Assembly: GCA_949288955.1 (NCBI GenBank)
Contig: CASEMS010000010.1
Span: 33,696 to 97,695 of the forward strand
From: an uncultured Lentisphaeraceae bacterium
GTDB taxonomy: Bacteria; Verrucomicrobiota; Kiritimatiellia; RFP12; DVOR01
Direction of reading: 5' to 3'
Length of the DNA: 64,000 bases
Below are positions 1-64,000 of this stretch, in pieces. Each line of letters starts with the position of its first letter. The stretch's first letter is position 1. The notes under the pieces were generated by a model that did not search any database, had not been told where the DNA came from, and worked only from the letters and a program-made list of their open reading frames with translations. The translations under genes were made by a program, and so were the position numbers.

Positions 1-138
1 CTGCACCGTCCGGACGATCTCGGCGGTGGGCGCGGCGACGAAGGTTACGGGGGCAAAGAAACGCCCCGCGGCGTAACCGGCCGCCACGAGGGCGACCGCC
101 GCCACGGCCCCGAGGGCAATCGTGGGAAAAGTCTTCAT
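1..138 (-). CDS. Hypothetical membrane/secreted protein, N-terminal fragment (gene continues beyond window start)
   Basis: Reverse-complement of 1-138 reads MKTFPTIALGAVAAVALVAAGYAAGRFF..., a hydrophobic N-terminus; the ATG is the complement of 136-138. Only 46 codons are visible. Confidence 0.3.
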   Translation of the reverse strand, partial: MKTFPTIALGAVAAVALVAAGYAAGRFFAPVTFVAAPTAEIVRTVQ

Positions 139-374
139 ACCCTTAGTGTAACACAGATTCCCGACGGCGAACGCGGGCGCGCGGCCCCCTGCGTCCCACA
201 GAACGCAGGGACGGCAGGAAGGATCGGCGGCTGAGCCGAGGTGGATCAGCCGCCAACCCGAGGTGGATCAGCCGCCGAGCCGGGATGGATCGGCCGCCGA
301 GCCGGGATGGGCGAGGGGCCAAAACAAAAACGCCCCCGGGCGGGCCGGGGGCGGTGAGGGGGGAGGGGGGCGCG

Positions 375-2915
375 TCAGGCGGTGAGGGGATTGACGTTCT
401 CGGGGGGGCGCTTGGTGGGTTTGACGGGCTCGGTGCGGAGGACGCGGTCGCCGTGGATGAGGGTGCGCCAACGGAGGTGGATGGAGGAGGTGCCGAGGCG
501 GACCTCGAAGGGTTCGTCGGGGAGGACCCAGGTTTGGTCGCCGAGGGCGATCTTGAGGTGGTCGAGGGGGAGGTCGAGGGTGACGGTCTTGGTCTGGCCG
601 GGGGCGAGGTGGACGCGCTTGAAGCCGCGGAGCATCTGGTCGAACCAGTAGGTGGGGGCCTTGGTGTAGGAGACGTAGAGCTGGACGACCTCGTCGCCGG
701 CGACCTTGCCGGTGTTGGTGACGGTGAAGGTTACGCGCCAGCCGGCGGGCCGGGGGGCGGGGTCGCGGAGGAGGAGGGTGTCCCAGAGGGTGGCCTGGCC
801 GGGGGCGGTGAGGGGGGTGAGGGTGGGTTTGCCGACCTCGAAGGTGGTGTAGCTGAGGCCGTAGCCGAAGGGCCAGAGGGCGCCGGGGTTGTAGGAGCCG
901 TTCTTGAGGGTGGGCTCGTAGTTGGATTTGGGCTTGGCGGGGAAGTTGAAGGGAATCTGGCCGGCGGATTTGAGCCAGGTGCCGTTGGTCTTGCCGCCGG
1001 GGTTGTATCGGCCAAGGAGGGCCTCGGCGACGGCGGTGCCGCCGTGGCGGCAGAGGAGGCCGCAGGAGAGGATGGCGGGGGTGTTGCGGGCGGCCCAGTT
1101 GATGCTGGGCGGGCGGCCGTGCATGAGGACGAGGACGGTGGGGGTGCCGGTGGCCTGGACGGCTTGGAGCAGCTCCTCCTGGCGGCCGGGGAGGTCGAGG
1201 CTGGTGCGGGTGTGGCTCTCGCCGGAGGTGCGCCCGTTGTCGCCGAGGACGACGATGGCGACGTCGGCCTGCTTGGCGAGGGCGACGGCCTTGGCCTGCT
1301 CGTCGCGCTCCTTCTTGGTGATGGGGACGGGGACGAGCTCGCTGTCGGGCCAGCCGGGGCTGACGTGGTCGCAGCCTTTGGCGTAGAGGACCTTGGCGTC
1401 GGGGAGGGCGCGTTCGAGGGCTTTGCGGACGGAGACGGCGGCGTAGTCGGTGGGGCCGTAGCGGTCGGGGCGGTAGCAGGCGGCGTCGGCGTTGGGGCCG
1501 AGGACGGCGACGGTCTTGAGGGTCTTGGGGTCGAGGGGCAGGAGGGGGCCTTCGTTCTTGAGGAGGACGAGGGCCTCGCGGGCGACCTGCAGGGCGACGC
1601 GGTCGGACTCGGCGGAGCCGACGACGGCGTCGGCGGCGGCGGGGTCGGCCACGTAGGGGCGGTCGAAGAGGCCGTGCTCGAACTTGACGCGCAGGACGTC
1701 GCGCACCATGGCGTCCACGTCCTCCATCGCGAGGGTGCCGTCGTCGAGCGAGGCGTTGATCCAGCCGGCGATCTGGTCGGGCGGGGTGAAGGTGGTCCAG
1801 ACGTTGAGGCCGGACTGGATGCGGAGGGTGTGGGCCTCCTTCTGGTCGGCGGCCATGCGGTGGAGGGTGGCGAGGCGCTCGACGGCGTGGCTGTCGGAGA
1901 CGACGTAGCCGCGGAAGCCGAGCTCGCCGCGGAGCCGCTCCTTGAGGAGGTGGGGGGAGGCGGCGACGGGGGTGCCGTTGACGTCGTTGTAGGCGCACAT
2001 GACGCCGCGGGGGTGGGCCTCGGTGAAGACGCGGCGGAAGGGGTAGAAGTGGATGGCCTCGAAGGTCTGGGCGGTGATGTGCGGGTCGGTGCGCGAGTCG
2101 TAGCCGCGGGCGCCCTTGTTCTCGCCGTAGCCGACGTAGTGCTTGGGGGAGGCGATGGCGCCGCCCTCCTGGATGCCCAGGCAGAGGGCCTTGCCGATCT
2201 CGGCGACGAGGAAAGGATCCTCGGCGATGGTGCCCTCCCAGCGGCCCCAGCGTTGGTCGCGGGCGACGTCGAGGATGGGGGCGTAGACGTTGCTGTAGCC
2301 GAGGGCGGTGGCCTCGCGGCCGGTGATGCGGCCCTGCTCGCGGATGAGGTCGGGGTTCCAAGTCATGCCCTGGGAGTGGGGCATCGGGAAGCTGGTGGCA
2401 TGGCGGGCGGAGATGCCGTTGATGCCTTCGTTGGTGAAGTCCACGGGGATACCCAGGCGCGTCTGCTCGACGAAGAAGCGCTGGGTGTTGTTGACGTAGT
2501 GGGCGTTGCGGGCGGGGGTGTCGCTGATCTCCTTGTCGCCGCGGTGGCGCCAGCCCGCGCCCTGCTCGTCGATGTTCGCCACGCCGTCCTTCCAGACGCG
2601 CGCCTTCCACTGCTTGGTGGGGAACTTGTCCTTGAGCACCGCGCGGTAGCCGTAGAGCGTGCAGAGCTGCATCACCTTCTCCTGCTGGGTCATCTGCCCG
2701 AGGAGGTCGTCCACGCGGTCGTCCAGGTCGGCGGAGGGGTCCTCGTAGGTGTCCCGCTCGCCGTTCTTGTTGAGGTCGATCCAGCCGTCGTGGTAGATGG
2801 AGGGCATGGCCTCGAAGGGGTAAGGATAGGGGTTGCCGCGCAGGGCGGCATCCGCGCCCGCGGCGGAGAGGCCCGCTCCGGCGAGCGCGGCCAAGGCAAA
2901 GACTGTCGTTCTCAT
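375..2915 (-). CDS. bglX: Glycoside hydrolase family 3 (BglX-like beta-glucosidase), secreted
   Basis: The ORF reads MRTTVFALAALAGAGLSAAGADA (signal peptide), followed by a GH3 N-domain and the motif GFRGYVVSDSHAV containing the Asp nucleophile. The C-terminal region matches the GH3 beta-sandwich/fibronectin-like domain. Start chosen at the MRTT codon (complement of 2913-2915). Confidence 0.8.
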   Translation of the reverse strand: MRTTVFALAALAGAGLSAAGADAALRGNPYPYPFEAMPSIYHDGWIDLNKNGERDTYEDPSADLDDRVDDLLGQMTQQEKVMQLCTLYGYRAVLKDKFPTKQWKARVWKDGVANIDEQGAGWRHRGDKEISDTPARNAHYVNNTQRFFVEQTRLGIPVDFTNEGINGISARHATSFPMPHSQGMTWNPDLIREQGRITGREATALGYSNVYAPILDVARDQRWGRWEGTIAEDPFLVAEIGKALCLGIQEGGAIASPKHYVGYGENKGARGYDSRTDPHITAQTFEAIHFYPFRRVFTEAHPRGVMCAYNDVNGTPVAASPHLLKERLRGELGFRGYVVSDSHAVERLATLHRMAADQKEAHTLRIQSGLNVWTTFTPPDQIAGWINASLDDGTLAMEDVDAMVRDVLRVKFEHGLFDRPYVADPAAADAVVGSAESDRVALQVAREALVLLKNEGPLLPLDPKTLKTVAVLGPNADAACYRPDRYGPTDYAAVSVRKALERALPDAKVLYAKGCDHVSPGWPDSELVPVPITKKERDEQAKAVALAKQADVAIVVLGDNGRTSGESHTRTSLDLPGRQEELLQAVQATGTPTVLVLMHGRPPSINWAARNTPAILSCGLLCRHGGTAVAEALLGRYNPGGKTNGTWLKSAGQIPFNFPAKPKSNYEPTLKNGSYNPGALWPFGYGLSYTTFEVGKPTLTPLTAPGQATLWDTLLLRDPAPRPAGWRVTFTVTNTGKVAGDEVVQLYVSYTKAPTYWFDQMLRGFKRVHLAPGQTKTVTLDLPLDHLKIALGDQTWVLPDEPFEVRLGTSSIHLRWRTLIHGDRVLRTEPVKPTKRPPENVNPLTA

Positions 2916-3033
2916 GGTCTTAGGATAACCCAGGCGCGTCCGTCGGCGCAAGCCCCATCGCGCCTTCGCGCGGGGTGCGTCCCGGAGAACCCAGCCCACG
3001 CGCCGGGGCGCGCGATATGCTATCATGTGGGCC

Positions 3034-4077
3034 ATGAGCAGGAGAGCGATTCTGGCCGCATGGGTCTGCTGCGCCGCCGCGTTGGGGTCGGCGCAGTATC
3101 AGGATTATTCGCGCATCGGGCGGACGCCGGAGGCCCTCAGCTTCCTGGACGAGCCGATCGAGGTGGAGCTCAAGGAGCCCGCCTGGCTCTTCGGCGGCCC
3201 CGACGAGGACTCCCCCGCCGAGCAGCTGCTCCTGGCCCAGCGGCTGGAGCGCGAGGGCAAACGCGAGAAGGCCGTCGACGCCTACGACGACCTCGTCCAC
3301 GAGTGGCACGCCACCCCCGAGGCCCTCACCGCGCAGCTGGCCATCGCACGCCTGGAATCGGCCGCGGGGAACGCCCGCAAGGCCTACGAGGCCGACCTCT
3401 ACCTCCTCGCGCACTTCGCGGGCCGCTTCGAGCTGGCCCCCGTCTTGGCGGACGCGGTGGCCCAGGCGGACGCGCTCGCCGCGCAGGAGCGGGGGCGCAC
3501 CCTCCATTTCACCTCCAACGCCACCCTCCGGCGCAACTACGAGCAGCTCATCCACTTCGCCCCGCGTTGGAAGCGCGTGCCCGAGCTGCTCCTGCGCATC
3601 GCCGAGCTGTACGTGGACGACGAGGAATTCAGCCACGCCATCACCGTCTGCGACCGCCTGGTGGTGGACTGGCCGAACTACGCGGGGATGGACGAGGTGG
3701 TCAGCGTCTATTGCCGGGCCTGCCGCCTCCAGGCCAACGTCTGGCGCAACGACGTCGGCCGCCTCGCCCACCTCGAACGCCTCCTCGCCGGCGCCCAGGC
3801 CTTCCGCCCCAACCACCCCGAGCGCGAACGCTTCGCCCAATGGCAGCGCGAGGTCTACCTCCTCCGCCACGACCGCGCCTACGCCAACGCCTCCTTCTAC
3901 GACAACCCCGCCGCCTACTCCCGCGAGGCCGCGCTCCTGGCCTACCAGGCCTTCCTGCGCGACTTCCCGGACTCCCCCCACGCCGAGGCCATCCGCGCCC
4001 GCGTCGCCCAGCTCGCCGCGCAGGCCCGCCCCGCCGCCACCCTCCCCCAGCAGCAAGCCAAGGAACCCACGCCATGA
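3034..4077 (+). CDS. Secreted TPR-like protein, possibly BamD/YfiO-like outer-membrane assembly lipoprotein
   Basis: MSRRAILAAWVCCAAALGSAQ is a signal peptide, followed by a helical repeat-rich protein of ~345 aa. The 3' end overlaps the LptE-like gene by ATGA. An extended -10 (TATGCTATCAT) lies 7 nt upstream of the ATG. The BamD assignment is inference. Confidence 0.4.
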   Translation: MSRRAILAAWVCCAAALGSAQYQDYSRIGRTPEALSFLDEPIEVELKEPAWLFGGPDEDSPAEQLLLAQRLEREGKREKAVDAYDDLVHEWHATPEALTAQLAIARLESAAGNARKAYEADLYLLAHFAGRFELAPVLADAVAQADALAAQERGRTLHFTSNATLRRNYEQLIHFAPRWKRVPELLLRIAELYVDDEEFSHAITVCDRLVVDWPNYAGMDEVVSVYCRACRLQANVWRNDVGRLAHLERLLAGAQAFRPNHPERERFAQWQREVYLLRHDRAYANASFYDNPAAYSREAALLAYQAFLRDFPDSPHAEAIRARVAQLAAQARPAATLPQQQAKEPTP

Positions 4078-4601
4078 CGCCACTCGCACGCCTCGCCCTG
4101 ACCCTCCTCGCGCTGGCCACGTTGGGCGCCGGCTGCGCGGGCTACCACCTCGGCTCCCCCGTGCCCAAGGGCCTCCGCACCGTCCACGTGCCCGCCTTCG
4201 AGAACAGCACCGAATACCCCATGGTCGGCGCCATGGCCGCCCAGCAGTTCATCGACGCCCTCATCGAGGAAGGCACCTTCGAGCCCGCCGACTTCGAGCA
4301 CGCCCGCCTCCGCGTCCAGGTCGTCATCTCCGGTGTCGGCGCCGACGCCATCAGCTACGACCGCAACAACACCATCCTGCCCGACGAGTACCGCCTCACC
4401 CTCCGCGCGCGCCTCTACGCCTACGACGCCCTCACCGGCGAGACCCTCATCAACGGCAAGCCCGTCTCCGCCAGCGACACCGCCCTCACCCGAAACGACT
4501 TCCAGACCGGCGTGATGGACACCCTCCCGCGCCTCTCCCGCAAGCTCGCGCAGAACCTGCTCCTGGAGCTGCACGCCATCACGCCCGCCTCCGCAAACTG
4601 A
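4074..4601 (+). CDS. lptE: LPS-assembly lipoprotein LptE (RlpB)-like
   Basis: MTPLARLALTLLALATLGAGCAGYHLGSPV has a lipobox (LGAGC) followed by the YHLG motif typical of LptE; the protein is 175 aa. A hairpin terminator follows at 4626-4663. Confidence 0.55.
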   Translation: MTPLARLALTLLALATLGAGCAGYHLGSPVPKGLRTVHVPAFENSTEYPMVGAMAAQQFIDALIEEGTFEPADFEHARLRVQVVISGVGADAISYDRNNTILPDEYRLTLRARLYAYDALTGETLINGKPVSASDTALTRNDFQTGVMDTLPRLSRKLAQNLLLELHAITPASAN

Positions 4602-4625
4602 CCCCGGGCGCCCCAGAGGATACGA

Positions 4626-4663
4626 AAAAGCCCCCGGCTCCGATCGGAGCCGGGGGCTTTTTC
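4626..4663. terminator. Bidirectional rho-independent terminator (between lptE-like and abcF)
   Basis: aaaaaGCCCCCGGCTCCgatcGGAGCCGGGGGCttttt is a perfect 12-bp stem flanked by A- and T-runs. Confidence 0.7.
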
Positions 4664-4672
4664 GTCTCACCC

Positions 4673-6619
4673 TCACGCTTCGGCGGTGAGGGCCTCAAGG
4701 GCGGTCGCGGCCTCCTCCCACTCCAGGGTGAGTTTGGCGAGGTCGAACTGGATGGCGCGCAGACGCTTGCCGGCGTCGGCGAGGCCTTGGGCGTCGAGGG
4801 TGCCGTCGCCGAGGGCGGCGGTGAGTGCCTCCTGCTCGGACTCCAGCTTGGCGATGGCGGCCTCGGCGGTCTCGACGCGGCGGCGAAGGCGCTTGACCTC
4901 GGGCGCCTTGGCGGCGCGTTCCTGGGCGCGCTGGCGGCGGAGCTCCTTGGAGGAGGCCGCCTTCGGGGGGGCGGGGGCCGAGGGCGCGTCCTCCTGGAGG
5001 GGGGCCTCCTCGGCGATCTTCTCCTGATAGTAATCGTAGCCGCCGTGGAAGCGGCGGATGCCGCGGCGGGAGATCTCCAGGATGTTCTCGGCCGTGCCGC
5101 GGACGAACTCGACGTCGTGCGAGACGAGGACGACGGTGCCGTCGTAGTCGCGGACGGCCTGCTGGAGGCGTTCGCGGCCTTCGAGGTCGAGGTGGGTGGT
5201 GGGCTCGTCGAGGAGGAGGAAGTTGGGCGGGTTGAGGAAGAGGCGGAGGAAGGCGAGGCGGATCTTCTCGCCGCCGGAGAGGACCTTGACGGGCTTGGCG
5301 CAGTCGTCGGCGTCGAAGCCGAAACCGCCGAGGCGGTTGCGGAGCTCCTTCTCGGGGAGTGCGCCGGCGGCGGCCTTGGCGGTGGCGAAGACGGTGGCGT
5401 CGGGATCCATCGTCTCGGCGAGGTCCTGGCTTTGGTAGCCGGGGGCGACGTGGTAGCCGAAGACGGCCTTGCCCTCGGTGGGCTTGCGGACACCGGCGAG
5501 GACGCGCAGGAGGGTGGTCTTGCCCATGCCGTTGTAACCGACGATGGCAATCTTGTCGCCGTTCATGACGCGGAGGTCGAGGTGCCGGAAGATGGGGTGG
5601 TCGGCGCCGGGATAGGCGTAGGCGGCGTCTTCGAGGCGGACGATCTCGGCGCCGGCGTGGGGGGCCTTGGGGAGGCGGAGGTAACCGGCGGAGCGGGAGC
5701 GGGCGGGGAGCTTGATCGCCTCGAGTTTCTCCAGCTGCTTCTCGCGGCTCTGCGCCTGGGCGGCCTTGGTGGCCTGGGCGCGGAAGCGCTCGATGAAGCG
5801 TTCGAGCTGCTCGCGCTTGCGGTCTTGGTTGGCCTTGGCCTGGAGGAGCTGCTGGTAGCGCACCTCGCGGTCGCGGAGGTAGGTGTCCAGCGGGCCGTTG
5901 TAGCGCGTTACGGTGCCGCCGTCGACCTCGATGGTAACGCGGGTGATGGCGCGCAGGAGGTAACGGTCGTGGGAGATGAGGACGAGCGTGCCCTCGAAGC
6001 CGCGGAGGAAGCGTTGGAGCCATTCCACGGCGGGGAGGTCAAGGTAGTTGGAGGGCTCGTCGAGGAGGAGCAGCTCGGGCTTGGAGGCGAGGACGCGGGA
6101 GAGCTCGGCGCGCATCCGCCAGCCGCCGGAGAAGGTGGCGAAGGGGCGGGCGAAGTCCTCCACCGCGTAGCCGAGGCCGCCGAGGGACTCCTTGACGCGG
6201 GCTTCGAGGGAGTAGCCGCCCATCTGCTCGAAGCGGGTGTTGGCCTCGCCCAGCTCGCGGAGCATCCGGGCCTTGGCGGCGGGGTCGCGCTCGGTGGCGA
6301 GGGCCTCCTCCAGGCGGGCGATGGCGCGCTCGGTGCGCTCGAAGCCGGGGATGCCCTCCAAGCAGTATTGCAGGAGCGTCTGCTCGGGGGAGTCCGGCTC
6401 AAGATGCTGGCGGACGAAGCCGATGCGGGGCGTGCCCTCGGCGATCACGTCGCCGGTGTCGGGCGAAAGCTCGCCGAGGATGAGCTTGAAGAGGGTGGAC
6501 TTGCCGGAGCCGTTGGGGCCGACGATGCCCACGCGCTCCCCGGCGTTGATCTTGAAGGAGGCGTGCTCGAAGAGGGCCTCCGGCCCATAGCGCACGCTGA
6601 CGTCGCGGAACTCAATCAT
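4673..6619 (-). CDS. ABC-F family ATPase (Uup/YheS-like, two ABC domains plus C-terminal coiled coil)
   Basis: MIEFRDVSVRYGPE... contains two Walker A motifs (GPNGSGKST and GYNGMGKTT), two ABC signatures (LSGGWRMR and LSGGEKIRL), a linker, and a C-terminal K/R/E-rich coiled coil. Start chosen at MIEF (complement of 6617-6619). Confidence 0.85.
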   Translation of the reverse strand: MIEFRDVSVRYGPEALFEHASFKINAGERVGIVGPNGSGKSTLFKLILGELSPDTGDVIAEGTPRIGFVRQHLEPDSPEQTLLQYCLEGIPGFERTERAIARLEEALATERDPAAKARMLRELGEANTRFEQMGGYSLEARVKESLGGLGYAVEDFARPFATFSGGWRMRAELSRVLASKPELLLLDEPSNYLDLPAVEWLQRFLRGFEGTLVLISHDRYLLRAITRVTIEVDGGTVTRYNGPLDTYLRDREVRYQQLLQAKANQDRKREQLERFIERFRAQATKAAQAQSREKQLEKLEAIKLPARSRSAGYLRLPKAPHAGAEIVRLEDAAYAYPGADHPIFRHLDLRVMNGDKIAIVGYNGMGKTTLLRVLAGVRKPTEGKAVFGYHVAPGYQSQDLAETMDPDATVFATAKAAAGALPEKELRNRLGGFGFDADDCAKPVKVLSGGEKIRLAFLRLFLNPPNFLLLDEPTTHLDLEGRERLQQAVRDYDGTVVLVSHDVEFVRGTAENILEISRRGIRRFHGGYDYYQEKIAEEAPLQEDAPSAPAPPKAASSKELRRQRAQERAAKAPEVKRLRRRVETAEAAIAKLESEQEALTAALGDGTLDAQGLADAGKRLRAIQFDLAKLTLEWEEAATALEALTAEA

Positions 6620-7784
6620 GACGGAGGCTTGGAGGTTTGGAAGTTTGGAGGCTTGGCGGCGCCTCCCCTCCCACAGCCTTGCCCGCGTGCGCCAAACTTC
6701 CAACCTTCCAAGCCTCCAAACTTCCGATGGGCAGGGAGGGATCGACGTCGAGGGCGAGGGCGGCGGTGGGATCCGCCGGGAGGGGAAGGGCGGAGGCGAG
6801 GCCGGCGATCATGGCGGCGTTGTCGCCGCAATACTTGGGCTCGGCCAGGAGCAGGCGGACGCCGCGGCGCGCGGCGACCTGCGCGAGGGCGTCGCGGAGG
6901 GCGCGGTTGAGGGAGACGCCGCCGCCGAGGGCCAGGCTCCGGTAGGGGGCGGAGGCGAGGGCGCGGTCGGCGCGCTTGGCGAGGGCGCGGACGATGGCGG
7001 CCTGGTAGCTGGCGCAGAGGGTGGCGACGTCGGCCTCGCCCTGCGGGGGCTGCTTGCGGACGTGGGTGAGGAGCGCGGTCTTGAGGCCGCTGAAGGAGAC
7101 GCAGAGGGCGGGATCCCAACCGTCCGGGAGGGGATGGTCCTCGGAGACGCGCCCCTCGGGGAAGCGGATGGCGCGGTCGGCGCCGGGGGGGGCCTGGCGG
7201 GCGGCCTTGTCGATGACCGGGCCGCCGGGATAGCCCAGGCCGAGGAGCTTGGCGGCCTTGTCGAAGGCCTCGCCGGCGGCGTCGTCGATGGTCTGGCCCA
7301 GGAGGCGGTGGCGGTCGGGCCCCTCGGAGGCCACGAAGCAGGTGTGCCCGCCGCTGACGGCCAGCCCCAGCTGGGGCCAGAGGGCCGCGCCGCGGAGCTC
7401 GGGGTGGCCGAGGCGGACGGACCAGAGGTGGGCGTGCATGTGGTTGACGGGGACGAGCGGCTTGCCGGTGGCGAGGGCGAGCCCCTTGGCGAAGGTCCAG
7501 CCGACGAGGAGGGCCGCGGCGAGGCCGGGCCCGCGCGTGGCGGCGATGGCGTCCACCCGCGCCCAGGGGTCCGGGTCGCCGGGGAAGGCCTGCGCCAACG
7601 CCTCCTCGGCCACGGCGCGAATCTTGGCGACGTGCGCGCGGCTGGCGACCTCGGGGACGACGCCGCCGTAGGGGCGGTGGAGCGCGATCTGGGAGTAGAC
7701 GACGGAGGCCAGGACGCCGTCGCCGTCTTGGACGACGGCGACGGCGGTCTCGTCGCAGGAGCTCTCAATGCCCAGGACGGTCAC
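6612..7784 (-). CDS. tsaD: tRNA N6-adenosine threonylcarbamoyltransferase TsaD, with an unusual ~38-aa C-terminal extension read through a repeat element
   Basis: MTVLGIESSCDETAVAVV... and HMHAHL ... CGDNAAMIAGLA are the Kae1/TsaD family hallmarks. The tail ...SLEAWKVGSL...[12 protein letters not shown] is encoded by the AGGCTTGG octamer inverted array at 6623-6725. Confidence 0.85.
   Translation of the reverse strand: MTVLGIESSCDETAVAVVQDGDGVLASVVYSQIALHRPYGGVVPEVASRAHVAKIRAVAEEALAQAFPGDPDPWARVDAIAATRGPGLAAALLVGWTFAKGLALATGKPLVPVNHMHAHLWSVRLGHPELRGAALWPQLGLAVSGGHTCFVASEGPDRHRLLGQTIDDAAGEAFDKAAKLLGLGYPGGPVIDKAARQAPPGADRAIRFPEGRVSEDHPLPDGWDPALCVSFSGLKTALLTHVRKQPPQGEADVATLCASYQAAIVRALAKRADRALASAPYRSLALGGGVSLNRALRDALAQVAARRGVRLLLAEPKYCGDNAAMIAGLASALPLPADPTAALALDVDPSLPIGSLEAWKVGSLAHAGKAVGGEAPPSLQTSKPPSLRHD
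6623..6725. repeat. Octamer (AGGCTTGG/AAGTTTGG) inverted tandem array, copy 1
   Basis: ggaggcttggaggtttggaagtttggaggcttgg (6623-6656), a ~34-nt spacer, then the reverse-complement arm gccaaacttccaaccttccaagcctccaaacttcc (6691-6725). Confidence 0.8.
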
Positions 7785-7787
7785 GGC

Positions 7788-10700
7788 TCACTCGGGGAGG
7801 CGGAGGATGAGGGTGCGCATGGTGGGCGCGGTGAGGCGGCGATCCAGCTCGATGAGGGCGGGGAACTGCCAGGCGTCGAGGAGGGCCGTGGCGCGGTCGG
7901 TGGTGGCGGTGTAGGTGAGGCGCACCCAGCCGGTGGGCGTGACGGACTGCTCGCAGGTGAGGGAGGCCTGGCCGCCGCCGGGGAAGCTGACGGTGAAGGG
8001 CTCGGGCTTGGAGAGGATCTCGGAGCCGGGGGGGAGCCACAGGTCGAGGGTGCGGCGGGCGCCCTCGACGCCGGTCTGCCAGATGGGGTTCTCGCGGGTG
8101 ACGCCGCGGAGGCCGTAGGCGGCGGCGGTGAGGTTCTGGATGGGCAGGGCCAGGAGGCGGCCGCGGCGCTGGGCGTAGGCCTTGGCCTCGACGGCGAGGC
8201 GCGCGCGGGTGGGGTAGGCGCGGGTGTCGACGGTGTACTCGCTGACGGGGGTGGCGCCGGAGGCGAGGGCCTCGGCGAGGGCGGCGACGGCGCGGCGGCG
8301 GTGCTCGGGGGTGATGTCGCGCTCGACCTGGCGGGTGATGCCCGCGAGGGCACCCCAGCACCGGGTGGTGCCGGCGATGGTGGCGTCGCCGTTGGGCTGG
8401 AGGACGAGGACGGTGTCGGTCTCGGTGCGGGTGCGGAGCGCCTTGGGCGCGGCGTAGAGGGTGCGGCCCTCGGCGGTCATGAGGGCGCAGGAGCCGCGGT
8501 TGGCGGAGCCGGGCTCGGCGAGCTCGGCCTCGTCGCCCACGAGGCGGCCGTCGGGCAGCAGGAGGTAGGGCGTCGTCCAGCGCGACCACATGGGCACCTG
8601 GCGGAGGGCGAGGCGCTCGCCGAAGCGCAGCTCGGTCTCGAGGGTCTGGTCGTTGGCGAAGACGAGCTGGGCCTCGATGTCGGCGGCGCGCAGGAGGGCG
8701 AGCCAGAGGGTGAGGCGGTCGAGGCGGTTGCCGTAGCCCTCGGCGAGGGTGGCGGCGGGCGGCGTGAGGGTGCCCCAGCGGAGGGACTCCCAGGCGGGCC
8801 CGGCCTGGCGGATGTTCTTGGCCATGAAGGCCTGGATGGCGCGCAGGCGGCCCTCCAGGTCATCGCCGTCCAACGCCTCGGTGAGGCGCTCGGCGGTCTC
8901 CTCGACGCTCTCGCCGGGCTCGTCGGCGGCGGCGTCGGCCTGCTTGGCGAGCGCGGGGAGGACGCGGTGGGCGGCGGCGTCGCGCAGGGCCAGGTGGAGG
9001 GTCGGGCGGATGAGGGGCGCGGCGGGGATGGCGGCCTCGGGCTTGGTGGCGGGGAGATCGCGCACGACCCAGGCGCGGGTGACCTGCGTGCCGTTGGTGA
9101 CGACGGTGCGGGAGACGGCGGCGTCGGCGAAGTTGCGCTCGGCGATGCGGAGCTGGCCGTCGAGCGCCACGGGGAGGGTGAGCGTGTAGCGGTCCTCGCG
9201 GGTGGGGTAGGCGCCGGAGCCGAAGGTCACGGTCTGGGCGAAGGGCCCGCCGGCCTCGGTGGTGGTGGTCACGTCCACGTGGGTCACGGCGCCGACGTCC
9301 ACGGCGGGCAGGGAGAGGACGGTCTGGCGGAAGGCGGGGTAGCGGGGCGCGAGGGCGGCGCCGTCGGCGTCCAGGCGGGAGATCTCCTTCTCGGTGATGG
9401 GCACGCGGTCGCCGGTGGCGGTGGTGACCGTGACGGCGTTGAGGGCGAGGGTCTGGGTGTCGGGGTTGTGATAGAGGGTGACCTCGCCGTTCTCGCGCTT
9501 GCCCTGGAAGGTGAGGATGCGCTTGTCGGAGACGGTGCGGGTGGTGCGCGTGCCGTCCTCGGCGATCGTCTCCTCCACGGCGCTGAGGAGCACCTCGGCG
9601 TCCACGTCCCGCTCGGCGTCGCGGGTGAAGAGGGGGCGCAGGCTCTCGACGCGGCTCATGCGCTCCTTGAAGCGGCGGAGGGCGCGGTAGTCCTCGGGCG
9701 TGTAGACCTTGTGGGAGAGGACGAGCTCGCGGGTGAGGGTGAGGTCGCCGTTCTCGGCGCGGCGGCAGACGATGTCGAAGGAGGCGCCGTTGGCCTTGAG
9801 GATGGGGTCGTCGGGGAGCAGCTCGGCCTTGCCGAGGCGGCCGACGCCGCGGAGGGTGAGGGTCTCGCGGACGCCGCAGGGCGCCTCGATCTCCCAGTCA
9901 TACTTGCGCGTGGGCTGGTCGAGGCCGTTGAAGAGGAAGTTGATGACGCCGACGGCGCGGCTGAGGAAGGGGAGGGTGACGAGCGTCCGCCCCTTGGCGT
10001 CGGGCACGCCGAAGGCGGGCACGCGGCCCTTGACGCGGACGACGAGGGGCTGGGAGATGTCCTTCGGGTCCTTCGGGGCGATGTCCAGCTCCTCCAGCTC
10101 GGCGCCGGGGGCGGCGCGCTTGAGGAGGCCGTCGAACATGTCGCGGATGGTCTCGGGCTGGGTGCGGACGAAGGCGGAGCGGTAGGCGTTGTCGTTCACG
10201 CCGCCGAAGCGGATGGTGGATTCGAGCGCCAGGTCGCCGGAGGCGTCGAGCGTGCCGACGGTCTCCACCTCGGCCATGTTCTTCTCGGGGCCGGGGACGG
10301 GCACCTGGCGGAGGTCCTCGCCCTCGGGGCGGCAGACGAGGAAGGAGCAGTTGCTGAGGTAGGCGGGCAGCTCGGCGCGGGCGGTGTCGTCGGTCGGGTC
10401 CAGCAGGCGGTAGTTGCGGTTGCCCTCGTCGATGGCCACGACCGCGTGGTTGAAGTAGGGCACGGGCACCTCGCGGTCGCGGGGGCTGCCGGCGTGGATG
10501 AGCACGGGATAGGCGTCGATGCCGGCCTTGCGGAACATGGCCACCAGGAGGGCGCCCTTGTCGCGGCAGACGCCGTAACGGTTGTCGAAGGTGAGGGAGA
10601 CGTCGTGCGGCTCGTAGCCAGGGGCGGTGTCCTCGGCGATGATGCCCATGTAGCGGATGCCTTGGGCGACGAAGCCGAAGAGCGCCTCGATCTGCTCCTC

Positions 10701-11612
10701 GCGGCTCTTGCCCTCGGTCAGCTCCCGAACCTTGGCGTCGATGGCCGGGGTGGTGGCCAGGTGCCTCTCGCAGAGGCCCCAATACCACTTGGAGATCTCC
10801 TCCCACGTGGAGAAGGTGGAGACGGAGACGCGCTGGAGGGTGACGAAGCGGTCGGGCATCTTGTCCTCGGCGAAGCTCTGGGGCACGTCGCGCGCCACCC
10901 AGCGGTGGAGGGTGCGGCCGTCGGCCAGCGTCTCACGGCTGGCGGTGACGGTGCCGGGCACCTCGTCGATCAGCGCCGAGGCGCGCAGCGGCAGCTCCTT
11001 GGGCGCCACGATGGTCATCTCCGCATACGGCACCGGGCCCTCGAAGCTCTCGAAGACGCAGAGGTTGGAGAAGGTGTCGGGGATGCGCGGGCGCACCGTG
11101 CGCATGGCGGCCACCACGTGCAGCGTGTCCCCCACCGACACCTTCGGCACGGTCAGCACCAGGTTCTTCATCGAGGGGTCGTAGATGTTCGCGTCGTGGC
11201 TGTCGTTGCTCGTGGCGATGGAGAGGTTCGCCTCCAGGTCTATCGGCGTCACCGTGCCATCGGGGGAGACGATCTCCGCCTGCAGGAAGTGGGATTCCGA
11301 CCACCCCTCCCGGAACCAAAGCGGCATCGTGCGCAGCTCCTTCGCCCCCGGCTCCGTCAGCGCCTTCGTCCAGAACTCGAACCACGTGGTGTCCGTGCCG
11401 TCGGGGGCGTACTCCACCCACTGCGCCTCCGCCACCGTCAGCGTGTCGGCGTCCGGCGCCGTGGCGCGCGTCGCGGCCGCCGCGCGCGCCATCGCCTCCG
11501 CCCGGTCCAACGTCTTGGGCATCGCCGGGAACGCCGCCCAGCCCCACGCCGCCACGACCGCCACGGCCGCCGCGGACAGCCAAACTCGTGCATGCATCGC
11601 AACTCCGTTCAT
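7788..11612 (-). CDS. Large secreted DUF3857/transglutaminase-like (cysteine-protease-fold) protein with a duplicated, degenerate second TGase-like core
   Basis: An SD GGAGAAAGG sits 9 nt upstream of MNGVAMHARVWLSAAAVAVVAAWG (signal peptide). The core GIRYMGIIAEDTAPGYEPHDVSLTFDNRYGVCRDKGALLVAMFRKAGIDAYPV is a transglutaminase-like Cys motif. A second TGase-like segment (GYGNRLDRLTLWLALLRAADIEAQLV) lacks the Cys. Confidence 0.6.
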   Translation of the reverse strand: MNGVAMHARVWLSAAAVAVVAAWGWAAFPAMPKTLDRAEAMARAAAATRATAPDADTLTVAEAQWVEYAPDGTDTTWFEFWTKALTEPGAKELRTMPLWFREGWSESHFLQAEIVSPDGTVTPIDLEANLSIATSNDSHDANIYDPSMKNLVLTVPKVSVGDTLHVVAAMRTVRPRIPDTFSNLCVFESFEGPVPYAEMTIVAPKELPLRASALIDEVPGTVTASRETLADGRTLHRWVARDVPQSFAEDKMPDRFVTLQRVSVSTFSTWEEISKWYWGLCERHLATTPAIDAKVRELTEGKSREEQIEALFGFVAQGIRYMGIIAEDTAPGYEPHDVSLTFDNRYGVCRDKGALLVAMFRKAGIDAYPVLIHAGSPRDREVPVPYFNHAVVAIDEGNRNYRLLDPTDDTARAELPAYLSNCSFLVCRPEGEDLRQVPVPGPEKNMAEVETVGTLDASGDLALESTIRFGGVNDNAYRSAFVRTQPETIRDMFDGLLKRAAPGAELEELDIAPKDPKDISQPLVVRVKGRVPAFGVPDAKGRTLVTLPFLSRAVGVINFLFNGLDQPTRKYDWEIEAPCGVRETLTLRGVGRLGKAELLPDDPILKANGASFDIVCRRAENGDLTLTRELVLSHKVYTPEDYRALRRFKERMSRVESLRPLFTRDAERDVDAEVLLSAVEETIAEDGTRTTRTVSDKRILTFQGKRENGEVTLYHNPDTQTLALNAVTVTTATGDRVPITEKEISRLDADGAALAPRYPAFRQTVLSLPAVDVGAVTHVDVTTTTEAGGPFAQTVTFGSGAYPTREDRYTLTLPVALDGQLRIAERNFADAAVSRTVVTNGTQVTRAWVVRDLPATKPEAAIPAAPLIRPTLHLALRDAAAHRVLPALAKQADAAADEPGESVEETAERLTEALDGDDLEGRLRAIQAFMAKNIRQAGPAWESLRWGTLTPPAATLAEGYGNRLDRLTLWLALLRAADIEAQLVFANDQTLETELRFGERLALRQVPMWSRWTTPYLLLPDGRLVGDEAELAEPGSANRGSCALMTAEGRTLYAAPKALRTRTETDTVLVLQPNGDATIAGTTRCWGALAGITRQVERDITPEHRRRAVAALAEALASGATPVSEYTVDTRAYPTRARLAVEAKAYAQRRGRLLALPIQNLTAAAYGLRGVTRENPIWQTGVEGARRTLDLWLPPGSEILSKPEPFTVSFPGGGQASLTCEQSVTPTGWVRLTYTATTDRATALLDAWQFPALIELDRRLTAPTMRTLILRLPE

Positions 11613-11685
11613 GGTAAGCAACCTTTCTCCCCTCATCATAACACATCCCCCCCGCCCTTGGGAAGCCCCCCCAAACGCACCCGGC

Positions 11686-11783
11686 GGGGGATTTACACCG
11701 CAAAGACGCAAGGGGGCGCGGGAGGCTCGCGGGCTAACGCCGGTCGCTCTGCGGGCTGCGCCCGCTGACCGCTCCCTACCGCG
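11686..11783 (+). repeat. ~95-bp dispersed intergenic element, copy A (also 31321-31413 in + orientation, 58025-58112 in reverse)
   Basis: gatttacaccgcaaagacgcaagggggcgcgggaggctcgcgggctaacgccggtcgctctgcgggctgcgcccgctgaccgctccctaccgc is near-identical to the other two copies. Confidence 0.75.
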
Positions 11784-11788
11784 CAATC

Positions 11789-11822
11789 GGAAGTTCGGAA
11801 GGTTGGAGGCTTGGAGGCTTGG
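11789..11822. repeat. Octamer AGGCTTGG tandem array, copy 2 (abuts the CRISPR-like array)
   Basis: ggaagttcggaaggttggaggcttggaggcttgg. Confidence 0.75.
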
Positions 11823-12026
11823 CCGCGCACGCGCGGGGCATCGGGAGCGCGTCGCGCTCTTCGGAGGTCAGGACGGGGCTTGGCCGCGCACGCGCGGGGC
11901 ATCGACCCCCACAGCCGCACCGCCGTCATGGCGGCGAGGCTTGGCCGCGCACGCGCGGGGCATCGTCTTAGGCCCAACGTCATTCCATATTTGATTCTGG
12001 CTTGGCCGCGCACGCGCGGGGCATCG
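11816..12026 (+). CRISPR. Orphan CRISPR-like mini-array: 4 x 28-nt repeat GGCTTGGCCGCGCACGCGCGGGGCATCG with 3 x 33-nt unique spacers; no cas genes in window
   Basis: Repeats lie at 11816-11843, 11877-11904, 11938-11965 and 11999-12026 and are identical. Spacers lie at 11844-11876, 11905-11937 and 11966-11998. The repeat contains the palindrome CCGCGC-ac-GCGCGG. Spacer 3 (tcttaggcccaacgtcattccatatttgattct) is ~39% GC against ~70% for the genome. Caveat: a partial repeat copy in reverse orientation (58108-58125) sits next to octamer repeats at another locus, so this may be a tandemly expanded REP/MITE-type element. Confidence 0.4.
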
Positions 12027-12039
12027 CCATCCCTCCCCG

Positions 12040-12118
12040 GCTCGGCCGCTAAGACTGGGAGAGTCGGCGGCTGATCCACCCCGACTCGGGGGCTAAGCCA
12101 CCGAGACTTAGCGGCTGA
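12040..12118. repeat. 22-bp REP-like tandem family (GAGGTGGATCAGCCGCCGAGCC-type), locus 2
   Basis: gtcggcggctgatccaccccgactcgggggctaagccaccgagacttagcggctgagg. Related units also occur at 221-312, 12521-12602, 22619-22684, 31636-31722, 40566-40626 and 57643-57740. Confidence 0.75.
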
Positions 12119-12135
12119 GGCTTCCCAACCCGCCT

Positions 12136-12240
12136 GCCAGGACATCTAGGACGGCTAGGACCTCTAGGACATCTGGGACGCTCGCCCTGTACGCCGCCGT
12201 CCTAGTCGTCCTAGCTGTCCTGGTTGTCCTAGCTGTCCCT
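12136..12240. repeat. Long imperfect hairpin built from five 9-mer tandem units (CTAGGACNN) and their inverted complement
   Basis: Left arm ccaggacatctaggacggctaggacctctaggacatctgggacg; loop ~15 nt; right arm cgtcctagtcgtcctagctgtcctggttgtcctagctgtccc. Confidence 0.7.
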
Positions 12241-12379
12241 TCCCTGCGGCGTGCCTATAGGCGCGTCCGCAGGACGCGCCCGGGGGTGCAGGGTGCCTTG
12301 CACCCTGCCGGGGGCCTTGGGGCGGCGCCCCCATTCCCCAAAAGACCTCCGCTCGTCCAAAGGCGGATCTGTCGCCGTC

Positions 12380-12505
12380 TCTCGGTGTCTCGGCCCCCGA
12401 GGCGCGAAGGCGGCGGGCGGGAGGGCGAAGCAAGGGGGCGTCTCCGCCCCCGCCGCGTTCGCCCGGCGTTAGCCCGCCGTCCTTCGCGCGCCCTCGCGCC
12501 CTCGC
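12380..12505 (+). repeat. ~120-bp dispersed element, copy 1 (reverse-orientation copy at ~57765-57885)
   Basis: gaaggcggcgggcgggagggcgaag...ccgccgcgttcgcccggcgttagcccgccgtccttcgcgcgccctcgcgccctcgcgg is ~90% identical to the reverse complement of 57771-57885. Confidence 0.65.
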
Positions 12506-12635
12506 GGAAAAGAAGCCCCCGGCGGCCGACCCACCCCGGCTCGGCGGCTAAGTCTCCTCGGCTCGGCGGCTGATCCACCGAGACTCAGCCGCCGAGTCTC
12601 CGCGAGAGCGCGGGCGCGACGGACGGGGCGGGCTG

Positions 12636-12644
12636 TGCTATACT
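12636..12644 (+). promoter_or_regulatory. Extended -10 promoter (TGCTATACT) 8 nt upstream of the rsmI ATG; likely leaderless transcript
   Basis: ggctgTGcTATACTaatgggtcATG; the same architecture occurs at guaA (26371-26379) and at the 3034 gene (3016-3026). Confidence 0.45.
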
Positions 12645-12652
12645 AATGGGTC

Positions 12653-13375
12653 ATGGATTTGGTTGCGCAGCTGTACGTGGTGGCGACGCCGCTCGGGAAC
12701 CTGGGGGATCTCACCCCGCGGGCGCGGGAGGTGTTGGCTGCGGCGCGGGCCATCGCCTGCGAGGACACGCGCAGGACGTGGCAGCTGCTCTCGGCGCTGG
12801 GAATCCCGAGGCCGGAGCTCTTCTCCTACCGCCAGGGGAACGAGGAGGGCGTGTCGCGCCGGATCGTGGGGCTGGTGCGGGCCGGGACGGCGGTGGCGCT
12901 CTGCTCGGACGGGGGCTACCCGGGGATCAGCGACCCGGGCTACCGCGTGCTGCGGGCCTTCGCGGGGGAGGGGCTGCCGTGGACGGTGCTGCCGGGGCCG
13001 TGCAGCGTGGAGCTGGCGCTCCTGCTCTCGGGCCTGCCCACCTCCAGCTACACCTTCAAGGGCTTCCCGCCGCGCAAGCCCGGGGCCCTGCGCCGTTGGT
13101 TCGGGGAGGAGGCCGCCGCCCGCCACACGTTGGTGGGCCTGGAATCGCCCTTCCGCATCGGCGCGACGCTGCGGGCGGCGCTGGAGGCGCTGGGGGACCG
13201 GGAGGCGGCGGTCTGCCTGGAGATGACCAAGGCCCACGAGCGGGTGGAGCGGGGGACGCTCGCGGCGCTGGCCGAGCGTTTCGCGGGGCCGCCGCCGAAG
13301 GGGGAGCTGACGTTCGTGATCGCGGGGGCGAACCCGAAGTTCGATCATTCCAAGGAGGACGGGACGGATGCGTAA
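12653..13375 (+). CDS. rsmI: 16S rRNA (cytidine1402-2'-O)-methyltransferase RsmI
   Basis: MDLVAQLYVVATPLGNLGDLTPRAREVL...LCSDGGYPGISDPGY are typical RsmI (tetrapyrrole-methylase fold) motifs; 240 aa. Confidence 0.85.
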   Translation: MDLVAQLYVVATPLGNLGDLTPRAREVLAAARAIACEDTRRTWQLLSALGIPRPELFSYRQGNEEGVSRRIVGLVRAGTAVALCSDGGYPGISDPGYRVLRAFAGEGLPWTVLPGPCSVELALLLSGLPTSSYTFKGFPPRKPGALRRWFGEEAAARHTLVGLESPFRIGATLRAALEALGDREAAVCLEMTKAHERVERGTLAALAERFAGPPPKGELTFVIAGANPKFDHSKEDGTDA

Positions 13376-14465
13376 AGGTTGGTTGGCGGCGGTGACGATG
13401 GCGTGCCTGGCGATGGCGGCGGCGCGGGGGGACACGATCCACACGGTGACGGACGACGTGATCCACGGCACCATCCAGCGCATCCGGAACGGGAAGGTCG
13501 TCATCGAGACCGCCTTCGCCGGCACCCTCCGCATCCCGCGCGACCAGATCGCGCGCCTGGAGTATGACACGGACAAGCCGCTCTACGCGCGCCTGAACCC
13601 GGAGGACAAGGCCAAGGAGGAGGTGCGCCTCTCCCACGACGCCGAGGGCAACCCCGTCCTCATCCCCGTGGCCGACAAGACCAAGGCCCTGGCCCTGGGC
13701 GAGGTGGCGACGCTCTGGCCGACGGACGGCACGGACCCCGACTTCCCGCCCATCAAGCGCTGGGCCTTCAGCCTCAGCGTGGGCGTCACGGGCAACGCCG
13801 GCAACACCAAGGACTTCTCCCTCTCCCTCTACGCCGACGCCGTGCGCTCCACCGAGGCCACCACCCTCAAGCTCTATGGCTCGATGGGCAAGACCCGCAG
13901 CGAGCACGCCCTCACCGCCGAGCAATACATCGGCGGGCTGGACTTCGAGCACCGCCCCACCGACATCGTCTCCTGGTACGTCCGCGACGAGGCCCAGCAC
14001 AACCGCTTCAGCGACTACTGGCTGCGCAACGTCGCCGCCGCCGGCTACGGCCACTACCTCATCAACCGCAGCGACCACGGCCGCGAGACCAAGCTCCGCC
14101 TCCGCCTCGGCCTCTCCCACGCCCTCACCGTCCACTACACCAAGAGCTTCCCCGGCTCGCAGAGCCGCTGGCGCGAGAGCGACATGGCGCTGGACCTGGG
14201 CTTCCTCTTCCACCACGACTTCAAGGGCGGGCTCGGCTGGAACACCGAGATCACCTTCAACCCCCTCATCGACGACCTCTGCGAAGGCACCCTCGTCCAC
14301 GAGACGCGCATCACCTACACCCTCCGCGAGCTCCGCCGCATCCACCGCCGCCTCGCGGACATCGCCCTGGAGATGGGCATGCGCAACGAGTTCAAGACCG
14401 ACCCCGACCCCGGCTACTGCAACACCGACACCTCCTGGTACATCCGCCTGAGCAAATCCTGGTAA
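13368..14465 (+). CDS. DUF481 (YdiY-like) outer-membrane beta-barrel protein
   Basis: A signal peptide MRKGWLAAVTMACLAMAAARG is followed by alternating amphipathic beta-strand patterns (FSLSVGVTGNAGNTKDFSLSLYADA...), ~365 aa. The DUF481 assignment is from memory of family features. Confidence 0.45.
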   Translation: MRKGWLAAVTMACLAMAAARGDTIHTVTDDVIHGTIQRIRNGKVVIETAFAGTLRIPRDQIARLEYDTDKPLYARLNPEDKAKEEVRLSHDAEGNPVLIPVADKTKALALGEVATLWPTDGTDPDFPPIKRWAFSLSVGVTGNAGNTKDFSLSLYADAVRSTEATTLKLYGSMGKTRSEHALTAEQYIGGLDFEHRPTDIVSWYVRDEAQHNRFSDYWLRNVAAAGYGHYLINRSDHGRETKLRLRLGLSHALTVHYTKSFPGSQSRWRESDMALDLGFLFHHDFKGGLGWNTEITFNPLIDDLCEGTLVHETRITYTLRELRRIHRRLADIALEMGMRNEFKTDPDPGYCNTDTSWYIRLSKSW

Positions 14466-14480
14466 CGAAGGAGCCCCACC

Positions 14481-15200
14481 ATGCAACCGATCAAGCTGGG
14501 CGTGAACATCGACCACGCCGCCACCCTCCGCCAAGCCCGCGGCGTCGACTACCCCGACCTCGCCGCCATCGCCGCCCTCGCCGAGCAGGCCGGCGCCCAC
14601 GGCATCACCATCCACCTCCGCGAGGACCGCCGCCACATCCAGGACGCCGACGTCTACCGCCTCCGCAAGACCCTCGCCACCCGCATGAACCTCGAGATGG
14701 CCAACAACCCCGACGTCCTCCGCGTCGCCCTCGACGTCGTGCCCGACGAGGTCTGCCTCGTCCCCGAGCGCCGCCAGGAGCTCACCACCGAGGGCGGCCT
14801 CGACGCCGCCGGCCAGCTCGAAAGCCTCCGCCCCACCGTCCGGGCCCTCGCCGCGCAAGGCACCCAGGTCTCCCTCTTCCTCGCCCCCGACCGCCGCCAG
14901 CTCGAGGCCGCCGCCGCGCTCGGCGCGCCCTACGTCGAGCTCCACACCGGCGCCTACGCCAACGCCGCCGGAGACGCCCTCGCGCGCGAGCTCGACGCCC
15001 TCCACGACGCCGCCGCCTACGCCGACACCCTCGGCCTCAAGGTCAACGCCGGCCACGGCCTCACCATGGCCAACGTTAAGCCCCTCCTCGACATCCCCAA
15101 CCTCGACACCCTCAACATCGGCCACTCCATCATCGCCCACGCCCTCACCGTCGGCATCGCCCAGGCCGTCCGCGACATGCTCGCCGCCATCGCCCGGTGA
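14481..15200 (+). CDS. pdxJ: Pyridoxine 5'-phosphate synthase PdxJ
   Basis: MQPIKLGVNIDHAATLRQARG...ITIHLREDRRHIQD...ELHTGAYA...VNAGHGL is the canonical PdxJ sequence; 239 aa. Confidence 0.9.
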   Translation: MQPIKLGVNIDHAATLRQARGVDYPDLAAIAALAEQAGAHGITIHLREDRRHIQDADVYRLRKTLATRMNLEMANNPDVLRVALDVVPDEVCLVPERRQELTTEGGLDAAGQLESLRPTVRALAAQGTQVSLFLAPDRRQLEAAAALGAPYVELHTGAYANAAGDALARELDALHDAAAYADTLGLKVNAGHGLTMANVKPLLDIPNLDTLNIGHSIIAHALTVGIAQAVRDMLAAIAR

Positions 15201-15204
15201 CAAA

Positions 15205-15306
15205 GGAAGTTCGGAGGCTTGGAGGCTTGGAAGTTTGGCGGCGCGACGCCACCCCCGCACCAAGCCACCAAGCCTCCAAGCCTCCAAACCTCCAAGCCTC
15301 CAATCC
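15205..15306. repeat. Octamer AGGCTTGG inverted tandem array, copy 3 (between pdxJ and tgt)
   Basis: ggaagttcggaggcttggaggcttggaagtttgg ... caagccaccaagcctccaagcctccaaacctccaagcctccaatcc. Confidence 0.8.
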
Positions 15307-15313
15307 CCCCGCC

Positions 15314-16456
15314 ATGCCCCCCAAAACCGGCACCTACGAGATCCTCCACGAAGACGCCAAGAGCGGCGCCCGCCTCGGGCGCCTCTGGACGCGCCACGGC
15401 CCCATCGAGACCCCCGTCTTCATGCCCGTGGGCACCCAGGCCACCGTCAAGACCCTCGGCGCGGAGGACCTGGAGCGCCTCGGCGCCACCGTCATCCTCG
15501 GCAACACCTACCACCTCATGCTCCGCCCCGGGATGGAGGTGATGGAGACCCTCGGCGGCCTCCACGCCTTCCAAGGCTGGCGCGGCCCCATCCTCACCGA
15601 CAGCGGCGGCTTCCAGGTCTTCTCCCTCTCCTCCCTGCGCAAGATCACCGAGGAGGGCGTCGCCTTCCAATCGCACATCGACGGCCGCCGCCTCTTCATG
15701 GGCCCCAAGGAGAGCATGGCCATCCAGCGCACCCTGGGCAGCGACATCGCGATGCTCTTCGACGAGTGCATCCCCTACCCCGCCACGCCCGACTACGCCG
15801 CCAAGAGCGTCGCCCAGACCCTCCGCTGGGCCCGCGTCTGCCTCGAACAGCCCCGCGCCGAGGGCCAGCTCCGCTTCGGCATCGTCCAAGGCTCCGAATA
15901 CCCCGAGCTCCGCGCCCACTGCGCCCGCGAGCTCGCCGCCATGGAGCCCGACGGCCTCGAAGGCTTCGCCGTCGGCGGCGTCTCCGTCGGCGAGCCCGAG
16001 CCCTTCATCCTCAAAGGCATCGCCGACTCCGTCCCCCACATGCCCCGCCACCGCCCCCGCTACGTCATGGGCCTGGGCGACCTCTGGCAGATGACCGAGG
16101 CCGTCGGCATGGGCTGCGACATGTTCGACTGCGTGATCCCCACCCGCAACGCCCGCAACGGCACCGCCTTCACCCTCGACGGCCCCTACCCCGTCAAGGC
16201 CGGCGCCTGGAAGGCCTCCCCCCTCCCCGTCGAGCCCGGCTGCGACTGCCCCTGCTGCACCCGCCACACCCGCGGCTACGTCCGCCACCTCCTCAACGCC
16301 GGCGAGATGCTCGGCTACCGCCTCCTCACCCTCCACAACATCCACTGCTACCTGCGCTTCATGCGCCTCATGCGCCAAGCCATCGCCAACGACTGCTTCC
16401 TCGACTTCCGCGCCGAGGCCCACGCCCGCCTCCGCGAGCGCCCCAAGCGCGGCTGA
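15314..16456 (+). CDS. tgt: Queuine tRNA-ribosyltransferase Tgt
   Basis: MPPKTGTYEILHEDAKSGARLG...VFMPVGTQATVK...DSGGFQ...the C-terminal zinc site CDCPCCTRHTRGY; start at the ATG at 15314 downstream of the repeat. Confidence 0.9.
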   Translation: MPPKTGTYEILHEDAKSGARLGRLWTRHGPIETPVFMPVGTQATVKTLGAEDLERLGATVILGNTYHLMLRPGMEVMETLGGLHAFQGWRGPILTDSGGFQVFSLSSLRKITEEGVAFQSHIDGRRLFMGPKESMAIQRTLGSDIAMLFDECIPYPATPDYAAKSVAQTLRWARVCLEQPRAEGQLRFGIVQGSEYPELRAHCARELAAMEPDGLEGFAVGGVSVGEPEPFILKGIADSVPHMPRHRPRYVMGLGDLWQMTEAVGMGCDMFDCVIPTRNARNGTAFTLDGPYPVKAGAWKASPLPVEPGCDCPCCTRHTRGYVRHLLNAGEMLGYRLLTLHNIHCYLRFMRLMRQAIANDCFLDFRAEAHARLRERPKRG

Positions 16457-16469
16457 CCCGCCGGTGGCC

Positions 16470-17999
16470 TCACCACTGCGCGCGGTCGAGCGCGCGGTAT
16501 TGGATGGCCTCGAAGAGATGCTCCCGGGCGATGACCTCCGCGCCGGCCATGTCGGCGATGGTGCGGGCCACGCGCAGGATGCGGGCATAGGCGCGGGCCG
16601 TGAGGCCCAGCTCGTCCATCGCGGCGCGGAGGACGGCCTCGGCGGCCGGCTCCAAGGGGCAGAGGCGCTGAAGCTGGCCGGCGGGCAGGTCGGCGTTGCA
16701 CCGCACGCCGGGCAGGCCACGGTAACGCGCGGCCTGAAGGGCGCGGCAGCGCAGGACGCGCGCGCGGATGGCGGCGGAGCTTTCGCCCGGGGCCTTGCCG
16801 GCCAGGTCGCCGAAGGGCACGGCGGGCACCTCCACGTGCAGGTCGATGCGGTCCAGGAGCGGGCCGGAGACGCGGGCGCGGTAACGGCGGATGGCCGGCT
16901 CGGCGCAGCGGCAGGCGCGCTTGGGGTCGCCCGCGAAGCCGCAGGGGCACGGGTTCATCGCCGCCACGAGCATGAAGTCCGCCGGGAAGGTCAGCGTACC
17001 GGCGGAGCGGGCGATGGTGACGGCGCCATCCTCCAGCGGCTGGCGGAGCACCTCCAGCACGTGGCGGTGGAACTCCGGCAGCTCGTCGAGGAAGAGGACG
17101 CCGCGGTGGGCCAGGGAGACCTCGCCGGGGGTGGGGTGCGTGCCGCCGCCGATCAGCCCCGCGTCGCTCACCGTGTGGTGGGGGGCGCGGAAGGGACGGC
17201 GGGCGACGAGGCCGCCGCGCAGGGCGCCGGCCACGGAGTGGATGGCCGTGACCTCCAAGGCCTCGTCGGGCGTCAGGGGCGGGAGGATGGTGGGGATGCG
17301 CCGCGCAAGCATGGTCTTGCCGCTGCCCGGGGAGCCGATGAGCAGGAGATTGTGCCCGCCGCTCACCGCCACCTCCACCGCGCGGCGGGCGAGCGCCTGG
17401 CCGCGCACGTCCGCGAAGTCCTCCCCGCCGGCCGCGCCGGCGGCCAGAAGCGCGTCGCGGTCGACGCGGTGGGGCGCGGGGGCGGCCTCCCCGGAGAGGA
17501 GGGCGACGGCGTGGCGGAGGTCGCGCACGGGCCAGACCTCGATGCCCTCGACCAAGGCGGCCTCGTCGGCGTTGGCCTCCGGCACCACCACGGCCTTGAA
17601 GCCCCGCGCACGCAAAGCCAGGGCGATGGGCAGCGCGCCGCGGATCCGGCGCACCTCGCCGCCGAGCGCCAGCTCGCCCAGCGCGGGCACGCGGCCAAGC
17701 AGCGGCAGGGAGACGCCGCCCCCGGAGGCCAGCAGGGCCAAGGCGATGGGCAGGTCGTAGACGGGGCCCTCCTTGCGCAGGTCGGCGGGGGCGAGGTTGA
17801 TGGTCACGCCCATAGGCTTGAGGCGGAAGAGGGAGTTGCGCAGGGCGGCGCGGACGCGGTCGACGCTCTCCTTCACCGCCGTGTCGGGGAGGCCGACGAC
17901 GCGGGTGCGCGGCTCCTCGGCGGAGACGGCGTGGACTTCGATCTCGACAGGCTCGGCGCCGATGCCGAGCACCGCCGCGGCGTAGGCTTTCGTCAGCAT
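16470..17999 (-). CDS. comM: YifB/ComM family Mg-chelatase-like AAA+ ATPase
   Basis: MLTKAYAAAVLGIGAEPVEIEVH..., a Lon-like N-domain, Walker A GSPGSGKTM, LFLDELPEF, and the C-terminal zinc-ribbon-like CPCGFAGDPKRACRC. Confidence 0.85.
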   Translation of the reverse strand: MLTKAYAAAVLGIGAEPVEIEVHAVSAEEPRTRVVGLPDTAVKESVDRVRAALRNSLFRLKPMGVTINLAPADLRKEGPVYDLPIALALLASGGGVSLPLLGRVPALGELALGGEVRRIRGALPIALALRARGFKAVVVPEANADEAALVEGIEVWPVRDLRHAVALLSGEAAPAPHRVDRDALLAAGAAGGEDFADVRGQALARRAVEVAVSGGHNLLLIGSPGSGKTMLARRIPTILPPLTPDEALEVTAIHSVAGALRGGLVARRPFRAPHHTVSDAGLIGGGTHPTPGEVSLAHRGVLFLDELPEFHRHVLEVLRQPLEDGAVTIARSAGTLTFPADFMLVAAMNPCPCGFAGDPKRACRCAEPAIRRYRARVSGPLLDRIDLHVEVPAVPFGDLAGKAPGESSAAIRARVLRCRALQAARYRGLPGVRCNADLPAGQLQRLCPLEPAAEAVLRAAMDELGLTARAYARILRVARTIADMAGAEVIAREHLFEAIQYRALDRAQW

Positions 18000-18916
18000 G
18001 GGGCAATCTCCCGCAGGAAGGTTTGGGGCTCGGAGCGGGCGTCGTCCGCCCGCCACACCCAGGTGGCGAAGGCGGGGCGGGCGGGCTCCAGGTCGATGAC
18101 GCGGACGCCGCTCTGGGGCCGCTCGCGGCGGTTGGGGCCGCCGGAGTAACGGCCATACATCAGGGGCAGCCCGTGCCAGGCGGCGGCCCCGTCGTGGCCG
18201 TGGGCGTGGCCGAAGGCGAGGCCGAGCGCGCGCGGGCTCCCCAACAGGGCGAGGGCCAGGCCGACATTGACGGGCGTGGGGTGGAGGGGGCGCGTGGCGT
18301 CCGGCCACAGCTCGCGCACCTCCGGCGGCGGGATGTGGCAGAGGGCGAGGCCGGGGGCCTCGGCGGCGACGAGGCTTCGGCGGAGCCACGCCACGTGCTC
18401 GGGGGTGGGCCAGCCATAGCCGCCGACCTTCGCGCGGGCGGGCAGCGTGCGGCGGATGGAGGATTCCTGCGAGTCGAGGCACCACAGCCAACGGCGCGGC
18501 GCCTCGCCCTCGGTCGGCAGGATGGGCAGGGCGAAGGTGCCGCCGCCGCGAAGCCCCGCCGCCTCCTCCCCCGCCACGCACCCGGGCAGGGCGCGGACGA
18601 GGCGCATGACGTCGCGGTGGCCGAGGCCCCGCGCGGGGTCGACGTCGTGGTTGCCCAGGACGGCGCACCAAGGGATGCCGCGCCGGGCCATCGGCGCGGT
18701 GAGGCGGGCCCACCCCGCTTCGACGCGCGGCGGCTCCACGGCGTCGCCGAGGTGGACGACGAGGTTGGGGCGGAGCGCGTCGAGGGCGGCATCGAGGAGG
18801 GCGTCGACCTCGGCGTGGCCGGGGTCGCCCAAGTCGTAATGCGTGTCGGCGAGCAGAAGGAGTCGGAAGGGGAGGGCGAAGCCCTCGGCGCTCGCGGGGA
18901 AGCGAAGCGGGCTCAT
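17993..18916 (-). CDS. Calcineurin-like metallophosphoesterase
   Basis: MSPLRFPASAEG...LLLLADTHYDLGDP...VVHLGD...VLGNHD...GHAHGHD are the metallophosphatase motifs (DxH, GD, GNHD, GHxH). It overlaps the next gene by ATGA. Confidence 0.7.
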   Translation of the reverse strand: MSPLRFPASAEGFALPFRLLLLADTHYDLGDPGHAEVDALLDAALDALRPNLVVHLGDAVEPPRVEAGWARLTAPMARRGIPWCAVLGNHDVDPARGLGHRDVMRLVRALPGCVAGEEAAGLRGGGTFALPILPTEGEAPRRWLWCLDSQESSIRRTLPARAKVGGYGWPTPEHVAWLRRSLVAAEAPGLALCHIPPPEVRELWPDATRPLHPTPVNVGLALALLGSPRALGLAFGHAHGHDGAAAWHGLPLMYGRYSGGPNRRERPQSGVRVIDLEPARPAFATWVWRADDARSEPQTFLREIAPC

Positions 18917-20748
18917 TGGACGAGGGCGCGGAGGGTGTCGAGTGCGCGGACGATGGGTTTGTCGCCGCAGCCCTCGGCGGCGGCCTGCTCGTAGGCCAAC
19001 TCGTCGCGGAAGAGGGCCTTGTCCTTGCCGCCGGTGTCGCGGAGGAACTGGGTGGCGGCGTCGGAGCAGAGGAGGAAGAACCACGGGCTTTGGTTGACGG
19101 AGACGTTGGGGAGGCCCTGGTAGGTCGGCTCCTTGGCCTTCCAGTATTTGAGGGCGGCGGTGCGGGCGTTCTTGGCGGCGGAGGGGGAGACGGGGGTCTT
19201 GAGGCCGATGGCGGCGTAGGCGCGGGCGGCGGTGAGCATCCGGAGCATCCCCGCGCTGTCCTTCATCTGGCGGTACTCGGCGGCCAGCGCGTTGAAGGTG
19301 TCCCCGTCCATCGGGTTTTGGAGGAAGACGCTCTCCAGCAACGCCACGCGGCGGGGCTGGGAGAGACGCAGCAGGTCGATGATCGCGCGGGCGATGCGGG
19401 CGTCCTCGTAGGCTTGGAGGCCCTGGTTGAGGGTGGCGGCCAGGCCCATGAACCAACGGTGCTGGACGGGCTGCGCGGCGCCGGTGGCGGTGAGCGGGGG
19501 CGAGAGGAACCACGGCGCGCTGCTGCCGGTGCCGGTGAAGGCGTTGTCCGAGCAGCTCATGTGGTAGCCGTAGCTGCCCTTCTGTCCGGTGAACCAAAAC
19601 TTGCCGTCGGGCGGGGCGGCGACGGGCGTGGCGGGGACGTTGACGGCGTTGAGGCCCCAGGCCCAGGAGCGGCCCCCCTGGTCCTTCTTGGAGCCGTTGT
19701 AGATGCGGATGAACTTGTCCGGGTGCCAGTTGCTGCGGGCGTAGCGGAAGGTGGGGCTCTTGGTGTCGAGGTTCGCGCCGCCGCCCCCCATGACGGCCTG
19801 GCCCAGGCCCAGGGCGGGGATCTCCTTGTGCTTGACGAACTGGGCGAAGAGGAAGCTCGTCTCGTCGATCTGCGCCAGGTCGGCCAGATAGAGGAGGATG
19901 GGCCACTCCGCGCGCTCCATGCGGAAGTCGGGGCGGTTGGCGGTCCTGGCGGGGATGCGGCCGTTGCGCCAGATCTTGAGGAGGGCCGCGCGCTGGGGCG
20001 TGGGCGTGCAGTCGACGTAGGGCGGGTGGATCCTGCCGCCGAGGGCGACGTTCTCCCAGTTGGGGAACTTGGTGAGCATGGGCGGGTCGTCGGGCTTCTT
20101 GCGCACCATCATGTTGATCTCGTGCAGCGGCATCGCCATCAGCTCGGGGATGGTGAGGGGTGGGCGCGTGGAGATGAGCGACTGCGGCCCGGCCACCCAC
20201 TCGCCGAGCGCCCGCTCCTCCGCCGTCACCTCCGGGAAGTCCTCCTCCGAGAGGAGGGCGAAGTCGCCCCCCTTGCCCTTGCGCGTCTCGGAGACCAGGC
20301 GCTCCAACCGCGCCGGGTCCCACGCCTCCTTGGCGCGGTCGATGGGGAAAGGCTCGGCGCGGTGGCGGATGGCATAGGCCAGGGCCAGCTGGCGCCACTT
20401 GTCCAGCCCCTGGGGGCCGAGCGCCAGCCCCATCCGCTGGAAGTTCAGCAGGATGTTCGGGTTCGCCGGCCACTCCGCCGCCGCCGCCGCCGAGAGCACG
20501 GCGGGCCGCTGGCGCAGCCACCGCCACGTCGCCTCGTTGATCTTGTTCGGGCCGTACTTCGCCTGCGTCACCGCCACGACGTACTCCAGATAGGCCGCGC
20601 GCACCGCGGGGGTGAACGCCCCGTCCGCCGCGCGCAGCGCCTGGTCAACCTTCCGCCGGGCCTCCTCCGTCGCCGAAGGCGCCTCCCCACGCACGGCGCC
20701 CGCAAAGGCCGCCGCCACGCACAACGCTACCGCAATGAACCGTCTCAT
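18913..20748 (-). CDS. Hypothetical secreted protein (611 aa, signal peptide), function unknown
   Basis: A signal peptide MRRFIAVALCVAAAFAGAVRG and a long ORF with native GC and codon usage; no family recognised from sequence alone. Confidence 0.5.
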   Translation of the reverse strand: MRRFIAVALCVAAAFAGAVRGEAPSATEEARRKVDQALRAADGAFTPAVRAAYLEYVVAVTQAKYGPNKINEATWRWLRQRPAVLSAAAAAEWPANPNILLNFQRMGLALGPQGLDKWRQLALAYAIRHRAEPFPIDRAKEAWDPARLERLVSETRKGKGGDFALLSEEDFPEVTAEERALGEWVAGPQSLISTRPPLTIPELMAMPLHEINMMVRKKPDDPPMLTKFPNWENVALGGRIHPPYVDCTPTPQRAALLKIWRNGRIPARTANRPDFRMERAEWPILLYLADLAQIDETSFLFAQFVKHKEIPALGLGQAVMGGGGANLDTKSPTFRYARSNWHPDKFIRIYNGSKKDQGGRSWAWGLNAVNVPATPVAAPPDGKFWFTGQKGSYGYHMSCSDNAFTGTGSSAPWFLSPPLTATGAAQPVQHRWFMGLAATLNQGLQAYEDARIARAIIDLLRLSQPRRVALLESVFLQNPMDGDTFNALAAEYRQMKDSAGMLRMLTAARAYAAIGLKTPVSPSAAKNARTAALKYWKAKEPTYQGLPNVSVNQSPWFFLLCSDAATQFLRDTGGKDKALFRDELAYEQAAAEGCGDKPIVRALDTLRALVQ

Positions 20749-20848
20749 GGCATTACTTTAGCAAAACCACCCCGCCCTGTGAAGCGCGCCCCCCTCCGGC
20801 CGCCAATCGGCTATAATAACAGCCCACAGACCCAACCCAAGGAACGCC

Positions 20849-21655
20849 ATGAAGCAAGTCCCCGACCATTTCCCCTCCCCCATCGCCCGCCTCCGCTGGG
20901 TGCTCAAAGCCCTCCGCGCCCCCGACGGCTGCCCCTGGGACCGCGCCCAGACCCTCAAGACCATCGAGCCCTGCCTCCAAGAGGAATGCTACGAGCTGCT
21001 CGACGCCATGGCCTCCGACGACCTCCCCCACCACCGCGAGGAGCTCGGCGACGTCCTCCTCCAAATCCTCTTCCAGTGCGACATCCGCGAGGAGCAAGGC
21101 GCCTTCGGCTTCGACGACGTGGTGGACGCCCTCGCCGACAAGCTCATCCGCCGCCACCCCCACGTCTTCGGCCAGGCCGCCGCCGATGACACCGAGCAGG
21201 CCCTCAAGAACTGGGAGCGCATCAAGCAGACCGAGCGCAAAAGCCCCAAAGCCTCCGCCCTCGACGGCGTCCCCCCCGCCCTCCCCGCCCTCCTCCGCGC
21301 CCAACGCACCCAACACAAGGCCGCCAAGGTCGGCTTCGACTGGAAAGGCGCCGAAGGCCCCGACGCCAAACTCGACGAAGAGATCGCCGAGCTCCGCGCC
21401 GCCATGCGCGAAGGCCGCCAGGAAGGCGTCGCCGAAGAGCTGGGCGACGCCCTCTTCACCCTCGTCAACCTCGCCCGCCACCTCAACGTCGACGCCGAGA
21501 GCGCCCTCCGCGCCGCCACCGACAAGTTCGCCCGCCGCTTCAAGGCCGTCGAGCGGCGCGTCAAAGACGCCGGCCGCGACATGGCCGCCCTCACCCTCCC
21601 CGAGCTCGACGCCGTCTGGGACGCCGTGAAGGCCGACGCGCGCCACGATGCGTGA
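20849..21655 (+). CDS. mazG: Nucleoside triphosphate pyrophosphohydrolase MazG
   Basis: Tandem MazG EExxE motifs (EECYELLDA... and EELGDVLLQ / EELGDALFTLVNLARHL). Preceded by TATAAT (20811-20816) and an SD aagga. Confidence 0.85.
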   Translation: MKQVPDHFPSPIARLRWVLKALRAPDGCPWDRAQTLKTIEPCLQEECYELLDAMASDDLPHHREELGDVLLQILFQCDIREEQGAFGFDDVVDALADKLIRRHPHVFGQAAADDTEQALKNWERIKQTERKSPKASALDGVPPALPALLRAQRTQHKAAKVGFDWKGAEGPDAKLDEEIAELRAAMREGRQEGVAEELGDALFTLVNLARHLNVDAESALRAATDKFARRFKAVERRVKDAGRDMAALTLPELDAVWDAVKADARHDA

Positions 21656-21668
21656 GGGACGCCCCGCC

Positions 21669-22538
21669 ATGACCGCCGCCCCCGCCCCCGCCACCTTCGT
21701 CGCCCTCGACAGCGACGGCACCGTCCTCGACACCATGGGCCCCAAGCAGCACCGCTTCCTCCAGCCCATGCTCGCCGACGCCCTCCGCCTGGAAGGCCCC
21801 CTCCGCGACGCCTACTTCGCCTGCGCCGACTTCGTCAACCTCCGCTCCGCCGCCCGCGGCATCACCCGCTTCAACGCCGTCCTCCTCGCCCTCACCCTCC
21901 TCAACCGCCACCCCGCCTACCGCGCCTCCGGCCGCCCCCCCCTCCCCCTCGCCCCCCTCCGCGCCTTCGTCGCCAGCGGCCTCCCCCAATCCGACGCCGC
22001 CCTCGACGCCTGGCTCCGCCAACACCCCGACCCCCTCCTCCGCACCCTCCTCCAATGGGGCCGCGCCGTCAACGCCGCCATCCTCGGCTCCGGCGCCGTC
22101 TTCGACGTCTTCCCCGGCGTCGCCGACGCCCTCGCCGCCATGCACCGCGCCAGCACGCTCGGCATCGTCTCCCAATCCCCCGAACGCGTCCTCCGCCAAG
22201 ACTGGGGCGCCCACGGCCTCCTCGCCCACGTCGACGCCGTCGCCGGCCAGGAACTCGGCGCCAAGGCCGCCCAACTCGACGCCCTCACCCGCGCCTACCC
22301 CCCCCACGCCGTCCTCATGGTCGGCGACGCCTTCGGCGACCTCCAGGCCGCCCGCGCCCGCGGCTGCCGCTTCTTCCCCATCCTCCCCGACCACGAGGCC
22401 GCCTCCTGGCGCACCCTCGCCCACGAGATCTACCCCGCCTTCCTCGCCGGCGCCTACGCCCCCGAGCGCGAAGCCACCCTCATCGCCGCCTTCACCCACG
22501 CCCTCCCCTCCCCCGACTCCCCCCCCTGGGAACGCTGA
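21669..22538 (+). CDS. HAD-superfamily hydrolase
   Basis: FVALDSDGTVLDT (DxDGT motif I) ... MVGDAFGDLQAA (motif IV DD-like). Confidence 0.55.
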   Translation: MTAAPAPATFVALDSDGTVLDTMGPKQHRFLQPMLADALRLEGPLRDAYFACADFVNLRSAARGITRFNAVLLALTLLNRHPAYRASGRPPLPLAPLRAFVASGLPQSDAALDAWLRQHPDPLLRTLLQWGRAVNAAILGSGAVFDVFPGVADALAAMHRASTLGIVSQSPERVLRQDWGAHGLLAHVDAVAGQELGAKAAQLDALTRAYPPHAVLMVGDAFGDLQAARARGCRFFPILPDHEAASWRTLAHEIYPAFLAGAYAPEREATLIAAFTHALPSPDSPPWER

Positions 22539-22618
22539 CGGCAGGGAAAAGGGACGCCCCGGATCGCCCAAACGTCCCGAAAATCCCTCAGGCCATTCAG
22601 AGCCCTCCCCCGCCTCTC

Positions 22619-22684
22619 TGAGGATCGGCGGCTGATCCACTGAGGATCGGCGGCTGATCCTCCCCCGATCGGCGGCTGATCCAA
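22619..22684. repeat. 22-bp REP-like tandem family, locus 4 (3 units)
   Basis: gaggatcggcggctgatccactgaggatcggcggctgatcctcccccgatcggcggctgatcc. Confidence 0.75.
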
Positions 22685-22803
22685 AGTTATCAACAACCCC
22701 ACCTTCCAAGCCCCGGGGAAAACCCGGCCGTTGGCGAGGGCGTTTGGGCTTTCGCCAAGCCTCTTTGGCGGCTTGGGCGGGAAGGTTCCCCGGCGGCGCG
22801 CGC

Positions 22804-23361
22804 CTAAGCGTCGCGCAGCGTGCGGGGGCGGATGGGGCGGGCGGGGTTGCCGGCGGCGACGGTCCAGGGTGGGATGGGCTTGGTGGCGACGGCGGCGGCG
22901 GCGAGGACCGCGCCTTCGCCGAGGTCGACGCCGGGGAGGACGACGGCGCGGGCGCAGACCCACGCCTGCGGGCCGATGGCGATGGGCGCGGTGGTCAGCT
23001 CCATGATCGGGCTGGAAAGGTCGTGCGAGGCGGTGCAGAGGAAGGCGTCCTGGGAGACGACCGCCTGGTCGCCAAGCGTGACATCGGCGGCGTTGTAGCA
23101 ATCGACGCGTTCGGAGAGGCAGCTGTGCGCGCCCATCGTCAGCCGCCACGGCTGCCAGATGCGGCAGGAGGGGAGGACATTCGCCCCGGGCCCCAGCTTG
23201 GCGCCGAAGCACCGCAGCAGGAAAGCCCGCCAAGGCCGGAAGAGCGTCCCCCTCGGCGTCGGGCGGAAGAGCAGCGCCCAAACGACCATCCAAAGGGCGC
23301 GCGCCAGTTTGCTCTTGAGGGAATGACGGTTCCTGTAATCCTGCAAATGAAGCTGGCCCAT
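22804..23361 (-). CDS. WcaF-like hexapeptide-repeat (LbH) polysaccharide O-acetyltransferase
   Basis: WRAFLLRCFGAKLG...LTMGAHSCLSERVDCYNAADVTLGDQAVVSQDAFLCTASHD...GNPARPI closely resembles colanic-acid acetyltransferase WcaF. The alternative start at 23397 is less likely. Confidence 0.7.
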   Translation of the reverse strand: MGQLHLQDYRNRHSLKSKLARALWMVVWALLFRPTPRGTLFRPWRAFLLRCFGAKLGPGANVLPSCRIWQPWRLTMGAHSCLSERVDCYNAADVTLGDQAVVSQDAFLCTASHDLSSPIMELTTAPIAIGPQAWVCARAVVLPGVDLGEGAVLAAAAVATKPIPPWTVAAGNPARPIRPRTLRDA

Positions 23362-23450
23362 CAAAAAGGTACCTTTTTTCTCTGCCACCTCCCGCACCGC
23401 GTTTGCTATACTTATGCGTAGTTTGATGGCAGAGAAAAAAGGTACGTTTT
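23362..23450. promoter_or_regulatory. Mirror-symmetric divergent promoter/leader region: two inverted copies of TGGCAGAGAAAAAAGGTAC(C/G)TTTT flanking an extended -10 (TTGCTATACT, 23409-23420)
   Basis: The minus-strand copy is at 23362-23387 (which includes the KpnI-centred perfect palindrome AAAAAGGTACCTTTTT). The plus-strand copy is at 23425-23450. Each ends right at the ATG of its gene (acetyltransferase on the left, pyruvyl transferase on the right). Confidence 0.5.
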
Positions 23451-24620
23451 ATGTGTCAGGGCGGGCTTTCCGTTGGGATTGCGACGATTTTCGACTGCGA
23501 CAACTACGGCGCGGAACTGCAGGCGTATGCGTTGGCGCGGGTGTTGGGGGCGATGGGGCATGAGGCACGGCTGATCGATTACCCGTTTTACAAGAGCCCG
23601 CGTTTCCGACGGACGGCGCTTGCGGCGCCGGTGGTGCCGCTCTCGCCGCTGAACCAAGTGAAGGAGTGGGTGGCGGCGGCGCGCCGGGCGGTGGGGCGTC
23701 GGGTGCGGGGGGAGGCGGCACGGCGGCGGGATGGGGCCTTCGCGGCGTTCCGGGAGGGAATCCCGCGGACGCGGCTTTACGCGACGTTTGACGCATTGGT
23801 GGCGGAGCCGCCGTGCTGCGACGTCTACCTCACGGGGAGCGACCAGGTGTGGAACCCACGGATGGGGGCGACGCTGAGACCGTATTTCCTGGACTTTCTG
23901 CCCGAGGGGGCGCGGCGTTTGGCCTATGGGGCGAGCTTCGGCGTGGGCGCGTTGCCGGCGGCGGTGGAGGCGCAGTATCGGCAGTGGCTGGCGCGTTACG
24001 AGGCGGTGGGGTGCCGGGAGGCCTCGGGGGTGGCGCTGATGGGGCGGCTGTGCCCGGCCGTGCCGACGGCGCAGGTGCTGGACCCGACGTTGCTCCTGGA
24101 CGCGGCGGGGTGGGAAGCGGTGGCGGAGGCGCCGCGCGCGGCGGCGCCCTATGTGCTGGTCTACGACCTGGTCGCGGCGCCGGGGCTGTGGCCTTTGGCG
24201 CGGCGTTGGGCGCAAACATTGGGGGCGCAGGTGGTGCGGGTGTGCGGGACGCCCTTCGACCGCGCGCGCCCCGGCGCCCTCAACATCCGCGACGCGGGGC
24301 CGGCGGCCTTCCTGGGGCTCTTCGCCAACGCCTCGGCCGTGGTGACCACGTCGTTCCACGGCACGGTCTTCGCGCTGCTCTTCGGCAAACCTTTCCACTC
24401 GGTCATACCGCGCGGGATGGCCAACTCGGGGCGGCAACGCAGCCTCTTGGCGACCGTCGGGCTCGAAGACCGCCTCATCGCCGAGGCGGACGCGCCCGGG
24501 ACGGCGCCGAAGGCGGCGATCGATTGGGGGGCGGTGCGCGGGCGGTTGGAGGCGGCCCGGGCCGCGTCGCTCGGGTTCCTGTCCACGGCGTTGGAAGGAG
24601 GCTTCCGCCATGCCCCTTGA
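23451..24620 (+). CDS. Polysaccharide pyruvyl transferase family protein (WcaK/CsaB-like)
   Basis: IATIFDCDNYGAELQAYALARVL...YLTGSDQVWNP...VVTTSFHGTVFALLFGKPF are the conserved PS_pyruv_trans features. Confidence 0.75.
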   Translation: MCQGGLSVGIATIFDCDNYGAELQAYALARVLGAMGHEARLIDYPFYKSPRFRRTALAAPVVPLSPLNQVKEWVAAARRAVGRRVRGEAARRRDGAFAAFREGIPRTRLYATFDALVAEPPCCDVYLTGSDQVWNPRMGATLRPYFLDFLPEGARRLAYGASFGVGALPAAVEAQYRQWLARYEAVGCREASGVALMGRLCPAVPTAQVLDPTLLLDAAGWEAVAEAPRAAAPYVLVYDLVAAPGLWPLARRWAQTLGAQVVRVCGTPFDRARPGALNIRDAGPAAFLGLFANASAVVTTSFHGTVFALLFGKPFHSVIPRGMANSGRQRSLLATVGLEDRLIAEADAPGTAPKAAIDWGAVRGRLEAARAASLGFLSTALEGGFRHAP

Positions 24621-25800
24621 GCGTTGCGGCGAGGCCACCTGCACGGGCTGTGGGGCGTGTGCCGCGGCGTGCCCCACGGCGGCCATCACCCTGACCTCCG
24701 GCGAGGGCGGCTTCGCCTATCCGCGGATCGACCCGGCCCGTTGCGTGGGGTGCGGCGCGTGCGACCGCGCCTGCCCGCTGGGTGCGGAGGAAGCGGCGCG
24801 GCGTCCGGCGCGCGCGGCCTATGCGGTGTGGGATCGCGGCGAGGGGCGTGCGGCGGCGACGTCGGGCGGGGCCTTCGGGGCGGTCGCGCGCGTGGTGCTG
24901 GCCGGGGGCGGGGCCGTCTGCGCGGCGGCCCTGGCCTTGCCCGAGGGGTGCCTCCGCCACGTGGTCGTGACGGACGAGGCGGGGTTGGCGCGCGTGCGGC
25001 GCTCCAAATACCTCCAGAGCGAGACGGCCCCCGCGCTGCGCGAGGCGCTGGGCCTGCTCCGCCAAGGCCGCACGGTGCTCTTCGTCGGCACGCCCTGCCA
25101 GGTGGCCGGCTGGCGGAGGCTCACGGCACCCTTCGGCGAACGCGCCCCCGCCTGCGACCTGGTCTGCGGCGGCGTACCCTCGCCCGCCCTCTTCGCCGCC
25201 TATCTCCGCGAGGAGGAAGGCCACGCGGGCGCCCCCATCGCCGACTACGATTTCCGCGACAAAGGCGCCGGCTGGAACTTCCCGCGCGTCCGCCTCACCT
25301 TCGCGAACGGCCGCACCGTGCGGCGCCCCCTCCGCATGGATCCCTTTTACGCCGCCTTCGCCGCGAAGCTCTCCTGCCGACTCGCGTGCGCCACGTGCCC
25401 CTATTCGTGCTTGGGGAGGGTGGGGGACCTGACGCTCGCGGACTGTTGGCACGTGGCCTCCTACCGTCCGGACTACGACGACAACCGCGGCACCTCCCTG
25501 CTCTTGGCGCAGACCGATTGGGGGGAGCGGCTCCTGGCGCGGCTCTCGGCCGGGGAAGCGGCGGGGAAGGTGGCCGTGCGGCCATACGACATCGCGCACG
25601 CCGCGAACGCCAACGCCCCCTTGCGCCATCCGCTTGGGCGCTCACCCGAGCGCGAGGGCTTCCTGCGTGAGACGCTCGCGGAAGGCCTCCCTCTGCGCGT
25701 CGCCATCCAAAGGCGCCTGGGGCGCGGTTGGGCGGTGCGGGCGTTCGCCCGTTGGTGGGCCAAGCGGCTCCTGTGGGCTTGGCTGAGGAGGCGACAATGA
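24610..25800 (+). CDS. Coenzyme F420 hydrogenase/dehydrogenase beta-subunit (FrhB)-like 4Fe-4S protein, the partner commonly found with pyruvyl transferases in EPS loci
   Basis: Two ferredoxin-type cluster motifs (CTGCGACAAACP and CVGCGACDRACP) followed by an FrhB-like C-domain. Overlaps both neighbouring genes. Confidence 0.6.
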   Translation: MPLERCGEATCTGCGACAAACPTAAITLTSGEGGFAYPRIDPARCVGCGACDRACPLGAEEAARRPARAAYAVWDRGEGRAAATSGGAFGAVARVVLAGGGAVCAAALALPEGCLRHVVVTDEAGLARVRRSKYLQSETAPALREALGLLRQGRTVLFVGTPCQVAGWRRLTAPFGERAPACDLVCGGVPSPALFAAYLREEEGHAGAPIADYDFRDKGAGWNFPRVRLTFANGRTVRRPLRMDPFYAAFAAKLSCRLACATCPYSCLGRVGDLTLADCWHVASYRPDYDDNRGTSLLLAQTDWGERLLARLSAGEAAGKVAVRPYDIAHAANANAPLRHPLGRSPEREGFLRETLAEGLPLRVAIQRRLGRGWAVRAFARWWAKRLLWAWLRRRQ

Positions 25801-26348
25801 AGACGCGCCCGCAGGCTTATGTCGATCGGATCCCCCTGCGGAACCGGGTGGGGCGCCTGGCGTGGGGGGTGGCGTGGGCGCTGCTCTTCCGGCCCTTCGC
25901 GGGGCGGCCCTTCCGCTACTGGCGCATCTTCCTGCTCCGGTGCTTCGGCGCCAAGATCGGGAAGCGGTGCAGCGTCTACGCCAACGTGCGTGTCTGGGCC
26001 CCGTGGAACCTGACCTTGGGCGACTACGTGGCCGTCGGACCCGGCGCCGAGCTCTACGCGGTGGACACGATCACCGTGGGCAGCATGGTCACGATCTCCC
26101 AGCGCGCCTACCTCTGCACCGCCTCGCACGACGTCACCAAACTCCTCAAGCCGCTCACCCACCAGCCCATCGTCATCGGGAGCTACGCCTGGGTCGCCGC
26201 CGAGGCCTTCGTCGGCATGGGCGTCACCGTCCACGAAGGCGCGGTCGTTGGCGCGCGCGCCGTCGTCGCCAAGGACGTCCCCGCCTGGACCATCGTCGCC
26301 GGCAACCCCGCCCGCCCCATCAAAAAGCGTGTCCTCGCCGAGGACTGA
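25797..26348 (+). CDS. Second WcaF-like hexapeptide-repeat O-acetyltransferase
   Basis: YWRIFLLRCFGAKIGKRCSVYANVRVWAPWNLTLGDYVAVGPGAELYAVDTITVGSMVTISQRAYLCTASHD...GNPARPIKKRV is paralogous to 22804-23361. Confidence 0.7.
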   Translation: MKTRPQAYVDRIPLRNRVGRLAWGVAWALLFRPFAGRPFRYWRIFLLRCFGAKIGKRCSVYANVRVWAPWNLTLGDYVAVGPGAELYAVDTITVGSMVTISQRAYLCTASHDVTKLLKPLTHQPIVIGSYAWVAAEAFVGMGVTVHEGAVVGARAVVAKDVPAWTIVAGNPARPIKKRVLAED

Positions 26349-26370
26349 GCGCAGGGGCGGGGGCTGGGTG

Positions 26371-26379
26371 TGCTATAAT
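26371..26379 (+). promoter_or_regulatory. Extended -10 promoter (TGCTATAAT) 6 nt upstream of the guaA ATG; probable leaderless mRNA
   Basis: gggtgTGcTATAATgggggcATGgac. Confidence 0.45.
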
Positions 26380-26385
26380 GGGGGC

Positions 26386-27935
<1,550 letters not shown>

Positions 27936-27936
27936 C

Positions 27937-28608
27937 ATGCGGACCGTGGCGGAACTCGACGCGATCCATGACGCGCTGGCGGCGGTGGCCGCCCAGACCC
28001 AGGCGCCGATCATGGATCTGGTGGCCGCGCAGACGCGCGACCCGTGGTGCGTCCTCCTGGGCACCATCCTCTCCGCGCGGACGCGCGACGCCGTCACCGC
28101 CGAGGCCGTCCGCCGCCTCCTCCCCCGCGCCCCCACGCCGGAGGCGCTCGCCGCGCTCCCCGTCGAGGAGATCGAGCGCCTCATCCGCCCCGTCGGCTTC
28201 TTCCACGCCAAAGCCCGGCACCTCGCCGCCCTCCCCGCCGTGCTCCGCGACCGCTTCGGCGGGCGCCTGCCCGACACGGTGGAGGCGCTCTGCGAGCTGC
28301 CCGGCGTGGGCCGGAAGACCGCCAACCTCGTCGTGGCCATCGGCTTCGGCAAGCCCGCCATCTGCGTGGACACGCACGTCCACCGCATCAACAACCTGCT
28401 GGGCGTGGTGCGCACCAAGACGCCGTTGGAGACGGAGATGGCCCTGCGCCGCCGCCTGCCCCAGCGCCTCTGGATCCCCTGGAACACCCTCTTCGTCACC
28501 TTCGGGCAGACCCTCTGCAAGCCCGTCGGCCCCCGGTGCGGGGCCTGCCCCGTGGCGCGCTTCTGCAAGGGCCCCGCGCGCAAGCCCAAAGCCCCCCGTG
28601 CCCCATGA
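27937..28608 (+). CDS. nth: Endonuclease III (Nth)
   Basis: An HhH-GPD motif LPGVGRKTANLV, the catalytic D in VDTHV, and a C-terminal 4Fe-4S cluster-binding loop CKPVGPRCGACPVARFC. Confidence 0.85.
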   Translation: MRTVAELDAIHDALAAVAAQTQAPIMDLVAAQTRDPWCVLLGTILSARTRDAVTAEAVRRLLPRAPTPEALAALPVEEIERLIRPVGFFHAKARHLAALPAVLRDRFGGRLPDTVEALCELPGVGRKTANLVVAIGFGKPAICVDTHVHRINNLLGVVRTKTPLETEMALRRRLPQRLWIPWNTLFVTFGQTLCKPVGPRCGACPVARFCKGPARKPKAPRAP

Positions 28609-29270
28609 GCGCCCCCCTCCCCGACCTCGCCCTCTTCGACGTCGACGGCACGCTCTTCGACTCCGAGCGTCTGTGGGCCGAGGCCCTGGCCCTCACCCTG
28701 GAGCCGCTCGGCGCGCGCGCCCGCCCCGAGGCCCTCTCCGCCCTCATCTACGGCAAGGCCTGGCCCGACGCCTTCCTCGCCCTCCGCGCCCGCTTCCCCG
28801 AGGCCCTCGACGGCCTCTCCGCCGGAACCTTGGGCCGCGCCCTCTGCCAAGGCTTCGCGCGCCTCTTCGCCGCCGCGCCGCCCATCATCCCCGGCGCCGT
28901 GGCCCTCCTCCGCCGCCTCCGCGCCGCGGGGGTGCCCTGCGCCTACGTCTCGGGCAGCCCGCGCGCCACCATCGCACAGGATCTCCGCGCCGCCGGCATC
29001 GCGGCCCTGCTCGACGAGGCCCGCTCCGTGCCCTCGGACGACGTCGCCCACGGCAAGCCCGACCCCGAGGGTTACCGCCTGGCCGCCGCCCGCTTCGGGG
29101 CCGACCCCGCGCGCGCCGTGGCCTTCGAGGATTCCGGGGTGGGCGCCCGCGCGGCCCTGGCCGCCGGCATCGGGCGTGTCTACGTCTGCCCGCCCCCCTC
29201 CGCCCCCCCGCAGGACTACCCGCCCGGCGCCCTGCGCCTCCCCTCGTGGGACGCCGCCTACCCAGGCTGA
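28605..29270 (+). CDS. HAD-superfamily hydrolase (beta-phosphoglucomutase/phosphatase-like)
   Basis: LALFDVDGTLFDSE (motif I) ... GKPDPEGY ... AFEDSGVG. Confidence 0.65.
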   Translation: MSAPLPDLALFDVDGTLFDSERLWAEALALTLEPLGARARPEALSALIYGKAWPDAFLALRARFPEALDGLSAGTLGRALCQGFARLFAAAPPIIPGAVALLRRLRAAGVPCAYVSGSPRATIAQDLRAAGIAALLDEARSVPSDDVAHGKPDPEGYRLAAARFGADPARAVAFEDSGVGARAALAAGIGRVYVCPPPSAPPQDYPPGALRLPSWDAAYPG

Positions 29271-29284
29271 GGCGCGGGGCGCGC

Positions 29285-29327
29285 AAAAAAGGCCGCGGCC
29301 GGAACGTTCCGGCCGCGGCCTTTTTTT
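29285..29327. terminator. Bidirectional rho-independent terminator
   Basis: aaaaaaGGCCGCGGCCGGAACGTTCCGGCCGCGGCCttttttt is a 30-nt perfect palindrome between convergent genes. Confidence 0.8.
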
Positions 29328-29341
29328 GTGCCGGGTGCGCC

Positions 29342-30046
29342 TCAGCGCCCATTGATCAGCGCGAAGAAGCGGTCCTGGTACAGCTCGAAGACGCCGCGGT
29401 CGCGCAGGAGGCGCCCGAGGGTCTTCACCAACGAAGGATCCTTCGCGGCGGCGGCGAAGGCGCGCTCGATCTCGTCCCGGTCGGCGCGGGGGACGCGCTC
29501 GCGGAAGCCCTCGCGCTCGCGCGCCTCGATGTCGTGCAGGGCGCGGGGCAGGGAGGCCTGCACCAGGCGCAGGAAGAGGTGGAGGAGGCAGACGTCCCAC
29601 GGTTCGTCCACGCCCACGACGAGCGCGGCGTAGGGGTCGGCGCGGCGTTCGTGTGCGCGCAGGGCGCGCTCGCGCACCACGTCCAGCGGCTCGCCGATCA
29701 GCGTCTCGGAGTAGGTCTCCCGGCGGAGGCGGTAGGAATAGCGGAGGATGCGGAAGCGCCCGGCGTGCGCCCGCAGGAAATCGAGGTAACGCCCCGCCTG
29801 CGGCCCGAAGCCCTCCAGCTCCTGGACGGAGAGGTCGCCCGGCAGGATGATGCGCGGGGGAAAGGTCTGCAACTTGCCCTCCCGCACGCGGGTCCGGGTG
29901 GGGTCGTCCATCGGCTGGGCCAGGAGGGTGTAGTTCACGGTCGTCTGGTCGAACGGGTCAAGCAGCCGCGCCGGCGCGCGCAGGATCTGCGTGTGCCGGA
30001 CGGCGTAGACGAAGTCGAACTCGTTAGGGCCGCGTTTCATGCCCAT
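29342..30046 (-). CDS. Hypothetical cytoplasmic protein (234 aa)
   Basis: An ORF with native composition and convergent terminator context; no recognisable family. Confidence 0.4.
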   Translation of the reverse strand: MGMKRGPNEFDFVYAVRHTQILRAPARLLDPFDQTTVNYTLLAQPMDDPTRTRVREGKLQTFPPRIILPGDLSVQELEGFGPQAGRYLDFLRAHAGRFRILRYSYRLRRETYSETLIGEPLDVVRERALRAHERRADPYAALVVGVDEPWDVCLLHLFLRLVQASLPRALHDIEAREREGFRERVPRADRDEIERAFAAAAKDPSLVKTLGRLLRDRGVFELYQDRFFALINGR

Positions 30047-30093
30047 CAGTATACCATCTTGCCCGACATCCTGCCCCGCCGGGCGGGGACGAA

Positions 30094-31126
30094 TCAGCGC
30101 AGGCGAGCGTCAAGCCAGGCGCGGGTGGCCGCAAGGGCCTGGGCCTGGGCGTCGGGGAGCCGAGGGAAGGAGAGGAAACCGTGCAGGGAGCCGGGGACGA
30201 CGACGCGCGCGTCGCCCTCGCGCCCAAGGGCGGCGAGGCGCCCGTGGAAGCGCCGGGAGAGGCCGGCGAGGAGGTCGCACTCGGCGGCGACGGTGAGGAC
30301 GGGCGGCAGGGCGCGGAGAGCGGCATCGTCGGCCAGGATGGGGGAGGCCTGGGGATCGGTGCGGGCGGCGGTCTCATCCACGTAGGCGCGGGAGAAGGCG
30401 GCCATCAGGTCGGCCGTCAGGAGGATGACGTCCTTGTAGGCCTCCCACTCCGGGGTGTCCGAGGCGTCGTGGGCGAGGGCGGGATAGTAGAGGATCAGGC
30501 CGTCGGCCAGACCGGGCGCAGCAAGGGCGGCACCCACGGCCAAGCCGCCGCCGGCGGAGTCGCCGCCCACGAAGAGCGGCCGGTCGGGGAACTTGGCGCG
30601 GAGGTCGCGCAACGCCTGCGCCACGGCCCGGGGCGCGGCGGGGAAGGGCCGCTCGGGCGCCAAGGGGTAAGCGAACGACCAAACGACCACGCCCGCCTGC
30701 TCGGCGAGGGCGGCGCAGAACGCCTCGTTCATGCGCGCGGGCCCCACGCACCAACCGCCGCCGTGGAGATAGAGCAAGGTGGCGCGGGCCTCGCCGCTCG
30801 GCGCGTAGACCGCCCAAGGGCCACGCTCCGAGAGCGTCACCCGGCCCGCGTGGGCTTGGTTGAAAGCCTCCACGGAAGGAAGCGCCCTCTCCAACCCCTC
30901 CCGCCACCGCGCGAGCGTCGCGAAGTCGCCGGCGCGCGCCGCGTCCAAGGCCGCCACGTGCGCGGCATCGGCGGCGCGGCGCGGCTCATAATAGGCCACC
31001 AACGCGGCCGATTCCTCGGAGAACGGCGCGCGCGGCGCACCGCCGAGGCACCCCACGGCGCAGGCCAAGACAAGGACAAACACGGCAGGCAGACCCCAAC
31101 GGGCCAAGCGGGCGGGGATTCGCATG
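30094..31126 (-). CDS. Alpha/beta-hydrolase fold esterase/lipase (HGGG-type), probable lipoprotein
   Basis: MRIPARLARWGLPAVFVLVLACAVGC (lipobox-like) ... LLYLHGGGW (oxyanion HGGG) ... GDSAGGGLA (GxSxG nucleophile). Start at the MRIP codon (complement of 31124-31126). Confidence 0.7.
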
Positions 31127-31287
31127 AGAGGCTCCTTTCGTTCCATGGCCCCATACGATACACCTTGGGCCGCCCCCCGCGTCAAGCGCAAGAGAGCGCA
31201 CGAGGCCTGCGGAGGCTTTGACCGCTCGCTCTGCGGGGAGGGGACCGCAAAGACGCAAGGGGGCGCGGGAGGCTTGCGGGCAGAGGG

Positions 31288-31325
31288 GGAGGCTTGGAAG
31301 TTTGGAGGCTTGGAGGCTTGGGGGG
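31288..31325. repeat. Octamer AGGCTTGG tandem array, copy 4, immediately followed by the ~95-bp element copy B (31321-31413)
   Basis: ggaggcttggaagtttggaggcttggaggcttgggggg, then gatttgaccgcaaagacgcaagggggcgcgggaggcttgcgggctccgccggtcgctctgcgggcttcgcccgctgaccgctccctaccgc. Confidence 0.75.
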
Positions 31326-31733
31326 ATTTGACCGCAAAGACGCAAGGGGGCGCGGGAGGCTTGCGGGCTCCGCCGGTCGCTCTGCGGGCTTCGCCCGCTG
31401 ACCGCTCCCTACCGCCCTCGCCTCCCGCCCATCCCCCTTCGTGTCCCCCGTGCCCCCCTTTGTGTGCTTCGTGATCTCCCTCTGGCAGTCCTGCGCGGGC
31501 CACGCCCGCGCTCCCGTTGTGGCCTTTGTGTCCGTTGTGATTGTCCCCCCCTCGTGCTTCGTGTCCCCCTGTGTCCCCCTTCGTGTGCTTCGTGATCTCC
31601 CCCTCGCCGTGCCGGGCGCTTGGCGGCCCCCCCGAAGCCGATCGGCGGCTGACCCAATGTGGATCAGCCCCTAGTCCGAGGTGGATCAGCCGCTGATCCG
31701 AGGTGGATCGGGGGCCGAGCCCGGCGGCCCCGC

Positions 31734-31763
31734 TTGACAGCGGGGCGGGGGGTGTGCTAGTAT
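31734..31763 (+). promoter_or_regulatory. Sigma70-type promoter for tRNA-Ser (TTGACA, 18-nt spacer, extended -10 TGCTAGTAT)
   Basis: cgcTTGACAgcggggcggggggtgTGcTAGTATcc, located 30 nt upstream of the tRNA 5' end. Confidence 0.5.
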
Positions 31764-31793
31764 CCCACACGTTTTTGGCAAATCCAGATCCAT

Positions 31794-31885
<92 letters not shown>

Positions 31886-31999
31886 CCCTTCCCCCAACTT
31901 TTTTCGTTTCCCCGCCGAAACAGGCTTGCGCCCGGCGTGAGGGCTTGGTATCATACACTCTAGATGATTGTTTGCCATCCTTCAGAAGGGAGCACAGTA

Positions 32000-32992
32000 A
32001 TGGTCCGGAATGCGATGTTGACAATGCTGCTCGGCGCGCTGACGCTGGGCGCCTCGCCCTTGGCCGCCCAAGAGGCGCCCGAGGCCAAGCCGTTGCGCTT
32101 TGACCCCATGGTCAGGGTGATGGACGTGTCGGCAGGCGGCACGATCACGGTGACCCCGCCCGGCGAAGGCTCCGCCCCCACCAAGGCCATCCCCTACAAG
32201 GCCTATCCCTACGGCTCGCGCTTCGAGGTGGCCGAGGGCACCACCTTCCGCGCCATCTTCTCCAACCTCACCTACGTGGTCATCCGCGGCCCCGCCATCT
32301 TCACCCCCCGCGCCGCCGACCAGTGGCGCAAGGTGATGCTCGACGCGCAGAAGGGCGACTACAACCTGCGCGTGGACGAGCGCGCCCTCCCCGGCCAGTT
32401 CGAGCTCATCACCCCGCTGGGCACCTTCACCGACATGCACGGCATGGCCAAGCTCCACCTCGGCGACATCGGCAAGGAAAAGACCGTCACCAAGGACGAC
32501 TTCTCCTTCCGCACCCTCGCCGGCGACGCCGTCTTCAAGGGCCTCCACTACACCATGAGCGGCATGACCCAGGCCAACGCCTTCTCCTCCGCCGACTCCC
32601 AGGGCCTCCAGACCTCCACCGTCACCGGCCGCCTCGGCGAGGTGAAGATGGAGATCCCCTCCGGCAACGGCCAGGCCACCCCCTTCTCCCTCACCCCCGG
32701 CGCCTCCGTCCAGATCACCCGCGCCAAGGCCGAAGGCTCCGACAACTGGGTCGTCTCCGTCCTCACCCTCTACGCCAACGGCCAGGCCAAGAACTACTTC
32801 TGCTACGTCGAGAACCGCGGCGAGGGCTACAGCACCGGCGAGCTCATCGCCGAGGTGCTGCCCCAGGACGTCGAGGGCGAAGACGGCGAGGAAGGCGCCG
32901 AAGGCGGGGACGCCGCCGAGGAAGGCGCCGCCGCGGCCGGCGACATCGTGCCCGACGAGCTGAACGACTTTGACGACGGCATGCTCCTCTGA
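32000..32992 (+). CDS. Hypothetical secreted protein with acidic C-terminal tail
   Basis: An SD aagggag is followed by MVRNAMLTMLLGALTLGASPLAAQEA (signal peptide). The C-terminus is EDGEEGAEGGDAAEEGAAAAGDIVPDELNDFDDGMLL. Confidence 0.5.
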   Translation: MVRNAMLTMLLGALTLGASPLAAQEAPEAKPLRFDPMVRVMDVSAGGTITVTPPGEGSAPTKAIPYKAYPYGSRFEVAEGTTFRAIFSNLTYVVIRGPAIFTPRAADQWRKVMLDAQKGDYNLRVDERALPGQFELITPLGTFTDMHGMAKLHLGDIGKEKTVTKDDFSFRTLAGDAVFKGLHYTMSGMTQANAFSSADSQGLQTSTVTGRLGEVKMEIPSGNGQATPFSLTPGASVQITRAKAEGSDNWVVSVLTLYANGQAKNYFCYVENRGEGYSTGELIAEVLPQDVEGEDGEEGAEGGDAAEEGAAAAGDIVPDELNDFDDGMLL

Positions 32993-33041
32993 GCCACACG
33001 GCGCCGTCTCCCCACAACCACACAACCCGAACCACGCGATT

Positions 33042-34724
33042 ATGTTCATCTACCGTTTCTCCCGCCTCATCAAAAGCAAACTGTTGTGGGGCTTCCTGGC
33101 CCTGCTCATGGTCTTCGCCTTCGTCGTCGCGGACTCCTGCTCCGGCATGGCCGGCGGGCAATCCTCCGCCGGGCGCCTCGGCGAGACCACGATCGCCGCC
33201 GCCACCCTCGAGAACGCCGGGCAGACCATCCAAGTGCTCAACGGGCAGGCCGCCTACTACCTGCCCTCCTCCGCGCAGGTCTTCGGCGCCCTCCTCCGCG
33301 GCGGGCAGGCCCTCCCCGAGGACTGGCCCGCCCGCCGCCGCCTCAACTGGAAGCTCGTCGCCGCCCGCGAGGTCGGCGCCCAGCACGGCCTCGCCGCCGG
33401 CCAACGCGCCGCCGTCGGGATGCTCGAGACCCTCTTCGTCGGCCCCAACGGCGCCTTCAGCCCCTCCCTCTACCGCGCCTTCCTCAACGCCAACCAATAC
33501 TCCCGCCCCGCCCTCTTCGAGGAGACCTTCCGCGACGCCTGGATGCCCGCGCAGGTCGCCACCCTCGCCGTCTTCAACGCCGTCGGCTGGGCCTCCCCCA
33601 TGGAGCAGGACTTCACCCTCTCCGCCTACTACGACCGCTCCGTTGTCTACGCCGCCACCCTCCCCAACACCCTCAAGCCCGAGGCGCTCCAAGTCTCCGA
33701 GCAAGAGCAGCAAGCCTGGTACGACGCCAACCAGGAAGACTACAGCCTCCCCGAGCAGCGCCGCATCACCTACGTCGAGATCCCCACCAAGCCCTTCGCC
33801 GAGAAAATCACCGTCGAAGAGATGGACGCCATGCAATACTATGACGACCACAGTGAGGAGTTCCGCGGCACCGGCACCAACGCCACCGTCACCCTCCCCT
33901 TCGAGCAGGTCAAAGACAAAGCCATCGAGAAAGTCCGCGCCCGCCGCGCCATCGAGGAAGCCCTCGTCTACGCCAACGAGACCCTCGTCCCCAAGGCCGC
34001 CACCGAAACCCTCGACGCCGCCGCCAAGGACTACGGCAAGCCCAAGACCGCCACCCTCCGCCAAGACCGCCCCATCGGCTTCCAGAACGCGCGCGACCTC
34101 CTCGCCGCCGCCTTTGAGATGGACGTCGAGGAGACCCCCCTCAACGCCGTCGCCGGCACCGACCGCGTCTACCTCATCCGCCTCGACGAAGTCATCCCCA
34201 CCCACATCGCCCCCCTCGCCGAGGTCAAAGACCGCGTCCTCGCCGACGCCCGCCGCGACAAGCTGGAGCAACGCCTCCGCGCCAACGGCAAGACCATCCG
34301 CGACGCCCTCTCCGCCGAGCTCGCCAAAGGCACCGCCTTCGACAAAGCCGTCGCCGCCTGCAAGGTCGATGGCCTCACCGCCACCACCGCCATGACCTTC
34401 ACCCTCAGCGAGGTCAGCGCCGACCTCAGCCTCCCCCACCGCGCCGAGATCCTCCCCACCGTCAGCACCCTCGGCACGAAGGCCCTCTCCGAGCCCATCC
34501 TCACCGCCGGCGACGACATCCTCCTCGTCTACGTCGCCGAGCGCAAACCCGGCGACGCCCTCGCCAAGACCGCCGCCCGCACCCGCCTCGCCCAGAGCAT
34601 GTCCTTCAACTCCGCCTTCCAGATCACCGCCGACTGGCTCGATTGGAACCTCGACCGCCAGCCCCCCACCTCCCCCGACGGCAAGGCCCCCCTCCTCGCC
34701 GCCCCCACCGAGCCCATCGAGTAA
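33042..34724 (+). CDS. PpiD/SurA-like periplasmic chaperone (membrane-anchored)
   Basis: MFIYRFSRLIKSKLLWGFLALLMVFAFVV is a PpiD-type N-terminal anchor, followed by a long SurA-N-like chaperone region. The PpiD call is by architecture and is moderate. Confidence 0.45.
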   Translation: MFIYRFSRLIKSKLLWGFLALLMVFAFVVADSCSGMAGGQSSAGRLGETTIAAATLENAGQTIQVLNGQAAYYLPSSAQVFGALLRGGQALPEDWPARRRLNWKLVAAREVGAQHGLAAGQRAAVGMLETLFVGPNGAFSPSLYRAFLNANQYSRPALFEETFRDAWMPAQVATLAVFNAVGWASPMEQDFTLSAYYDRSVVYAATLPNTLKPEALQVSEQEQQAWYDANQEDYSLPEQRRITYVEIPTKPFAEKITVEEMDAMQYYDDHSEEFRGTGTNATVTLPFEQVKDKAIEKVRARRAIEEALVYANETLVPKAATETLDAAAKDYGKPKTATLRQDRPIGFQNARDLLAAAFEMDVEETPLNAVAGTDRVYLIRLDEVIPTHIAPLAEVKDRVLADARRDKLEQRLRANGKTIRDALSAELAKGTAFDKAVAACKVDGLTATTAMTFTLSEVSADLSLPHRAEILPTVSTLGTKALSEPILTAGDDILLVYVAERKPGDALAKTAARTRLAQSMSFNSAFQITADWLDWNLDRQPPTSPDGKAPLLAAPTEPIE

Positions 34725-34735
34725 CCCACACGGCA

Positions 34736-34769
34736 CAAAAAAAGGCGCCCATCCGGGCGCCTTTTTTTG
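34736..34769. terminator. Bidirectional rho-independent terminator (between ppiD-like and ugd)
   Basis: caaaaaaaGGCGCCCatccGGGCGCCtttttttg. Confidence 0.8.
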
Positions 34770-34781
34770 TCTCCACCAACC

Positions 34782-36131
34782 TCACTCCCTGCCCACCGCA
34801 AGGACACGAAAGCCCAGCCGTTGGAGGGCGCGGTGGTCAAGGAGATTGCGCGTGTCGAAAAGCAGCGCGGGCTTGCGCATGGAAGCGTGGATGCGCGCCC
34901 AGTCAAGGTCGCGGTAGCACGGCCATTCGGTCATAAGCAGGATGGCATCGGCACCTTCGGCGGCAACGTAAGGATCTGGCTCAAGGGTAACGTGCGGGAG
35001 ATGGGCAAGGTCACGCCGGGCGTTGGGGAGGGCCTTGGGGTCGGTGACGACGAGCTGGGCGTGCTCCTCGGCCAAGAGGTTGGCGACGGTGAGGGAAGGT
35101 GTCTCGCGGGTGTCGCCGGTGTTGGCCTTGAAGGCGAAACCGAAGAGCGCAATCCGCTTGCCGGCGAGGGTGTTGAAGAGGGCCTTGACGGTGCGGGCGA
35201 CGATTCGGCGCTGTTGCTCGGCGTTCATGCGAATGACGCCTTCCCAATAATCCGCCGCCGCATCGAGGCCATAGGAGCGGCAGAGATAGACGAGGTTCAG
35301 CACGTCCTTCTTGAAGCAGGAGCCGCCGAAGCCAGGGCCGGCTTGGAGGAACTTCGGGCCGATGCGGCGGTCGAGGCCGATGACGTGCGCCACCTCCGAG
35401 ATGTCCGCCCCGGTCGCCTCACAGAGGGAGGAGAGGGCGTTCACCGAGGAGATGCGCTGCGCCAGCATCGCGTTGGCCGCCAGCTTGGAGAGTTCGCTCG
35501 ACCAGACATTCGTGGTGATGATACGCCGCCGCGGCACCCACGCCGCGTAAATCTCCACCAACGCCCGCACCGCCGCCCGCCCCCGCGCCGTCTGCGGCCC
35601 GCCGATCAGCACGCGGTCCGGGTTCAGCAGATCGTTGATTGCCGAGCCCTCCGCCAGGAACTCCGGGTTCGAGAGCACCGTGAACGTGTGCTCCGGGTGC
35701 GTGTGCAACACCGCCGCCATCGCGTCCGCCGTCCGAACCGGAAGCGTCGACTTCTCCACCACGATCTTGTCGCCGTTCGCCTCCTGCGCGATCGTCCGCG
35801 CCGAAGACTCCCAGTATTGCAGATCCGAGGCGTAACCCGCCCCCTCGCCAAAGGTCTTCGTCGGTGTGTTCACCCCCACAAAGATGATGTCGCACGCCTT
35901 GATTGCCCCCGCGATGTCCGTCGAGAAGAAGAGATTCTTCCCGCGGCACGCCTTCACCATCTCGTCCAACCCCGGCTCATAGACTGGCAGACTGTCCGAG
36001 TTCCACGCCGCGATCCGCTCCGCGTTGATGTCCACCACCAACACCTTCCTATCCGGGTTCATCTTGGCGATCACCGCCATCGTCGGCCCGCCAATATACC
36101 CCGCCCCAATGCACGCAATGTCCCGCCTCAT
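34782..36131 (-). CDS. ugd: UDP-glucose 6-dehydrogenase
   Basis: MRRDIACIGAGYIGGPT (Rossmann) ... GFGGSCFKKD (catalytic Cys) ... GFAFKANTGDTRE; 449 aa of the long (eukaryote-like) type. High GC, native. Confidence 0.9.
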   Translation of the reverse strand: MRRDIACIGAGYIGGPTMAVIAKMNPDRKVLVVDINAERIAAWNSDSLPVYEPGLDEMVKACRGKNLFFSTDIAGAIKACDIIFVGVNTPTKTFGEGAGYASDLQYWESSARTIAQEANGDKIVVEKSTLPVRTADAMAAVLHTHPEHTFTVLSNPEFLAEGSAINDLLNPDRVLIGGPQTARGRAAVRALVEIYAAWVPRRRIITTNVWSSELSKLAANAMLAQRISSVNALSSLCEATGADISEVAHVIGLDRRIGPKFLQAGPGFGGSCFKKDVLNLVYLCRSYGLDAAADYWEGVIRMNAEQQRRIVARTVKALFNTLAGKRIALFGFAFKANTGDTRETPSLTVANLLAEEHAQLVVTDPKALPNARRDLAHLPHVTLEPDPYVAAEGADAILLMTEWPCYRDLDWARIHASMRKPALLFDTRNLLDHRALQRLGFRVLAVGRE

Positions 36132-36137
36132 AGCGAA

Positions 36138-37643
36138 TTATCGACTCCGACACATCTTAGAGTCCACAAAACACCTCTGAACCATCGCAGTCTCCGGCGG
36201 CATAGACCGCTGCCAGATTCTTGCCCAACGCTCCTTCCGTAACCTTGCCGCATCTAGTGCTAATCCCGTGAACACCAAAGCCCACATAATTCCGCCCATA
36301 CCTGTCATTGAAAACATTGAAAATTCACCAAGATTGGAAATCAAAATTACAAGCAAAACCGCACCCGTCGAAACTGCACCTTGAGATATGAATGAACAAA
36401 AGGCAATTATCAAGAATATAAGAAACAAAACGAAACCCAAGATCCCGCCTTCCTCAAGAATAGCAGTTATCCATACCCCTTTTTCAATCGGTGCGGACAA
36501 AAGATCCGTAATCGAGTTAATTTCTCGGTGTTCCATTCCCTTTGACACTTGGAATCCATTACCAATAACTGGACTCTCACTAAAGTTCTTCAAAGCCTCA
36601 TCCATCAATCCCTGACGCGTTTTAAGAAGTTCTTCCGAGGTAATTTCTAGTTTCGCATCCTTTGCTACATATTTCAGTGCAAATCTCGCAGTAGCCTCTC
36701 GTATCTGTGGACTAATCGAAAAAACAATACCCCCTAAAAGAAAAAGACCAAACAACACTGTCTGCACCTGTACCTTCCAAGTTGTTCGGGTCTGTTTGGA
36801 GAACGAGAAACACATCCCGACAAAACACATTCCTGCCACATAAGTTCCCATCGCAGTTCGGCTTGAAGAATAATAAATTAAAACAGGGATACCCAACAAT
36901 AATACAGAATAAACAATATCCCACCGTTTTAAGACAAATAATAAATCGGCGAAAAGGATAACGCTTGTTGCCGCCAAGAGTGGCCCGAGGGCTTGTGGAC
37001 TATTTGTAATTCCAGTAAACAAGCCCATCGCAGAAACAGGCAATCCCATTTCTATTGCTTGCTGTGCACCAACTTTTGCGATTCCAGGAAATGGGATTAG
37101 GCACAGCGATCCTACAACCCAAAATATAGCAATCGCCAAAACAATATTACGTAACTCTAAGGCCTCTTCCCCTCCCGCAATATAAACCTTTGAAACACTA
37201 AAAAACGCAATCAATGTAATAACAAAAAGGAAGAGTTTTAAATAACTTATCAACGGAGACCATCCCGCACACGAAACAACACCCATATAAACGCAATATC
37301 CGAATAATGTGAAAAATGGCGTCAGCAATGGACTACGTCGAACACTGAGAGCTTTTAAGCCCATAACGACACTCGCCAATAAATAAACAATTCGATTCGC
37401 AAATGAAAATACTACATCTTTCGGTGCGATAAATGAATTCGCAAAAGTCAAAACCCCTGTAAGTAACAGACAAAAGAATATACCCCGCATACTGTTCTTC
37501 ATCAATGCTCCAATGAGCACAAGAAGCAATACAGCAAAACCTGTCCCTCCCGTCGCTTTCATTATTCCGCACAATAAAATTATTGCGAAAAGATACCAAG
37601 CGACCTTTTTAGGTTGATACGCAGTGTTTACCATCTTCATCAT
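36138..37643 (-). CDS. Wzy-like O-antigen/EPS polymerase (O-antigen ligase superfamily, ~11 TM)
   Basis: A polytopic membrane protein with the large periplasmic loop typical of Wzy/WaaL. Low GC (~45%), so the compositional break falls right at the ugd boundary. Confidence 0.55.
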   Translation of the reverse strand: MMKMVNTAYQPKKVAWYLFAIILLCGIMKATGGTGFAVLLLVLIGALMKNSMRGIFFCLLLTGVLTFANSFIAPKDVVFSFANRIVYLLASVVMGLKALSVRRSPLLTPFFTLFGYCVYMGVVSCAGWSPLISYLKLFLFVITLIAFFSVSKVYIAGGEEALELRNIVLAIAIFWVVGSLCLIPFPGIAKVGAQQAIEMGLPVSAMGLFTGITNSPQALGPLLAATSVILFADLLFVLKRWDIVYSVLLLGIPVLIYYSSSRTAMGTYVAGMCFVGMCFSFSKQTRTTWKVQVQTVLFGLFLLGGIVFSISPQIREATARFALKYVAKDAKLEITSEELLKTRQGLMDEALKNFSESPVIGNGFQVSKGMEHREINSITDLLSAPIEKGVWITAILEEGGILGFVLFLIFLIIAFCSFISQGAVSTGAVLLVILISNLGEFSMFSMTGMGGIMWALVFTGLALDAARLRKERWARIWQRSMPPETAMVQRCFVDSKMCRSR

Positions 37644-38701
37644 AGATCCTCTTTTACCTTACACGGCATATATGACAGCCGCTTCTGCACATTAGAAAAA
37701 CAGTTGCGTATAAAACAAATAAAAGCAAAGAACAAACACATACTTCTAGGAAAACTCCATGCAAGACGAATAATCCAATAACTTTCCCAAATGTCTTTAT
37801 TGCCTACATAACGACCTATTAATTGACTTGAGCATATGCGATAAAGATCACGAATATTTTGAATCCGATTCTCTCCCATTGCTAACGGTGCCCGCATGGC
37901 ACTTAAAATCAGATTACGCGTATTTCTTATAATCCACATATTCCACATCATCTCTGAAGACATCACACCATAACGCATAACCATTTCTCGTCGAAATCGT
38001 ATAACTGATAGAAAGTCAACCATATTCTGCCGCTTGTAATTGCGTACAGACGACTGAGCATTAGGCAAATAGTGATACAACCCCTCATGCAGAAGCCCAA
38101 GACGCGTTACTTTTTCAAATAAGTAAAGATTCAATATCATATCATCGAACATCAAGACCGACATCTCTGCAAAACGAGAAAAGTCGTAAGTGTTTTTATA
38201 AAGTTTATCCCAAACAAAGACAGCTCCCTGCCCACAAAACAACCTTGGCCACACATATTCCTTAAAAACTTGTTCGCGTGTTAAAAAAAGTTCTGGCTCC
38301 ATGTATACGCCATGGCACGAATCGCATTGTACAATTTCCAATTTATTCTGAACCGCAAACGTATACAAACGTTCATACATGGTGGATTCAATGAAATCGT
38401 CTGCATCCACGAAACCAAACCAAGAAGAATGAATACGACGTAATCCCATTAAGCGAGCTAAATATCCTCGCTTATTACGTTGATGAAGAACATGTACCCT
38501 TGAGTCTGCCCGAGCTAACACATCAGCGATTTCTCCTGTTCCCTCATCAGAACCATCGTCCACAATCCAAATTTCTATAGCCGGATAAGTCTGACACAAA
38601 ATAGAATTAACCGAACGCGTTAAAAAATGCCCAACGCGATATGCAGGCACTATAACCGAAATTGTCTCTGCCTTTACCTTTTCTGCTCTACACAAACACA
38701 T
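37640..38701 (-). CDS. Glycosyltransferase family 2
   Basis: ISVIVPAYRVGHFLTRSVNSILCQTYPAIEIWIVDDGSDEGTG...FVDADD is the GT-A DxD-type N-terminus. Low GC. Confidence 0.75.
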   Translation of the reverse strand: MCLCRAEKVKAETISVIVPAYRVGHFLTRSVNSILCQTYPAIEIWIVDDGSDEGTGEIADVLARADSRVHVLHQRNKRGYLARLMGLRRIHSSWFGFVDADDFIESTMYERLYTFAVQNKLEIVQCDSCHGVYMEPELFLTREQVFKEYVWPRLFCGQGAVFVWDKLYKNTYDFSRFAEMSVLMFDDMILNLYLFEKVTRLGLLHEGLYHYLPNAQSSVRNYKRQNMVDFLSVIRFRREMVMRYGVMSSEMMWNMWIIRNTRNLILSAMRAPLAMGENRIQNIRDLYRICSSQLIGRYVGNKDIWESYWIIRLAWSFPRSMCLFFAFICFIRNCFSNVQKRLSYMPCKVKEDL

Positions 38702-38702
38702 T

Positions 38703-39800
38703 TCAAGCCTCTTCGATTTGCGCCATTAATACTTGTGCGATGGCACGCCAGGCATATCGGTTCAACGCCAAAGCCCGCCCGCGACGACCGAACTCATCCA
38801 ACTCCGAATCCGAAGCCATCAAAAAACGCCCCAAAGCCTCCGCCAACGCCTTCTCGTCCAACGCGAAGGTCTCGCCACACCCCTTCTCGTGCAGAACCGA
38901 CCAAGGCGTGGCCTCAGAGGCCAAGACCGGCAAACCAAAACCCAACGCGTCCGGGACTACGCCCCCGAAGTTCTCTGTGTAGGACGGCAGAACCAACAAC
39001 CGCGCCAGACGATAGGCCGCCTCCTTGTCCGCACCATACAGCGGCCCCGTGAATGTAACATCCGCCTCTGCGAAGTTTTCCAGCTGCGCCCTCTGCGTCA
39101 CCACCCCCACCTGCTGCGCCAAGCGCTCCAGTTCCCCCATATGCCCGGCCTGATCGGGGCCCACGCACACCACGTGCCAATCCCCGAGCGCATACGACTG
39201 CTTGAGGCGCGCCCACGCCCGAATCAGCAAATCCAACCCCTTCACGGGATAAATGCGCCCCACGAAGAGCACCACGTGCCGCCGCCCCGAAGAATCCGGC
39301 GCCTCCTGCGGTGCGACCGTCCCCAACGGCGCTTCCGCGATCCGATTGCGAAAACCCAGATCCCGAACCCACCGAGCCTCCTGCGCCGACGTCACGTGAA
39401 GCGTCGACACCCCCCGCAGCGCCCACCGCTGATACAACCACCACGGCGCCATCTTCTTCCACCGCTTATGCGCCATCGCCCACGGCGCCAACATCCCGTG
39501 CGGCGACCACACCGCCGGGACTTTATGCAGCTTGGCCCACAGGAAGGCCCGCATGAGCCACGGATCCCACAACGCGTGGATGTGCACCACCTCCGGACGC
39601 CACCCACCCGCCGTCACCCCGCCGATGCCCCCCACGAAAACGCGCACCCGATCACCGACGGGATAGAAATCCTCCCCCCGCCGCCTCACCAAAAGGCGGC
39701 AGTCATGCCCCATCCCAGCCAATTGGCGCAACACCTCCCCGCAAAAGACGGAGGTGCCAGCGGCCCTAGCCATCCCTGTAATCACATGCAAAATCCGCAT
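38703..39800 (-). CDS. Glycosyltransferase family 4 (GT-B)
   Basis: MRILHVITGMARAAGTSV... with the C-terminal ...LVLPSYTENFGGVVPDALGFGLPVLASE (the E-x7-E-like GT4 motif). High-GC segment inside the island. Confidence 0.75.
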   Translation of the reverse strand: MRILHVITGMARAAGTSVFCGEVLRQLAGMGHDCRLLVRRRGEDFYPVGDRVRVFVGGIGGVTAGGWRPEVVHIHALWDPWLMRAFLWAKLHKVPAVWSPHGMLAPWAMAHKRWKKMAPWWLYQRWALRGVSTLHVTSAQEARWVRDLGFRNRIAEAPLGTVAPQEAPDSSGRRHVVLFVGRIYPVKGLDLLIRAWARLKQSYALGDWHVVCVGPDQAGHMGELERLAQQVGVVTQRAQLENFAEADVTFTGPLYGADKEAAYRLARLLVLPSYTENFGGVVPDALGFGLPVLASEATPWSVLHEKGCGETFALDEKALAEALGRFLMASDSELDEFGRRGRALALNRYAWRAIAQVLMAQIEEA

Positions 39801-39883
39801 ACCCCACACTATAGCACATTTTGGTTCCTTTCATCCGAATCATTTGTTATACTCACGACAGTTACCAACGAAGGATTTACGTT

Positions 39884-40519
39884 ATGGCCCTTGCGAAACT
39901 GTTACTGACGATTACTTTATCCACGCTGGCACTCGTTTCCGCCCGAGCAGTCGCCATGCCTTGGACACTTACCAATTTCGACTATCTACAACAAGCCGAC
40001 GAATCGCAACAACCTAGCGAATCGCGCCCAATCTCTGGTGTACAGATTCCCTCTTTCAACCTTTCCCTCTCCGACCTCTCGACTTCGGGCGATATGCAAC
40101 TCGCCTCCCAAACGGTCGTCCTTGAAACGGTTCTTATCGCCATGCGATCAGCCGGGCCAGACAAATTCGTCCCGGAGCGACTCATCCTCGCCCAAAAAGA
40201 TGGCACGCGTATTGCTGCCGCGACTGCCACTCCCACCTCACAAACCGTCACGGTTTACACCAGCCCCACGACGACTACCACTTGCAACGTGTGGGCATAT
40301 ACCTTTAGCGGAAAATTGCCAACGATAAGTACCTCCATCGATTACGATCTCATTTTCGCCACTAGCGATTGGTCTATTTATGAGACCTCCAAGTTTCGCG
40401 ACGACCAAACTATTCTCGCTCGAAACATCGCTGACGAGCCAAACATTGAGAACGCCATCTGGGCCCCCTTCATCCTGACAAGCGGCACATATACACCCCC
40501 CCCCCAGTGGCGCACCTGA
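39884..40519 (+). pseudogene. PEP-CTERM-type secreted protein interrupted by a C10 homopolymer; the +1 frame continues to 40580 encoding PEPTALSLLALGVALTFLRRR
   Basis: A signal peptide MALAKLLLTITLSTLALVSARAVA leads a Thr/Ser-rich body of ~48% GC. The C-run at 40496-40505 is followed by TGA at 40517. With 9 C instead of 10 the ORF reads ...TPPPSGAPEPTALSLLALGVALTFLRRR* (stop 40578-40580), a textbook PEP-CTERM sorting signal. The tail DNA is ~70% GC. Confidence 0.6.
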
Positions 40520-40565
40520 GCCGACGGCCTTGTCCCTCCTCGCCTTGGGGGTGGCCCTCACCTTC

Positions 40566-40626
40566 CTCCGCCGCCGCTGATCCACTTGGATCAGCGGCTC
40601 GTCCGAGGTGGATCAGCCGCCGATCC
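40566..40626. repeat. 22-bp REP-like family, locus 6
   Basis: gctgatccacttggatcagcggctcgtccgaggtggatcagccgccgatccgac. Confidence 0.7.
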
Positions 40627-40646
40627 GACCCGAGCAAGCCGCCATC

Positions 40647-40684
40647 GCAAAAAAGGGCCCCCGACGCTTCCCGCGCCGGGGGCC
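40647..40684 (-). terminator. Rho-independent terminator for the acyltransferase gene (minus strand)
   Basis: On the minus strand, GGCCCCCGgcgcgggaagcgtCGGGGGCC is followed by cttttttg. Confidence 0.55.
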
Positions 40685-40710
40685 ACCTTTCATCATCCAA
40701 GCCTATCCGC

Positions 40711-41772
40711 TCACAGCGTCCCATCGAACACCCGCATCAGCCTCGGCGCGATCCTGCGCCCAACCCGATGTGCCAACACACAAAGCGCCGTGCCAAACAA
40801 GACAAAAATCAGGCATAGCATCGTCAGCACTCCTGTTACACGGGGCAACAATGGTGCCACCGTGTGAAGCAAGGTGGAGGCAAAAAGGAAGTGTCCGGCA
40901 TAGACGAAGAACGCTGATGGAGCCAACCATTCCTGAATCCACCGAGCCGTGAGCAACCGTGTCAGCGGCTTCGCCACCGTCCATAGAAGCGGGATTGTCA
41001 ATACCGTCAACGCCGTCGTCACCACTGGAGGAAGAGTGCCGACCATGGCTTTGACCAGAAACATCCCCACCATCGCGGCCACGGAAATCGGCAAGAAGAC
41101 CATTCGATGCCTCTGAAAGAAGGCTGGGGCGTCAAACGAGCGAGCCGCCATGCCCCCTCCCGTTATGAAGGCAATCGCCGCATACGCCGGATAGGTCATC
41201 TTCAACGCCTCCGCCTGACCAGGGAAAAGTGCCGTCGCACCAACCAGCGCCACACACAACATCGCCAAACCCCACGCCGGGACTTTCCTGAACACCCAGT
41301 CAAGCACCGGCGCGAAGAGTGCGAAGACAAACAAGGTGCGGACGAACCACAGAGGCCCATCGATTGGGTGGATGGTCAAAGAGACGATTTTGTCCAAACA
41401 GCCCGACCATGTGTCCAGCCCAAATTGCGCAACGCGCGTGGCCAAGCGTGGCACCACCGCAGCAAAAGCCAAGTAGACCACCACGAACAGTACATTCCAC
41501 GCCAAATAAGGGACTGCCAGGCGCCGGACACGCGACCAGATCTTCCGCCCATACTGCGCATTCGAATAGTTGCGAAAGAGCAGATAGCCAGACAGGAAGA
41601 ACAACGTCGGCAGAAGCACCGGAGCGAATCCACCACACAGGAAACTCCAAAACCAATATTCCGCGCCCTCATGGCGAACGTATTGGAAAGCCGCCGACGC
41701 ATGTAACAGCACGACGAGCAGATTGCAGAAAAGGCGAACCGAATCGATTTCGGCTGAACGTTTCGTAGTCAT
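40711..41772 (-). CDS. Acyltransferase family 3 (OafA/OatA-like polysaccharide O-acyltransferase), 10 TM
   Basis: EIDSVRLFCNLLVVLLHASAAF... is an integral membrane protein with the Acyl_transf_3 N-terminal signature (R/H in TM1). Confidence 0.65.
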   Translation of the reverse strand: MTTKRSAEIDSVRLFCNLLVVLLHASAAFQYVRHEGAEYWFWSFLCGGFAPVLLPTLFFLSGYLLFRNYSNAQYGRKIWSRVRRLAVPYLAWNVLFVVVYLAFAAVVPRLATRVAQFGLDTWSGCLDKIVSLTIHPIDGPLWFVRTLFVFALFAPVLDWVFRKVPAWGLAMLCVALVGATALFPGQAEALKMTYPAYAAIAFITGGGMAARSFDAPAFFQRHRMVFLPISVAAMVGMFLVKAMVGTLPPVVTTALTVLTIPLLWTVAKPLTRLLTARWIQEWLAPSAFFVYAGHFLFASTLLHTVAPLLPRVTGVLTMLCLIFVLFGTALCVLAHRVGRRIAPRLMRVFDGTL

Positions 41773-41773
41773 T

Positions 41774-43027
41774 TCACTCCTCATAATCGTTTTGCAGAAC
41801 CTCTATCTCCTGCACCAAACGCAACAAGGCCTCCGCCGCACACTCGGCCGTCCATTCGCCGATGGGGACGGACGGGATGGGCGCACGGAGTTTTTGGGCG
41901 AGGGTCTCGACGTCGCCGGCGCGGAAGAGGTTGCTCGGCGGCAGGAGCGTTGCGCCGGCGCCGGATTCCACCGTCGCCAAGACGCGCATACCCTCCTCCA
42001 AAGCCTCGCTCACCACCGCGCCCCACCCCTCGTAGCCGTTGCTGGGGAGCACGTAGACATCGTGCGCGCGCATGAGCTCGCGCACCTGCGCCACGGGCAC
42101 GAAGTTATGAAAGCGGATAGTGTCGCAGCCCTTGGCGAGTTTGCGCAGGTGCGTCTCCTCCGGGCCATGGCCATAGAGATCCAATAAAATCCCCTCGCGC
42201 TTCAAATCCGGGCGCGGGCGGCACGCCCGCGCCAAATCCCCCACGCGCTTCAAATCAAGCATCCGCCCGACCCAAAGCGCCGCGGGCGGATGCTTGATTG
42301 GAAGCGCGTGAGCCCCCCCCTCCCCCCCACGGGAGGCGCCCCGCCCCGGCGCCACGAAATAGCCCCACATCCGCAATTTCGCGAACACCCCCTTGGGGCG
42401 TACCCGCCCCCATCGCTCCCGCGGAATCTGCGCGAACCCATGTTGCTTGGCGAAAGCAACCGCCTCCGCGTCGAGCACCCCCTCCGCAATCGCCTGCCCC
42501 AACGGCACCACCACCCCACCCGGCCGCGACTCGAACACCACCTTCGGCGCGCGGAAAAAGCACCGCCAATCCCCCGCGAAAAGCCCCAACACCCGCGCCA
42601 TGTCCCGCGCCGCGTGCACCCCCATCGGCAGGCAGAGGAACCCCGGCGCGCGCACGCACCGCGCGAACCGCCGCGCCATCCGGAAGTATGAGGGCACCAA
42701 AAGCCGCAGGAACCCCAACGGCGGCTTAAACCACCGCTCCGCCGCATAGAACGTCGCCTTCCCCGCCGCGTTGCGCCGCTCGAAAAGCCCCAACGCTCGG
42801 AGCCCCGACAGCACACAATCCGCCTCGGCTAACGCCGCGTCCTCCATCGTCCCCTGCACGCACCACGTCGGCACCGCGTCCCCGCCCCACCCCATCCGCG
42901 TACGCTCCCCATGCGCCGCCTCCGTGTGGACATAGCGGTAATTCGCCTCCCCCACCCGCCGTACCAACGCCTTCGCCAACGGCACCTGATGCGGCGACAC
43001 CACATTCGTCAACAACGCAATCTTCAT
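41774..43027 (-). CDS. Glycosyltransferase family 4 (GT-B)
   Basis: MKIALLTNVVSPHQVPLAKAL... and the C-terminal ...VYVLPSNGYEGWGAVVSEALEEGMRVLAT. High GC. Confidence 0.7.
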   Translation of the reverse strand: MKIALLTNVVSPHQVPLAKALVRRVGEANYRYVHTEAAHGERTRMGWGGDAVPTWCVQGTMEDAALAEADCVLSGLRALGLFERRNAAGKATFYAAERWFKPPLGFLRLLVPSYFRMARRFARCVRAPGFLCLPMGVHAARDMARVLGLFAGDWRCFFRAPKVVFESRPGGVVVPLGQAIAEGVLDAEAVAFAKQHGFAQIPRERWGRVRPKGVFAKLRMWGYFVAPGRGASRGGEGGAHALPIKHPPAALWVGRMLDLKRVGDLARACRPRPDLKREGILLDLYGHGPEETHLRKLAKGCDTIRFHNFVPVAQVRELMRAHDVYVLPSNGYEGWGAVVSEALEEGMRVLATVESGAGATLLPPSNLFRAGDVETLAQKLRAPIPSVPIGEWTAECAAEALLRLVQEIEVLQNDYEE

Positions 43028-43111
43028 ACGAGCCCGCACCGTTCCTTTCCGCTTGACTTCGCACCAAGACTCGACAACTGTAGAATGTCAATAGATGTAA
43101 AACCGACTCCA

Positions 43112-43618
43112 TCAGCGATAACGCTTTCGTACCTCCGCAGGCACGCCTGCAAGTAAACAATACGACGTGGTAATTGACTTCGTAACAACCGCGCCCGCCG
43201 CCACCAATGTCTTCTCCGGCAACGACACGCCTGGCAAAATCACGCTACGCGCCCCTAACCAACACCCATCACCAATCGAGACCGAGGCAGAGGTTCCTTT
43301 GCCCCCAATATGTTCCCCTTCGACATCCACCGAATGGCTACCGGTGAACATCATAACTGATGGGCCCAAATCAACATGATTCCCAATGCGAATTTCCCCA
43401 CTCCCTGCGGCGGACAAATAACAACCAGGCCCAATCCACACATCATCGCCAATCGTTATTTCTCCTGTCCCATTGAAAATTACGGAAGCCGAAATCCGAA
43501 CGCCCTGCCCAATGGTTACCCCACACCAAGCCAATAACTTCGTTCGAAATCCAAAACAACGAGTCTCTGGCAACATCCTATTCAATAGATTATAAAAAAA
43601 CAACCGATTTGTTCTCAC
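43112..43618 (-). CDS. Hexapeptide-repeat (LbH) sugar O-acetyltransferase
   Basis: Multiple [LIV]GxxxxI hexapeptide repeats (ITIGDDVWIGPGCYLSAAGSGEIRIGNHVDLGPSVMM...). Low GC. Confidence 0.65.
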   Translation of the reverse strand: MRTNRLFFYNLLNRMLPETRCFGFRTKLLAWCGVTIGQGVRISASVIFNGTGEITIGDDVWIGPGCYLSAAGSGEIRIGNHVDLGPSVMMFTGSHSVDVEGEHIGGKGTSASVSIGDGCWLGARSVILPGVSLPEKTLVAAGAVVTKSITTSYCLLAGVPAEVRKRYR

Positions 43619-43632
43619 GTCGTCTCTTTCTC

Positions 43633-44589
43633 TTATTTCCCTATTACCTGAATGACATTCAAACGTTTCTCCTCTCCGGCAATTGGAATCAACTCATGCC
43701 CAGCGCCAACCTCTCCGACATATCGCCCCGGCACAGGAACTTTCTCTTTTGCCCCCATCTGTTTCCACATATATTCCACATCAACATGCCCTGCATCAAT
43801 TGCCCAAAAACCTGCTTTGCACAAATCATAGGCTAAAACCGTCGCTGTCGCCCCCAATGCCAACAAAATTAGTCGGCCCTGGGCATATTTCTTTGTTGTC
43901 TCCAATATTTCGTCATAAAATGTATAGGCGTTGAAAGGAGGGCACCAAAGACGCATAGTTGATTTCGCGCCATCAAATAAATCATTTCCAACACCAAGAC
44001 GTGAAAAACGCCCTTCAACGATGAGGAGATCGCGCCCTTTCACCAACTCTTTCCATAGGTCAAAAACAGTCCCATCAGTGACGCCACATGCAGGACACTC
44101 TTGAGATGGTCGTGAAATACAAGCATCCCCATAAATCGCATGAGAACAAAACAACGGCAAACATTTCTCCCCTGTTCTAAACAACGTGTCTCGCCAAAAA
44201 CGTCGAGCCTGCAAATTGAAATGATCCATTGACCCAAAAATATTAGGGATTGCGCAAAGGCCATCATTCACCGAATCCCCAATGATTTCACGCAATCGCT
44301 TCCCGAGCTCTAAGTTCACACATTGTGAACCCATTCGCTTCCCAAGCATCATTCTGAATTCCCCATCCCCATATCGCCAGATACTCTTTCGCTCATGGAT
44401 AATCTTCTGTAATGTATCTGCGATCCCCAACACATTCGGAGCATTATCCCGAAATTTCTGCCCAGTCTCGTAATAAAAATTACGCTCTAACAAATCCAAC
44501 TCATTACGGATTTGCTCTATCTTCTTCCATAAACAAATAGAACGCTTAATTCGTCCAAGAAGATGTCGAACTCTCCAATATAACGTCAT
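43633..44589 (-). CDS. Putative GT-D-fold glycosyltransferase (DUF1792-like)
   Basis: WRYGDGEFRMM... and the overall ~320-aa architecture resemble DUF1792/GT-D proteins from capsule loci; the assignment is from memory and tentative. Confidence 0.35.
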   Translation of the reverse strand: MTLYWRVRHLLGRIKRSICLWKKIEQIRNELDLLERNFYYETGQKFRDNAPNVLGIADTLQKIIHERKSIWRYGDGEFRMMLGKRMGSQCVNLELGKRLREIIGDSVNDGLCAIPNIFGSMDHFNLQARRFWRDTLFRTGEKCLPLFCSHAIYGDACISRPSQECPACGVTDGTVFDLWKELVKGRDLLIVEGRFSRLGVGNDLFDGAKSTMRLWCPPFNAYTFYDEILETTKKYAQGRLILLALGATATVLAYDLCKAGFWAIDAGHVDVEYMWKQMGAKEKVPVPGRYVGEVGAGHELIPIAGEEKRLNVIQVIGK

Positions 44590-44607
44590 AAACTACTCCT
44601 CTATATC

Positions 44608-45747
44608 TCAATTCGCATGTTTTAGCCGCATTGCCGCTTCATATCGCGAAACCACAGAATCAATTGTGTAAGGCTCCCAAGATTGTCGGGAGGGCACACT
44701 TGGATTGTTGATAATGTCTTGCATCGCTTCTGCAAGACAATGTGCATCCCCTAGCGGAACAAGTTTCCCCCAAAGTCCATTTTTGAGAATTTCTGGTGGT
44801 CCATAAGGACAATTGGTCGAAACGACAGGAATCCCGCTTGCCAAAGCCTCAACAAGCACGACGGAAAACGATTCTACCGTAGAAGAACAAACAAATCCGG
44901 TCGCCGCTTTAAGTTCTGCTGGCAAATTCTCATAGAATCCAGCTAATGAAACGACATCCGTTAATGCTTCTCGTGCAAGAAATGCTTTATACTCTCCCGG
45001 GACTTCCTCACGCCCAAAAATAATTAATTGGACACGTTGGGATTGATTGAGAATCTTGATTGCTTCAAAAAGAGTGAAAAAACCCTTACTCAAAACAAAC
45101 GCCCCCGCAGCAACAAACGTGGGACATTTCCGTTCTCTCAACCAAGGATGCGTAGGAAGCTTTTTCAGCTTCTCAAAGAAAAGATCGTCAACCACTGGAT
45201 TATATACGACAGAAATACGATTACGCGGGATATCCCCTATTTTTGCCATAGCATTGGCAACGCCCTTGCTAACAGCCATGAAATGCACATAAGGTGCCTG
45301 AAACAATTTCATTTTCACCCATTGCGCCGACCATCGTCGTGGAGGTTTGATAGACGTCTTCCCATCAAATTCGACATCGATTCCTCCGTTGTGTTCAACA
45401 TAATATATAGACGCACGAGAAAAGAAACTTATCATTCGCGCCAACGACAATGCATAAAAATAATTTGACGACATCGTCACGACCGCTCGGGCATCTGTTG
45501 TAGATAGATACTTAACAAGCGGAAAGACATTCATTCGTGCCGACCGATAAGGGAGACAAACCCAATGCACACCTTTTGGCACATCAAATGGTTTGCCTTG
45601 TTCACCGCTACGTAATAAATCCCAATGCACCTCAGAAACTACTAAATCCACGTCATATCCATGCGCCACAAAACCACGTGCCAACATAGCTGCCACATAT
45701 TGTGCGCCTCGCGCAAATAAATCTTGAATAAGAATGGCAATCTTCAT
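44608..45747 (-). CDS. Glycosyltransferase family 4 (GT-B)
   Basis: MKIAILIQDLFARGAQYVAAMLARGF... and the C-terminal ...FVCSSTVESFSVVLVEALASGIPVVST. Confidence 0.7.
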   Translation of the reverse strand: MKIAILIQDLFARGAQYVAAMLARGFVAHGYDVDLVVSEVHWDLLRSGEQGKPFDVPKGVHWVCLPYRSARMNVFPLVKYLSTTDARAVVTMSSNYFYALSLARMISFFSRASIYYVEHNGGIDVEFDGKTSIKPPRRWSAQWVKMKLFQAPYVHFMAVSKGVANAMAKIGDIPRNRISVVYNPVVDDLFFEKLKKLPTHPWLRERKCPTFVAAGAFVLSKGFFTLFEAIKILNQSQRVQLIIFGREEVPGEYKAFLAREALTDVVSLAGFYENLPAELKAATGFVCSSTVESFSVVLVEALASGIPVVSTNCPYGPPEILKNGLWGKLVPLGDAHCLAEAMQDIINNPSVPSRQSWEPYTIDSVVSRYEAAMRLKHAN

Positions 45748-46784
45748 AATCTTCTTCTTGTGAGCATTTGTTTCAAAGCCCCTATAGCAGATAAAGCATG
45801 ACAAAGAACCATGTCAAACGCAGGAATTCGCATCAATCGGACAAGCCACGCCCGAACACTCCATTTGGGAAGAGGCAAAGGCACGTCTCGCAGGAACATC
45901 CGCACCTCATGCCCAATAGCTCCGGCCCCACCGCGATAACAGGCATGCATAGTAACTTCCGTCACTAAGCAATGCACCAAAACCTCCCGAAGCCTCTGAA
46001 CATAAACCAGCCATCCAGACACACAAGACAAATAACGCTGATAAACAAGTCGGAAGGCCCTAAGTTGATCATGGAGTAATCGGATGCCCTGTCTTTTCGT
46101 CGCTTGCCCAGCATGAATCCGATAATAATATGCACACTGCCTTATCATCAACATACCATGTAGGCGCCCAGCCAAACCCGCGAAAAAGCACGTATCCTCG
46201 CACATTGAAATCCCAATGGGAAATCGAAGAGCCCCAACGGCATCCGCCCGTATTAGCCCACCCAAAATCATTCCACCGACAATCATTTCATCAATAAAGA
46301 AACGGATGGTTTCCATTTGTGTCAGATATAGCGGCTGTGCGCTTCCCTGATAATACCCTCCCCCCATCAAACAATAACCCCACTTGACGAACTCAATCGA
46401 CACGTTTTGGTTTTGCCTCAACATCTCATACACTTGACCAAGCGCCTGCTTGGCATAACAATCATCCCCGTCGAGAAAGCCGACCCATTGGCCGCGAAGG
46501 CAATCGAGTGCACGGTTACGGGCGGCAGAGACGCCGGCGTTGGGTTGATGGGTGATACGGAAGCGAGGATCGCGGCGGGCGTAGGCATCAAGGATAAGGT
46601 CGGAGCCGTCCTTGCTGCCGTCGTCGGTGCAGAGACATTCCCAGTCAGCAAAGGTCTGCGCTAAAACGGAATCGAGGCATTCGCCCAAATAGGGTATCAC
46701 GTTGTAGACAGGCACAATCACAGAGAAGAAGGGCAATTGCCGTTCTTTTTGGGTTGGCGTTACCGCTTGTGCCTGAGGTTTCAT
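45744..46784 (-). CDS. Glycosyltransferase family 2
   Basis: FSVIVPVYNVIPYLGECLDSVLAQTFADWECLCTDDGSKDGS...FLDGDD. Confidence 0.75.
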   Translation of the reverse strand: MKPQAQAVTPTQKERQLPFFSVIVPVYNVIPYLGECLDSVLAQTFADWECLCTDDGSKDGSDLILDAYARRDPRFRITHQPNAGVSAARNRALDCLRGQWVGFLDGDDCYAKQALGQVYEMLRQNQNVSIEFVKWGYCLMGGGYYQGSAQPLYLTQMETIRFFIDEMIVGGMILGGLIRADAVGALRFPIGISMCEDTCFFAGLAGRLHGMLMIRQCAYYYRIHAGQATKRQGIRLLHDQLRAFRLVYQRYLSCVSGWLVYVQRLREVLVHCLVTEVTMHACYRGGAGAIGHEVRMFLRDVPLPLPKWSVRAWLVRLMRIPAFDMVLCHALSAIGALKQMLTRRRL

Positions 46785-46826
46785 AACGCGCTTAGTGTAG
46801 CAAAAACGTAGCAATCACACTTTGCC

Positions 46827-48773
46827 TTATTCCGTCGTGTTCATCATTTCGTTCGGTTCTTCGTTCGTTTTCCTCGATGACAGAATAGTGTTGAACCGTT
46901 GAACAAGCGAAGTTCGAATTGTGTTTATCGTCGTCTCAACAAGCGCGATACGATTGGGTTGTTTCCACTGTCCCTTCTGATGATAGATCGCCACTCGATT
47001 TTGTTTCATTTTCTCAAGAATGGTCTTCCACGAATCCGCCTCTTGGATCAATTTCGGCAACCACTCCTGCCAATTCTGAACTCTTACGAAATACCGTTCT
47101 CGTACCATCTCTTGAAAAACAAGCGAGTCTTCCACTGATGCCTTTAAAAGTAAAGCCGCAAATTGCGCACAGGCATCGTCATCCAATAGAACTACCGGCC
47201 GATTGCGAATCTTCTCGCTCATTAAGAATTGGCACAGGCCTATCAGATTTTCCTTACACAGACAGTCGGTTATCTGTTCCTTGACTTTCGTTTCATACTG
47301 CTTTTGCGCAAGATTTTCAACAAGTTCTAGATTGTGTTGATACCAATCATCCTTCTCTTCCGAGATACTAAATCCAGCGAAACTGTCGTTCCACGTACCA
47401 TCTTCGGAGAAGACTAGTTGCTCCCTCACACTCGAAACATAATCTTCAAATCGCCTCGCCAAATGTTGCAAATGATCTTCCCACGCGGGAAGGAAATGCG
47501 CCAAAAGAGAGGGTCTTATCAACTTCAATGCGTCGTACCGCCGTTTATCGTATTTTCTTAAAAGTTCGAACACAAGCCTGATTTCCGCGGAGTCCGTAAT
47601 TTTGTGTTCCTGCAAAGCAATCAAGACTTTCCTCCGCGCCTTACGGGTTTCGCCATCATCCTTTGCCCACGCTCTAAACAACGGTTCCCAAGCGTAATCC
47701 TGACGATAGTAAACAGACTGTCGTAGTTCCTCGCGAATCGTTTCCGCATGGAAGCTACAACCATCAATCACTGTTGTCCACGACTCTGAACTCAGCAGCC
47801 AATTGAACGAAAGAAACGATCCAAACATCTCAAAGTCAAACTGCGTGCAAATGGAAAGCAAATCCCCCCAAGTAAACTTCTTGTCAGAAGAGGTGGCCTC
47901 CTTTCCATCTCCCCCAATTGGGGCTATGTTTTTCAATATTCCGAGTTGCGTCGAATACGCAAAGAGAAGAAAGAGGCATGTGAAATGAAGTTCCAAGTGT
48001 TCTGGTTGAAAGATTTCCGCCCCCAATGCGCTCTTCCACTGTTTCAATTGCCAAAGTGCCGCCTTAAACGCGCGATAATTGAAATGCTTCAGTTGATCGT
48101 AAATCTCATTCATGAGCAAAGTACTAAACGCCAACACACGTTTGTCTTCTTGAAAAGACAGAGCATTATCACCCATCAAAATAGGGATCACGTCTTCCGG
48201 TTCGCGAACCAAGGTGTAGGTCTTGCCTACAAACTTCTCTTTGAGCGATGTGTACTCCTGATCTACAAACAATTTCTCCTCATTGCCAATGTAGACCACA
48301 GGTTTTTGCGTCTGCTCGACAAACGCCTCCAAATAGCCCATTCGTTGGCGAAGTGGCAATTCACACCGCTCAAGGTCATCAAATACAACCGCTTGTTTAC
48401 GCGCTTTTCCCTGTTCGCGTTCCTTAAAAAAGGCGCTTATCCCACTCAACGCCCCCGTCAAGTCAGCCCCACATCCCTTGATTAATTCGGCAATCCCATT
48501 TCCCAAACGAAGTGCCTTGAACATCCATGTACGCGAGACATCGCCACAGAACGCCTCAACAATGCGTCGCTCAATTTCTTCAACAGACGCGACACCGTTC
48601 AATGAGATATACAGGACTTCTCCACCCTCTGCTTTTACTTGTTTGATAAGTTCCTTTATCAGATAGGTTTTTCCACATCCCCACGGGCCTGTCAGCAAGA
48701 CGGGAAAATCCGCAGAGGCTTCCATCATGTAAGTTTTTAACGCTTCTTTGACCGCTTGATTGCTTGCGTTCAT
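46827..48773 (-). CDS. KAP-family-like P-loop NTPase (648 aa), putative defence/abortive-infection component
   Basis: Walker A VLLTGPWGCGKTYL and Walker B AVVFDDLERC (the hhhhDDLER form typical of KAP NTPases), with a long alpha-helical C-terminal region. Low GC; it lies last in the ATPase-DUF4276-NTPase gene order. Confidence 0.45.
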   Translation of the reverse strand: MNASNQAVKEALKTYMMEASADFPVLLTGPWGCGKTYLIKELIKQVKAEGGEVLYISLNGVASVEEIERRIVEAFCGDVSRTWMFKALRLGNGIAELIKGCGADLTGALSGISAFFKEREQGKARKQAVVFDDLERCELPLRQRMGYLEAFVEQTQKPVVYIGNEEKLFVDQEYTSLKEKFVGKTYTLVREPEDVIPILMGDNALSFQEDKRVLAFSTLLMNEIYDQLKHFNYRAFKAALWQLKQWKSALGAEIFQPEHLELHFTCLFLLFAYSTQLGILKNIAPIGGDGKEATSSDKKFTWGDLLSICTQFDFEMFGSFLSFNWLLSSESWTTVIDGCSFHAETIREELRQSVYYRQDYAWEPLFRAWAKDDGETRKARRKVLIALQEHKITDSAEIRLVFELLRKYDKRRYDALKLIRPSLLAHFLPAWEDHLQHLARRFEDYVSSVREQLVFSEDGTWNDSFAGFSISEEKDDWYQHNLELVENLAQKQYETKVKEQITDCLCKENLIGLCQFLMSEKIRNRPVVLLDDDACAQFAALLLKASVEDSLVFQEMVRERYFVRVQNWQEWLPKLIQEADSWKTILEKMKQNRVAIYHQKGQWKQPNRIALVETTINTIRTSLVQRFNTILSSRKTNEEPNEMMNTTE

Positions 48774-48783
48774 TGCTTAATGA

Positions 48784-49581
48784 TTATGGCGTCGTGGTGG
48801 TCTGTTTATTTAAGGGCTCGGTGTTGAAGAAAAGCGTATACAGGAAGGTGATGAGGGGTGCCAAGGCGGGGGCTTGCCAATTCCAGAGGGTGTCGTTGAA
48901 GAAGGCTCGGTTGATACCGTTGTGGTCCCAAGTACGGACACCGAAGGCAGCCGCATATTCTGTCATCATAGACTTGCGCGTGGTGGGGTTGAAGTTGTGC
49001 GCTTTAAGGCACGCGTCGAATCCGGCCCAGCAGTCCATGAAGAAGGTTTCGTGATTGGGGTCTACACGATTGACACAATCGCGCATCAGGGTTTCCAGGT
49101 CGCCTTCGCGTTGGTTGTCCGGAAGGAGGAAGATGTGTTCTCGAGGGAAGATGCCCAGTTCTGCATACCTCACATCATTCCGCACCTCTTTCCGAGCCTT
49201 TTCCTGCAACTTTCCAATAAGCCAGCTCGGGCGCTCCGTGATCCCGCCATGTGTACGCCTATCCGTGGACGTTCCGGGTGGGTCTTGAGAGTCCGCATCG
49301 ACGATGAGCGCGGCGGCAAAGGTGTCGGCATCCAGAAGTTCCACTGGACGAAGGAGGTTTTTGGCTTGTCTTTCCACATTGGCGACCCCGTCCGTCCAAT
49401 AGAGACTCACATCAAGGTCAGCCTCATGGCACGACAATGTCTCTCCTTGCGACAGGCTCACGTTACCAGACACCAAAGAAGCCCATTTCTTTGTGGACGC
49501 GAAAGCAAAGCGACGCACAAGGAGAACATACAGGAAGTAGACGTCCTTGCTACCTTCGAGAACAATGTGGACACGTCTCAT
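48784..49581 (-). CDS. DUF4276 (RloB-like) family protein, partner of the upstream AAA_21 ATPase
   Basis: MRRVHIVLEGSKDVYFL... AALIVDADSQD ... GIFPREHIFLLPDNQREGDLETLM resembles the DUF4276 family pattern. The start overlaps the ATPase stop by ATGA. Confidence 0.45.
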   Translation of the reverse strand: MRRVHIVLEGSKDVYFLYVLLVRRFAFASTKKWASLVSGNVSLSQGETLSCHEADLDVSLYWTDGVANVERQAKNLLRPVELLDADTFAAALIVDADSQDPPGTSTDRRTHGGITERPSWLIGKLQEKARKEVRNDVRYAELGIFPREHIFLLPDNQREGDLETLMRDCVNRVDPNHETFFMDCWAGFDACLKAHNFNPTTRKSMMTEYAAAFGVRTWDHNGINRAFFNDTLWNWQAPALAPLITFLYTLFFNTEPLNKQTTTTP

Positions 49582-50636
49582 CGCAGTTCCACCCCCAGGT
49601 CGAGCTGTGCATCGGTGTCGGCGCCGGAAAGGGTCTCGGCGACGACCGTGCCGTCCCTGCGGCGGCGAAGGCCGATGAAGGTGAGGTCTTCCGTGCTGTT
49701 GTCGCCAATGGGCATGGCGATTTGCCGAAGCATCTCCACATTGTGCGTGGTCGCTATGATTTGGACATCGTGCTCGGTCGCAAACCGTGCCAAGCTTTCC
49801 CAAACCACCTGCATTGCCGAATGGTGGAGCCCATTCTCAATCTCATCGATGCAGAGCAACCCGCCACCTTGGCAAGCATTAGCCACCACGAAAAGTCGGA
49901 TGACGTGCAGCATACCTTCACCCAAAACGGGGACGGGCAGGAGCGTTGGTCCACCGAGATCGACCAACACCTCTTGTCCGGCGAGCGCCAAGCGTTGGAC
50001 ACGCCCATCAATGCGCTTGAGCGCCTCAATAAGCGGACCCTCCTGCTTGTTTTTGATGAGGTCAGCAAGATCCGTCCCGCCACCTCTTTCTCGTGCTCCA
50101 AGATAGGCACACCGCCACGTTTCCCGACTGGTTCCCCCAGAGAGCGCCAAGATTCTCCCGCCCTTATCTACCAACGTGCTCAAAATACCCTGTTCAGTCG
50201 GCTCCTCGCCTCTTGGGCCAATTGCATAGGTCTGTTCCAACGCAGGATAGGCCTCGACATTGGTGACAGTCTGCGTGCCGTCCGCCCCGGGAAGTTCGTA
50301 ACGCCTGAATCCGCCATCTTTCGATTCCCGCGTGCGCAACACATAACGCCGCTCTTCCTGTCCGTCAAACTGTCCGACAATCTGAACCGGCAACGTGATG
50401 TCTTGGTCGTGAAACAGCGCATGAAGCTCCCGCGCCGTCTCCGGGGGCATCTCCCGATTGGCCGACACACGCTCGGGCATATCCGGCATTCTCATACCTG
50501 AGAGCAGGAAGATGGCCTCAAGCACCGAAGATTTCCCGATGTTGTTCTTCCCCGCCAAGACATTGAAACGCGTCAACCGAGGCAACGACAATCGGCCCAA
50601 GCCGCGAAAATGCTCAATCGTGATGGCTCGCAACAT
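49578..50636 (-). CDS. AAA_21-type ABC ATPase (RloA/OLD-N-like), putative defence ATPase
   Basis: MLRAITIEHFRGLGRLSL...NVLAGKNNIGKSSVLEAI (Walker A) ... LLCIDEIENGLH (Walker B) ... IIATTHN (H-loop). Confidence 0.6.
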   Translation of the reverse strand: MLRAITIEHFRGLGRLSLPRLTRFNVLAGKNNIGKSSVLEAIFLLSGMRMPDMPERVSANREMPPETARELHALFHDQDITLPVQIVGQFDGQEERRYVLRTRESKDGGFRRYELPGADGTQTVTNVEAYPALEQTYAIGPRGEEPTEQGILSTLVDKGGRILALSGGTSRETWRCAYLGARERGGGTDLADLIKNKQEGPLIEALKRIDGRVQRLALAGQEVLVDLGGPTLLPVPVLGEGMLHVIRLFVVANACQGGGLLCIDEIENGLHHSAMQVVWESLARFATEHDVQIIATTHNVEMLRQIAMPIGDNSTEDLTFIGLRRRRDGTVVAETLSGADTDAQLDLGVELR

Positions 50637-50797
50637 AACCAAAATCCTGTCATCCTCGCATAAACGTCGCCATCCCTCCGCGCACCTCACCCAATAAGGC
50701 ACTCCCGCGAGATTGCAACGCTCGTGTTCGATTCCTCGTACAATATCTTCATTATAGCAGAAATAGGCGTTTCGTTCCCTGCCCCTGCGCTGCGTGG

Positions 50798-50833
50798 GGA
50801 AGAAAAAAGAAAGGCCCCCGAGGAGTCGGGGGC
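50798..50833 (-). terminator. Rho-independent terminator of the giant gene (minus strand); also the right boundary of the low-GC island
   Basis: On the minus strand, GGCCCCCGACTCCTCGGGGGCC is followed by tttcttttttc. Confidence 0.7.
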
Positions 50834-50853
50834 CTTGGGTGGCGGGAGTGGGA

Positions 50854-53800
50854 TTATTGGGCCGGAGGGATAACGCGCACCTTGAAGAGGAAGGTCGGCT
50901 CGGTGGAGAGGGCCATAATCTCCACGATGGACTCGCCCGACTCGTAGACCGGCTTCTTCGTGGGCAGGGTCGTCTCCGAGCCGTCGGCCAGATCGACGGC
51001 CACGAGGGTCACCGTGGAGCCCACCGCGAAGGAGACCGCGCCGTTCGGGGCGGAGAGCGCGATGGAGACGGAGGCGCCGTAATCGTTCCGCTCGATGGCC
51101 GTGACCTTGAGGTCGTAGGCCACGCGCAGGGCGGTGCCGTCGACCGTCACCAAGCCCGCGCCCGTCAGGCAGGCGAGCGCCTCGTTGATGGCGGCGGTGG
51201 TCATGGCCTTGCCGTTGGCCGTGCCGGAGATGGCGGTGACCTCGGGGAGGCCGGCCCGCTCGGCGGCGGCGGAGAGGACGGCCACGGCGTTGGCGTCGAA
51301 GACCACGCCGCCTTCCTCGTCGCCCTCGGCGATGGTGGGCAGGACGGGGCCGGAGGGCTCGGGGATGACCCAGAGGCCGCCCTCCCGCACCGCGAAGACC
51401 CAGCCCTCCGGCGCGCCGGCGAAGGCGTCCGCCGTCTCGGGCCCGCTCTCCCACGCCAGGAGCTGACGCTCCGCCGTGAGCTCGGGGAGGTTCGCGATGG
51501 TCAGGGCCGCGCCCTCGTCGATCGCCACCGTCGTGGCGGTCTTCTGCCCGGCGGCGAAGCAATCGAGCGCCACGCCGTCGGCCAACTCCAACGTGCCTTC
51601 GATGGCGCCGACGCCGGCGAGCGTGCCGGCCTCGACGCGGAGACCCGCCCGCATGGTGATGCCGGAGATGCTCAACGTCCCAGAGCCGGTCTTGATGAGG
51701 CGGCCCGTGCCGGAGATTCCGTTCGGGAGGTTGAAGATCCCGCCCTCGGGCACCTCATAGGTGAAGTCGGCGTTGAGCGTGACCGCGCTGCCATCCATCA
51801 GCGCGAGGTTGGCGGTGGAGGCCACGAGCGGGCCGTTGACCGTCAGCGCCAGCGGGATGAAGCGCGGCTCGGGGTTGCTCTCGGAGAGCGTGCCGAGGGT
51901 GAGCGTGTGCTCGGAGGCGACGACCGTCAGGCTCTTCACCCAGTAGGGCAACGCGGAGAGCGTCACGTCCGCCTCGGCGGTGAGCGCCACGTCAATCGAC
52001 TGCCAGGCGTCCACCGACATCGTCTCCAGGATGGCGGGGTCGATGGGGCGGCCGACGGCGTCGATCCACGGCGCGGCGTTCCAATCCACGTCCGCGGTGA
52101 GGGTGGCCGTCCACGCGCCGCCGACGGCGGCCTGGCGGACGGCGTAATAGGTGCCATCCTGGTAGATGGCGACGAAGCCCTCGGGCGCGGTGGGCGTGAG
52201 GCCCTTGGGGGCGTGGAGCACCGCCACGCGCGTGGTCTCATCGGGGATGTCCAGCGCGGAGAGGTCCAGGGCGCACGTGCCGGAGACGCCGCCCTCGATG
52301 GTGAGCACCGTGCCGGGGAGCACCTTGAGCGTGCTGCCCTCGGCGAAGTCGACGTCGCCCACGATGCGACCGCCGCCCGCGAGCGTGCCCGAGACGGCCA
52401 TGCCCGATTCGACGGTGACCGTGAGGGGCGCGGGGGCGCCGAAGACCTGCGTCATCCATGCGTTGGTGGGCCAGGTGATGGCCTCCTCGGAGGTGAAGTC
52501 CTGCGCGTCCACGGGCGTCCACAGACTGCCGTCGGCGCTCACCTCCACCGTCCACGTGCGGGGGTTGCGGCCGATCTGGTCGGCCATCGCCAGACGGTAA
52601 CCGTTGAAGGAGACGGTGTTGCCCTCGCCCACGTCGATAGTCAGCGTGCAGTCATCGAAGGCCGTGTCCCCCGTCTCCCAGAACCACTTGGTGCCGAGGT
52701 CGCCGTCGATAAGGTGATCGTCCCGATGGCTGACGTATGCCTGCGCCTGGGAGGCCACGCACTCCGTGCCCTCGGGCCACGGCACGGGCGCCCCGTCGCG
52801 CAAAAGCTGGAACTCCGCGATGGCGATGCCCTTGTTGTTCGGCACATCCGCCGTCACGCGGGCGGTGGGGACGAAGCGGACGTAGCGGACGGACTGCGGC
52901 GTGCCGAGCGGCAACGTCAGGGAGCCCTCCACCGTCAGCGTGTCGGCCGTCAGCGTGCCCGTGCCTGTGAAGGCGTAGTCGCCCGCGACCGTGACGGCGG
53001 CGGCGGTGGTGTCCTCCGCGATCGCGACCGGCACCTGCGTGGCCGTGTTCGCGCCGAAGATCGCGTTATCGACGGGGCGGAAGCCGGGGAGGCCCTCGGC
53101 CCAGGCGCCGCCCGCATCGGGCGTCGCCCATTCCACGTCCGCCACCTCGCGGGCGCGCACCCAGAGGCCATCGGCCTCCACCACCAACGTGCAATCCTCC
53201 GGCAGCCCCTCCACCGCGAAGCACTCGGCGGTCTCCGGCCCCTCGCTCCACGCGATGACCTGGACATCGTAGGGCACGGCGGGCAGCCCCGCCACGGGGA
53301 CGACCACGCCCTCGGCCACCGTCACCTTGTCGAAGACCGCCGTGCCGACGGTGAGGGACGCGCCCTCGCAGAGGTTGACGGTGCCGCTGACGGCGCCCGC
53401 GTTGCCGTAGGCCGCGTGGACGTTGAGGACGTTCTCGGCGTTGGCGGAGGTGTCGATGATGAGGGAGCCGCCCGCCTCGATGGTGACAGGGCCGGTGCCG
53501 AAGACCTCGGGATCGCGCACATCCACCCGCGAGGCCACCTCCGTGCCGCCGGAGTAGGAGGCGGCATGAAGGTTGTAGATGGTGCTGTTGGTGTCGGCGT
53601 AGCGCACCTTCAACGTGCCCCCCTCCTCCGTGATGGCGCAACGGAGGTCGTAGGAGTTACTCTCCTCCCCGGAGTCTTCGTCAAAGATGAGCAGACCGCG
53701 ACCGCGGATCGCCCCCGTGAAATCGACCGCCCTGCCGTTGTGCACGCCCCGGATATGGGCGGCCTTCTCGACGGAGCCGTCGTTCTCGATCAGGAAGGTC

Positions 53801-56800
53801 GGCGCGATGGGGCGCGTGGAGAGCCACTCATTCCCGCAGTTGAAGAAGAAGACCGCGTTGTCGCGCAGGGTGATGGTGGCATCCGCGTCCGAGAGCGAGC
53901 CCATCGGCGCCGAGACCTCGACCCGCGTGCCGCCCTCCGCAATCAGATTCGGGATGGACCCATAGATCGTCCCCCAATCCTCGGCGCTCGGGAAGCGGAA
54001 GATGCCCTCACGAACGTGGATGGAAGGCGTGACCGCGATGCCCTTATCCAGCGTCAGCGTGCCGGAGCCGGTCTTGACGAGCGTGCCGGAGCCGGAGAGC
54101 GCGGGCAACGCGACGGAGCCGGAGACGTCGTAGGTCAGCGTGCCCGCGATCTCGCCACCGGAAGGAAGCGTGAGCGTGTCGGGAGAGGCGGCCAACGCGC
54201 CCTCGACCGTCAGCGCCTGCGGCGCCAAGGTGGCATCGCCCGCCAAGGTGAGGGTGTGCTCGGAGGGCTTGACCGCGAGCGAGGCCACCTGCGTGACGGT
54301 GGGGTCGGTGCGCAGGGTCGCGCCCTCGGCGCCCGCCGTGACCTCGACCACGCGCTCGGCGACCGGCAGATAGGGCCACTGCGCCGCATCGACGGGCGCA
54401 CCGGCGGTGTCCGCCCAGCCGGCCTCCATCCACGTGGCCTCGCCGGAGACGGTGGCAGAGAAGGGCTCCGTCAACGCGGGCACCAGCCAATAGGTGCCGT
54501 CCACGTGGCGCACCTCGTAGCCCTCGGGCGCGACAAAGGCAATCCCAGCCTGCGCGGCATGGAGCACGGGCAGGAAGGTCTCGCCCTCCACCTCCACGCG
54601 CAACGCCACCGTGCCGGCGGCCTCACCCGTGACGGTGGGCACGGAGACGCCGTCGACCACGAGCGCGCTGCCCTCGTAGAAGCGGACGTCGCCCAGCACA
54701 AGGCCCTGGCCGGCAAGCGTGCCGAGGACGTCCAGCCGCCCCGGCTCGGGGATGCCAAGCACGAAGGGCCCGTCCGAAGGCTCGGCCGAGACGGGGAGGG
54801 TCTCCCCCAGCCACGCGCTGGGCGTCCACGCCAGGGCGGTCTCGTTGTCGAAGTCCTGGGTATCAAGGGGCTCCCAGTCCGCGCCGTCGTCGCTCATCTC
54901 CAGCGTCCAGACGCGGGGGTTGCGACCGTTCTGGTCAGCCACCGCCAGGGCGTAACCGTCAAAGGCGAACGAGCGGCCCGCGCCCGCGTCGAGGGTCAGC
55001 GTGCAGGCGGAGAAGGTATCCGTCGACCAGAGCCACTTGGTGCCGAGGTCGCCGTCCAGGAGATCCTCCGCGCGGTGGGGGCCGTTCGTCTGCGCCTGGC
55101 TGGCCGTGATGGTGGCGCCCGCGGGCCACGGGAGGCGCACGCCGCCCAAGGTCAGCGCGAGGTCGGCAAGGGCGACGCCATCGTTGTGCTCGCCGCCGGT
55201 GGTGCGGTCGGTGATGGAGAGGCGCAGGTAGCGGGCCCGGACGGCCTTCCCCGTGCCCAACGTCAGCGTGGCGTCCGGCTCGACGGTGACGGACTCGGCC
55301 GTCAGCGCACCCGCGCCGGAGAGGGCATAGTCGCCCAAGACGTCCACCCACCCGGCGGAGACGACCTCGGGGAGCGTAACGGGCTCGCTGGCCTCATTCG
55401 CGCCGAAGCGGACATCCGCGCCCGCGGCGAAGCCCGCAAAGCCCGCGGCCCAGTCGGTGCCCTCGGCGGGCGTGGCCCACGCCAGACTGGTGGGCGCGCC
55501 ATACTCCACGCGCCCGCCGACCAAGCGGAACGCCCACCCCTCCTGCGGGTTGGTGACCTCGAAGAGCTCAGAGAAGTCCATTGGGGTGCCCTCATAGCGC
55601 CCGAGCGTTACGACGCCCGCCGCGATCTCGTCCTCCGTCAGCGTTACCTGCGCGGTGGCGCCCTCCACCTCCTGCGAGACGATGGCGTTGGGGAGGCGGC
55701 GGTCGCCCAGCACCACATCGCCCCGGAGCGTCAGGCGATTGAAGGAATCGATCGTGGCACCGGAGAGGTCGACGGCCCGCTCCCCGCCGTCGATGACGAG
55801 CGCGGAGTCGCCGACGGTGGCGCCGCGCTCGCAGGGGATGAGGTTGCCCGTGAAGATGCCGGCCCGGAGCACCAGCGAGGCCGTGCCCGTAACGTGCGCG
55901 GTGCCGCCGCTGCCGCCCGCGCAGAGAATCTTGCTGCCGAAGGTAACGTTGGGCGCGTCCACCACCACGGTGGAGTCCCCATTGACGGTATAGTTGCCCG
56001 TCGTGTTGTCCGCCACGCGCGAGGCGCCCAACACGTGCTTGCCGAAGGAGCCGGAAGCCTCGGGGATCTCGATCTCCACGCGCGTGTCGCCGTTGACGAC
56101 GTAGCCGGACCCCACATTGCCGGACGCACCGGGCAGCGCGCCGCCGACGATGTCGGGGCGGCCCACGATGCCGTCGCCATCCGTGTTGGCGGTCATGAGG
56201 GAGCGGATGCGCACGGTGGCGTCGCCGTTGTGCTGCACCGTGAAACGGTGCTGGGAGGTGCCGCCGCCCACGACGGCGCCGGAGACCTGCGCGCCGTCTG
56301 CGATCGTAACCAGCGAGTCGCCCGTGAAGGGAAACGCGCCACTGTTCGAACCGTTGCCGCCAGCGGCGATGGCGCCGATGACGTTCTTGGCGCGGGTGGA
56401 AGAGCCCGTGACCTCCGTCAGCAGATTGCCTTTGATGGTATTGGCGCGGGAGCTCGTCCAGTTGTTTTCCTTGCCGCCGACGATGGTGCCGTAGGTGCCG
56501 CCGGAGACCTTCAGCCACACATCGCGCTCCAAGGTGCTCCTGTCGCCCTGCCCATTGCCGGTGATGCCATAAATACTCGGCGTGCCTGAACTGCCGACGA
56601 TCTCCGCCACATTGGCCGCGCGGCCGCCCAACGTCTGCCGCGCCTCGACGAGCAAGTCCAACTCAAGCGTGCCGTCTGCGGTGCGGTTAAGGCCATGGGT
56701 CGGGACCTCGCCCCACCCCTCCGGCACATCCTCGAAGGCAATCGCCAATTGGTTGTTCCATTCCCGAGACAGGCGCGTGCGCTCCTCCTGGGTCAACTGG

Positions 56801-57531
56801 CGCTTCCAGACACCAAGCGTGTCGATGGCGCCATTGCCCTTCTGCTCCCAACGCAGACCGACGCCGCCATCATCCGTCTCGCCGTGACGCCACCCCCACT
56901 GAAAGGGCAGGTTGATGACGTCCGTCAGGCTGGAGGCAGAGGCAGTGGCGGAGGCGACAGGCTCCGCGCCGTCCGCCGCATAGAGCTTCAGGTTCCCGCT
57001 GGCGGCGGAGGCGTCATAGGTGATGAAATAGGTGTAATACGCGGTGTCGCTGGAAATCGGCGGCTGATAGCTCATCCTCTCATAGTCGCCATCCGCCGTG
57101 ACGGCGAACTTGCCAACGGCGTTGCCGCGGCGGAGCGCCAAGCCGCCATTGGTCGCCTTGGAGCCGAACGCGAAGAGCAACCCATCCGTCTGCGTGCCCA
57201 ATTTGGCGCGGATTGCGATGGTGAAGCACGGCTCATCCTGCGCCAAGACCTTCTGCCCCTCCTCTGGCGTCAAACCGTTATAGTTGGCGATGTCCAACGC
57301 GCGGGAGGCTCCCGAGACCGTGATGAAGGCCGGATCCCCGCCCTCGGTGGTGTTCCATGAGCCCGTGCCCTTCTCGGGGGCCAACCCCAAATCCGGGTTG
57401 TCGAAGGTGCTATAGTAGGAGACATCCTGCCAAATGGGGTCGTCGTCCGGGATGGCGGCAATGCCCCCCCCTGTAAAACAGACCGCCACGGCGGCCGCCA
57501 GCCACGGCCCCAATCTGCGTGAAGCACTCAT
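50854..57531 (-). CDS. Giant secreted beta-helix/adhesin-like protein (2225 aa) with an internal ~750-aa duplication, each copy carrying an F5/8 type C (discoidin)-like carbohydrate-binding module
   Basis: An SD AAGGAGAAA precedes MSASRRLGPWLAAAVAVCFTGGGIAAIP (signal peptide). The protein is rich in G/T/A/V beta-solenoid-like repeats. The duplicated blocks contain LLDGDLGTKWLWSTD...NPRVWTLEMSDDGADWEPL and LIDGDLGTKWFWETGD...NPRTWTVEVSADGSLWTPV (discoidin DG..TKW signature). Native high GC. Confidence 0.7.
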   Translation of the reverse strand: MSASRRLGPWLAAAVAVCFTGGGIAAIPDDDPIWQDVSYYSTFDNPDLGLAPEKGTGSWNTTEGGDPAFITVSGASRALDIANYNGLTPEEGQKVLAQDEPCFTIAIRAKLGTQTDGLLFAFGSKATNGGLALRRGNAVGKFAVTADGDYERMSYQPPISSDTAYYTYFITYDASAASGNLKLYAADGAEPVASATASASSLTDVINLPFQWGWRHGETDDGGVGLRWEQKGNGAIDTLGVWKRQLTQEERTRLSREWNNQLAIAFEDVPEGWGEVPTHGLNRTADGTLELDLLVEARQTLGGRAANVAEIVGSSGTPSIYGITGNGQGDRSTLERDVWLKVSGGTYGTIVGGKENNWTSSRANTIKGNLLTEVTGSSTRAKNVIGAIAAGGNGSNSGAFPFTGDSLVTIADGAQVSGAVVGGGTSQHRFTVQHNGDATVRIRSLMTANTDGDGIVGRPDIVGGALPGASGNVGSGYVVNGDTRVEIEIPEASGSFGKHVLGASRVADNTTGNYTVNGDSTVVVDAPNVTFGSKILCAGGSGGTAHVTGTASLVLRAGIFTGNLIPCERGATVGDSALVIDGGERAVDLSGATIDSFNRLTLRGDVVLGDRRLPNAIVSQEVEGATAQVTLTEDEIAAGVVTLGRYEGTPMDFSELFEVTNPQEGWAFRLVGGRVEYGAPTSLAWATPAEGTDWAAGFAGFAAGADVRFGANEASEPVTLPEVVSAGWVDVLGDYALSGAGALTAESVTVEPDATLTLGTGKAVRARYLRLSITDRTTGGEHNDGVALADLALTLGGVRLPWPAGATITASQAQTNGPHRAEDLLDGDLGTKWLWSTDTFSACTLTLDAGAGRSFAFDGYALAVADQNGRNPRVWTLEMSDDGADWEPLDTQDFDNETALAWTPSAWLGETLPVSAEPSDGPFVLGIPEPGRLDVLGTLAGQGLVLGDVRFYEGSALVVDGVSVPTVTGEAAGTVALRVEVEGETFLPVLHAAQAGIAFVAPEGYEVRHVDGTYWLVPALTEPFSATVSGEATWMEAGWADTAGAPVDAAQWPYLPVAERVVEVTAGAEGATLRTDPTVTQVASLAVKPSEHTLTLAGDATLAPQALTVEGALAASPDTLTLPSGGEIAGTLTYDVSGSVALPALSGSGTLVKTGSGTLTLDKGIAVTPSIHVREGIFRFPSAEDWGTIYGSIPNLIAEGGTRVEVSAPMGSLSDADATITLRDNAVFFFNCGNEWLSTRPIAPTFLIENDGSVEKAAHIRGVHNGRAVDFTGAIRGRGLLIFDEDSGEESNSYDLRCAITEEGGTLKVRYADTNSTIYNLHAASYSGGTEVASRVDVRDPEVFGTGPVTIEAGGSLIIDTSANAENVLNVHAAYGNAGAVSGTVNLCEGASLTVGTAVFDKVTVAEGVVVPVAGLPAVPYDVQVIAWSEGPETAECFAVEGLPEDCTLVVEADGLWVRAREVADVEWATPDAGGAWAEGLPGFRPVDNAIFGANTATQVPVAIAEDTTAAAVTVAGDYAFTGTGTLTADTLTVEGSLTLPLGTPQSVRYVRFVPTARVTADVPNNKGIAIAEFQLLRDGAPVPWPEGTECVASQAQAYVSHRDDHLIDGDLGTKWFWETGDTAFDDCTLTIDVGEGNTVSFNGYRLAMADQIGRNPRTWTVEVSADGSLWTPVDAQDFTSEEAITWPTNAWMTQVFGAPAPLTVTVESGMAVSGTLAGGGRIVGDVDFAEGSTLKVLPGTVLTIEGGVSGTCALDLSALDIPDETTRVAVLHAPKGLTPTAPEGFVAIYQDGTYYAVRQAAVGGAWTATLTADVDWNAAPWIDAVGRPIDPAILETMSVDAWQSIDVALTAEADVTLSALPYWVKSLTVVASEHTLTLGTLSESNPEPRFIPLALTVNGPLVASTANLALMDGSAVTLNADFTYEVPEGGIFNLPNGISGTGRLIKTGSGTLSISGITMRAGLRVEAGTLAGVGAIEGTLELADGVALDCFAAGQKTATTVAIDEGAALTIANLPELTAERQLLAWESGPETADAFAGAPEGWVFAVREGGLWVIPEPSGPVLPTIAEGDEEGGVVFDANAVAVLSAAAERAGLPEVTAISGTANGKAMTTAAINEALACLTGAGLVTVDGTALRVAYDLKVTAIERNDYGASVSIALSAPNGAVSFAVGSTVTLVAVDLADGSETTLPTKKPVYESGESIVEIMALSTEPTFLFKVRVIPPAQ

Positions 57532-57642
57532 CGTCGTTTCTCCTTTCGATAAGGTGGCACACCTTGTGCGACTCTGAAAGCAGTATAACATCCCCCACCA
57601 CCTATTGCAAGCGCCCCCGAAAAGGGCGCCCCCGCCGCCCCC

Positions 57643-57740
57643 TCCCGACGGCTCGGCCGCCGACGCAAGGTGGATCGGCCGCCGACGCAAGGTGGATCAG
57701 CCGCCGAGCCGAGGTGGATCAGCCGCCGAGCCGGGGAGGG
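57643..57740. repeat. 22-bp REP-like tandem family, locus 7 (4 units)
   Basis: cgccgacgcaaggtggatcggccgccgacgcaaggtggatcagccgccgagccgaggtggatcagccgccgagcc. Confidence 0.75.
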
Positions 57741-58024
57741 CTGGCCGCCGACGCTTCTTTTCCGCGAGGACGCGAGGGTGCGCGAAGGACGGCGGGCTAA
57801 CGCCGGGCGAAAGCGGCGGGGGCGTCCCGCCCCCTGGTTTCGCCCTCCCGCCCGCCGCCTTCGCACCGCAAGGGGGGTGGCAATCCCCCCGCAGAAGCCG
57901 GGGCGCTCGGCGCGGGAGGGCACGGATGTGCCCGGCGTTAGCGCCGACGCGTCCCGGCGCACCCGCGTCTTCGCGAAAACTCCCCCGCCATGCCAACGCC
58001 TTTGGGCAGCGCGGGAGGCGAGGG

Positions 58025-58160
58025 CGGTAGGGAGCGGTCAGCGGGCGTCAGCCCGCAGAGCGACCGGCGGAGCCCGCAAGCCCTCCCGCGCAACCTTGCG
58101 TCTTCGCTTGCGCGTGCGCGGCCAAGCCTCCAAGCCTCCAAGCCTCCAAACTTCCAAACA
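58025..58160 (-). repeat. ~95-bp element copy C (reverse orientation) followed by a partial copy of the CRISPR-like repeat and octamer array copy 5
   Basis: gcggtagggagcggtcagcgggcgtcagcccgcagagcgaccggcggagcccgcaagccctcccgcgcaaccttgcgtcttcgcttgcg, then cttgcgcgtgcgcggccaagcctccaagcctccaagcctccaaacttccaaac. The reverse complement of 58108-58125 gives GGAGGCTTGGCCGCGCACGCGCAAG. Confidence 0.7.
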
Positions 58161-58170
58161 CCCGAACCTC

Positions 58171-58181
58171 TGTGGTATACT
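58171..58181 (+). promoter_or_regulatory. Extended -10 promoter (TGTGGTATACT) for aspS; here with a ~30-nt leader and SD
   Basis: cTGtggTATACTgtcgcgcgttcatcgagacaacgaggctttgtATG. Confidence 0.4.
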
Positions 58182-58213
58182 GTCGCGCGTTCATCGAGAC
58201 AACGAGGCTTTGT

Positions 58214-60001
58214 ATGCATCCTTATCGCACGCACACCTGCAACGAACTCCGCGCCGCCGACGCCGGCAAGACGGCCCGCCTCTCCGGGTGGGTCTTCCGC
58301 AAACGCGACCACGGCGGCATCCTCTTCATCGACCTGCGCGACCATTACGGGCTGACGCAGGTGGTGGTCCACCCCAGCCGCGCCTTCTTCGCCGACGTGG
58401 AGAAGGTGAAGCTTGAGAGCGTCCTGACCTTCACCGGGCAGGTGGTGCTCCGGGAGCCTTCGACGGTGAACCCGGATCTGCCGACGGGCGAGGTGGAGCT
58501 GGTGGCGGATGCGTGCCTCATCGAGTCGCCCTCGGAGACGACCCCGCTCTACATCCCCGACGAGACCGACCCGGCGGAGGATATGCGCCTGACCTACCGC
58601 TACCTCGACCTCCGCCGCGAGCGGGTGCACAAGAACATCGTGCTGCGCTCCCGGCTGATCAGCTTCCTGCGCAAGCAGATGGAGGCGCACGGCTTCAACG
58701 AGTATCAGACGCCGATCCTCACCTGCTCCAGCCCCGAGGGCGCGCGCGACTACCTGGTGCCCTCCCGCGTCCACCACGGCAAGTTCTACGCCCTGCCGCA
58801 GGCGCCGCAGCTCTTCAAGCAACTGCTGATGGTGGCGGGCTTCGACCGCTATTTCCAGATCGCCCCGTGCTTCCGCGACGAGGATTCGCGCGCGGACCGC
58901 TCGCCGGGCGAGTTCTACCAGCTGGACATCGAGATGTCCTACGCCACGCAGGACGACGTCTTCGCCGTGGTCGAGGACGTGCTCTCCAAGGCCTTCGCCG
59001 CGTTCGCGCCCGAGGGCTGGCAGATCGACCAGGCGCCCTGGCGGCGCATCCCCTACCGCGAGGCGATGCTCACCTACGGCTCCGACAAGCCCGACCTGCG
59101 CAACCCGCTGAAGATCATCGACGTGACGGATCTCTTCGCGGCGAGCGGCTTCGGCGCCTTCGCCAAGGCCGTCGCCGGCGGGGCCATCGTCCGCGCGCTG
59201 CCCGTGCCGCAGATCAAGTCCAAGCCCCGCAGCTTCTTCGACAAGCTGGAGCCGTGGGCCAAGCAGGAGCTCGGCGCCAAGGGCCTGGCCTACCTCGTCT
59301 GGGACACCGACAAGATCAAGGGCCCCATCGCCAAGTTCCTCAAGCCCGAGGAGCTCGACGCCCTGGCCCGGCGCGGCGGCCTCAAGGACGGCGACGCGAT
59401 CTTCTTCATCTGCGACACGCCCGAGAAGACCCCCGCCATGATGGGCGCCCTGCGCAAGAAGATGGGCCAGGATCTCGGCCTCATCGAGCAGAACGCCTAC
59501 CGTTTCTGCTGGATCACCGACTTCCCCTTCTACGAGAAGGACCCCGAGACCGGGGCGACCATCTTCTCGCACAACCCCTTCTCCATGCCCCAGGGCGGCC
59601 TGGAGGCCCTCAACACCAAGGACCCGCTGGACATCCTGGCCTATCAGTACGACGTGGTCTGCAACGGCATCGAGCTCTCCTCCGGCGCCGTCCGCAACCA
59701 CCGGCCCGACATCATGTACCGCGCCTTCGAGATCGCCGGCTACGGCCCCGAGGTGGTGGAGCAGAAGTTCTCCTGCCTGCTCAACGCCTTCAAGTATGGC
59801 GCGCCGCCGCACGCCGGCGTCGCCCCGGGCGTCGACCGCATGGTCATGCTCCTGGCCGGCGAGGAGAACATCCGCGAGGTCATCGCCTTCCCCATGAACC
59901 AAAAGGCCGAGGACCTCATGATGCACGCCCCCGGCGAGGTCACCGAGAAGCAGCTCCGCGAGCTCCACATCACCATCCGCCCCCGCAACGTGGTGAAGTA
60001 A
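58214..60001 (+). CDS. aspS: Aspartyl-tRNA synthetase (bacterial type, 595 aa)
   Basis: Class II motifs [19 protein letters not shown] (motif 2) and GGLEAL...[13 protein letters not shown] (motif 3), plus an N-terminal OB-fold anticodon-binding domain. Confidence 0.95.
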
Positions 60002-60012
60002 GCCGCAGGGGA

Positions 60013-60056
60013 CAAAAAAAAAGCCCCCGCCCGAGGATTCGGGCGGGGGCTTTTCT
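60013..60056. terminator. Bidirectional rho-independent terminator (aspS / asmA-like convergent pair)
   Basis: caaaaaaaaaGCCCCCGCCCGAGGATTCGGGCGGGGGCttttc. Confidence 0.8.
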
Positions 60057-61978
60057 CATTCGCCGTCGGACGGCGCGGAATCGCCGCCGAGGGCCTTCTC
60101 CCACCAGCGGCCAAGGACGGTGGAGAGGCTCCACGTGGGCGCGGCCAGCGGGCCGGCGACCTTGACGCGCCAGAGGAAGCGGTTGACGGGGACGGTGACC
60201 CAGCGCGTGAGCGTGCCCATCAGGGTGCCGCGGCGGAAGTTGCCGGCGATGACCTCGGCGGAGAGGGCGTCGTTGGGGAGGTCGTAGGTGGCGGGGCCCT
60301 CGATGGCCAGGAGGTCGCCATCGAGCGAGAAGTCGGGGATGGCGAAGATGCCGTGGTCGGCGGTGCCCACCAGGCGGGCGGTGGAGGAATCGGTGACCGC
60401 GGAGACGCCGGGGACGTGCTCGGCCAAGAGGTCGGTGAGGCCCGCGAAGAGGGGCAGGCGGCGAATCAGCCCGCCATCGACGGTGAGGTCGTATTCCGCC
60501 TGGAGGGTGGAGGGGAAGTCGGGGCCGAGGCGTCCGCGGAGATCCACGAAGCCGGTGGCGAAGCAGTTGGTGAGCGTCTCGCTGCCCAAGGGGGCCAGCA
60601 GGTCGGCGAGGGAGGCCTCGCGCAGGCGCAGGGCGGCGGAGAGCTCGGCGTGGGGTGCGCGGTCGGGGATGTCGAAGGCGAGCGCGCCGGAGACCGCGCC
60701 GCCGTGGGGGAGGGCAAGGGCCACGTCGCGCAGGGCGAAGACGCCGTTGGTCATGGCGAAGCGGGCCGAGGCGGAGGCGGTGGGGAGCCCCTCGATGAGG
60801 GCGCCGCCGGGGGCGCTGGCCTCGCCTTCGAGGACGACCTGGGAGGGGAGCGTCTCGTCGCCGGAGAGCGGGATGTGGCCCGCGACGGTGACGGAGGGGA
60901 AGCCGGGGCAGACGATGGAAGGAAGATCGGCGGCGAGCTCGCCGTCGATGATGCCCAGGCACTCGGCGGGGGTGAGGCCGGTGGCGCGGGCGCGGAAGGA
61001 GAGGCGGTCGGCGGGATAGTCCAGGCGCAGGTCGGCGGTGGCGGCGACCTTGCCGCCGCGGCGGATGACGACGGGGCCGATCTCGGCGACGGTGTCCCAG
61101 ATGCTCCGGCAGCGGATGGTGGTCTGGGCCTCGTCGAAGGGGATGCCGCGGTAGGTGCCGCCCTCCGTGGAGACGAGGTCGAGCCGGAGATCGAGGAGGT
61201 CACGCGCCAGGTCGAAGCCGACGGTGAAGGCGCAGTCGCCCCACGCCGGGCCGGCGAGGGCGAAATGGTCGCAGTACCGGCCGATGACGGGGCAGTTGAT
61301 GGCGCGCCAGAGGCCGTCGAGGCGGGTCTGGATGAGGAAGCCCCGGATGGAGGCGGAGGCCTTGGCGTCGTGGATGTCGATGGTCACGTCGGCCTCGACG
61401 CGCTGGTCGCCGGAGCCATCCACGTCGGCCACCAGGTTGCGGAAACGGAGGGCGCCGTTCCCCGCGTCGAGCGTGCCGGTGAGGGTGCGGGCGCGGATCT
61501 CCACGATGTCGGGGTCGGCGAGGCGCAGGCGCACGCCCCGGAGGGTCGGCACCGGCACGCCCGAAAGGTCGGGGAAGGGCTCGCCGCCCTCCCCGCCGCC
61601 GCCCTCCCCCTCGGGGCCGTAGTCGATCTGCGCCACGTGGAGGCCCTCGATCTCCGCGGAGGTCAGGCGCTCGGCCCACGGCCCGCCGCCGCGGAGGCGC
61701 AGGCCAAAGGCGCCGCGCGCGAACCCGCCTAGCAGCCGGCCGTCTGGCGCGCGGAAGGCCACCCGCTCCAAGACAAGGCCCGCGCCGGGGCGCCACGCCA
61801 CGCGCCCGACGGTGAGGCGCCCCCAGTCGGCGGGGATCGCGGCGTCGAGCGCGCCCTGGAACCAGGCGCCGGGGAGGCCGTAGGCGGCGACGCAGAGGGC
61901 CAGGCCCACCAACAACACCGCCACCCCGGCCAACCACAGGAGGCCGTGGGCGAGGGCGAAGAGGGGGCGCAGGCTCAT
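60056..61978 (-). CDS. AsmA-like large membrane-anchored periplasmic protein (hypothetical)
   Basis: An N-terminal TM segment LWLAGVAVLLVGLALCVAAYG is followed by a ~600-aa soluble region; the architecture resembles AsmA/TamB-like proteins. Tentative. Confidence 0.3.
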   Translation of the reverse strand: MSLRPLFALAHGLLWLAGVAVLLVGLALCVAAYGLPGAWFQGALDAAIPADWGRLTVGRVAWRPGAGLVLERVAFRAPDGRLLGGFARGAFGLRLRGGGPWAERLTSAEIEGLHVAQIDYGPEGEGGGGEGGEPFPDLSGVPVPTLRGVRLRLADPDIVEIRARTLTGTLDAGNGALRFRNLVADVDGSGDQRVEADVTIDIHDAKASASIRGFLIQTRLDGLWRAINCPVIGRYCDHFALAGPAWGDCAFTVGFDLARDLLDLRLDLVSTEGGTYRGIPFDEAQTTIRCRSIWDTVAEIGPVVIRRGGKVAATADLRLDYPADRLSFRARATGLTPAECLGIIDGELAADLPSIVCPGFPSVTVAGHIPLSGDETLPSQVVLEGEASAPGGALIEGLPTASASARFAMTNGVFALRDVALALPHGGAVSGALAFDIPDRAPHAELSAALRLREASLADLLAPLGSETLTNCFATGFVDLRGRLGPDFPSTLQAEYDLTVDGGLIRRLPLFAGLTDLLAEHVPGVSAVTDSSTARLVGTADHGIFAIPDFSLDGDLLAIEGPATYDLPNDALSAEVIAGNFRRGTLMGTLTRWVTVPVNRFLWRVKVAGPLAAPTWSLSTVLGRWWEKALGGDSAPSDGE

Positions 61979-61984
61979 GGCGGG

Positions 61985-62638
61985 TCAGCGCGCGGCCTTG
62001 GGGGGCTTGGGGGGTGCGCGGCGCACGGGCGGGGGCACGGTGCGCGGCTCGGGGGGCAACGCGCCCTCGCCGATGAGGAGGGAGGCCATGGCGGGGGCGT
62101 CGGGCGTGGCGCGGAGGCCCTTGAGGGCGAGCGTCCAGCGCGGCTCCGCGCCCTCGGTGCGGGTGAGGGTGGCCTTGGGGTCCCCGGCGACAACATACCA
62201 ATCGCCCGCCTCGGCCACGAGCGCCACGCGCCCGCCCCATTGCCGCACGGAGCAGGGCGGGAGCGGCGCGTCCCGGATGAGGGCGACGTCGAAGGTGGCC
62301 TCGCGCAGGGGGTGGACGGGGCGCGCGGAGACGGCGAAGGTCTGCATGGGGCGCGGGTTGGCGGCGGTCTGCGGGCGCTGGGAGAGGGTGAGGGTGACGG
62401 CGGCCCAGCCGTTGGTGGGCGCCAGGCCGTCGGCCTCGGCGACCTGGAGGCCGCCGCGCTCGTGGACGCGCAAGGGCGCGGCCTCCCACTTGGCGCGGGT
62501 CATGGCGGCCCAGGTCTGCCCGGAGGCGTGCTCGGTGAGCGTGGGGCGCAGGCAGGCATCGAGGACGGCGGGGGGCAGCTCGGCGCGGAGGGCGCCGGCG
62601 GCGAGGGCGAGGAGGAGGGCGGGGAGGGGGGTGCGCAT
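61985..62638 (-). CDS. Hypothetical secreted protein (217 aa)
   Basis: MRTPLPALLLALAAGALRA is a signal peptide; the start lies 3 nt downstream of the cysE stop on the same strand. Confidence 0.45.
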   Translation of the reverse strand: MRTPLPALLLALAAGALRAELPPAVLDACLRPTLTEHASGQTWAAMTRAKWEAAPLRVHERGGLQVAEADGLAPTNGWAAVTLTLSQRPQTAANPRPMQTFAVSARPVHPLREATFDVALIRDAPLPPCSVRQWGGRVALVAEAGDWYVVAGDPKATLTRTEGAEPRWTLALKGLRATPDAPAMASLLIGEGALPPEPRTVPPPVRRAPPKPPKAAR

Positions 62639-62640
62639 GG

Positions 62641-63522
62641 TCAGCCTTCCTTGTAGAAGATCCGGGAGCCGGGGGGGACGGAGTGGGCCAGCCAGACGTT
62701 GCCGCCGATGACCGAGCCCTTGCCGATGACGGTGTCGCCGCCGAGGATGGTGGCGTTGGCGTAGATGACGACGTCGTCCTCCACGTTGGGGTGGCGCTTG
62801 ATGCCCTTGACGAGGCGGCCCTCGCTGTCCTTCCGGAAGGAGCGCGCGCCGAGGGTGACGCCCTGGTAGAGCTTGACGTGGCGGCCGATGACGCAGGTCT
62901 CGCCGATGACGACGCCGGTGCCGTGGTCGATGAAGAAGCCCCGGCCGATGGTCGCGCCGGGATGGATGTCGATCCCCGTGCGGCTGTGGGCGTACTCGCT
63001 CCAGACGCGGGGGATGAGGTGGACGCCCTCCTCGTAGAGCACGTGGGCGACGCGGTGGGTGGCCACGGCCATGAGCCCGGGATAGGCCATCACGATCTCC
63101 ATGTTCGAGTGGGCCGCGGGGTCGCCCTCGTAGGCGGCCAGCACGTCGTCCTGCAGCAGGGAGCGGATCTCGGGGAGGCGGGCGAAGAGGGTGCGGGTGA
63201 CGGCCTCGGCGCGGGCGCGGGCGTCGAAGCCCTCGGGGCGGGAGCGCTCCAGCACGCGGTAGGCCTCGATGCGGGCGACCTGGTCGGTGAGCGCCTCGGC
63301 GATGGCGCGGAGGCGGGCGCGGACGGCGCCCAGATCCTCGTGGTCGATGGGCTCGTAGGTGAGGCACCCGGGGAAGAGGGCGGAGAGGAGCGCGCGGAGG
63401 GTGGCGACCATCGCGCGGCGGCCGGGGAGATCCGCCCCGCGGCGGGTGTTCATGGCCGGGCAGTTGCGGCAGACGAGGCGGCCGGCCAGACCGTCCACGA
63501 GAGCCTCGGTCTCAGCGTCCAT
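62641..63522 (-). CDS. cysE: Serine O-acetyltransferase CysE
   Basis: An N-terminal SATase helical domain is followed by the LbH domain GIDIHPGATIGRGFFIDHGTGVVIGETCVIGRHVKLYQGVTLG, the canonical CysE sequence. Confidence 0.9.
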   Translation of the reverse strand: MDAETEALVDGLAGRLVCRNCPAMNTRRGADLPGRRAMVATLRALLSALFPGCLTYEPIDHEDLGAVRARLRAIAEALTDQVARIEAYRVLERSRPEGFDARARAEAVTRTLFARLPEIRSLLQDDVLAAYEGDPAAHSNMEIVMAYPGLMAVATHRVAHVLYEEGVHLIPRVWSEYAHSRTGIDIHPGATIGRGFFIDHGTGVVIGETCVIGRHVKLYQGVTLGARSFRKDSEGRLVKGIKRHPNVEDDVVIYANATILGGDTVIGKGSVIGGNVWLAHSVPPGSRIFYKEG

Positions 63523-64000
63523 CGGCGGGTTTCTCCTTTCCCTCGGCGTGGGTCAGGCGCATGATCACGGCGTCCGCGCCGAGGTTGCGGAAGCCCAAGA
63601 GGATGAGCAGGCGCCCCAGGAGGCTGGCGGAGCGGCAGCTGAGGAGCGAGGCCTTGAGGTTGAAGGCGCGGCTGAAGGCGTAGAAATCCTTGAGCGTGCA
63701 GTTGTGGATGTTGGGCGTGTCGTACCAGTCGTAGGGGAACTGCCGGGTGCGGGGCATCCGCCCCAGGAAGAAGAGCTGCGAGCGCAGCCCGAAGTAGCCG
63801 AAGTTCGGGAAGGCCAGGAGCGCCCAGTCGGAGACGCGCAGGAGCTGCTTCATCATCTCGTCAGGCCGGCGCAGCACCTGGATGGTGTGGGAGATGATGG
63901 AGACGTCGAAGACGTGCGCGGGGATGGCCTGGAGGTGACGGTCGATGTCCAGCATCAGCACGTTCACCCCCGCATGGAGGGCCACCACCACCTTCTCCAG
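63512..64000 (-). CDS. metW: Methionine biosynthesis protein MetW (C-terminal part; gene runs off the window end)
   Basis: ...DWALLAFPNFGYFGLRSQLFFLGRMPRTRQFPYDWYDTPNIHNCTLKDFYAFSR... matches the conserved MetW C-terminal region. Confidence 0.65.
   Translation of the reverse strand: MEKVVVALHAGVNVLMLDIDRHLQAIPAHVFDVSIISHTIQVLRRPDEMMKQLLRVSDWALLAFPNFGYFGLRSQLFFLGRMPRTRQFPYDWYDTPNIHNCTLKDFYAFSRAFNLKASLLSCRSASLLGRLLILLGFRNLGADAVIMRLTHAEGKEKPADGR

Follow-up and report, generated by a model that had tools for sequence, protein, structure and literature searches.

A 22-bp repeat unit forms phased tandem arrays of three to five copies in seven non-coding spacers of the bacterial DNA analyzed here, a stretch of 64 kb that we refer to as the window. 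Each copy of the family is an element of 66-110 bp. Between near-identical strains, we observe the gain or loss of exactly one unit, the switching of unit centers and crossover between arrays, and strain-specific DNA abuts the array edges. On balance, the arrays probably represent a lineage-specific, non-coding, non-autonomous family of dispersed 'minisatellites' built from imperfect-palindrome units, selfish or neutral and prone to recombination.

Phased arrays at seven intergenic loci

Tandem Repeats Finder (TRF) identified period-22 arrays at 217-310, 12060-12119, 12520-12579, 22618-22683, 31640-31709, 40573-40629 and 57656-57751. Read in unit phase, the arrays are as follows (fold z compares predicted folding with that of shuffled sequences):

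Array 1: 221-308, plus strand; four units, namely a flipped head GGATCGGCGGCTGAGCCGAGGT, two standard units and a tail beginning GGATCGGCCGCC; fold z -3.6
Array 2: 12034-12121, minus strand; four degenerate units of a 'CTTAGC' subtype
Array 3: 12511-12598, minus strand; four units, with the head hairpin at 12560-12598; fold z -2.3
Array 4: 22617-22682, minus strand; three direct units; fold z -0.5
Array 5: 31639-31726, plus strand; four units, namely head, two standard units and tail; fold z -2.3
Array 6: 40566-40631, plus strand; three units, the first inverted and degenerate; fold z -3.5
Array 7: 57650-57759, plus strand; five direct units; fold z +1.3

The window contains 10 exact copies of the 12-nt core GGATCAGCCGCC, compared with 0.03 expected from dinucleotide-preserving shuffles. 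Allowing up to three mismatches, the 17-mer GGATCAGCCGCCGAGCC has 21 matches against 1.3 expected, and 20 of them lie within the seven arrays; the sole match elsewhere, in aspS, is at chance level. The same search revealed no isolated single units in the window, and thus the family is present there as arrays only.

The GC content of the window is about 71%, except for a low-GC island at 36-50 kb. As a consequence of the high GC content, long spurious open reading frames overlap everything, some of the arrays included. Based on codon-position GC (GC3), Pfam matches and scans for promoters and terminators, all seven arrays lie outside real genes. One apparent exception, a giant gene that seemed to cover array 7, starts at 57531 on the minus strand, behind an AAGGAG ribosome-binding site, and the overlap is spurious. 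The seven loci, the 22-bp phasing and the intergenic placement of the original prediction are therefore confirmed by TRF, unit-phase reading and coding-signal scans, as is its estimate of roughly one array per 9 kb, dispersed along the DNA.

Unit architecture and predicted folding

The unit consists of a 17-bp imperfect palindrome of 8-N1-8 geometry, GGATCAGC-C-GCCGAGCC (right arm GCCGA(G/T)CC), and a 5-bp linker that is usually GAGGT. The stretch of 10 nt between successive cores is itself conserved, with the consensus GAGCCGAGGT. Arrays 1, 3 and 5 share a common layout of head, two standard units and tail. In array 6, and in the allele of array 4 carried by strain L089, a flipped head is followed by two standard units only. 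The head retains the outer arms and the linker while its center is flipped (GGATC-GGCGGCT-GAGCC), and with the adjacent unit it gives a stem of 12-15 bp. The tail unit bears TCGGCCGCC.

Folded as single-stranded DNA, the arrays with a head are more stable than shuffled sequences (z -3.6, -2.3, -2.3 and -3.5 in the window; -5.3 for the L089 allele of array 4). No folding excess over shuffles was found for the all-direct arrays, with z of -0.5 for array 4, +1.3 for array 7 and -0.2 for an array at locus L093 outside the window. A strong hairpin is thus predicted only for arrays that carry the flipped head unit. These results divide two earlier claims, that every unit contains an inverted pair and that adjacent units can form hairpins. 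The inverted pair is found where a flipped unit adjoins a normal one (arrays 1, 3, 5 and 6) and is missing from the direct-only arrays 4 and 7; likewise, neighbors are predicted to pair into hairpins where the array has a flipped head (z -2.3 to -5.3), not where all units are direct.

We also asked how well the palindrome is kept within single units. Of the eight mirrored pairs, six are complementary in at least 22 of 34 units, five of these in at least 26. At pairs 3-15 and 6-12, most copies carry a mismatch, indicating that formation of a single-unit hairpin is not conserved. Covariation is weak and confined to pair 3-15, where 53 of 2000 shuffles reach the observed value. With two stem pairs mostly mismatched and one weakly covarying, we reject the idea that the single-unit hairpin is under selection. 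The description of a short intergenic family founded on an imperfect palindrome nevertheless stands.

Neighboring genes and transcription signals

The arrays lie mostly after terminators or just upstream of promoters. Array 1 is flanked on one side by the minus-strand terminator of a GH3 gene (353-331) and on the other by the promoter of the gene that follows on that strand (ATG at 138). Some 14 bp separate the end of array 3 from the inferred -35 element of rsmI, a gene whose -10 element, TATACT, is at 12639-12644 and whose ATG is preceded, 8 nt upstream, by a TGTGCTATACT box. The tail of array 5 ends 8 bp before TTGACA (31734), the -35 element of a tRNA-Ser(GCU) promoter (TTGACA/TAGTAT). Array 7 occupies the divergent spacer between the minus-strand giant gene and aspS, 39 bp from the -35 element of the giant-gene promoter (57610-57582, TTGCAA/TATACT; ATG at 57531, minus strand). 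Array 6 is inside the low-GC island, which encodes polysaccharide functions, directly after the terminator of an acyltransferase gene (40684-40656, minus strand). Array 4 separates two convergent genes, for a HAD hydrolase and a hexapeptide transferase, and may be within the 3' UTR of the latter if a terminator-like site at 22569-22552 (minus strand) is real.

Overall, five of nine loci (arrays 1, 3, 5 and 7, and the array at L103, another locus outside the window) end 8 to about 50 bp from a promoter -35 element. No fixed spacing was found: the distances are 8, 14, 39 and 49 bp, in both orientations. Promoter scans detected no promoter reading into any array. We rejected a role of the arrays as ordinary terminators, as canonical terminators are already present beside arrays 1 and 6.

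Mosaic association with other repeats

Two further modules accompany the arrays:

Tail module, copy 1: 12401-12510, minus strand; about 110-120 bp, non-coding, joined to the tail of array 3
Tail module, copy 2: 57760-57867, plus strand; joined to the tail of array 7
Module B: 11686-11782, plus strand; a separate interspersed repeat of about 95 bp
Module B: 31321-31415, plus strand; near array 5
Module B: 58024-58107, minus strand; near array 7

Array 3 together with its tail module (12401-12595) is 86.7% identical over 195 bp to the corresponding region beside array 7 (57867-57675), and copy 1 of the tail module is conserved in strains L094-L101. Module B accompanies arrays 2/3, 5 and 7 and the array at L093. 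It also occurs in another species (L086) at 83% identity, which indicates that module B is older than the 22-bp family. Arrays of an 8-bp repeat, (GGAGGCTT)n, are found near the same arrays, 2/3, 5, 7 and that of L093. A mosaic with other repeat modules, as in BIMEs, is therefore borne out by module B, the tail module and the 8-bp arrays. Separately, a CRISPR-like mini-array adjoins array 2; no protospacers for two CRISPR-like spacers were found in IMG/VR.

Host species and distribution of the family

The host is a gut member of the Kiritimatiellia close to 'Candidatus Spyradenecus': PdxJ of the window is 78-92% identical to proteins from gut metagenome-assembled genomes (MAGs) labelled Kiritimatiellae or 'Candidatus Spyradenecus'. 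The core in tandem is absent from 80 loci of these PdxJ relatives and from the aspS relatives L086-L088. Searches for two phased cores gave no match in 185,579 species genomes. A scan of JGI metagenomes returned nothing related (three unrelated chance duplications), and neither IMG/VR nor plasmid and phage BLAST searches yielded a match. No Rfam family was found at gathering cut-offs, and a scan at permissive E-values, covering 11600-12700 (arrays 2/3), gave nothing but spurious miRNA-hairpin matches to a neighboring 9-bp hairpin. In the literature searched, the motif appears only within unrelated primer sequences and not as a bacterial repeat; among articles that name 'Spyradenecus', no title or abstract concerns genome repeats.

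Within the species, the family is present in about a dozen (at least ten) independent metagenome assemblies, from different samples and in the same flanks. Contigs of the species that carry it come from one ENA project. L089/L095, for example, shares 98.3% identity with the window along 11 kb, with arrays at the same three orthologous sites. An exact-match look-up of the tRNA-guanine transglycosylase protein retrieved ten strains. To reach new loci, the consensus array was translated and compared with 5.8 billion proteins, a search that is a route to new loci rather than a census. It returned two open reading frames, both from one ENA project, which led to loci L093 and L103. At L093, the array has a truncated acyltransferase gene and two module B copies as neighbors; at L103, it is upstream of a Cas3-HD-like open reading frame. 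The family thus extends beyond the seven loci first named and beyond any one paralogous gene family. In total, nine distinct loci with about 35 units, all extragenic, are found in roughly 85 kb of species DNA outside strain duplicates, the sample from which any genome-wide abundance is an extrapolation.

Arrays vary between strains and mark rearrangement edges

Across strains, the spacer between the DUF3857 gene and rsmI ranges from 339 to about 1030 bp. At the position of array 2, there are three units in L097, four in L094 and five in L095, with a composition different from that of the window, and L097 differs from L094 by exactly one 22-bp unit fewer. The original prediction had proposed to look among related genomes for insertion polymorphism, and this check, extended to copy number, is positive. 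L102 shows a clean crossover between two arrays: inside GGCGGCTGATCCAC, unit 1 of the array at the array 2 position (array 2') passes into units 2-4 of array 3, and the about 400 bp that lay between are lost.

At array 4, every allele has three units, with GGCGGCT, AGCGGCT or AGCCGCC as centers and with variable linkers. The window and L095 differ at 12 of 66 array positions and at 4 of 128 flanking positions; for L094 and L095 the corresponding numbers are 5 of 66 and 18 of 128. Array and flank haplotypes are uncoupled.

Array edges are also places where strains part. The sequences of L001, L002 and L099 depart from that of the window at 12627, which is 25 bp away from the array 3 head, and their arrangement upstream of rsmI is that of another species (L018). 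In L096, the HAD gene has given way to a 2.5-kb low-GC insertion that carries an SLFN_AlbA_2 gene and stops at the edge of array 4. The L093 array abuts the truncated acyltransferase gene.

Related species share the frame but not the sequence

In 573 kb of DNA from the clade, TRF detected 20 arrays of period 22 and five of period 23, whereas neither period was detected in 916 kb of DNA representing more distant Kiritimatiellia, Verrucomicrobia and others. The arrays of the relatives are intergenic, sometimes with several loci per 20 kb, and their units have different sequences that are again composed of a short palindrome and a linker. The unit of L006, L007 and L086, GACC-CTATAGT-GGTC, reaches 8.8 copies and also has center-flipped variants; that of L008 is AGGGTTT-N-AAACCCT, and that of L011 is the AT-rich CAAAACAGCCTGTTTTG. 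L024 carries an array of its own, unrelated in sequence, where the window has array 3, roughly 70 bp ahead of the -10 box of rsmI. In the 'Ca. Spyradenecus' clade, the shared linker often reads CGAGGT.

GAGGT is present in five of nine unit families, where a rough estimate predicts about 5% per family. The resulting P, of the order of 1e-5, assumes that the families are independent, which they probably are not, and we therefore read the sharing of GAGGT as common ancestry. That a 22-23-bp frame and the GAGGT linker persist from species to species is a hint of a constraint beyond what pure drift needs.

Probable selfish or neutral persistence and alternative explanations

If the arrays are a selfish or neutral minisatellite family, they would persist without serving the host, and slippage together with RecA-type exchange between copies would keep them uniform within a genome, a form of concerted evolution. 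A species-specific unit on a shared 22-23-bp frame would follow from such homogenization. Their main effect on the genome would come from short homology tracts and hairpins, at which intergenic deletions, insertions and rearrangements would be promoted, as by REP/BIME, MIRU or Neisseria-type intergenic repeats. No mobilizing enzyme was found among the window proteins scanned, nor any target-site duplication or conserved insertion target. A target-site model, with insertion 3' of GAGGT, was rejected, as the flanks before the first units contain no such motif.

We considered whether the arrays are instead phased sites for a DNA-binding protein, such as a nucleoid-associated protein, gyrase or IHF as at BIMEs, or a dimeric regulator, and regard this as unlikely. 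In such a model, the 17-bp palindrome would be an operator, and the 22-bp spacing would align the sites on one face of the helix and thereby insulate or tune promoters. An 8-N1-8 palindrome repeated every two helical turns is consistent with this proposal, as are outer half-sites that center flips leave unchanged and the location of most arrays outside predicted transcripts. Arrays 1, 3, 5, 7 and L103 end 8-50 bp from a -35 element, and the L024 array is positioned likewise upstream of rsmI despite its unrelated sequence. However, the distance to the promoter varies (8, 14, 39 and 49 bp) and occurs in both orientations, and arrays are also found between convergent genes and after terminators. 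Units are completely replaced between species whose housekeeping genes are 80-90% identical, which is hard to reconcile with a regulon of many sites, and arrays are gained, lost and resized between strains with no obvious compensating change.

A further reading, which we hold to be rather improbable, is that the arrays are the visible half of an undescribed partnership between repeats and a protein in PVC bacteria. Two kinds of partner come into question: a co-evolving mobilizing enzyme, analogous to that of REPIN-RAYT systems but with 22-bp units as its substrate, or a DNA-binding protein, phased along the arrays, for which they would be promoter-proximal insulators.

It is also doubtful that the arrays are hairpins mobilized by a system like REPIN/RAYT or IS200/IS605, with phased arrays built by repeated insertion. 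Here, a single-copy HUH tyrosine transposase would recognize the hairpin and GAGGT and copy units through single-stranded DNA. Imperfect palindromes lie beside GAGGT, a motif conserved across five species-specific families; hairpins that are species-specific would be expected if they co-evolved with an enzyme, and the head pair resembles a REPIN in its 12-15-bp hairpin. Ordered tandem clusters of REPINs are known (PMC3116915). Against this, there is no Y1_Tnp or RAYT domain in the roughly 39 window proteins scanned or in the Pfam lists of L086-L103, no singlets or isolated inverted doublets are seen, and no GAGGT-like target precedes the first unit. The units are also shorter than any known mobilized REP.

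A function of the arrays as RNA is very unlikely, whether as stabilizers in 3' UTRs, as terminators, or as a sponge with the Shine-Dalgarno-like GAGGUGGAUC (on the reverse strand, the anti-Shine-Dalgarno-like GAUCCACCUC). The 3' terminus of 16S rRNA is universally GGAUCACCUCC, and GAGGTGGATC seems to resemble its complement. This similarity is unsupported as a sign of function because most arrays lie outside predicted transcripts. Head-bearing arrays do fold well, and array 4 may be in the 3' UTR of the hexapeptide-transferase gene. However, arrays 1 and 6 are downstream of strong terminators, arrays 3, 5 and 7 are upstream of promoters, and no promoter was found to read into an array. Nor is there an Rfam match, excess structure in the all-direct arrays, or more than a trace of covariation in the stem pairs.

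Finally, short-read assemblers can create or collapse repeats, and many contigs of this species are short, but an assembly or chimerism artefact, or chance low complexity in a 71% GC genome, can be dismissed, since the same arrays and flanks recur at orthologous sites in at least ten independent assemblies from different samples and the core is present 10 times where shuffling predicts 0.03.

Comparison with known repeat systems

Among described repeats, the family behaves most like the REP/BIME and MIRU types and is a member of neither. A REP unit is a short imperfect palindrome of about 20-60 bp, which places the 17-bp unit here at the low end (PMC3116915). REPINs, which pair such units, may form ordered tandem clusters (Bertels & Rainey 2011, PMC3116915). 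The likeness to REPs, BIMEs and REPINs lies in short imperfect palindromes that are extragenic and species-specific in sequence; as in REPs and BIMEs, they form mosaics with other short motifs, give a long hairpin where neighbors are inverted, and are associated with genome plasticity. The arrangement differs. Instead of singlets or inverted doublets, we find direct, 22-bp-phased arrays of three to five units, which hold 20 of the 21 matches to the 17-mer, and inversion is limited to the center of the first unit in arrays 1, 3, 5 and 6. BIME units alternate in orientation, whereas the units here are direct. The palindrome, at only 17 bp, is short for a REP, and most copies are outside transcripts, whereas REPs are typically in 3' UTRs. 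REPs number in the hundreds per genome; for the family here, nine loci with about 35 units were counted in roughly 85 kb. A GTAG-type head tetranucleotide beside the hairpin is a feature of REPs; the family has no such head and has the conserved GAGGT linker instead. The RAYT gene, which encodes a Y1 HUH transposase and is flanked by the repeats, is usually single-copy; scanning of roughly 39 proteins from the window and of the Pfam listings for the retrieved contigs gave no Y1_Tnp match. The REP-like reading of the original prediction is thus supported in part: the copies are direct, phased and in tandem rather than singlets or alternating or inverted units, they lack a GTAG head, and no RAYT/Y1 gene was found among the window proteins scanned.

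As with the MIRUs of Mycobacterium tuberculosis, one family of tandem units is found at many intergenic loci, strains differ by whole units, and the loci are usable for strain typing. MIRU units are 46-101 bp long and non-palindromic, often located inside operons and sometimes in frame with the flanking genes, whereas the units here are 22 bp, palindromic, non-coding and outside operons. The BOX elements of Streptococcus pneumoniae (boxA-boxB(n)-boxC) are similarly modular and intergenic, with a variable tandem middle and a distinct head and tail. Their modules, usually transcribed with neighboring genes, are 45-59 bp long and unrelated in sequence. Cyanobacterial STRRs also consist of very short tandem units at many intergenic loci, a pattern to which the 8-bp (GGAGGCTT)n arrays of the window come closer still; STRR units are heptamers without palindromic structure.

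Two further systems are similar in geometry. Plasmid iterons, such as those of R6K (22 bp), are direct repeats of about 22 bp in helix phase. Iterons cluster at one replication origin beside a rep gene, whereas the arrays occupy seven chromosomal loci in 64 kb, beside housekeeping genes, and the scan of window proteins turned up no rep gene; we conclude that they are not iterons. CRISPRs have regularly spaced short palindromic repeats, but the 10 nt between cores are conserved here and there are no unique spacers, and thus the arrays are not CRISPRs.

Significance

Proteobacteria, mycobacteria, pneumococci and cyanobacteria all have well-described families of dispersed repeats. For the Kiritimatiellota and other uncultured gut PVC bacteria, we found no description of such a family in the literature. 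Here, one repeat family can be traced across many natural strains, and its copies show where copy number varies, where crossovers have deleted DNA and where strain-specific DNA begins or ends. The family accounts for part of the turnover of the accessory genome and probably contributes to the fragmented MAG assemblies of the lineage, and its arrays offer VNTR-type markers for strain tracking. Most worth pursuing is the clade-wide conservation of the 22-23-bp frame. Related species keep this frame and replace the sequence, which makes the family a compact bacterial case of 'satellite' concerted evolution; alternatively, it may be a lead to a new repeat-protein system.

The 22–23-bp period is specific to one clade

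Arrays with a 22–23-bp period number 25 in 573 kb of DNA from the clade near 'Ca. Spyradenecus', whereas 916 kb from more distant genomes contains none, making this period clade-specific. In the related species the arrays consist of short palindromic units whose core sequences are unrelated, and several contain a CGAGGT linker together with centre-flipped variants.

22–23-bp arrays in related species, by contig
L006: 7951-8014
L007: 5145-5345
L008: 13349-13406
L011: 451-507, 6529-6621 and 12088-12148
L016: 12024-12078 and 14245-14299
L022: 12158-12285
L024: 7984-8040
L086: 12320-12439
L087: 7567-7630

Other repeats of the window species

Several further repeats were identified.

Other repeats, in the window unless a contig is named
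6623-6725, 11803-11822, 15205-15303, 31288-31324 and 58110-58170: 8-bp tandem repeats (GGAGGCTT)n
12139-12238: 9-bp-repeat hairpin, AGGACATCT... opposite GTCCTAGCT...
11686-11782, 31321-31415 and 58024-58107: module B, a non-coding interspersed repeat of ~95 bp
L093 9810-9969 and 13185-13320; L086 8370-8460: module B
L093 9309-9806: 200-bp tandem repeat, 2.5 copies, 89% matches
11816-12026: CRISPR-like mini-array, four copies of the 28-bp repeat GGCTTGGCCGCGCACGCGCGGGGCATCG

The 8-bp repeats form a second interspersed family. The (GGAGGCTT)n tracts frequently lie opposite (AAGCCTCC)n, producing a long hairpin whose stem is itself the tandem repeat. The copy in the pdxJ-tgt gap is an insertion, because strains of the same species have it and in the related species L018 it is missing, with 8 bp separating the two genes. 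The site of the 9-bp-repeat hairpin is occupied in other strains by one built from different 9-bp repeats, GTCCTTCNG... opposite ...GAAGGAC. Rfam returned only spurious miRNA-precursor matches for the window hairpin, with scores far under threshold.

Copies of module B share 90-95% identity within the window species; the copy in another species, L086, is 83% identical and is located after a TATACT box. Between the two species, some stem-like positions show compensatory-looking differences. Module B has no match in Rfam and is a candidate small RNA or regulatory module. On L093, a contig of the window species, the 200-bp tandem repeat immediately adjoins two copies of module B as well as a 22-bp array, and portions of it match window 31437-31618.

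The repeats of the CRISPR-like mini-array have a period of exactly 61 bp and enclose three unique spacers of 33 bp each. Strain L101 has a version with two repeats and a 33-bp spacer different from those of the window, and group-B strains lack the mini-array. No cas genes are present in the 64-kb window, a protospacer search of IMG/VR with two of the spacers was negative, and BLAST of a phage collection gave no match. On L103, which belongs to the window species, there is a Cas3-HD-like ORF.

Arrays and low-GC DNA

Window 36000-50000 is a low-GC island (42-58% GC versus about 71%). Its Wzy-like, GT2, GT4, GT-D, acyltransferase and hexapeptide-transferase genes constitute a cluster for surface polysaccharide. 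After them come genes for a KAP-family NTPase, a DUF3226 protein and AAA_21/AAA_15 ATPases, which resemble a defence module. Array 6 (40566-40631) is positioned at a junction within the island. In one strain, L096, the HAD hydrolase gene is truncated and ~2.5 kb of low-GC DNA (9386-12047), encoding a SLFN_AlbA_2/HATPase_c_4 protein, replaces window ~21670-22600. This insertion terminates at the edge of array 4 (22617-22682).

Gene arrangement and promoters upstream of rsmI

Two arrangements coexist in the species upstream of rsmI and diverge at window position 12627. The window type is DUF3857-rsmI, with repeat mosaics between the genes; the other, 8xMP-rsmI, occurs in L001 (1360-2263) and L099 and is also found in the species L018 (7605-8165). 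This second type holds a ~400-bp conserved non-coding stretch that looks structured and has no match in Rfam.

Promoters with an extended -10 element (TGTGnTAnAnT)
window 139-155
window 12634-12655
window 31752-31763
L103 395-415

At rsmI, the minus-strand gene starting at 138 and the L103 ORF, the ATG lies only ~7-8 nt past the -10 box. This spacing suggests that leaderless mRNAs are common in the organism.

Follow-up and report, generated by a model that had tools for sequence, protein, structure and literature searches.

A candidate neo-CRISPR array at a junction of dispersed intergenic repeats in a member of the Kiritimatiellia

The window analysed here, a single stretch of 64,000 nucleotides, carries in one of its intergenic regions a small array of four exact repeats and three spacers. 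The best explanation for it is that it is a very young neo-CRISPR array, formed by ectopic integration by a type I-E-like Cas1-Cas2 acting away from any cas locus, and we would put the probability of this reading at about 0.55. A fuller version of the same reading is that a wild population has been caught in the act of forming an array: a chance REP-like junction, missing entirely from other strains, would have been loaded independently by Cas1-Cas2 acting in trans to give alleles with 0, 1 and 3 spacers, and for this the odds seem to us to be about even. What is known of the origin of new CRISPR arrays comes mainly from over-expression in E. coli and, if the reading is true, the locus would be a natural example of a neo-CRISPR resolved at the level of a population. 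The earlier note on this DNA had set two interpretations side by side, a CRISPR array related by descent to a genomic repeat and an intergenic element that merely mimics a CRISPR array; the shared ancestry has stood up, 19 of the 28 nt of the repeat being native to the host, and pure mimicry has not, the 33-nt fillers being unrelated to one another.

Anatomy and setting of the array

The 28-nt repeat GGCTTGGCCGCGCACGCGCGGGGCATCG is present as four exact copies starting, on the plus strand, at 11816, 11877, 11938 and 11999, and the array as a whole (11816-12026) has a period of 61 nt, consisting of 28 nt of repeat and 33 nt of spacer, just as the earlier note had described. The features are given here in plus-strand order and assigned to the minus strand, the strand on which the anchor motifs discussed below would have an I-E-like array read. 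Repeat 1 (11816..11843), which would be the trailer-end repeat, is followed by spacer 1 (11844..11876), repeat 2 (11877..11904), spacer 2 (11905..11937), repeat 3 (11938..11965), spacer 3 (11966..11998) and repeat 4 (11999..12026), which would be leader-proximal and has CCCCGCG at 12015-12021 on the minus strand. There is no degenerate terminal repeat. A search of the window that allowed up to 3 mismatches found no fifth copy, nor was any copy found in 100 shuffles. The three spacers have GC contents of 0.73, 0.76 and 0.39 respectively, the last of these confirming a previous figure of 39%. Each is single-copy in the window even when up to 3 mismatches are allowed. They are mutually unrelated, with pairwise identities of 6-14 out of 33 positions. 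The locus therefore has the features by which CRISPR arrays are generally recognised, namely three or more near-identical direct repeats of 23-47 nt at regular spacing and unique spacers of similar size, the latter comprising the three in the window and one from a sister strain (L056, described below), all of 33 nt and pairwise unrelated.

The intergenic region that holds the array is 1,040 bp long and lies between a DUF3857/transglutaminase gene (7788-11612, minus strand) and an rsmI-like methyltransferase gene (12653-13375, plus strand). The wider neighbourhood is one of housekeeping genes (GH3, LptE, ABC-F, TsaD, DUF481, PdxJ and TGT). Judged by sequence similarity the host belongs to the Kiritimatiellia, its TGT being 82-83% identical to proteins from NCBI MAGs that bear this name.

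Anchor motifs of the repeat

In the type I-E system of E. coli a single 28-bp repeat is enough for adaptation and, within that repeat, two inverted repeats are the only essential parts; the insertion site lies 16 nt from the end of the motif CCCCGCG, which anchors one ruler, and a further ruler, of 8 nt, is anchored by GCGGG (Goren et al. 2016, PMC5039180). The minus strand of the window's repeat reads CGATG-CCCCGCG-CGT-GCGCG-GCCAAGCC. The first motif occupies positions 6-12, ends 16 nt before the border and matches the E. coli anchor exactly. The second, GCGCG, is found at positions 16-20, with 8 nt between its end and the border, and matches GCGGG at four of the five positions with the critical second base, C, retained. 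Both anchors (IR1 exact, IR2 4/5) are thus found at ruler distances from the leader-distal border, under a rule established in E. coli that an integrase of the Kiritimatiellia may not obey. The dimensions of the array are also those of type I-E, in which a duplicated repeat of 28 bp and inserts of 33 bp are usually annotated as 29 plus 32. Within the 64 kb the two-motif pattern was found five times, against an expectation of 0.71: in each of the four repeats and at one additional site. The additional site (12714-12728, plus strand, CCCCGCGGGCGCGGG) is inside the rsmI coding sequence and has no insertion in any strain.

The orientation of the array was decided on the same motifs. A plus-strand orientation was considered and rejected, CCCCGCG being present on the minus strand only, and the minus-strand motifs would place the leader to the right of 12026 and would make the AT-rich spacer 3 the newest. 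The putative leader side (12027..12133, minus strand) is made up of units of a 22-nt family (GCCATCCCTCCCCGG CTCGGCCGCTAAGAC… GTCGGCGGCTGATCCACC…).

The geometry and the anchor motifs are also what would be expected of a genuine I-E repeat, and in an ungapped comparison the 28-mer is identical to the E. coli repeat (itself verified in 4,247 genomes) at 18 of 28 positions. An alternative is therefore that this is an ordinary orphan array of type I-E, the 28-mer being the canonical repeat of the organism, as it might be, and serving cas-linked arrays elsewhere in the genome as well; the array, lying far from the cas operon, would gain spacers in trans, and collapse between repeats would yield the differences between alleles. 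Orphan arrays served in trans are common, and the differences in spacer content between strains at this fixed locus are in keeping with such an origin. We regard this as a serious alternative and the strongest one, if on balance the less likely, given the composition of the repeat, the alleles of sister strains and the distribution of the repeat, which are considered in turn below; the array also ends in an exact copy, where an orphan of this type would be expected to have a degenerate terminal repeat.

Native origin of the repeat

From its sequence the 28-mer looks like a junction, peculiar to this locus, of two dispersed elements of the host, an octamer array with a 12-nt tail on one side and the head of a 22-nt array on the other. 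Positions 1-7 (GGCTTGG) are the last 7 nt of the octamer unit. They continue, in phase, a native octamer-array element (GGAAGTTCGG AAGGTTGG AGGCTTGG AGGCTTGG, 11789..11822, plus strand), which runs into repeat 1 as GGAAGTTCGG AAGGTTGG AGGCTTGG A|GGCTTGG; the octamer stretch proper (AAGGTTGG AGGCTTGG AGGCTTGG) spans 11799-11822. The proposal that the first 7 nt of the repeat are octamer-array sequence is therefore borne out, and octamer arrays are found in at least six other places in the window.

Positions 8-19 are the 12-mer CCGCGCACGCGC, which has only five places in the window, the four repeats and a site at 58.1 kb, compared with an expectation of 0.23. At that site 19 contiguous nt (GGCTTGGCCGCGCACGCGC, 58110-58128, minus strand) lie beside another octamer array, so that the related copy in reverse orientation that had been reported there is real. 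The whole of this paralogous site (58110..58153, minus strand) consists of an octamer array and then CCGCGCACGCGC, corresponding to repeat positions 1-19, after which the sequence is unrelated to that of the repeat. The octamers followed by CCGCGCACGCGC are also present there in strains L112 and L114, with a truncated form in L115, and what follows CCGCGCACGCGC differs from strain to strain. Neither CCCCGCG nor an array is present at the paralogous site in the window or in four sister strains.

The 22-nt repeat arrays of this host are usually headed by the last nucleotides of the repeat, (GGC)ATCG; many loci have 22-nt arrays with ATCGGCGGCTGA… at their head, and the homologous position in haplotypes that have no array also has GGCATCG (…AAAAGGCATCGGCGGCTGAGACACC…). 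In one sister strain, L059, the sequence minus one 24-nt unit is exactly the junction found in L056. The array-less haplotypes also lack CCCCGCG. The absence of both motif and array from these haplotypes, and from the 58-kb paralogue in five strains, fits docking of an I-E-like integrase on a motif created by the junction, and the paralogous site and the alternative haplotypes together provide an internal negative control. The idea that a CRISPR array might share ancestry with a genomic repeat can accordingly be sharpened, with 19 of the 28 nt assigned to the end of a native octamer-array element and the last nucleotides to the head of a 22-nt array. This composition tells against the orphan I-E alternative: that the seven trailer-side nucleotides should be in phase with a native octamer array, and that 19 of the 28 nt should recur at a locus without an array, would call for a large coincidence if the repeat had been imported.

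The trailer-side far flank of the array is a copy (11690..11782, plus strand) of a dispersed element of ~95 nt (…ACCGCAAAGACGCAAGGGGGCGCGGGAGGCT…CCGGTCGCTCTGCGGGCT.CGCCCGCTGACCGCTCCCTACCGC), which is also found at 31322-31415 and on the minus strand at ~58020-58100 and is present in all haplotypes of the array's intergenic region. Short intergenic repeats, tandem and inverted (octamers, 22-mers and 9-mers), abound in the genome and vary in unit number between strains, and the array repeat is assembled from parts of such elements. It might accordingly be supposed that the array is a non-CRISPR REP- or MITE-like intergenic element in which tandem amplification, or recombination of dispersed copies, has come to mimic a CRISPR array, and neither nearby cas genes nor spacer matches were found that would speak for CRISPR. 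This we consider improbable. Slippage or tandem duplication copies the filler as well, yet the four known fillers are unrelated while each is exactly 33 nt long, and the borders of the duplication fall exactly at the I-E ruler distances. Recombination would have had no donor copies, since the complete 28-mer is present at no other locus in the ~310 kb of DNA of the host species that was examined; neither were there, in those ~310 kb, the many further loci with the 28-nt unit and non-unique fillers that would have been the mark of such an element, the fillers here being unique.

Several features of the tandem repeats themselves may be recorded. Arrays of the type [AGGCTTGG]n are located at 6625-6723, 15215-15307, 31290-31321 and 58122-58153, besides 11789-11822; octamer arrays are often arranged as inverted pairs between genes, where they would form long intergenic hairpins, and their unit number varies by sister strain, with 2, 3 or 4 units at the 58-kb site. 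The 22-nt tandem repeats have a conserved core, TCGGCGGCTGATCCACC, with ~7 variable nt, and they are mostly ATCG-headed with a unit number that varies between strains; arrays of them are found at 217-310, 12060-12119, 12520-12579, 22618-22683, 31640-31709, 40573-40629 and 57650-57752.

Alleles of the locus in sister strains

Exact-protein look-ups led to sister loci in ~25 metagenome assemblies from one sample series (ERZ16268xxx, ERR10610xxx). Their flanks differ by no more than ~1.9% and are mosaic, so that the sister loci represent one recombining species. The length of the intergenic region varies from 376 to 1,043 bp. Only three array-bearing contigs were found, those of L096, L056 and the window, which have a common haplotype with the octamer element. 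L096 has a single repeat and no spacer, with flanks that otherwise match those of the window, L056 has two repeats and one 33-nt spacer (TTGGTGATGACGTGATTAGCGGCGTTGAACATC) that is not present in the window, and the window allele has four repeats and three spacers. Around the array these alleles do not vary over ~75 nt on the left and 290 nt on the right, save for one indel, an extra GG behind the last repeat in L056. By contrast, nine complete alleles, from at least nine strains, have neither the octamer element nor the repeat. No further array-bearing alleles were found via TsaD and two more RsmI variants, and an exact-protein look-up with the window's DUF3857 protein found no record.

In four more contigs the position is taken by a low-GC insertion. 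In strains L053 (1360-2290), L054, L120 and L121 a low-GC segment with a gene of the 8xMP family replaces the DUF3857 side upstream of rsmI; such replacement in some strains marks the region upstream of rsmI as a hot spot for insertion and replacement.

Whole repeat-spacer units have thus been gained or lost between strains at a fixed locus, with 1, 2 or 4 repeats, and the unit of change between alleles is 28 bp of duplicated sequence plus exactly 33 bp of unrelated DNA. This is the signature of a Cas1-Cas2 integrase, and it is one that slippage or tandem duplication cannot yield. The suggestion that a tandem element was mimicking CRISPR is at odds with the same observations, the fillers being unrelated and all of 33 nt and the sister strains differing by whole units that carry different spacers. 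Strains whose right flanks differ at only 7 of 3999 nt have no spacer in common, an observation that weighs against the orphan I-E alternative. With no spacer common to the alleles, independent gains from a single repeat require fewer events than gain followed by loss. A single native copy at the same site in a relative, as in L096, is what would be expected beside a neo-CRISPR; a collapsed array would have just the same appearance as the L096 allele, which was read from a metagenome assembly. On the argument from numbers of events, the single-repeat state would be ancestral, not collapsed.

The alleles have all been read from metagenome contigs, many of which break inside the repeat-rich intergenic region, and the allelic series, and perhaps even the array, could in principle be an artefact of assembly, produced by mis-joins or collapses at the 28-nt repeats in assemblies of mixed strains. 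There is very little likelihood of this. Three independent assemblies from different samples have the identical repeat, the same flanks and exact 61-nt units, the repeats of 28 nt are presumably shorter than the k-mers usually employed for final contigs, and an artefact of this kind would not create unique 33-mers.

The neo-CRISPR reading can be set out as a series of steps. The octamer end with its tail CCGCGCACGCGC would have been joined via GGGGC to the ATCG head of a 22-nt array, a junction that would by chance have created CCCCGCG on the minus strand 5 nt from one border and GCGCG 8 nt from the other. A Cas1-Cas2 integrase, probably one of I-E type, would then dock on these anchor motifs and cut both borders, a 33-bp prespacer would be inserted, and the 28 bp would be duplicated on gap filling. 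Repeated rounds would turn the single-copy site, as represented by L096, into the two-repeat array of L056 and the four-repeat array of the window, with independent spacers in each.

Distribution of the repeat, cas genes and spacer targets

A number of searches were made for the repeat elsewhere. The first 19 positions gave 52 single matches of chance character among 185,579 GTDB species genomes, a collection that the host species is outside, all in unrelated taxa and none beside octamers. Positions 8-28 gave 31 single matches in JGI metagenomes, all inside protein-coding genes (e.g. kinases), and positions 6-28 gave none in IMG/VR. At a permissive threshold Rfam yielded no CRISPR-DR family, the only matches being spurious ones of miRNA families to a neighbouring hairpin of 9-nt units. 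A synthetic six-frame protein of the repeat had no match at E<=1 among 5.8 billion proteins, in a database that the window's own array ORFs are outside. Judging from these searches the 28-mer is not a known or widespread CRISPR repeat. Its failure to appear as an array in GTDB representative genomes, JGI metagenomes or IMG/VR is a further point against the orphan I-E alternative.

No cas families were found among the window ORFs scanned with Pfam, NCBIfam and PADLOC, no cas genes are present in the pre-computed annotation of sister contigs, which covers the remaining genes and ~10 kb past each end of the window, and none were met in a walk outward from the window via the flanking proteins. The earlier note's statement that there is no cas gene within 50 kb holds on the evidence of the ORF scans and the sister-contig annotation.

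The spacers yielded no credible match to 50,697 phage records and 72,556 plasmids, nor did they match the window or the sister loci. In IMG/VR, 0 exact matches were obtained with 20-mers (two from spacer 3 and two from the L056 spacer) or with 24-mers (one from spacer 1 and one from spacer 2). When the whole array was compared with phages and plasmids by BLAST the matches were of chance quality, to GC-rich palindromes, and included one Ralstonia site that was hit by all four repeats. It may simply be that the viruses of this host are lacking from the databases of spacer targets. The AT-rich spacer 3 had been suggested to derive from the low-GC island at 36-50 kb, and the island was rejected as its source when no match was found at up to 8 mismatches. 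The island (36138-51008, GC 0.42-0.59) proved to be a polysaccharide or O-antigen-type cluster (Wzy_C/Wzy-like, GT2, GT4, GT-D and Acyl_transf_3) with a few defence genes; between 46.8 and 51 kb there are three of defence type, PDC-S49 (a KAP-like NTPase) and a pair consisting of an AbiL-like ATPase and DUF3226.

Whether the array could be a source of crRNA is a separate matter. The stem of the repeat is interrupted (GCCCCGC/GCGCGGC), and its predicted folding energies, -8.7 kcal/mol (z +0.44) for the minus strand and -12 kcal/mol (z -0.52) for the plus strand, are no better than those of shuffled sequences. A hairpin that is imperfect, and no more stable than shuffles, makes a role as crRNA source doubtful, and the array may be an immunologically silent by-product. 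The same imperfection is not what the orphan I-E alternative would lead one to expect.

Relationship to known systems

Nivala, Shipman & Church (2018, Nat Microbiol) are reported, in papers that cite them, to have shown that off-target integration by the E. coli I-E Cas1-Cas2 seeds neo-CRISPR loci; the work involved over-expression of Cas1-Cas2 in the laboratory, and a paper citing it calls the natural evidence circumstantial. Integration at repeat-like sites that are not CRISPR loci has also been obtained in vitro with the Cas1-Cas2 of P. furiosus. As they are described in the citing papers, the neo-CRISPR loci of E. coli resemble the array of the window in that a spacer-sized insert enters a non-CRISPR site with a target duplication of repeat length and can seed an array, and in that the sites of integration resemble repeats or features of the leader. 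The present case differs in involving a natural population with array-less, one-, two- and four-repeat alleles, in which the integrase itself is not seen, and in that the proto-repeat would be a junction of two REP-like host elements.

The likeness to CRISPR-1 and CRISPR-2 of E. coli K-12 (type I-E) extends to the 61-nt period, to CCCCGCG at positions 6-12 and to a GCG-type motif at 16-20. The window differs from these in having no cas operon within >64 kb and no detected AT-rich leader, and in that no sigma-70-like promoter was found on either side of the array. It differs also in its imperfect stem, in a 3' end that reads CCAAGCC where that of E. coli reads ATAAACC, and in a repeat that would be made from native dispersed elements and is unmatched by the Rfam CRISPR-DR families. 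Orphan arrays such as CRISPR2 of E. faecalis are likewise remote from cas genes and have spacers that vary between strains. The repeat of such an array is normally found also in a cas-linked array of the same species or its relatives, and ancestral trailer spacers are usually kept, whereas here there is no known relative of the repeat and no spacer common to the strains. Families of REP, BIME and MITE type, short, GC-rich, palindromic, intergenic and variable between strains, account for the flanks and for at least 19 of the 28 nt of the repeat, but such families do not have exact repeats alternating with unique fillers of fixed length, and the complete 28-mer is not dispersed.

The interest of the locus lies in its being a natural within-species series from pre- to post-integration. 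It makes testable the two-ruler model outside E. coli, the sequence needs of ectopic integration and the possibility that REP-like repeats seed arrays. If the neo-CRISPR reading is true, and if the array is transcribed and processed, dispersed repeats of the host would have been recruited as functional CRISPR repeats. The locus also carries a practical warning, that adaptation can really have produced an orphan mini-array in a high-GC genome rich in repeats even where cas genes are not nearby.

Other elements of the intergenic regions

The ~95-nt dispersed element, which may also be written …ACCGCAAAGACGCAAGG…CCGGTCGCTCTGCGGGCT…CTGACCGCTCCCTACCGC, often has as its partner another element, GGCGGGCGGGAGGGCGAA.CAAGGGGGCG…GCGTTAGCCCGCCGTCCTTCGCGCG, copies of which are located at 12405-12490 and 57770-57850. 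To the right of the array, at 12134-12240, there is a hairpin of ~100 nt formed from inverted arrays of a 9-nt unit (AGGACNNCT / AGNNGTCCT). The array-less haplotypes have a hairpin of the same design in the same position with a different 9-nt unit (GTCCTTCNN / NNGAAGGAC), so that the architecture of this element is conserved and its sequence replaced between haplotypes. An extended −10 element, TGTGCTATACT (12634-12655), ends 8 nt ahead of the ATG of rsmI (12653), which suggests that the rsmI mRNA is leaderless or nearly so, and a similar element, TGTGGTATACT, is found at ~58165-58180, upstream of aspS.

Follow-up and report, generated by a model that had tools for sequence, protein, structure and literature searches.

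A probable surface-glycan locus with low-GC cassettes beside a defence-type gene group in an uncultured PVC-group gut bacterium

Gene content and organization

The window, i.e. the whole 64,000-nt stretch of DNA analyzed here, probably harbors a locus for surface-glycan assembly at 34782-46784; the host is an uncultured PVC-group gut bacterium, labeled in public records as Kiritimatiellia/Lentisphaerota or Lentisphaeraceae. The best explanation of the region as a whole is, in our judgment, that low-GC cassettes have been laterally exchanged on a conserved scaffold, beside a separate defence-type group. All gene calls of an earlier note on this DNA were borne out by Pfam or PADLOC, and its placement of 13 out of 14 genes on the minus strand holds as well. 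The features are listed below with the GC3 of each gene (z relative to host genes).

34735..34770, no strand assigned: perfect inverted repeat of 16 nt, with A7/T7 tails, in the gap where the PPIase and ugd genes converge
34782..36131, minus: ugd, UDP-glucose 6-dehydrogenase, 449 aa (Pfam PF03721/PF00984/PF03720); GC3 0.856 (z -1.4)
36138..37643, minus: Wzy_C-superfamily polytopic membrane protein, 501 aa, O-antigen polymerase/ligase-type, low-GC cassette 1; GC3 0.388 (z -10.7)
37640..38701, minus: GT2a glycosyltransferase, 353 aa (Pfam PF00535, E 8e-26), low-GC cassette 1; GC3 0.356 (z -11.3)
38703..39800, minus: GT4a glycosyltransferase, 365 aa (Pfam), scaffold gene; GC3 0.776 (z -3.0)
39884..40580, plus: PEP-CTERM surface-protein gene with signal peptide, hypervariable middle and tail PEPTALSLLALGVALTFLRRR; GC3 0.594
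40656..40684, minus: terminator-like hairpin of 12 pairs, all but one G-C, and T-run, past the AT3 stop
40711..41772, minus: AT3, acyltransferase-3 family membrane O-acyltransferase, 353 aa (Pfam PF01757, E 1e-30); GC3 0.681
41774..43027, minus: GT4b glycosyltransferase, 417 aa (Pfam), scaffold gene; GC3 0.839 (z -1.7)
43112..43618, minus: LbH, left-handed beta-helix WcaF-like O-acetyltransferase, 168 aa (Pfam Hexapep; the match to the NCBIfam WcaF family falls below the family cut-off), cassette 2; GC3 0.491
43633..44589, minus: GT-D fold glycosyltransferase, 318 aa (Pfam PF08759, E 2.5e-64; NCBIfam SP_1767 family 234 bits, cut-off 290.75), cassette 2; GC3 0.417
44608..45747, minus: GT4c glycosyltransferase, 379 aa (Pfam), low-GC cassette 2; GC3 0.368
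45744..46784, minus: GT2b glycosyltransferase, 346 aa (Pfam PF00535, E 9e-33), low-GC cassette 2; GC3 0.516
46827..48773, minus: KAP/STAND-like P-loop NTPase, 648 aa, PDC-S49 (PADLOC PDLC05031; Pfam KAP_NTPase); GC3 0.502
48784..49581, minus: DUF3226 protein, 265 aa, partner of the following ATPase (Pfam PF11536, 30.4 bits, cut-off 27); GC3 0.639
49578..50636, minus: ABC/OLD-type AAA_21 ATPase, 352 aa, AbiLi-like/PDC-M38A-like (PADLOC; Pfam AAA_21); GC3 0.666
50811..50836, minus: strong terminator-like hairpin and T-run, at the right edge of the atypical-GC region

Pfam thus identifies, in one orientation, ugd, two GT2, three GT4 and one GT-D glycosyltransferase, AT3 and LbH. The biochemical roles that we infer from these families can be arranged in a pathway. 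UDP-glucuronic acid would be provided by Ugd, and the six glycosyltransferases would assemble a lipid-linked oligosaccharide, which AT3 at the membrane and the WcaF-like LbH enzyme in the cytoplasm may decorate. At the outer face of the inner membrane, the Wzy_C-superfamily protein would then polymerize or ligate the glycan, with initiation, flipping and export presumably encoded outside the window. The earlier note saw no flippase, initiating transferase or chain-length regulator, and a Pfam search of the large ORFs agrees: no Polysacc_synt or MatE-type match (Wzx flippase), no initiating phosphoglycosyl transferase of the WbaP/WecA type and no chain-length or export protein (Wzz/Wzc/Wza) was found in the 64-kb window. 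These genes may be located elsewhere in the genome. In a relative of ~58% GC (L102), a MatE-like 518-aa gene adjoins the Wzy_C gene.

The Wzy_C protein itself scores 25.8 bits in Pfam, under the gathering cut-off of 31.7, and belongs to a family of ~500-aa homologues (570 matches, one of them named as O-antigen ligase family, from Kiritimatiellia) in which mean column identity is 62% and numerous residues are invariant. Its AF2 model (pLDDT 77.6) has WaaL (7tpg) as best fold match, with probability 1.0 and TM 0.45/0.53, followed by FtsW/RodA. The predicted fold would be compatible alike with polymerase, ligase and O-oligosaccharyltransferase roles, which cannot be separated from the model.

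The earlier note likened the genes to an operon. Their co-orientation and short overlaps hold (the gaps are, in order and with overlaps negative, 6, -4, 1, ..., 1, 87, 14, 18, -4, 42, 10 and -4 nt), but the strong minus-strand terminator at 40684-40656 had been missed, and it divides the supposed operon into at least two units. Similarly, the terminator that was placed at 50798-50833 is real as a strong hairpin with T-run; since it lies (50836-50811) directly past the giant surface-protein gene's stop (50854), it terminates that gene and not an island operon. At the other end, the inverted repeat at 34735-34770 looks like a bidirectional terminator that would mark the left end of the locus.

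The three genes at 46827-50636, located between the glycan locus and the giant gene's terminator, probably form a separate putative phage-defence group; the activity is suggested by profile matches to known and candidate systems, the PDC systems being candidate defence systems in the PADLOC library. As in PDC-S49, the 648-aa NTPase matches its model full length (E 8.9e-67, residues 1-594 against profile positions 1-590 of 624). The ATPase likewise resembles AbiL and PDC-M38, with full-length matches to the AbiLi (E 2.1e-42, residues 23-371 against profile positions 1-337 of 340) and PDC-M38A (E 4e-34) models and a small partner gene with which it shares 4 nt. Unlike in AbiL, however, this partner matches only PDC-M38B in PADLOC, weakly (E 2.7e-5), in addition to Pfam DUF3226; no match to AbiLii was found at E<=0.01.

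Composition

The mosaic composition described in the earlier note was confirmed by both sliding-window GC and per-gene GC3. In 500-bp windows, GC is 0.65-0.70 in ugd and the left flank, 0.39-0.42 across 36250-38750, 0.63-0.67 at 38750-39750, 0.53-0.62 at 39750-41750, 0.64-0.70 at 41750-43000, 0.43-0.50 at 43250-48750 and 0.54-0.58 at 48750-50750, before reaching 0.67-0.74 again from 50750 onward; the remaining window has 0.66-0.77. The breaks are abrupt and located at gene ends, and at least five composition classes are found within 36138-50836. While 27 host genes have a GC3 of 0.926 +/- 0.050, the genes at 36138-50636 range from 0.36 to 0.84; ugd, the final gene of the glycan locus, is of near-host composition. 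Some of the high-GC genes had been called host-like. Their GC does exceed that of the low-GC genes, but judging from GC3 they are intermediate and fall short of true host values.

Comparison with related lineages

The scaffold, consisting of ugd, GT4a, the PEP-CTERM gene and GT4b, is found with unchanged gene order in two further lineages, here termed B (L092/L011) and C (L099/L100), while the low-GC cassettes (Wzy_C and GT2a; LbH, GT-D, GT4c and GT2b) vary from lineage to lineage or have been swapped. These comparisons support the gene replacement proposed in the earlier note. Lineage B keeps the order PPIase-(sulfatase)-ugd-...-GT4a-PEP-CTERM-GT4b, with nucleotide identities to the window of ~88% in the flanks and ugd, 72% in GT4a and 83-86% in GT4b. 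Ugd is 95% identical at the amino acid level (88.5% nt, similar to the 88.8% nt of the flanking PPIase), GT4a 72% and GT4b 84%. Between ugd and GT4a, a different AT3-type acyltransferase and a 45%-identical Wzy_C (gene GC3 0.66) replace the window's Wzy_C and GT2a, the latter missing from this lineage. Upstream of GT4b, the place of LbH-GT-D-GT4c-GT2b is taken by an MBOAT and a 303-aa gene in L011 and by an unrelated AAA_21 ATPase in L092; the two are 98% identical to each other elsewhere, yet have different genes here.

Lineage C is arranged as ugd-Wzy_C-GT2a-GT4a-PEP-CTERM-AT3-GT4b, with amino acid identities of 80% (Wzy_C), 67% (GT2a), 77.5% (GT4a) and 92% (GT4b), and shows the same low-GC dip against a background of 65-74% GC. 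Its low-GC genes have diverged by 25-30% of nucleotides from those of the window and still have a GC3 of 0.38-0.46, which is not predicted by one ancient acquisition followed by amelioration; such retention could reflect selection for an AT-rich composition or import on repeated occasions. The GT2b-GT4c-GT-D-LbH block recurs with 62-71% amino acid identity on a low-GC contig, L103, which is tied to lineage C solely through a shared sample. In L102, which has a GT4b homologue of 55% amino acid identity, the Wzy_C and GT-D homologues have a GC3 of 0.71-0.74. Low GC is thus not intrinsic to these families, and it appears from the sequences to track the source genome rather than the gene family. 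No donor genome was identified, the nearest homologues outside lineages A (that of the window), B and C reaching 45-51% identity (Wzy_C) and 41-48% (GT-D). We suggest that the cassettes were gained or exchanged via homologous recombination through the conserved scaffold, and that their ultimate source would be genomes of ~40-45% GC.

Traces of recombination are also found at finer scale. Between the window and lineage C (L099), AT3-GT4b is 96% identical in nucleotides, with 100% at 41300-41700 inside AT3, while ugd is only 83% identical. Within the species, seven assemblies, drawn from two accession series and perhaps not fully independent, have identical gene content throughout the locus, so that no within-species serotype switching is seen; the replacement that had been proposed is supported between lineages. 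Despite this fixed content, the species shows tracts of recombination and a PEP-CTERM gene with a hypervariable allele. Most low-GC genes are 100% identical between conspecific strains, against 96.3% for GT4b, which holds a divergent within-species tract at 41700-43000, 90-96% for the giant gene and 98.9% for the PPIase.

The PEP-CTERM gene

The only plus-strand gene of the locus carries the sole PEP-CTERM tail in the window, and its position inside the locus is kept in three lineages. Four out of five homologues match NCBIfam TIGR02595 at 17.8-19.9 bits (cut-off 16). The alleles of conspecific strains are only 36% identical, and the variable part of the window allele is Ser/Thr-rich. Just ahead of the sorting signal stands a C10/C9 homopolymer; in the window, a frameshift at the C10 tract (40496-40505) makes the ORF stop at 40519 and leaves the sorting tail (40515-40580) in another frame. 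No exosortase (EpsH/Xrt) match was found among the window ORFs.

Two points in the locus are worth notice, namely this C10/C9 tract and a G10 frameshift in the acyltransferase gene of one relative.

Alternative explanations

The earlier note interpreted the region as a single island, its insertion site lying between native ugd and the giant gene. Sharp composition boundaries on both sides, defence genes at one end and a relative (73% identical PPIase) with housekeeping genes after the PPIase and no glycan locus would all suit a single mobile element spanning 36138-50836. The locus, however, ends with ugd itself, which shares the cluster's orientation and lies just 6 nt away from Wzy_C, and GT4a, the plus-strand gene and GT4b are collinear with ugd in three lineages. 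Together with the number of composition classes and the status of the defence trio as a separate unit, this speaks against one insertion, as does the lack of mobility signatures: no integrase or transposase among the window genes (Pfam, PADLOC), no flanking att-like direct repeats around the locus and no adjacent tRNA, the only one (Ser, 31794-31885) being two conserved host genes away. The single island is largely refuted and we regard it as very improbable. Hardly credible is an assembly or binning chimera of a high-GC and a low-GC organism. The source is apparently metagenome-derived and GC switches at gene boundaries, but the junctions are identical in seven contigs that were assembled separately and stem from different samples, two diverged lineages share the high/low pattern, and genes overlap across the GC junctions.

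Another possibility is that the low-GC genes are old residents, kept AT-rich by selection, e.g. for slow translation of membrane or low-abundance enzymes. Lineages A and C do keep a GC3 of 0.36-0.46 in Wzy_C, GT2a, GT4c and GT-D, despite their nucleotide divergence and a host GC3 of ~0.9, and according to Reeves et al. the low GC of wzx/wzy 'needs explanation' (PMC3715488). Against this stand the higher GC3 of the same families in L102 and of Wzy_C in lineage B, which lacks both GT2a and cassette 2, and the soluble LbH, GT-D and GT4c, equal to the membrane protein in AT-richness. In addition, strains that diverge in other regions carry cassettes of 100% identity, a sign of recent spread. We consider old residence unlikely. 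Less likely still, it seems to us, is that a WaaL/PglL-like Wzy_C protein moves the glycan onto the PEP-CTERM protein, in an exosortase-linked O-glycosylation without free polysaccharide or LPS O-chain. The conserved position of the PEP-CTERM gene, the Ser/Thr-rich part of its window allele, the unusually conserved Wzy_C family with a ligase as best fold match and the absence of Wzx or Wzz genes nearby would fit such a role. PEP-CTERM genes, on the other hand, often adjoin EPS loci without having it (PMC1569441), the fold suits all three functions alike, and the window is without exosortase. The reading with exchanged cassettes on a scaffold is the one that we retain as probable.

Relation to known systems

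Segmented GC has long been known from O-antigen clusters in Salmonella (PMC3715488). As in the rfb-type Wzx/Wzy clusters of Salmonella enterica, the polymerase-type and glycosyltransferase genes of our locus are the most AT-rich, the sugar-nucleotide gene beside the housekeeping flank is nearest to host composition, and lineage-specific cassettes go with recombination through conserved flanking genes. Unlike in Salmonella rfb, the contrast is extreme (GC3 0.36 versus 0.93), the host being of ~71% GC. Further differences from Wzx/Wzy clusters are that wzx, an initiating transferase and wzz/wzc are found neither in the locus nor in the window, that the Wzy_C protein is of a fairly conserved family (45-51% identity) and not serotype-unique, and that content does not vary among the sampled conspecific assemblies. 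The locus is also similar to the EPS loci with PEP-CTERM/exosortase (Haft et al. 2006, PMC1569441), in having a PEP-CTERM gene with signal peptide and diverse middle region amid EPS-type glycosyltransferases, in a host of the PVC group, where PEP-CTERM is abundant. It is unlike them in that exosortase (EpsH/Xrt) and PrsK/PrsR/PrsT are lacking from the window, that the sorting tail of the window copy is out of frame and that conspecific alleles diverge so strongly.

Taken as a whole, the locus is a clear but ordinary example of bacterial surface variation, with a segmented GC already familiar from Salmonella. It is a long shot that it forms a contingency locus, in which a homopolymer-switched PEP-CTERM protein would act as the glycan acceptor, Wzy_C would attach the glycan, and the cassettes would have spread via gene-specific sweeps. 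If true, a gut PVC bacterium would have, at an antigenic-variation locus, a protein O-glycosylation system linked to exosortase.

Gene content and organization

The region is best read as a glycan locus composed of a shared scaffold (ugd, the glycosyltransferase genes GT4a and GT4b, and a PEP-CTERM protein gene) and replaceable AT-rich cassettes, with a small adjoining group of putative defence genes. Cassette 1 holds the Wzy_C and GT2a genes, and cassette 2 the LbH, GT-D, GT4c and GT2b genes. The main features are the following.

34735-34770, both strands, perfect hairpin closing the locus after ugd
34782-46784, glycan locus
34782-36131, minus strand, ugd (UDP-glucose dehydrogenase, Pfam)
39884-40519, plus strand (the only gene on it), PEP-CTERM protein gene
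40684-40656, minus strand, strong terminator-like hairpin after the acyltransferase-3 gene (AT3)
46827-50636, minus strand, defence genes
50836-50811, minus strand, hairpin belonging to the giant gene
50854-57690, minus strand, giant surface-protein gene (2278 aa, one F5/8 type C domain), stop at 50854

All gene assignments of the earlier note were upheld by Pfam, i.e. two GT2, three GT4 and one GT-D (E 2.5e-64) glycosyltransferases, one acyltransferase-3 protein, one hexapeptide acetyltransferase (LbH) and a Wzy_C-type membrane protein, the Pfam score of which is under threshold; the PEP-CTERM gene had been overlooked. For the ten glycan-locus proteins NCBIfam gave generic sub-threshold matches only, and specific enzyme names were not assignable. 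No flippase, initiating transferase, chain-length regulator, exporter or exosortase was found with Pfam among all other large ORFs of the window, and the previously reported absence of the first three holds in that set. Genes for a polysaccharide pyruvyl transferase, an FrhB-like Fe-S protein and a hexapeptide transferase are situated at 23451-26348, at host GC and about 10 kb from the locus. Since homologous pairs sit within Wzy_C/GT-D clusters on two other contigs (L102 and L104), the glycan of the locus may be a substrate of these gene products as well.

Neighboring genes of the locus share 4 nt or lie 1-87 nt apart. The hairpin after AT3 contradicts the reading of the minus-strand genes as one operon, and the terminator proposed for its right end is present as a hairpin but is that of the giant gene. 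A scan for sigma-70 promoters gave 17 sites versus 10.6±3.3 expected, and is uninformative for this phylum. A repeat search revealed no att-like repeats or IS ends flanking the region, and the sole Rfam match in the whole window was its only tRNA, tRNA-Ser(GCT) at 31794-31885, 3 kb to the left of the locus. As two conserved host genes lie between, this tRNA is not an integration site for the glycan and defence region. With no integrase, flanking repeat or adjacent tRNA, and with ugd being part of the locus, a single island inserted between a native ugd and the giant gene was not borne out.

The defence genes encode a 648-aa KAP/STAND-like NTPase with a full-length match to the PADLOC candidate PDC-S49 (E 9e-67), an AAA_21 ATPase matching AbiLi (E 2e-42) and PDC-M38A, and a DUF3226 partner (PDC-M38B, E 2.7e-5) with a 4-nt overlap to the ATPase gene. 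Two plus-strand ORFs over these genes (48874-50106 and 49437-50501) had no family matches and were rejected as genes. It is unremarkable to find defence genes next to variable surface loci.

Base composition

The GC content of the window is 0.65-0.77, and at about 36000-50750 it swings between about 0.39 and 0.70 (500-bp windows). As host reference, 27 genes were picked by their strong GC3 signal, giving a GC3 of 0.926 ± 0.050. Seven genes are 8-11 standard deviations under this mean when computed per gene, namely Wzy_C (0.388), GT2a (0.356), GT-D (0.417), GT4c (0.368), LbH (0.491), GT2b (0.516) and PDC-S49 (0.502). The compositional anomaly claimed for 36138-50836 is real and large by both measures. 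The high-GC genes described as host-like are intermediate, and so only part of the way to the host (GT4a 0.776, AT3 0.681 and GT4b 0.839), as are the DUF3226 (0.639) and AbiLi-like (0.666) genes, while ugd (0.856) is slightly below host. Switches in GC coincide with gene boundaries, e.g. the GT2a start (38701) and the GT4a stop (38703), which are 1 nt apart.

Strains of the same species

The flanking PPIase matches, at 54-72% identity, metagenome-assembled genomes labelled Kiritimatiellia, Lentisphaeraceae or Candidatus Spyradenecus, which makes the host an uncultured PVC-group gut bacterium. GTDB species representatives were rejected for the locus comparison as too distant: the host species is absent, the closest PPIase is 72% identical, and synteny is limited to the PPIase gene and its hypothetical neighbor. 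One lineage with a 73%-identical PPIase has ClpP, SerRS, Pdf and NusA genes after it and no glycan locus. Related contigs were instead reached via PPIase homologs and PDC-S49; an exact look-up of the Wzy_C protein gave no match because of the 500-aa product of the gene caller.

Seven contigs from different samples (L090, L091 and L094-L098) are 97-100% identical to the window. Combined, they give the order giant gene, AbiLi-like, DUF3226, PDC-S49, GT2b, GT4c, GT-D, LbH, GT4b, AT3, PEP-CTERM, GT4a, GT2a, Wzy_C, ugd and PPIase, and this common order rules out an assembly chimera. Most low-GC genes show 100% identity to those of L090, L094, L095 and L096; the value is 96.3% for GT4b, with differences clustered at 41700-43000, 90-96% for the giant gene and 98.9% for PPIase, the cassettes being 100% identical among strains that differ elsewhere. 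Two segments of the giant gene (53656-54009 and 56671-57399) do not align between conspecific strains, and it appears to be a second variable surface-protein gene adjoining the locus.

Other lineages and recombination

Lineage B (L092 and L011) has about 88% nucleotide identity to the window in the hypothetical gene, PPIase and ugd. Its order is PPIase, sulfatase, ugd, a different AT3, Wzy_C protein, GT4a, PEP-CTERM and GT4b, with Wzy_C 45% identical to that of the window (GC3 0.66), GT4a 72% and GT4b 83-86% (nucleotide). Upstream of GT4b, L011 (432-3252) carries an MBOAT and a 303-aa gene, and L092 (12114-12872) an unrelated AAA_21 ATPase on the opposite strand; outside this junction the two are 98% identical. 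With cassette 2 in the window, the junction is, by gene content, three-way variable.

Lineage C (L099 and L100) has the order GH123, ugd, Wzy_C, GT2a, GT4a, PEP-CTERM, AT3 and GT4b, and its GC likewise drops to 41-44% within DNA of 65-74% GC. Identities to the window are 91% (amino acid) and 83% (nucleotide) for ugd, 80% (amino acid) for Wzy_C, 67% for GT2a and 77.5% for GT4a. The AT3-GT4b stretch (40503-42274) is 96% identical at the nucleotide level, with 41300-41700 100% identical, and identity falls to 76% in the adjoining ugd-to-GT4a stretch; judged from these identities, AT3-GT4b is a recent inter-lineage recombination tract. A short contig (L103), from a sample also holding lineage C, carries GT2b-GT4c-GT-D-LbH in the order of the window, at 62-71% amino acid identity and 40-47% GC. 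The repeated gene replacement proposed for the locus, as in serotype switching, is hence seen as cassettes differing between lineages, but not within the species, as no cassette switching was found among the seven conspecific contigs.

The coding sequence of GT4b contains a 28-nt inverted repeat (42242-42310, 96% complementary, 13-nt spacer) in a conserved protein segment. It also occurs in L090, L091 and L011, and the L092 gene is broken near that point.

PEP-CTERM gene and homopolymer tracts

PEP-CTERM homologs from relatives run from a signal peptide through a variable middle to the tail VPEPTALSLLALGVALTFLRRR, and four out of five are above the NCBIfam TIGR02595 cut-off. In the window a C10 run (40496-40505), its only G/C homopolymer of at least 9, shifts the sorting tail (40515-40580) to another reading frame; the run is C9 and the protein intact in two conspecific assemblies. 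Slipped-strand phase variation and a sequencing error in the homopolymer are both possible causes of the difference. Alleles were compared between the window (39836-40464) and L091 (8148-8759), and with L092, L011 and L099. The two alleles within the species are only 36% identical, with flanks 98% identical, and that of L091 is nearer (48%) to a sister-lineage allele. The signal-peptide region and the tail are conserved across alleles, and conserved ends with a hypervariable middle are what replacement of alleles by recombination would leave.

The locus shows one more frame change tied to a homopolymer: in two samples of lineage C (L099 about 1120, L100 about 1064), AT3 is frameshifted at a G10 tract. 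The window reads GGGAGGGGG at the equivalent site (about 41161), interrupted and in frame.

PEP-CTERM proteins have a known association with EPS loci (PMC1569441), which the conserved gene position fits; a role in protein glycosylation is a speculative reading for which this position leaves room. A literature search for PEP-CTERM in Kiritimatiellota found no papers.

Predicted pathway

By family, ugd would supply UDP-GlcA, the six transferases would assemble a lipid-linked unit that AT3 and the LbH enzyme would O-acylate, and the Wzy_C protein would then polymerize or ligate this unit. The Wzy_C family is well conserved (about 500 aa, 570 matches in the search), with 62% mean column identity in a 26-member alignment, the profile of which had no match in a PDB sequence search. 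The closest fold to its AlphaFold model (pLDDT 77.6, pTM 0.81) is that of the WaaL ligase 7tpg, followed by SEDS proteins; on this model the protein could be a polymerase, a ligase or a protein O-oligosaccharyltransferase. The Wzy_C homolog on L102 adjoins a MatE-like putative flippase, which fits a Wzx/Wzy-type pathway.

Origin of the AT-rich cassettes

The Wzy_C and GT-D homologs on L102 (about 58% GC) have a GC3 of 0.71-0.74, and low GC is accordingly not inherent to the gene families. Together with a comparable cluster in an organism of 42-45% GC (L104), this makes an origin of the cassettes in AT-rich genomes plausible. Searching for donors with Wzy_C and GT-D gave no near-identical low-GC source; the nearest homologs outside lineages A (the species of the window), B and C are 45-51% and 41-48% identical, respectively, and matches with names (Oscillospiraceae, Flavobacterium and Bacillus) only 41-44%.

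Despite 25-30% nucleotide divergence, lineages A and C have equally AT-rich cassettes, which does not fit a single acquisition followed by amelioration. Either related cassettes were imported repeatedly or their low GC is maintained. Maintenance, the main rival to renewal by import, would explain equal AT-richness despite such divergence, but the higher GC3 on L102 unties low GC from the families, and we consider it improbable. The segmented pattern matches that of the Salmonella O-antigen clusters, where segments of differing GC, all under the genome average, are ascribed to lateral transfer and gradual assembly (Reeves and colleagues, PMC3715488). The unusual host and the extreme GC3 contrast set the present locus apart.

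The most interesting leads are the hypervariable PEP-CTERM allele with its C10/C9 difference, the G10 frameshift in lineage C AT3 and the 100%-identical cassettes. The practical value is modest: in gut metagenome-assembled genomes, glycan loci and defence genes can be annotated better. We know of no serotype genetics for this PVC-group gut lineage. Surface-glycan loci that are segmented in GC and recombine are a textbook pattern, now extended to this uncultured and very GC-rich group, where contigs of three lineages and several strains make scaffold, cassettes and recombination tracts directly readable. That a GC3 of about 0.4 persists against a genome value of about 0.93, across two lineages 25-30% diverged, offers a sharp test of repeated import versus selection.

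What the first reader, a model, noticed from the sequence alone, without database searches (positions are those of the whole stretch)
39884..40580. PEP-CTERM protein split by a C10 homopolymer exactly at a GC-composition seam (candidate phase-variable or chimeric exosortase substrate)
The ORF at 39884 (signal peptide, Thr/Ser-rich, ~48% GC) stops at 40517-40519 just after a run of ten C (40496-40505). One fewer C would put the body in frame with ...PEPTALSLLALGVALTFLRRR* (to 40580), a near-consensus PEP-CTERM sorting signal (PEP, a 15-aa hydrophobic helix, RRR). The tail DNA is ~70% GC like the host, whereas the body is low GC. This suggests either slipped-strand phase variation of an exosortase-dependent surface protein inside an EPS locus, or a recombination scar where a foreign ORF displaced the body of a native PEP-CTERM gene. 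A sequencing error in the homopolymer is also possible.
Basis: seen in the sequence. Interest (0 to 1): 0.8.

Follow-up and report, generated by a model that had tools for sequence, protein, structure and literature searches.

The report
Frameshifted PEP-CTERM surface-protein gene
A small surface-protein gene in the sugar-coat gene cluster of an uncultured Kiritimatiellia bacterium has lost its cell-surface sorting tail to one extra C in a run of Cs; near-identical strains from other samples carry the intact nine-C version, so this is a one-off slip (or a read error), not a new mechanism.

Summary
ORF 39884-40519 (211 aa) stops five codons after a C10 run (40496-40505). Deleting one C gives a 231-aa protein ending PEPTALSLLALGVALTFLRRR, which passes TIGR02595 (17.8 bits, cutoff 16).

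The exact C9, in-frame protein exists in at least five other assemblies from the same study. One of them is identical to the window over 2.5 kb apart from the tract. More distant alleles have an interrupted tract (CCCTCCTCC or CCCTCCCCC). No C8, C11 or C12 versions, and no C10 on the two other allele backgrounds, were found by exact look-up.

The gene belongs to a small, unnamed PEP-CTERM family: signal peptide, beta-sandwich body, sorting tail. It sits in the same position in a Wzy-type polysaccharide locus in Kiritimatiellia relatives.

The GC step is real (0.53 to 0.75). It marks the 3' edge of a swappable body cassette, whose homology boundary is at about 40464, 32 nt upstream of the tract. 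It also reflects the GC-rich codons of the tail.

Best reading: a strain-specific +1 C slippage in a Pro-Pro-Pro linker that removes the sorting signal. A consensus error remains possible. Evolved phase variation has only weak support, and the recombination-scar reading is rejected. Exosortase presence and read-level tract heterogeneity could not be tested.

The parts
39810..39883 (.). AT-rich (36.5% GC) divergent intergenic region between the GT4 gene (38703-39809, minus strand) and the PEP-CTERM gene. It holds an AAGGA ribosome-binding site about 8 nt before the ATG.
   Evidence: The sigma-70 consensus scan found no promoter. The region is conserved at 95-99% in related loci, except L008, which carries a different 5' module.
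39884..40519 (+). The ORF as it stands: 211 aa with a signal peptide and a Thr/Ser-rich beta-sandwich body, ending ...TYTPPPQWRT*. It has no sorting signal.
   Evidence: It has no NCBIfam hit (protein 3). The exact 211-aa protein is on record only for this contig and its Logan twin.
39884..39981 (+). Conserved 5' module: signal peptide MALAKLLLTITLSTLALVSARAVA followed by the MPWTLTNFDY motif.
   Evidence: Seen in alignments A1 and A2. Identity to L007 is 89.8%, although L007's body is only 44.5% identical. L008, P0004 and P0008 carry an alternative signal-peptide module.
39982..40463 (+). Variable body cassette (52.6% GC), predicted to be a beta-sandwich or jelly-roll domain.
40464..40495 (+). 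Start of the conserved 3' module (PFILTSGTYT). This is the true homology seam.
   Evidence: The L007 blast HSP resumes at window 40464. Identity to L007 here is 96.9%. PFIL.SGTYTP is invariant in A1.
40496..40505 (+). C10 homopolymer. It is one base longer than the in-frame C9 (Pro-Pro-Pro) found in near-identical loci.
   Evidence: It is the only frameshifting coding indel between the window and L009-L013 or L003.
40506..40580 (+). Out-of-frame tail: linker SGA, PEP motif (40515-40523), 15-aa hydrophobic helix (40524-40568), RRR (40569-40577) and stop (40578-40580).
   Evidence: The PEP-CTERM DNA is 97-100% identical across all alleles. There is no start codon in this frame after the upstream stop, so the tail cannot be translated on its own.
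40573..40598 (+). Perfect 12-bp hairpin spanning the tail's stop codon. The 5' arm can also pair with an alternative partner at 40608-40620.
40656..40684 (-). GC-rich 12-bp hairpin followed by a T-run on the minus strand. It is an intrinsic-terminator-like site closing the convergent acyltransferase gene, and probably works in both directions.

Best explanation
The gene encodes a small exported surface protein with three parts: a Sec signal peptide, a beta-sandwich body of about 170 aa, and a PEP-CTERM sorting signal. It is a fixed, separately transcribed component of a Wzy-type polysaccharide locus in an uncultured Kiritimatiellia lineage.

In this lineage the signal-peptide end and the sorting-signal end are conserved DNA modules. 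The body between them is exchanged as a cassette, which produces the GC step near 40464-40500.

In one allele clade, T-to-C substitutions turned the linker CCCTCC(T/C)CC into an uninterrupted C9 encoding Pro-Pro-Pro. In the strain sampled here, that tract gained one C by slipped-strand mispairing. Translation then ends five codons later (PPPQWRT*), before the PEP motif. The product would still be exported by Sec, but it lacks the transmembrane and PEP signal that an exosortase recognises. It would therefore not be anchored or processed, which is a loss of function or an 'off' state.

The change could revert by a -1 slip. Nothing shows that the lineage uses it as a regulated switch.

Shown here: the frameshift, the intact C9 alleles, the mosaic structure and the family membership. 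Inferred: export, the exosortase dependence of anchoring, and the slippage mechanism.
For: - Tract and frames.
- TIGR02595 passes on the corrected protein.
- The exact C9 protein (P0009) is in the public collection, on contigs from ERZ16268233, ERZ16268097, ERR10610519, ERR10610620 and ERR10610483.
- L013 differs from the window over 2526 bp by the single C only. L010 differs by 9 mismatches plus that C over 7560 bp.
- The C-tract insertion is the only frameshifting coding indel across up to 19 kb of comparison.
- C10 is reproduced in an independent Logan assembly of run ERR10610617.
- A neighbouring C9 tract in the acyltransferase gene is assembled as exactly 9 in eight loci, so the platform does not systematically miscount 9-mers.
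- All 8 homologues, and 19 of 21 aligned family members, carry an in-frame PEP-CTERM.
- Synteny Wzy-GT4(-)|gene(+)|acyltransferase/GT4(-) is kept even at about 30% identity.
- The tract is interrupted in other alleles.
- The body cassette boundaries are mapped at about 39981 and 40464.
Against: - No reads were available, so a consensus error at a C9/C10 homopolymer is not excluded. The two assemblies probably rest on the same reads.
- C10 is seen in a single sample.
- No exosortase gene lies in the 64-kb window or in any fetched flank, so the sorting partner is assumed from what is known of the family (PMC1569441).
Kiritimatiellia is inferred from 87% AspRS identity to a named MAG.
- Export and loss of anchoring are inferred, not measured.
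Confidence: 0.55

Rival explanations
1. Sequencing or assembly artefact: the true sequence in this sample is C9 and the extra C is a homopolymer consensus error.
For: - Every other sample with this allele has C9.
- L013 is otherwise identical to the window.
- C10 in a GC-rich context is where short-read indel error is highest (general knowledge).
- The Logan and depositor assemblies probably share the same reads.
Against: - Two different assemblers give C10.
- There is no other frameshifting indel in 19 kb of comparison.
- C9 tracts elsewhere in the locus are assembled consistently as 9 across eight samples.
- The contig is 99.5 kb long, which argues against very low coverage.
Confidence: 0.22
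2. Evolved slipped-strand phase variation: the C tract is a contingency switch. It toggles the protein between an exosortase-anchored form (C9 or C12) and a released or non-functional form (C10 or C11) within populations.
For: - ON (C9) and OFF (C10) states occur on essentially the same haplotype.
- The tract became uninterrupted by T-to-C changes in one allele clade, and it is found on three allele backgrounds: P0009, P0019 and P0023.
- The gene is a surface protein in a hypervariable glycan locus, the classic setting for such switches.
- In the PVC relative Akkermansia muciniphila, C10 and G8 tracts in capsule genes have been proposed as phase-variable (PMC3048395).
Against: - Only about one in eleven consensus observations is off-length, and only C10 is seen. 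C8, C10 on other backgrounds, C11 and C12 versions are absent from about 15 billion proteins.
- The tract is not conserved in most alleles or in distant family members.
- Runs of 9 or more are not enriched over shuffles.
- A neighbouring C9 tract shows no length change in eight loci.
Confidence: 0.15
3. Recoding: the C10 allele is expressed as two isoforms. Full-length anchored protein would be made through +1 ribosomal frameshifting at CCC-C Pro codons (a stalling-prone PPP motif) or through transcriptional slippage on the C run.
For: - CCC-C is an established +1 slippery context for tRNA-Pro (PMC7577736 and related work).
- The shift needed here is +1, and it falls within a Pro-Pro-Pro run.
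Against: - Every homologue, including the same allele elsewhere, is in frame, so the frameshift site is not conserved.
- No stimulatory element was looked for or found.
- Such leakiness would be an accident, not a programme.
Confidence: 0.04
4. Recombination scar: a foreign low-GC ORF replaced the body of a native PEP-CTERM gene and left body and tail out of frame.
For: - The body is a discrete cassette with no DNA similarity between allele types, while its flanks are 92-100% identical.
- Body GC is 0.53 against 0.75 for the tail.
Against: - The homology seam is at about 40464, 32 nt before the tract, and the segment 40464-40495 is in frame with the body.
- The same body-tail junction is in frame in all relatives.
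- The identical allele with C9 is intact.
Confidence: 0.02

Closest known systems
PEP-CTERM / exosortase (EpsH/XrtA) substrates (Haft et al. 2006, PMC1569441; TIGR02595, PF07589), such as the floc-associated PepA proteins
   Same: - N-terminal signal peptide and a Thr/Ser-rich passenger with no Pfam match.
- PEP motif, 15-aa helix and RRR at the extreme C-terminus.
- Single-gene transcription unit.
- Location in an EPS or O-antigen-type locus of an outer-membrane-bearing PVC bacterium.
   Different: - In this window the sorting domain is out of frame.
- The body matches none of the named NCBIfam PEP-CTERM subfamilies; XDP1, THxN, PepA and the others hit the tail only.
- The exosortase partner has not been seen.
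- The upstream intergenic region is short (74 nt), whereas large ones are typical.
Homopolymeric-tract phase variation in capsule, LOS or O-antigen loci (Campylobacter, Neisseria, Haemophilus; proposed for Akkermansia muciniphila capsule genes with G8 and C10 tracts, PMC3048395)
   Same: - A poly-C run inside the reading frame of a surface-structure gene.
- In-frame and out-of-frame lengths both occur on the same haplotype.
   Different: - The tract is not conserved among alleles.
- Only one off-length instance is known.
- The tract sits at the 3' end and removes only the sorting signal, not the whole protein.
- There is no read-level evidence of heterogeneity.
Truncation of sortase-type surface proteins before their anchor, such as Listeria monocytogenes inlA premature stops and poly-A frameshifts that give secreted InlA (from my own knowledge, not checked here)
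   Same: A frameshift or stop upstream of a C-terminal sorting signal turns an anchored surface protein into an unanchored one. Some cases arise in homopolymers.
   Different: - The sorting system is different: LPXTG and sortase in Gram-positives, against PEP-CTERM and exosortase here.
- The phenotype here is unknown.
Conserved-ends, variable-centre surface genes and cassette-type glycan loci (flagellin and pilin central domains; O-antigen clusters flanked by conserved genes)
   Same: Near-identical 5' and 3' modules flank a body with no DNA similarity between allele types. This lies within a patchwork polysaccharide locus.
   Different: - The exchanged unit is a 480-bp internal segment of a PEP-CTERM gene.
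- It swaps independently of the surrounding glycosyltransferase set: L002 and L007 have the same locus architecture but different bodies.

Membership tests
PEP-CTERM sorting-domain proteins (TIGR02595 / PF07589) | Pro-Glu-Pro motif, then a hydrophobic helix, then a basic cluster, all at the extreme C-terminus | tested here: met
   Met only after removing one C: PEP (40515-23), TALSLLALGVALTFL, RRR, then stop. The ORF as it stands lacks this feature (protein 3).
PEP-CTERM sorting-domain proteins (TIGR02595 / PF07589) | HMM score at or above the curated cutoff | tested here: met
   TIGR02595 scores 17.8 bits against a cutoff of 16 on the corrected protein, and 23.3 on the tail alone. PF07589 scores 16.5 against a cutoff of 20.7 on the whole protein, and 22.1 on the tail alone. 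19 of 21 family members hit TIGR02595.
PEP-CTERM sorting-domain proteins (TIGR02595 / PF07589) | N-terminal signal peptide, with no other transmembrane segment before the sorting domain | tested here: inconclusive
   By inspection, MALAKLLLTITLSTLALVSARAVA has a basic residue, a hydrophobic core and an AxA site. The AF2 model has helix 2-19 followed by an all-beta body. No signal-peptide predictor was available.
PEP-CTERM sorting-domain proteins (TIGR02595 / PF07589) | An exosortase (EpsH/Xrt) encoded in the same genome | not testable with these tools
   No exosortase was found among the window's ORFs or among the called genes of the fetched loci.
PEP-CTERM sorting-domain proteins (TIGR02595 / PF07589) | Association with exopolysaccharide biosynthesis genes | tested here: met
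   The gene is flanked by UDP-glucose dehydrogenase, a Wzy-like polymerase, GT2, GT4 and GT-D glycosyltransferases, and acyl- and acetyltransferases. The synteny recurs in relatives.
Simple-sequence-repeat phase-variable (contingency) genes | An in-frame repeat tract whose length changes switch the reading frame | tested here: met
   C9 and C12 are in frame. C10 gives a 211-aa truncation, and C8 or C11 give read-through of about 310 aa.
Simple-sequence-repeat phase-variable (contingency) genes | Tract-length polymorphism among otherwise near-identical strains | tested here: inconclusive
   C9 occurs in about ten contigs and C10 in one sample. No C8, C11 or C12, and no C10 on other backgrounds, were found by exact look-up.
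Simple-sequence-repeat phase-variable (contingency) genes | Tract conserved across alleles or relatives, or long tracts over-represented in the genome | tested here: not met
   Most alleles have CCCTCCTCC or CCCTCCCCC. Distant members have other linkers. Runs of 9 or more number 2 against 4.35 expected.
Simple-sequence-repeat phase-variable (contingency) genes | Within-population length heterogeneity above sequencing stutter | not testable with these tools
   Raw reads of ERR10610617 cannot be accessed.
Programmed +1 ribosomal frameshift genes | Frameshift site and two-frame architecture conserved in homologues | tested here: not met
   All homologues are single in-frame ORFs of 225-240 aa.

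The most novel reading that the evidence does not exclude
The C tract is a sorting-signal switch. It sits exactly between passenger and PEP-CTERM anchor, so slippage (possibly with leaky +1 decoding at CCC-C) toggles a glycan-locus surface protein between an exosortase-anchored form and a released form without abolishing the protein. The tract was 'purified' from CCCTCCTCC to C9 in one allele clade under selection for mutability. This would be the first simple-repeat phase variation described for an exosortase substrate and for Kiritimatiellota.
Probability: 0.12. Interest if true: 0.55.

Novelty: new member of a known kind. Interest (0 to 1): 0.27.

Why it matters
On its own this is an ordinary event: a homopolymer frameshift in one strain of a gene that is intact in its relatives.

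Three things give it modest value:
- It documents a previously unnamed PEP-CTERM protein family that is a fixed, separately transcribed part of a hypervariable polysaccharide locus in uncultured Kiritimatiellia.
- The body of that protein is exchanged as a cassette between invariant signal-peptide and sorting-signal modules, independently of the surrounding glycosyltransferases. This points to diversifying selection on the protein itself, for example from phage, predator or host recognition.
- It provides a natural pair of alleles, with and without the sorting signal. If a relative is ever cultured, that pair could test what exosortase anchoring contributes.

For annotation, the lesson is that the 211-aa call should be flagged as a frameshifted PEP-CTERM gene, not treated as a separate hypothetical protein.

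Tried and rejected
- GTDB genome scans found nothing, either with the family alignment or with a degenerate back-translation of the tail LSLLALGVALTFLRRR. The species could not be named that way and its genome could not be searched for an exosortase.
- A JGI metagenome scan for the junction sequence found nothing.
- Full-text searches for the run and assembly accessions, and for PEP-CTERM or exosortase together with Kiritimatiell*, gave nothing useful.
- The sigma-70 promoter scan found nothing upstream, and by eye no sigma-54 -24/-12 element fits.
- Rfam found only a tRNA.
- Exact look-ups of window housekeeping proteins returned no organism names. The taxon rests on AspRS similarity.
- I considered that the linker alleles (PSSGGV versus PPPSGA) might differ by compensated frameshifts. 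I rejected this because they align without gaps as five substitutions.
- I considered the 140-aa 'uncultured Megasphaera' proteins that share the 90% cluster as a possible donor of the low-GC body. I rejected this because they are unrelated in sequence; the shared cluster is an artefact.

Full report
**1. Checking the observation**

The sequence is as described.
- An ATG at 39884, preceded by AAGGA, opens a reading frame that ends at TGA 40517-40519 (211 aa).
- A run of exactly ten C occupies 40496-40505. It is the longest homopolymer in the 64-kb window; all others are 9 or shorter.
- With nine C (or twelve), the frame continues into ...TYTPPPSGAPEPTALSLLALGVALTFLRRR*, with the stop at 40578-40580.
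- The corrected 231-aa protein hits TIGR02595 (PEP_CTERM) at 17.8 bits against a curated cutoff of 16. The tail alone scores 23.3. The ORF as it stands hits nothing.
- Pfam PF07589 gives 16.5 bits for the whole protein (below 20.7) and 22.1 for the tail alone.

- The body is 52.6% GC, not about 48%. The segment 40496-40580 is 75%.
- GC climbs gradually across about 40450-40510.

A C/G run of 9 or more is not surprising in this composition. Two overlapping matches were found against 4.35 expected in dinucleotide shuffles. The tract therefore matters because of where it lies, not because it exists.

**2. Genomic context and organism**

The window is chromosomal DNA of about 70% GC. It carries housekeeping genes: TsaD, RsmI, PdxJ, Tgt, MazG, GuaA, Nth and AspRS.

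A mosaic lower-GC island at about 36,000-51,000 interrupts it. This island is a Wzy-type polysaccharide locus, and every gene in it is on the minus strand except the gene under study:
- UDP-glucose dehydrogenase, 34782-36131
- Wzy-like polymerase, 36138-37643
- GT2, 37640-38701
- GT4, 38703-39809
- the gene under study (plus strand)
- Acyl_transf_3, 40711-41784
- GT4, 41774-43039
- hexapeptide acetyltransferase, then GT-D, GT4 and GT2

The gene is thus a single-gene transcription unit. It diverges from the GT4 gene across a 74-nt AT-rich spacer. It converges on the acyltransferase gene across two GC-rich hairpins, at 40573-40598 and 40656-40684. The second hairpin is followed by a T-run on the minus strand.

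No exosortase is encoded in the window.

The best named relative of the window's AspRS is a 'MAG: Kiritimatiellia bacterium' at 87% identity. Many further Kiritimatiellia/Kiritimatiellae hits lie at 72-75%. The lineage was not found in the GTDB representative scans or in JGI metagenomes.

**3. The gene is normally intact**

A search of 5.8 billion clustered proteins with the corrected sequence returned eight relatives. Each is a single ORF that ends in the same sorting tail. Seven are 226-233 aa; one (P0005, 180 aa) lacks part of the body.

A profile search of 1.84 billion cluster representatives found only 25 proteins at E of 1e-3 or better. An alignment of 21 members shows one architecture throughout: signal peptide, a body of about 170 aa, an SGTY-like motif, a short linker and a PEP-CTERM domain. 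Nineteen of the 21 hit TIGR02595. Other NCBIfam models (XDP1, THxN, PepA and others) match only weakly, and for the window protein the XDP1 match covers the tail alone. Pfam and NCBIfam find nothing in the window protein's body.

The genomic position Wzy-GT4(-)|gene(+)|acyltransferase/GT4(-) is kept in all close relatives. It is also kept in members only about 30% identical, including one from an unrelated study, SRR7457741. One member, P0218, lies elsewhere.

**4. What the tract looks like in relatives**

Exact-sequence look-up shows that the C9 in-frame protein (P0009) really exists in public assemblies. Its contigs come from five other samples of the same study: ERZ16268233, ERZ16268097, ERR10610519, ERR10610620 and ERR10610483.

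All five read ACA-CCCCCCCCC-AGTGGCGCA. Their similarity to the window is as follows:

| Locus | Length compared | Difference from the window |
|---|---|---|
| L013 | 2526 bp | 0 mismatches, 1 gap (the extra C) |
| L010 | 7560 bp | 9 mismatches plus that gap |
| L009 | 19 kb | 99.45% identical |

Across these comparisons, the C-tract insertion is the only frameshifting indel in coding sequence. The other indels are intergenic or multiples of three.

Two further allele backgrounds also carry C9: P0019 on three contigs and P0023 on one.

More distant alleles have an interrupted tract: CCCTCCTCC-GGCGGCGTA (Pro-Ser-Ser-Gly-Gly-Val) or CCCTCCCCC-GGTGGTGCA. The uninterrupted run therefore arose by T-to-C substitutions in one clade.

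Exact look-ups found none of the C8, C11 and C12 versions on the three backgrounds. They also found no C10 versions on the other two backgrounds.

The window's own C10 is reproduced in a Logan assembly of run ERR10610617, which is 100% identical over 36093-40623.

A second tract in the acyltransferase gene next door reads C9 on the plus strand. It is assembled as exactly nine in eight loci, and as CCCCCTCCC in the window, L010 and L013. Nine-mers are therefore not systematically miscounted in this data set.

**5. The composition seam**

The seam reflects a real mosaic, but it is not the cause of the split.
- L002 and L007 are collinear at 97.5% and 92.2% identity on either side of a 480-bp segment with no blastn similarity. 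That segment is the gene body.
- Against the window, L007 is 89.8% identical in the 5' module (39884-39981), 44.5% in the body, 96.9% in 40464-40495 and 100% in the PEP-CTERM DNA. The identity of the PEP-CTERM DNA extends to synonymous sites.
- L008 has the window's body type but a different signal-peptide module and upstream spacer.

So the 5' module, the body and the 3' module reassort. The 3' homology boundary is at about 40464, 32 nt upstream of the tract, and the stretch between them (PFILTSGTYT) is in frame with the body.

The GC step has three sources: this boundary, the GC-rich codons of a Pro/Ala/Gly/Leu/Arg tail, and the C run itself.

Body type is not tied to the surrounding glycosyltransferase set. 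L002 and L007 share the same locus architecture.

**6. Interpretation**

The most economical reading is a recent +1 slippage in a C9 Pro-Pro-Pro linker tract in the strain of one sample. It truncates the protein just before its sorting signal.

By the accepted model for PEP-CTERM proteins (Haft et al. 2006, PMC1569441), the signal peptide takes the protein across the inner membrane. The C-terminal helix and PEP motif then present it to the exosortase. A product ending PPPQWRT would be exported but neither retained nor processed. These functional consequences are inferred.

A consensus error is the main rival. Two points favour it:
- C10 is seen in only one sample.
- The two assemblies probably share the same reads.

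Three points count against it:
- Two different assemblers agree.
- The assembly is otherwise clean.
- The control tracts are stable.

Evolved phase variation is possible. ON and OFF lengths occur on one haplotype, in a surface protein of a glycan locus. There is also a precedent proposal for C10 and G8 tracts in Akkermansia capsule genes (PMC3048395). However, the tract is not conserved, only one off-length instance exists, and long runs are not enriched.

Leaky +1 decoding at CCC-C (PMC7577736) could give some full-length protein. It would be incidental, since no homologue is built that way.

The recombination-scar idea is contradicted by the intact C9 allele.

**7. Comparison with known systems and verdict**

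This is a frameshifted member of a new, narrowly distributed subfamily of a well-known class, the PEP-CTERM/exosortase substrates. It was altered by a well-known mutational mechanism, homopolymer slippage.

The cassette-like body exchange between invariant targeting modules is the most interesting by-product of the analysis, but it is also a familiar pattern for surface proteins.

Interest is low to moderate. The decisive test is a read pile-up at the tract, with control tracts for comparison.

Noticed in passing
window 41152-41160 (within Acyl_transf_3 gene 40711-41784, minus strand): Eight related loci have an uninterrupted C9 here (G9 on the coding strand, Gly-Gly-Gly). The window, L010 and L013 have CCCCCTCCC. 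The length is always 9 and the gene is always in frame. This makes a useful control tract for read-level stutter.
   Followed up: partly
window 40496-40514: The 6-codon linker between SGTYT and PEP is a small divergence hotspot. It is 67-83% identical between alleles whose flanks are at least 97% identical. Variants seen are PSSGGV, PSPGGA, PSPGGV, PSSDGV, PPPSGA and PPPSGV. All differences are substitutions, not indels.
   Followed up: partly
window 39764-39981 versus L008 9880-10100: An alternative 5' module (signal peptide MRTITFSLAFGLAALILGPLHA plus a different upstream spacer) is combined with either body type in P0004 and P0008. The signal-peptide end therefore reassorts independently of the body.
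   Followed up: partly
window 46827-50702 (minus strand): Candidate anti-phage genes sit at the edge of the glycan locus. A KAP-type NTPase matches PADLOC PDC-S49 (E = 9e-67). Next to it is a DUF3226 protein plus an AAA_21 ATPase pair that matches AbiLi and PDC-M38A/B. Relatives carry different versions at this position.
   Followed up: partly
window 36093 and 40623 (ends of Logan contig L001): The independent Logan contig from ERR10610617 starts 39 nt inside the UGDH gene's 5' end, near the UGDH/Wzy boundary where the low-GC island begins, and ends in the hairpin region just after the PEP-CTERM stop. This could reflect assembly-graph branching where co-existing strains converge on shared modules. 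It is not tested.
   Followed up: no
window 50854-57690 (minus strand): A giant 2278-aa ORF at host GC (GC3 0.91). Its only Pfam matches are F5/8 type C (discoidin-type) domain families around residues 1654-1735 (PF00754, plus a weaker PF22633 hit on the same stretch). It is otherwise unannotated.
   Followed up: no
window 22804-26348: A second group of polysaccharide-modification genes lies at host GC, about 10 kb from the main locus. It holds two WcaF-like acetyltransferases, a polysaccharide pyruvyl transferase and an FrhB/ferredoxin-like protein. The pyruvyl-transferase/FrhB pair appears inside the variable locus in relatives.
   Followed up: no
window 40074 (body of the gene): The 233-aa alleles (P0002, P0016, P0019) carry an in-frame 6-bp insertion, CTCCGC, which adds Ser-Ala. 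It appears to duplicate the neighbouring CTCCGA.
   Followed up: no
protein cluster of P0002: The 90%-identity cluster that holds this protein also lists unrelated 140-aa 'uncultured Megasphaera' proteins. They share only the string DSYQRRIY with the TTG-extended upstream ORF of the window (39821-). This is a clustering artefact, not homology.
   Followed up: yes
window 31794-31885 (+): A tRNA-Ser (GCT) lies about 3 kb to the left of the polysaccharide locus, just before two genes conserved in relatives: an unannotated ORF and a PPIase.
   Followed up: no
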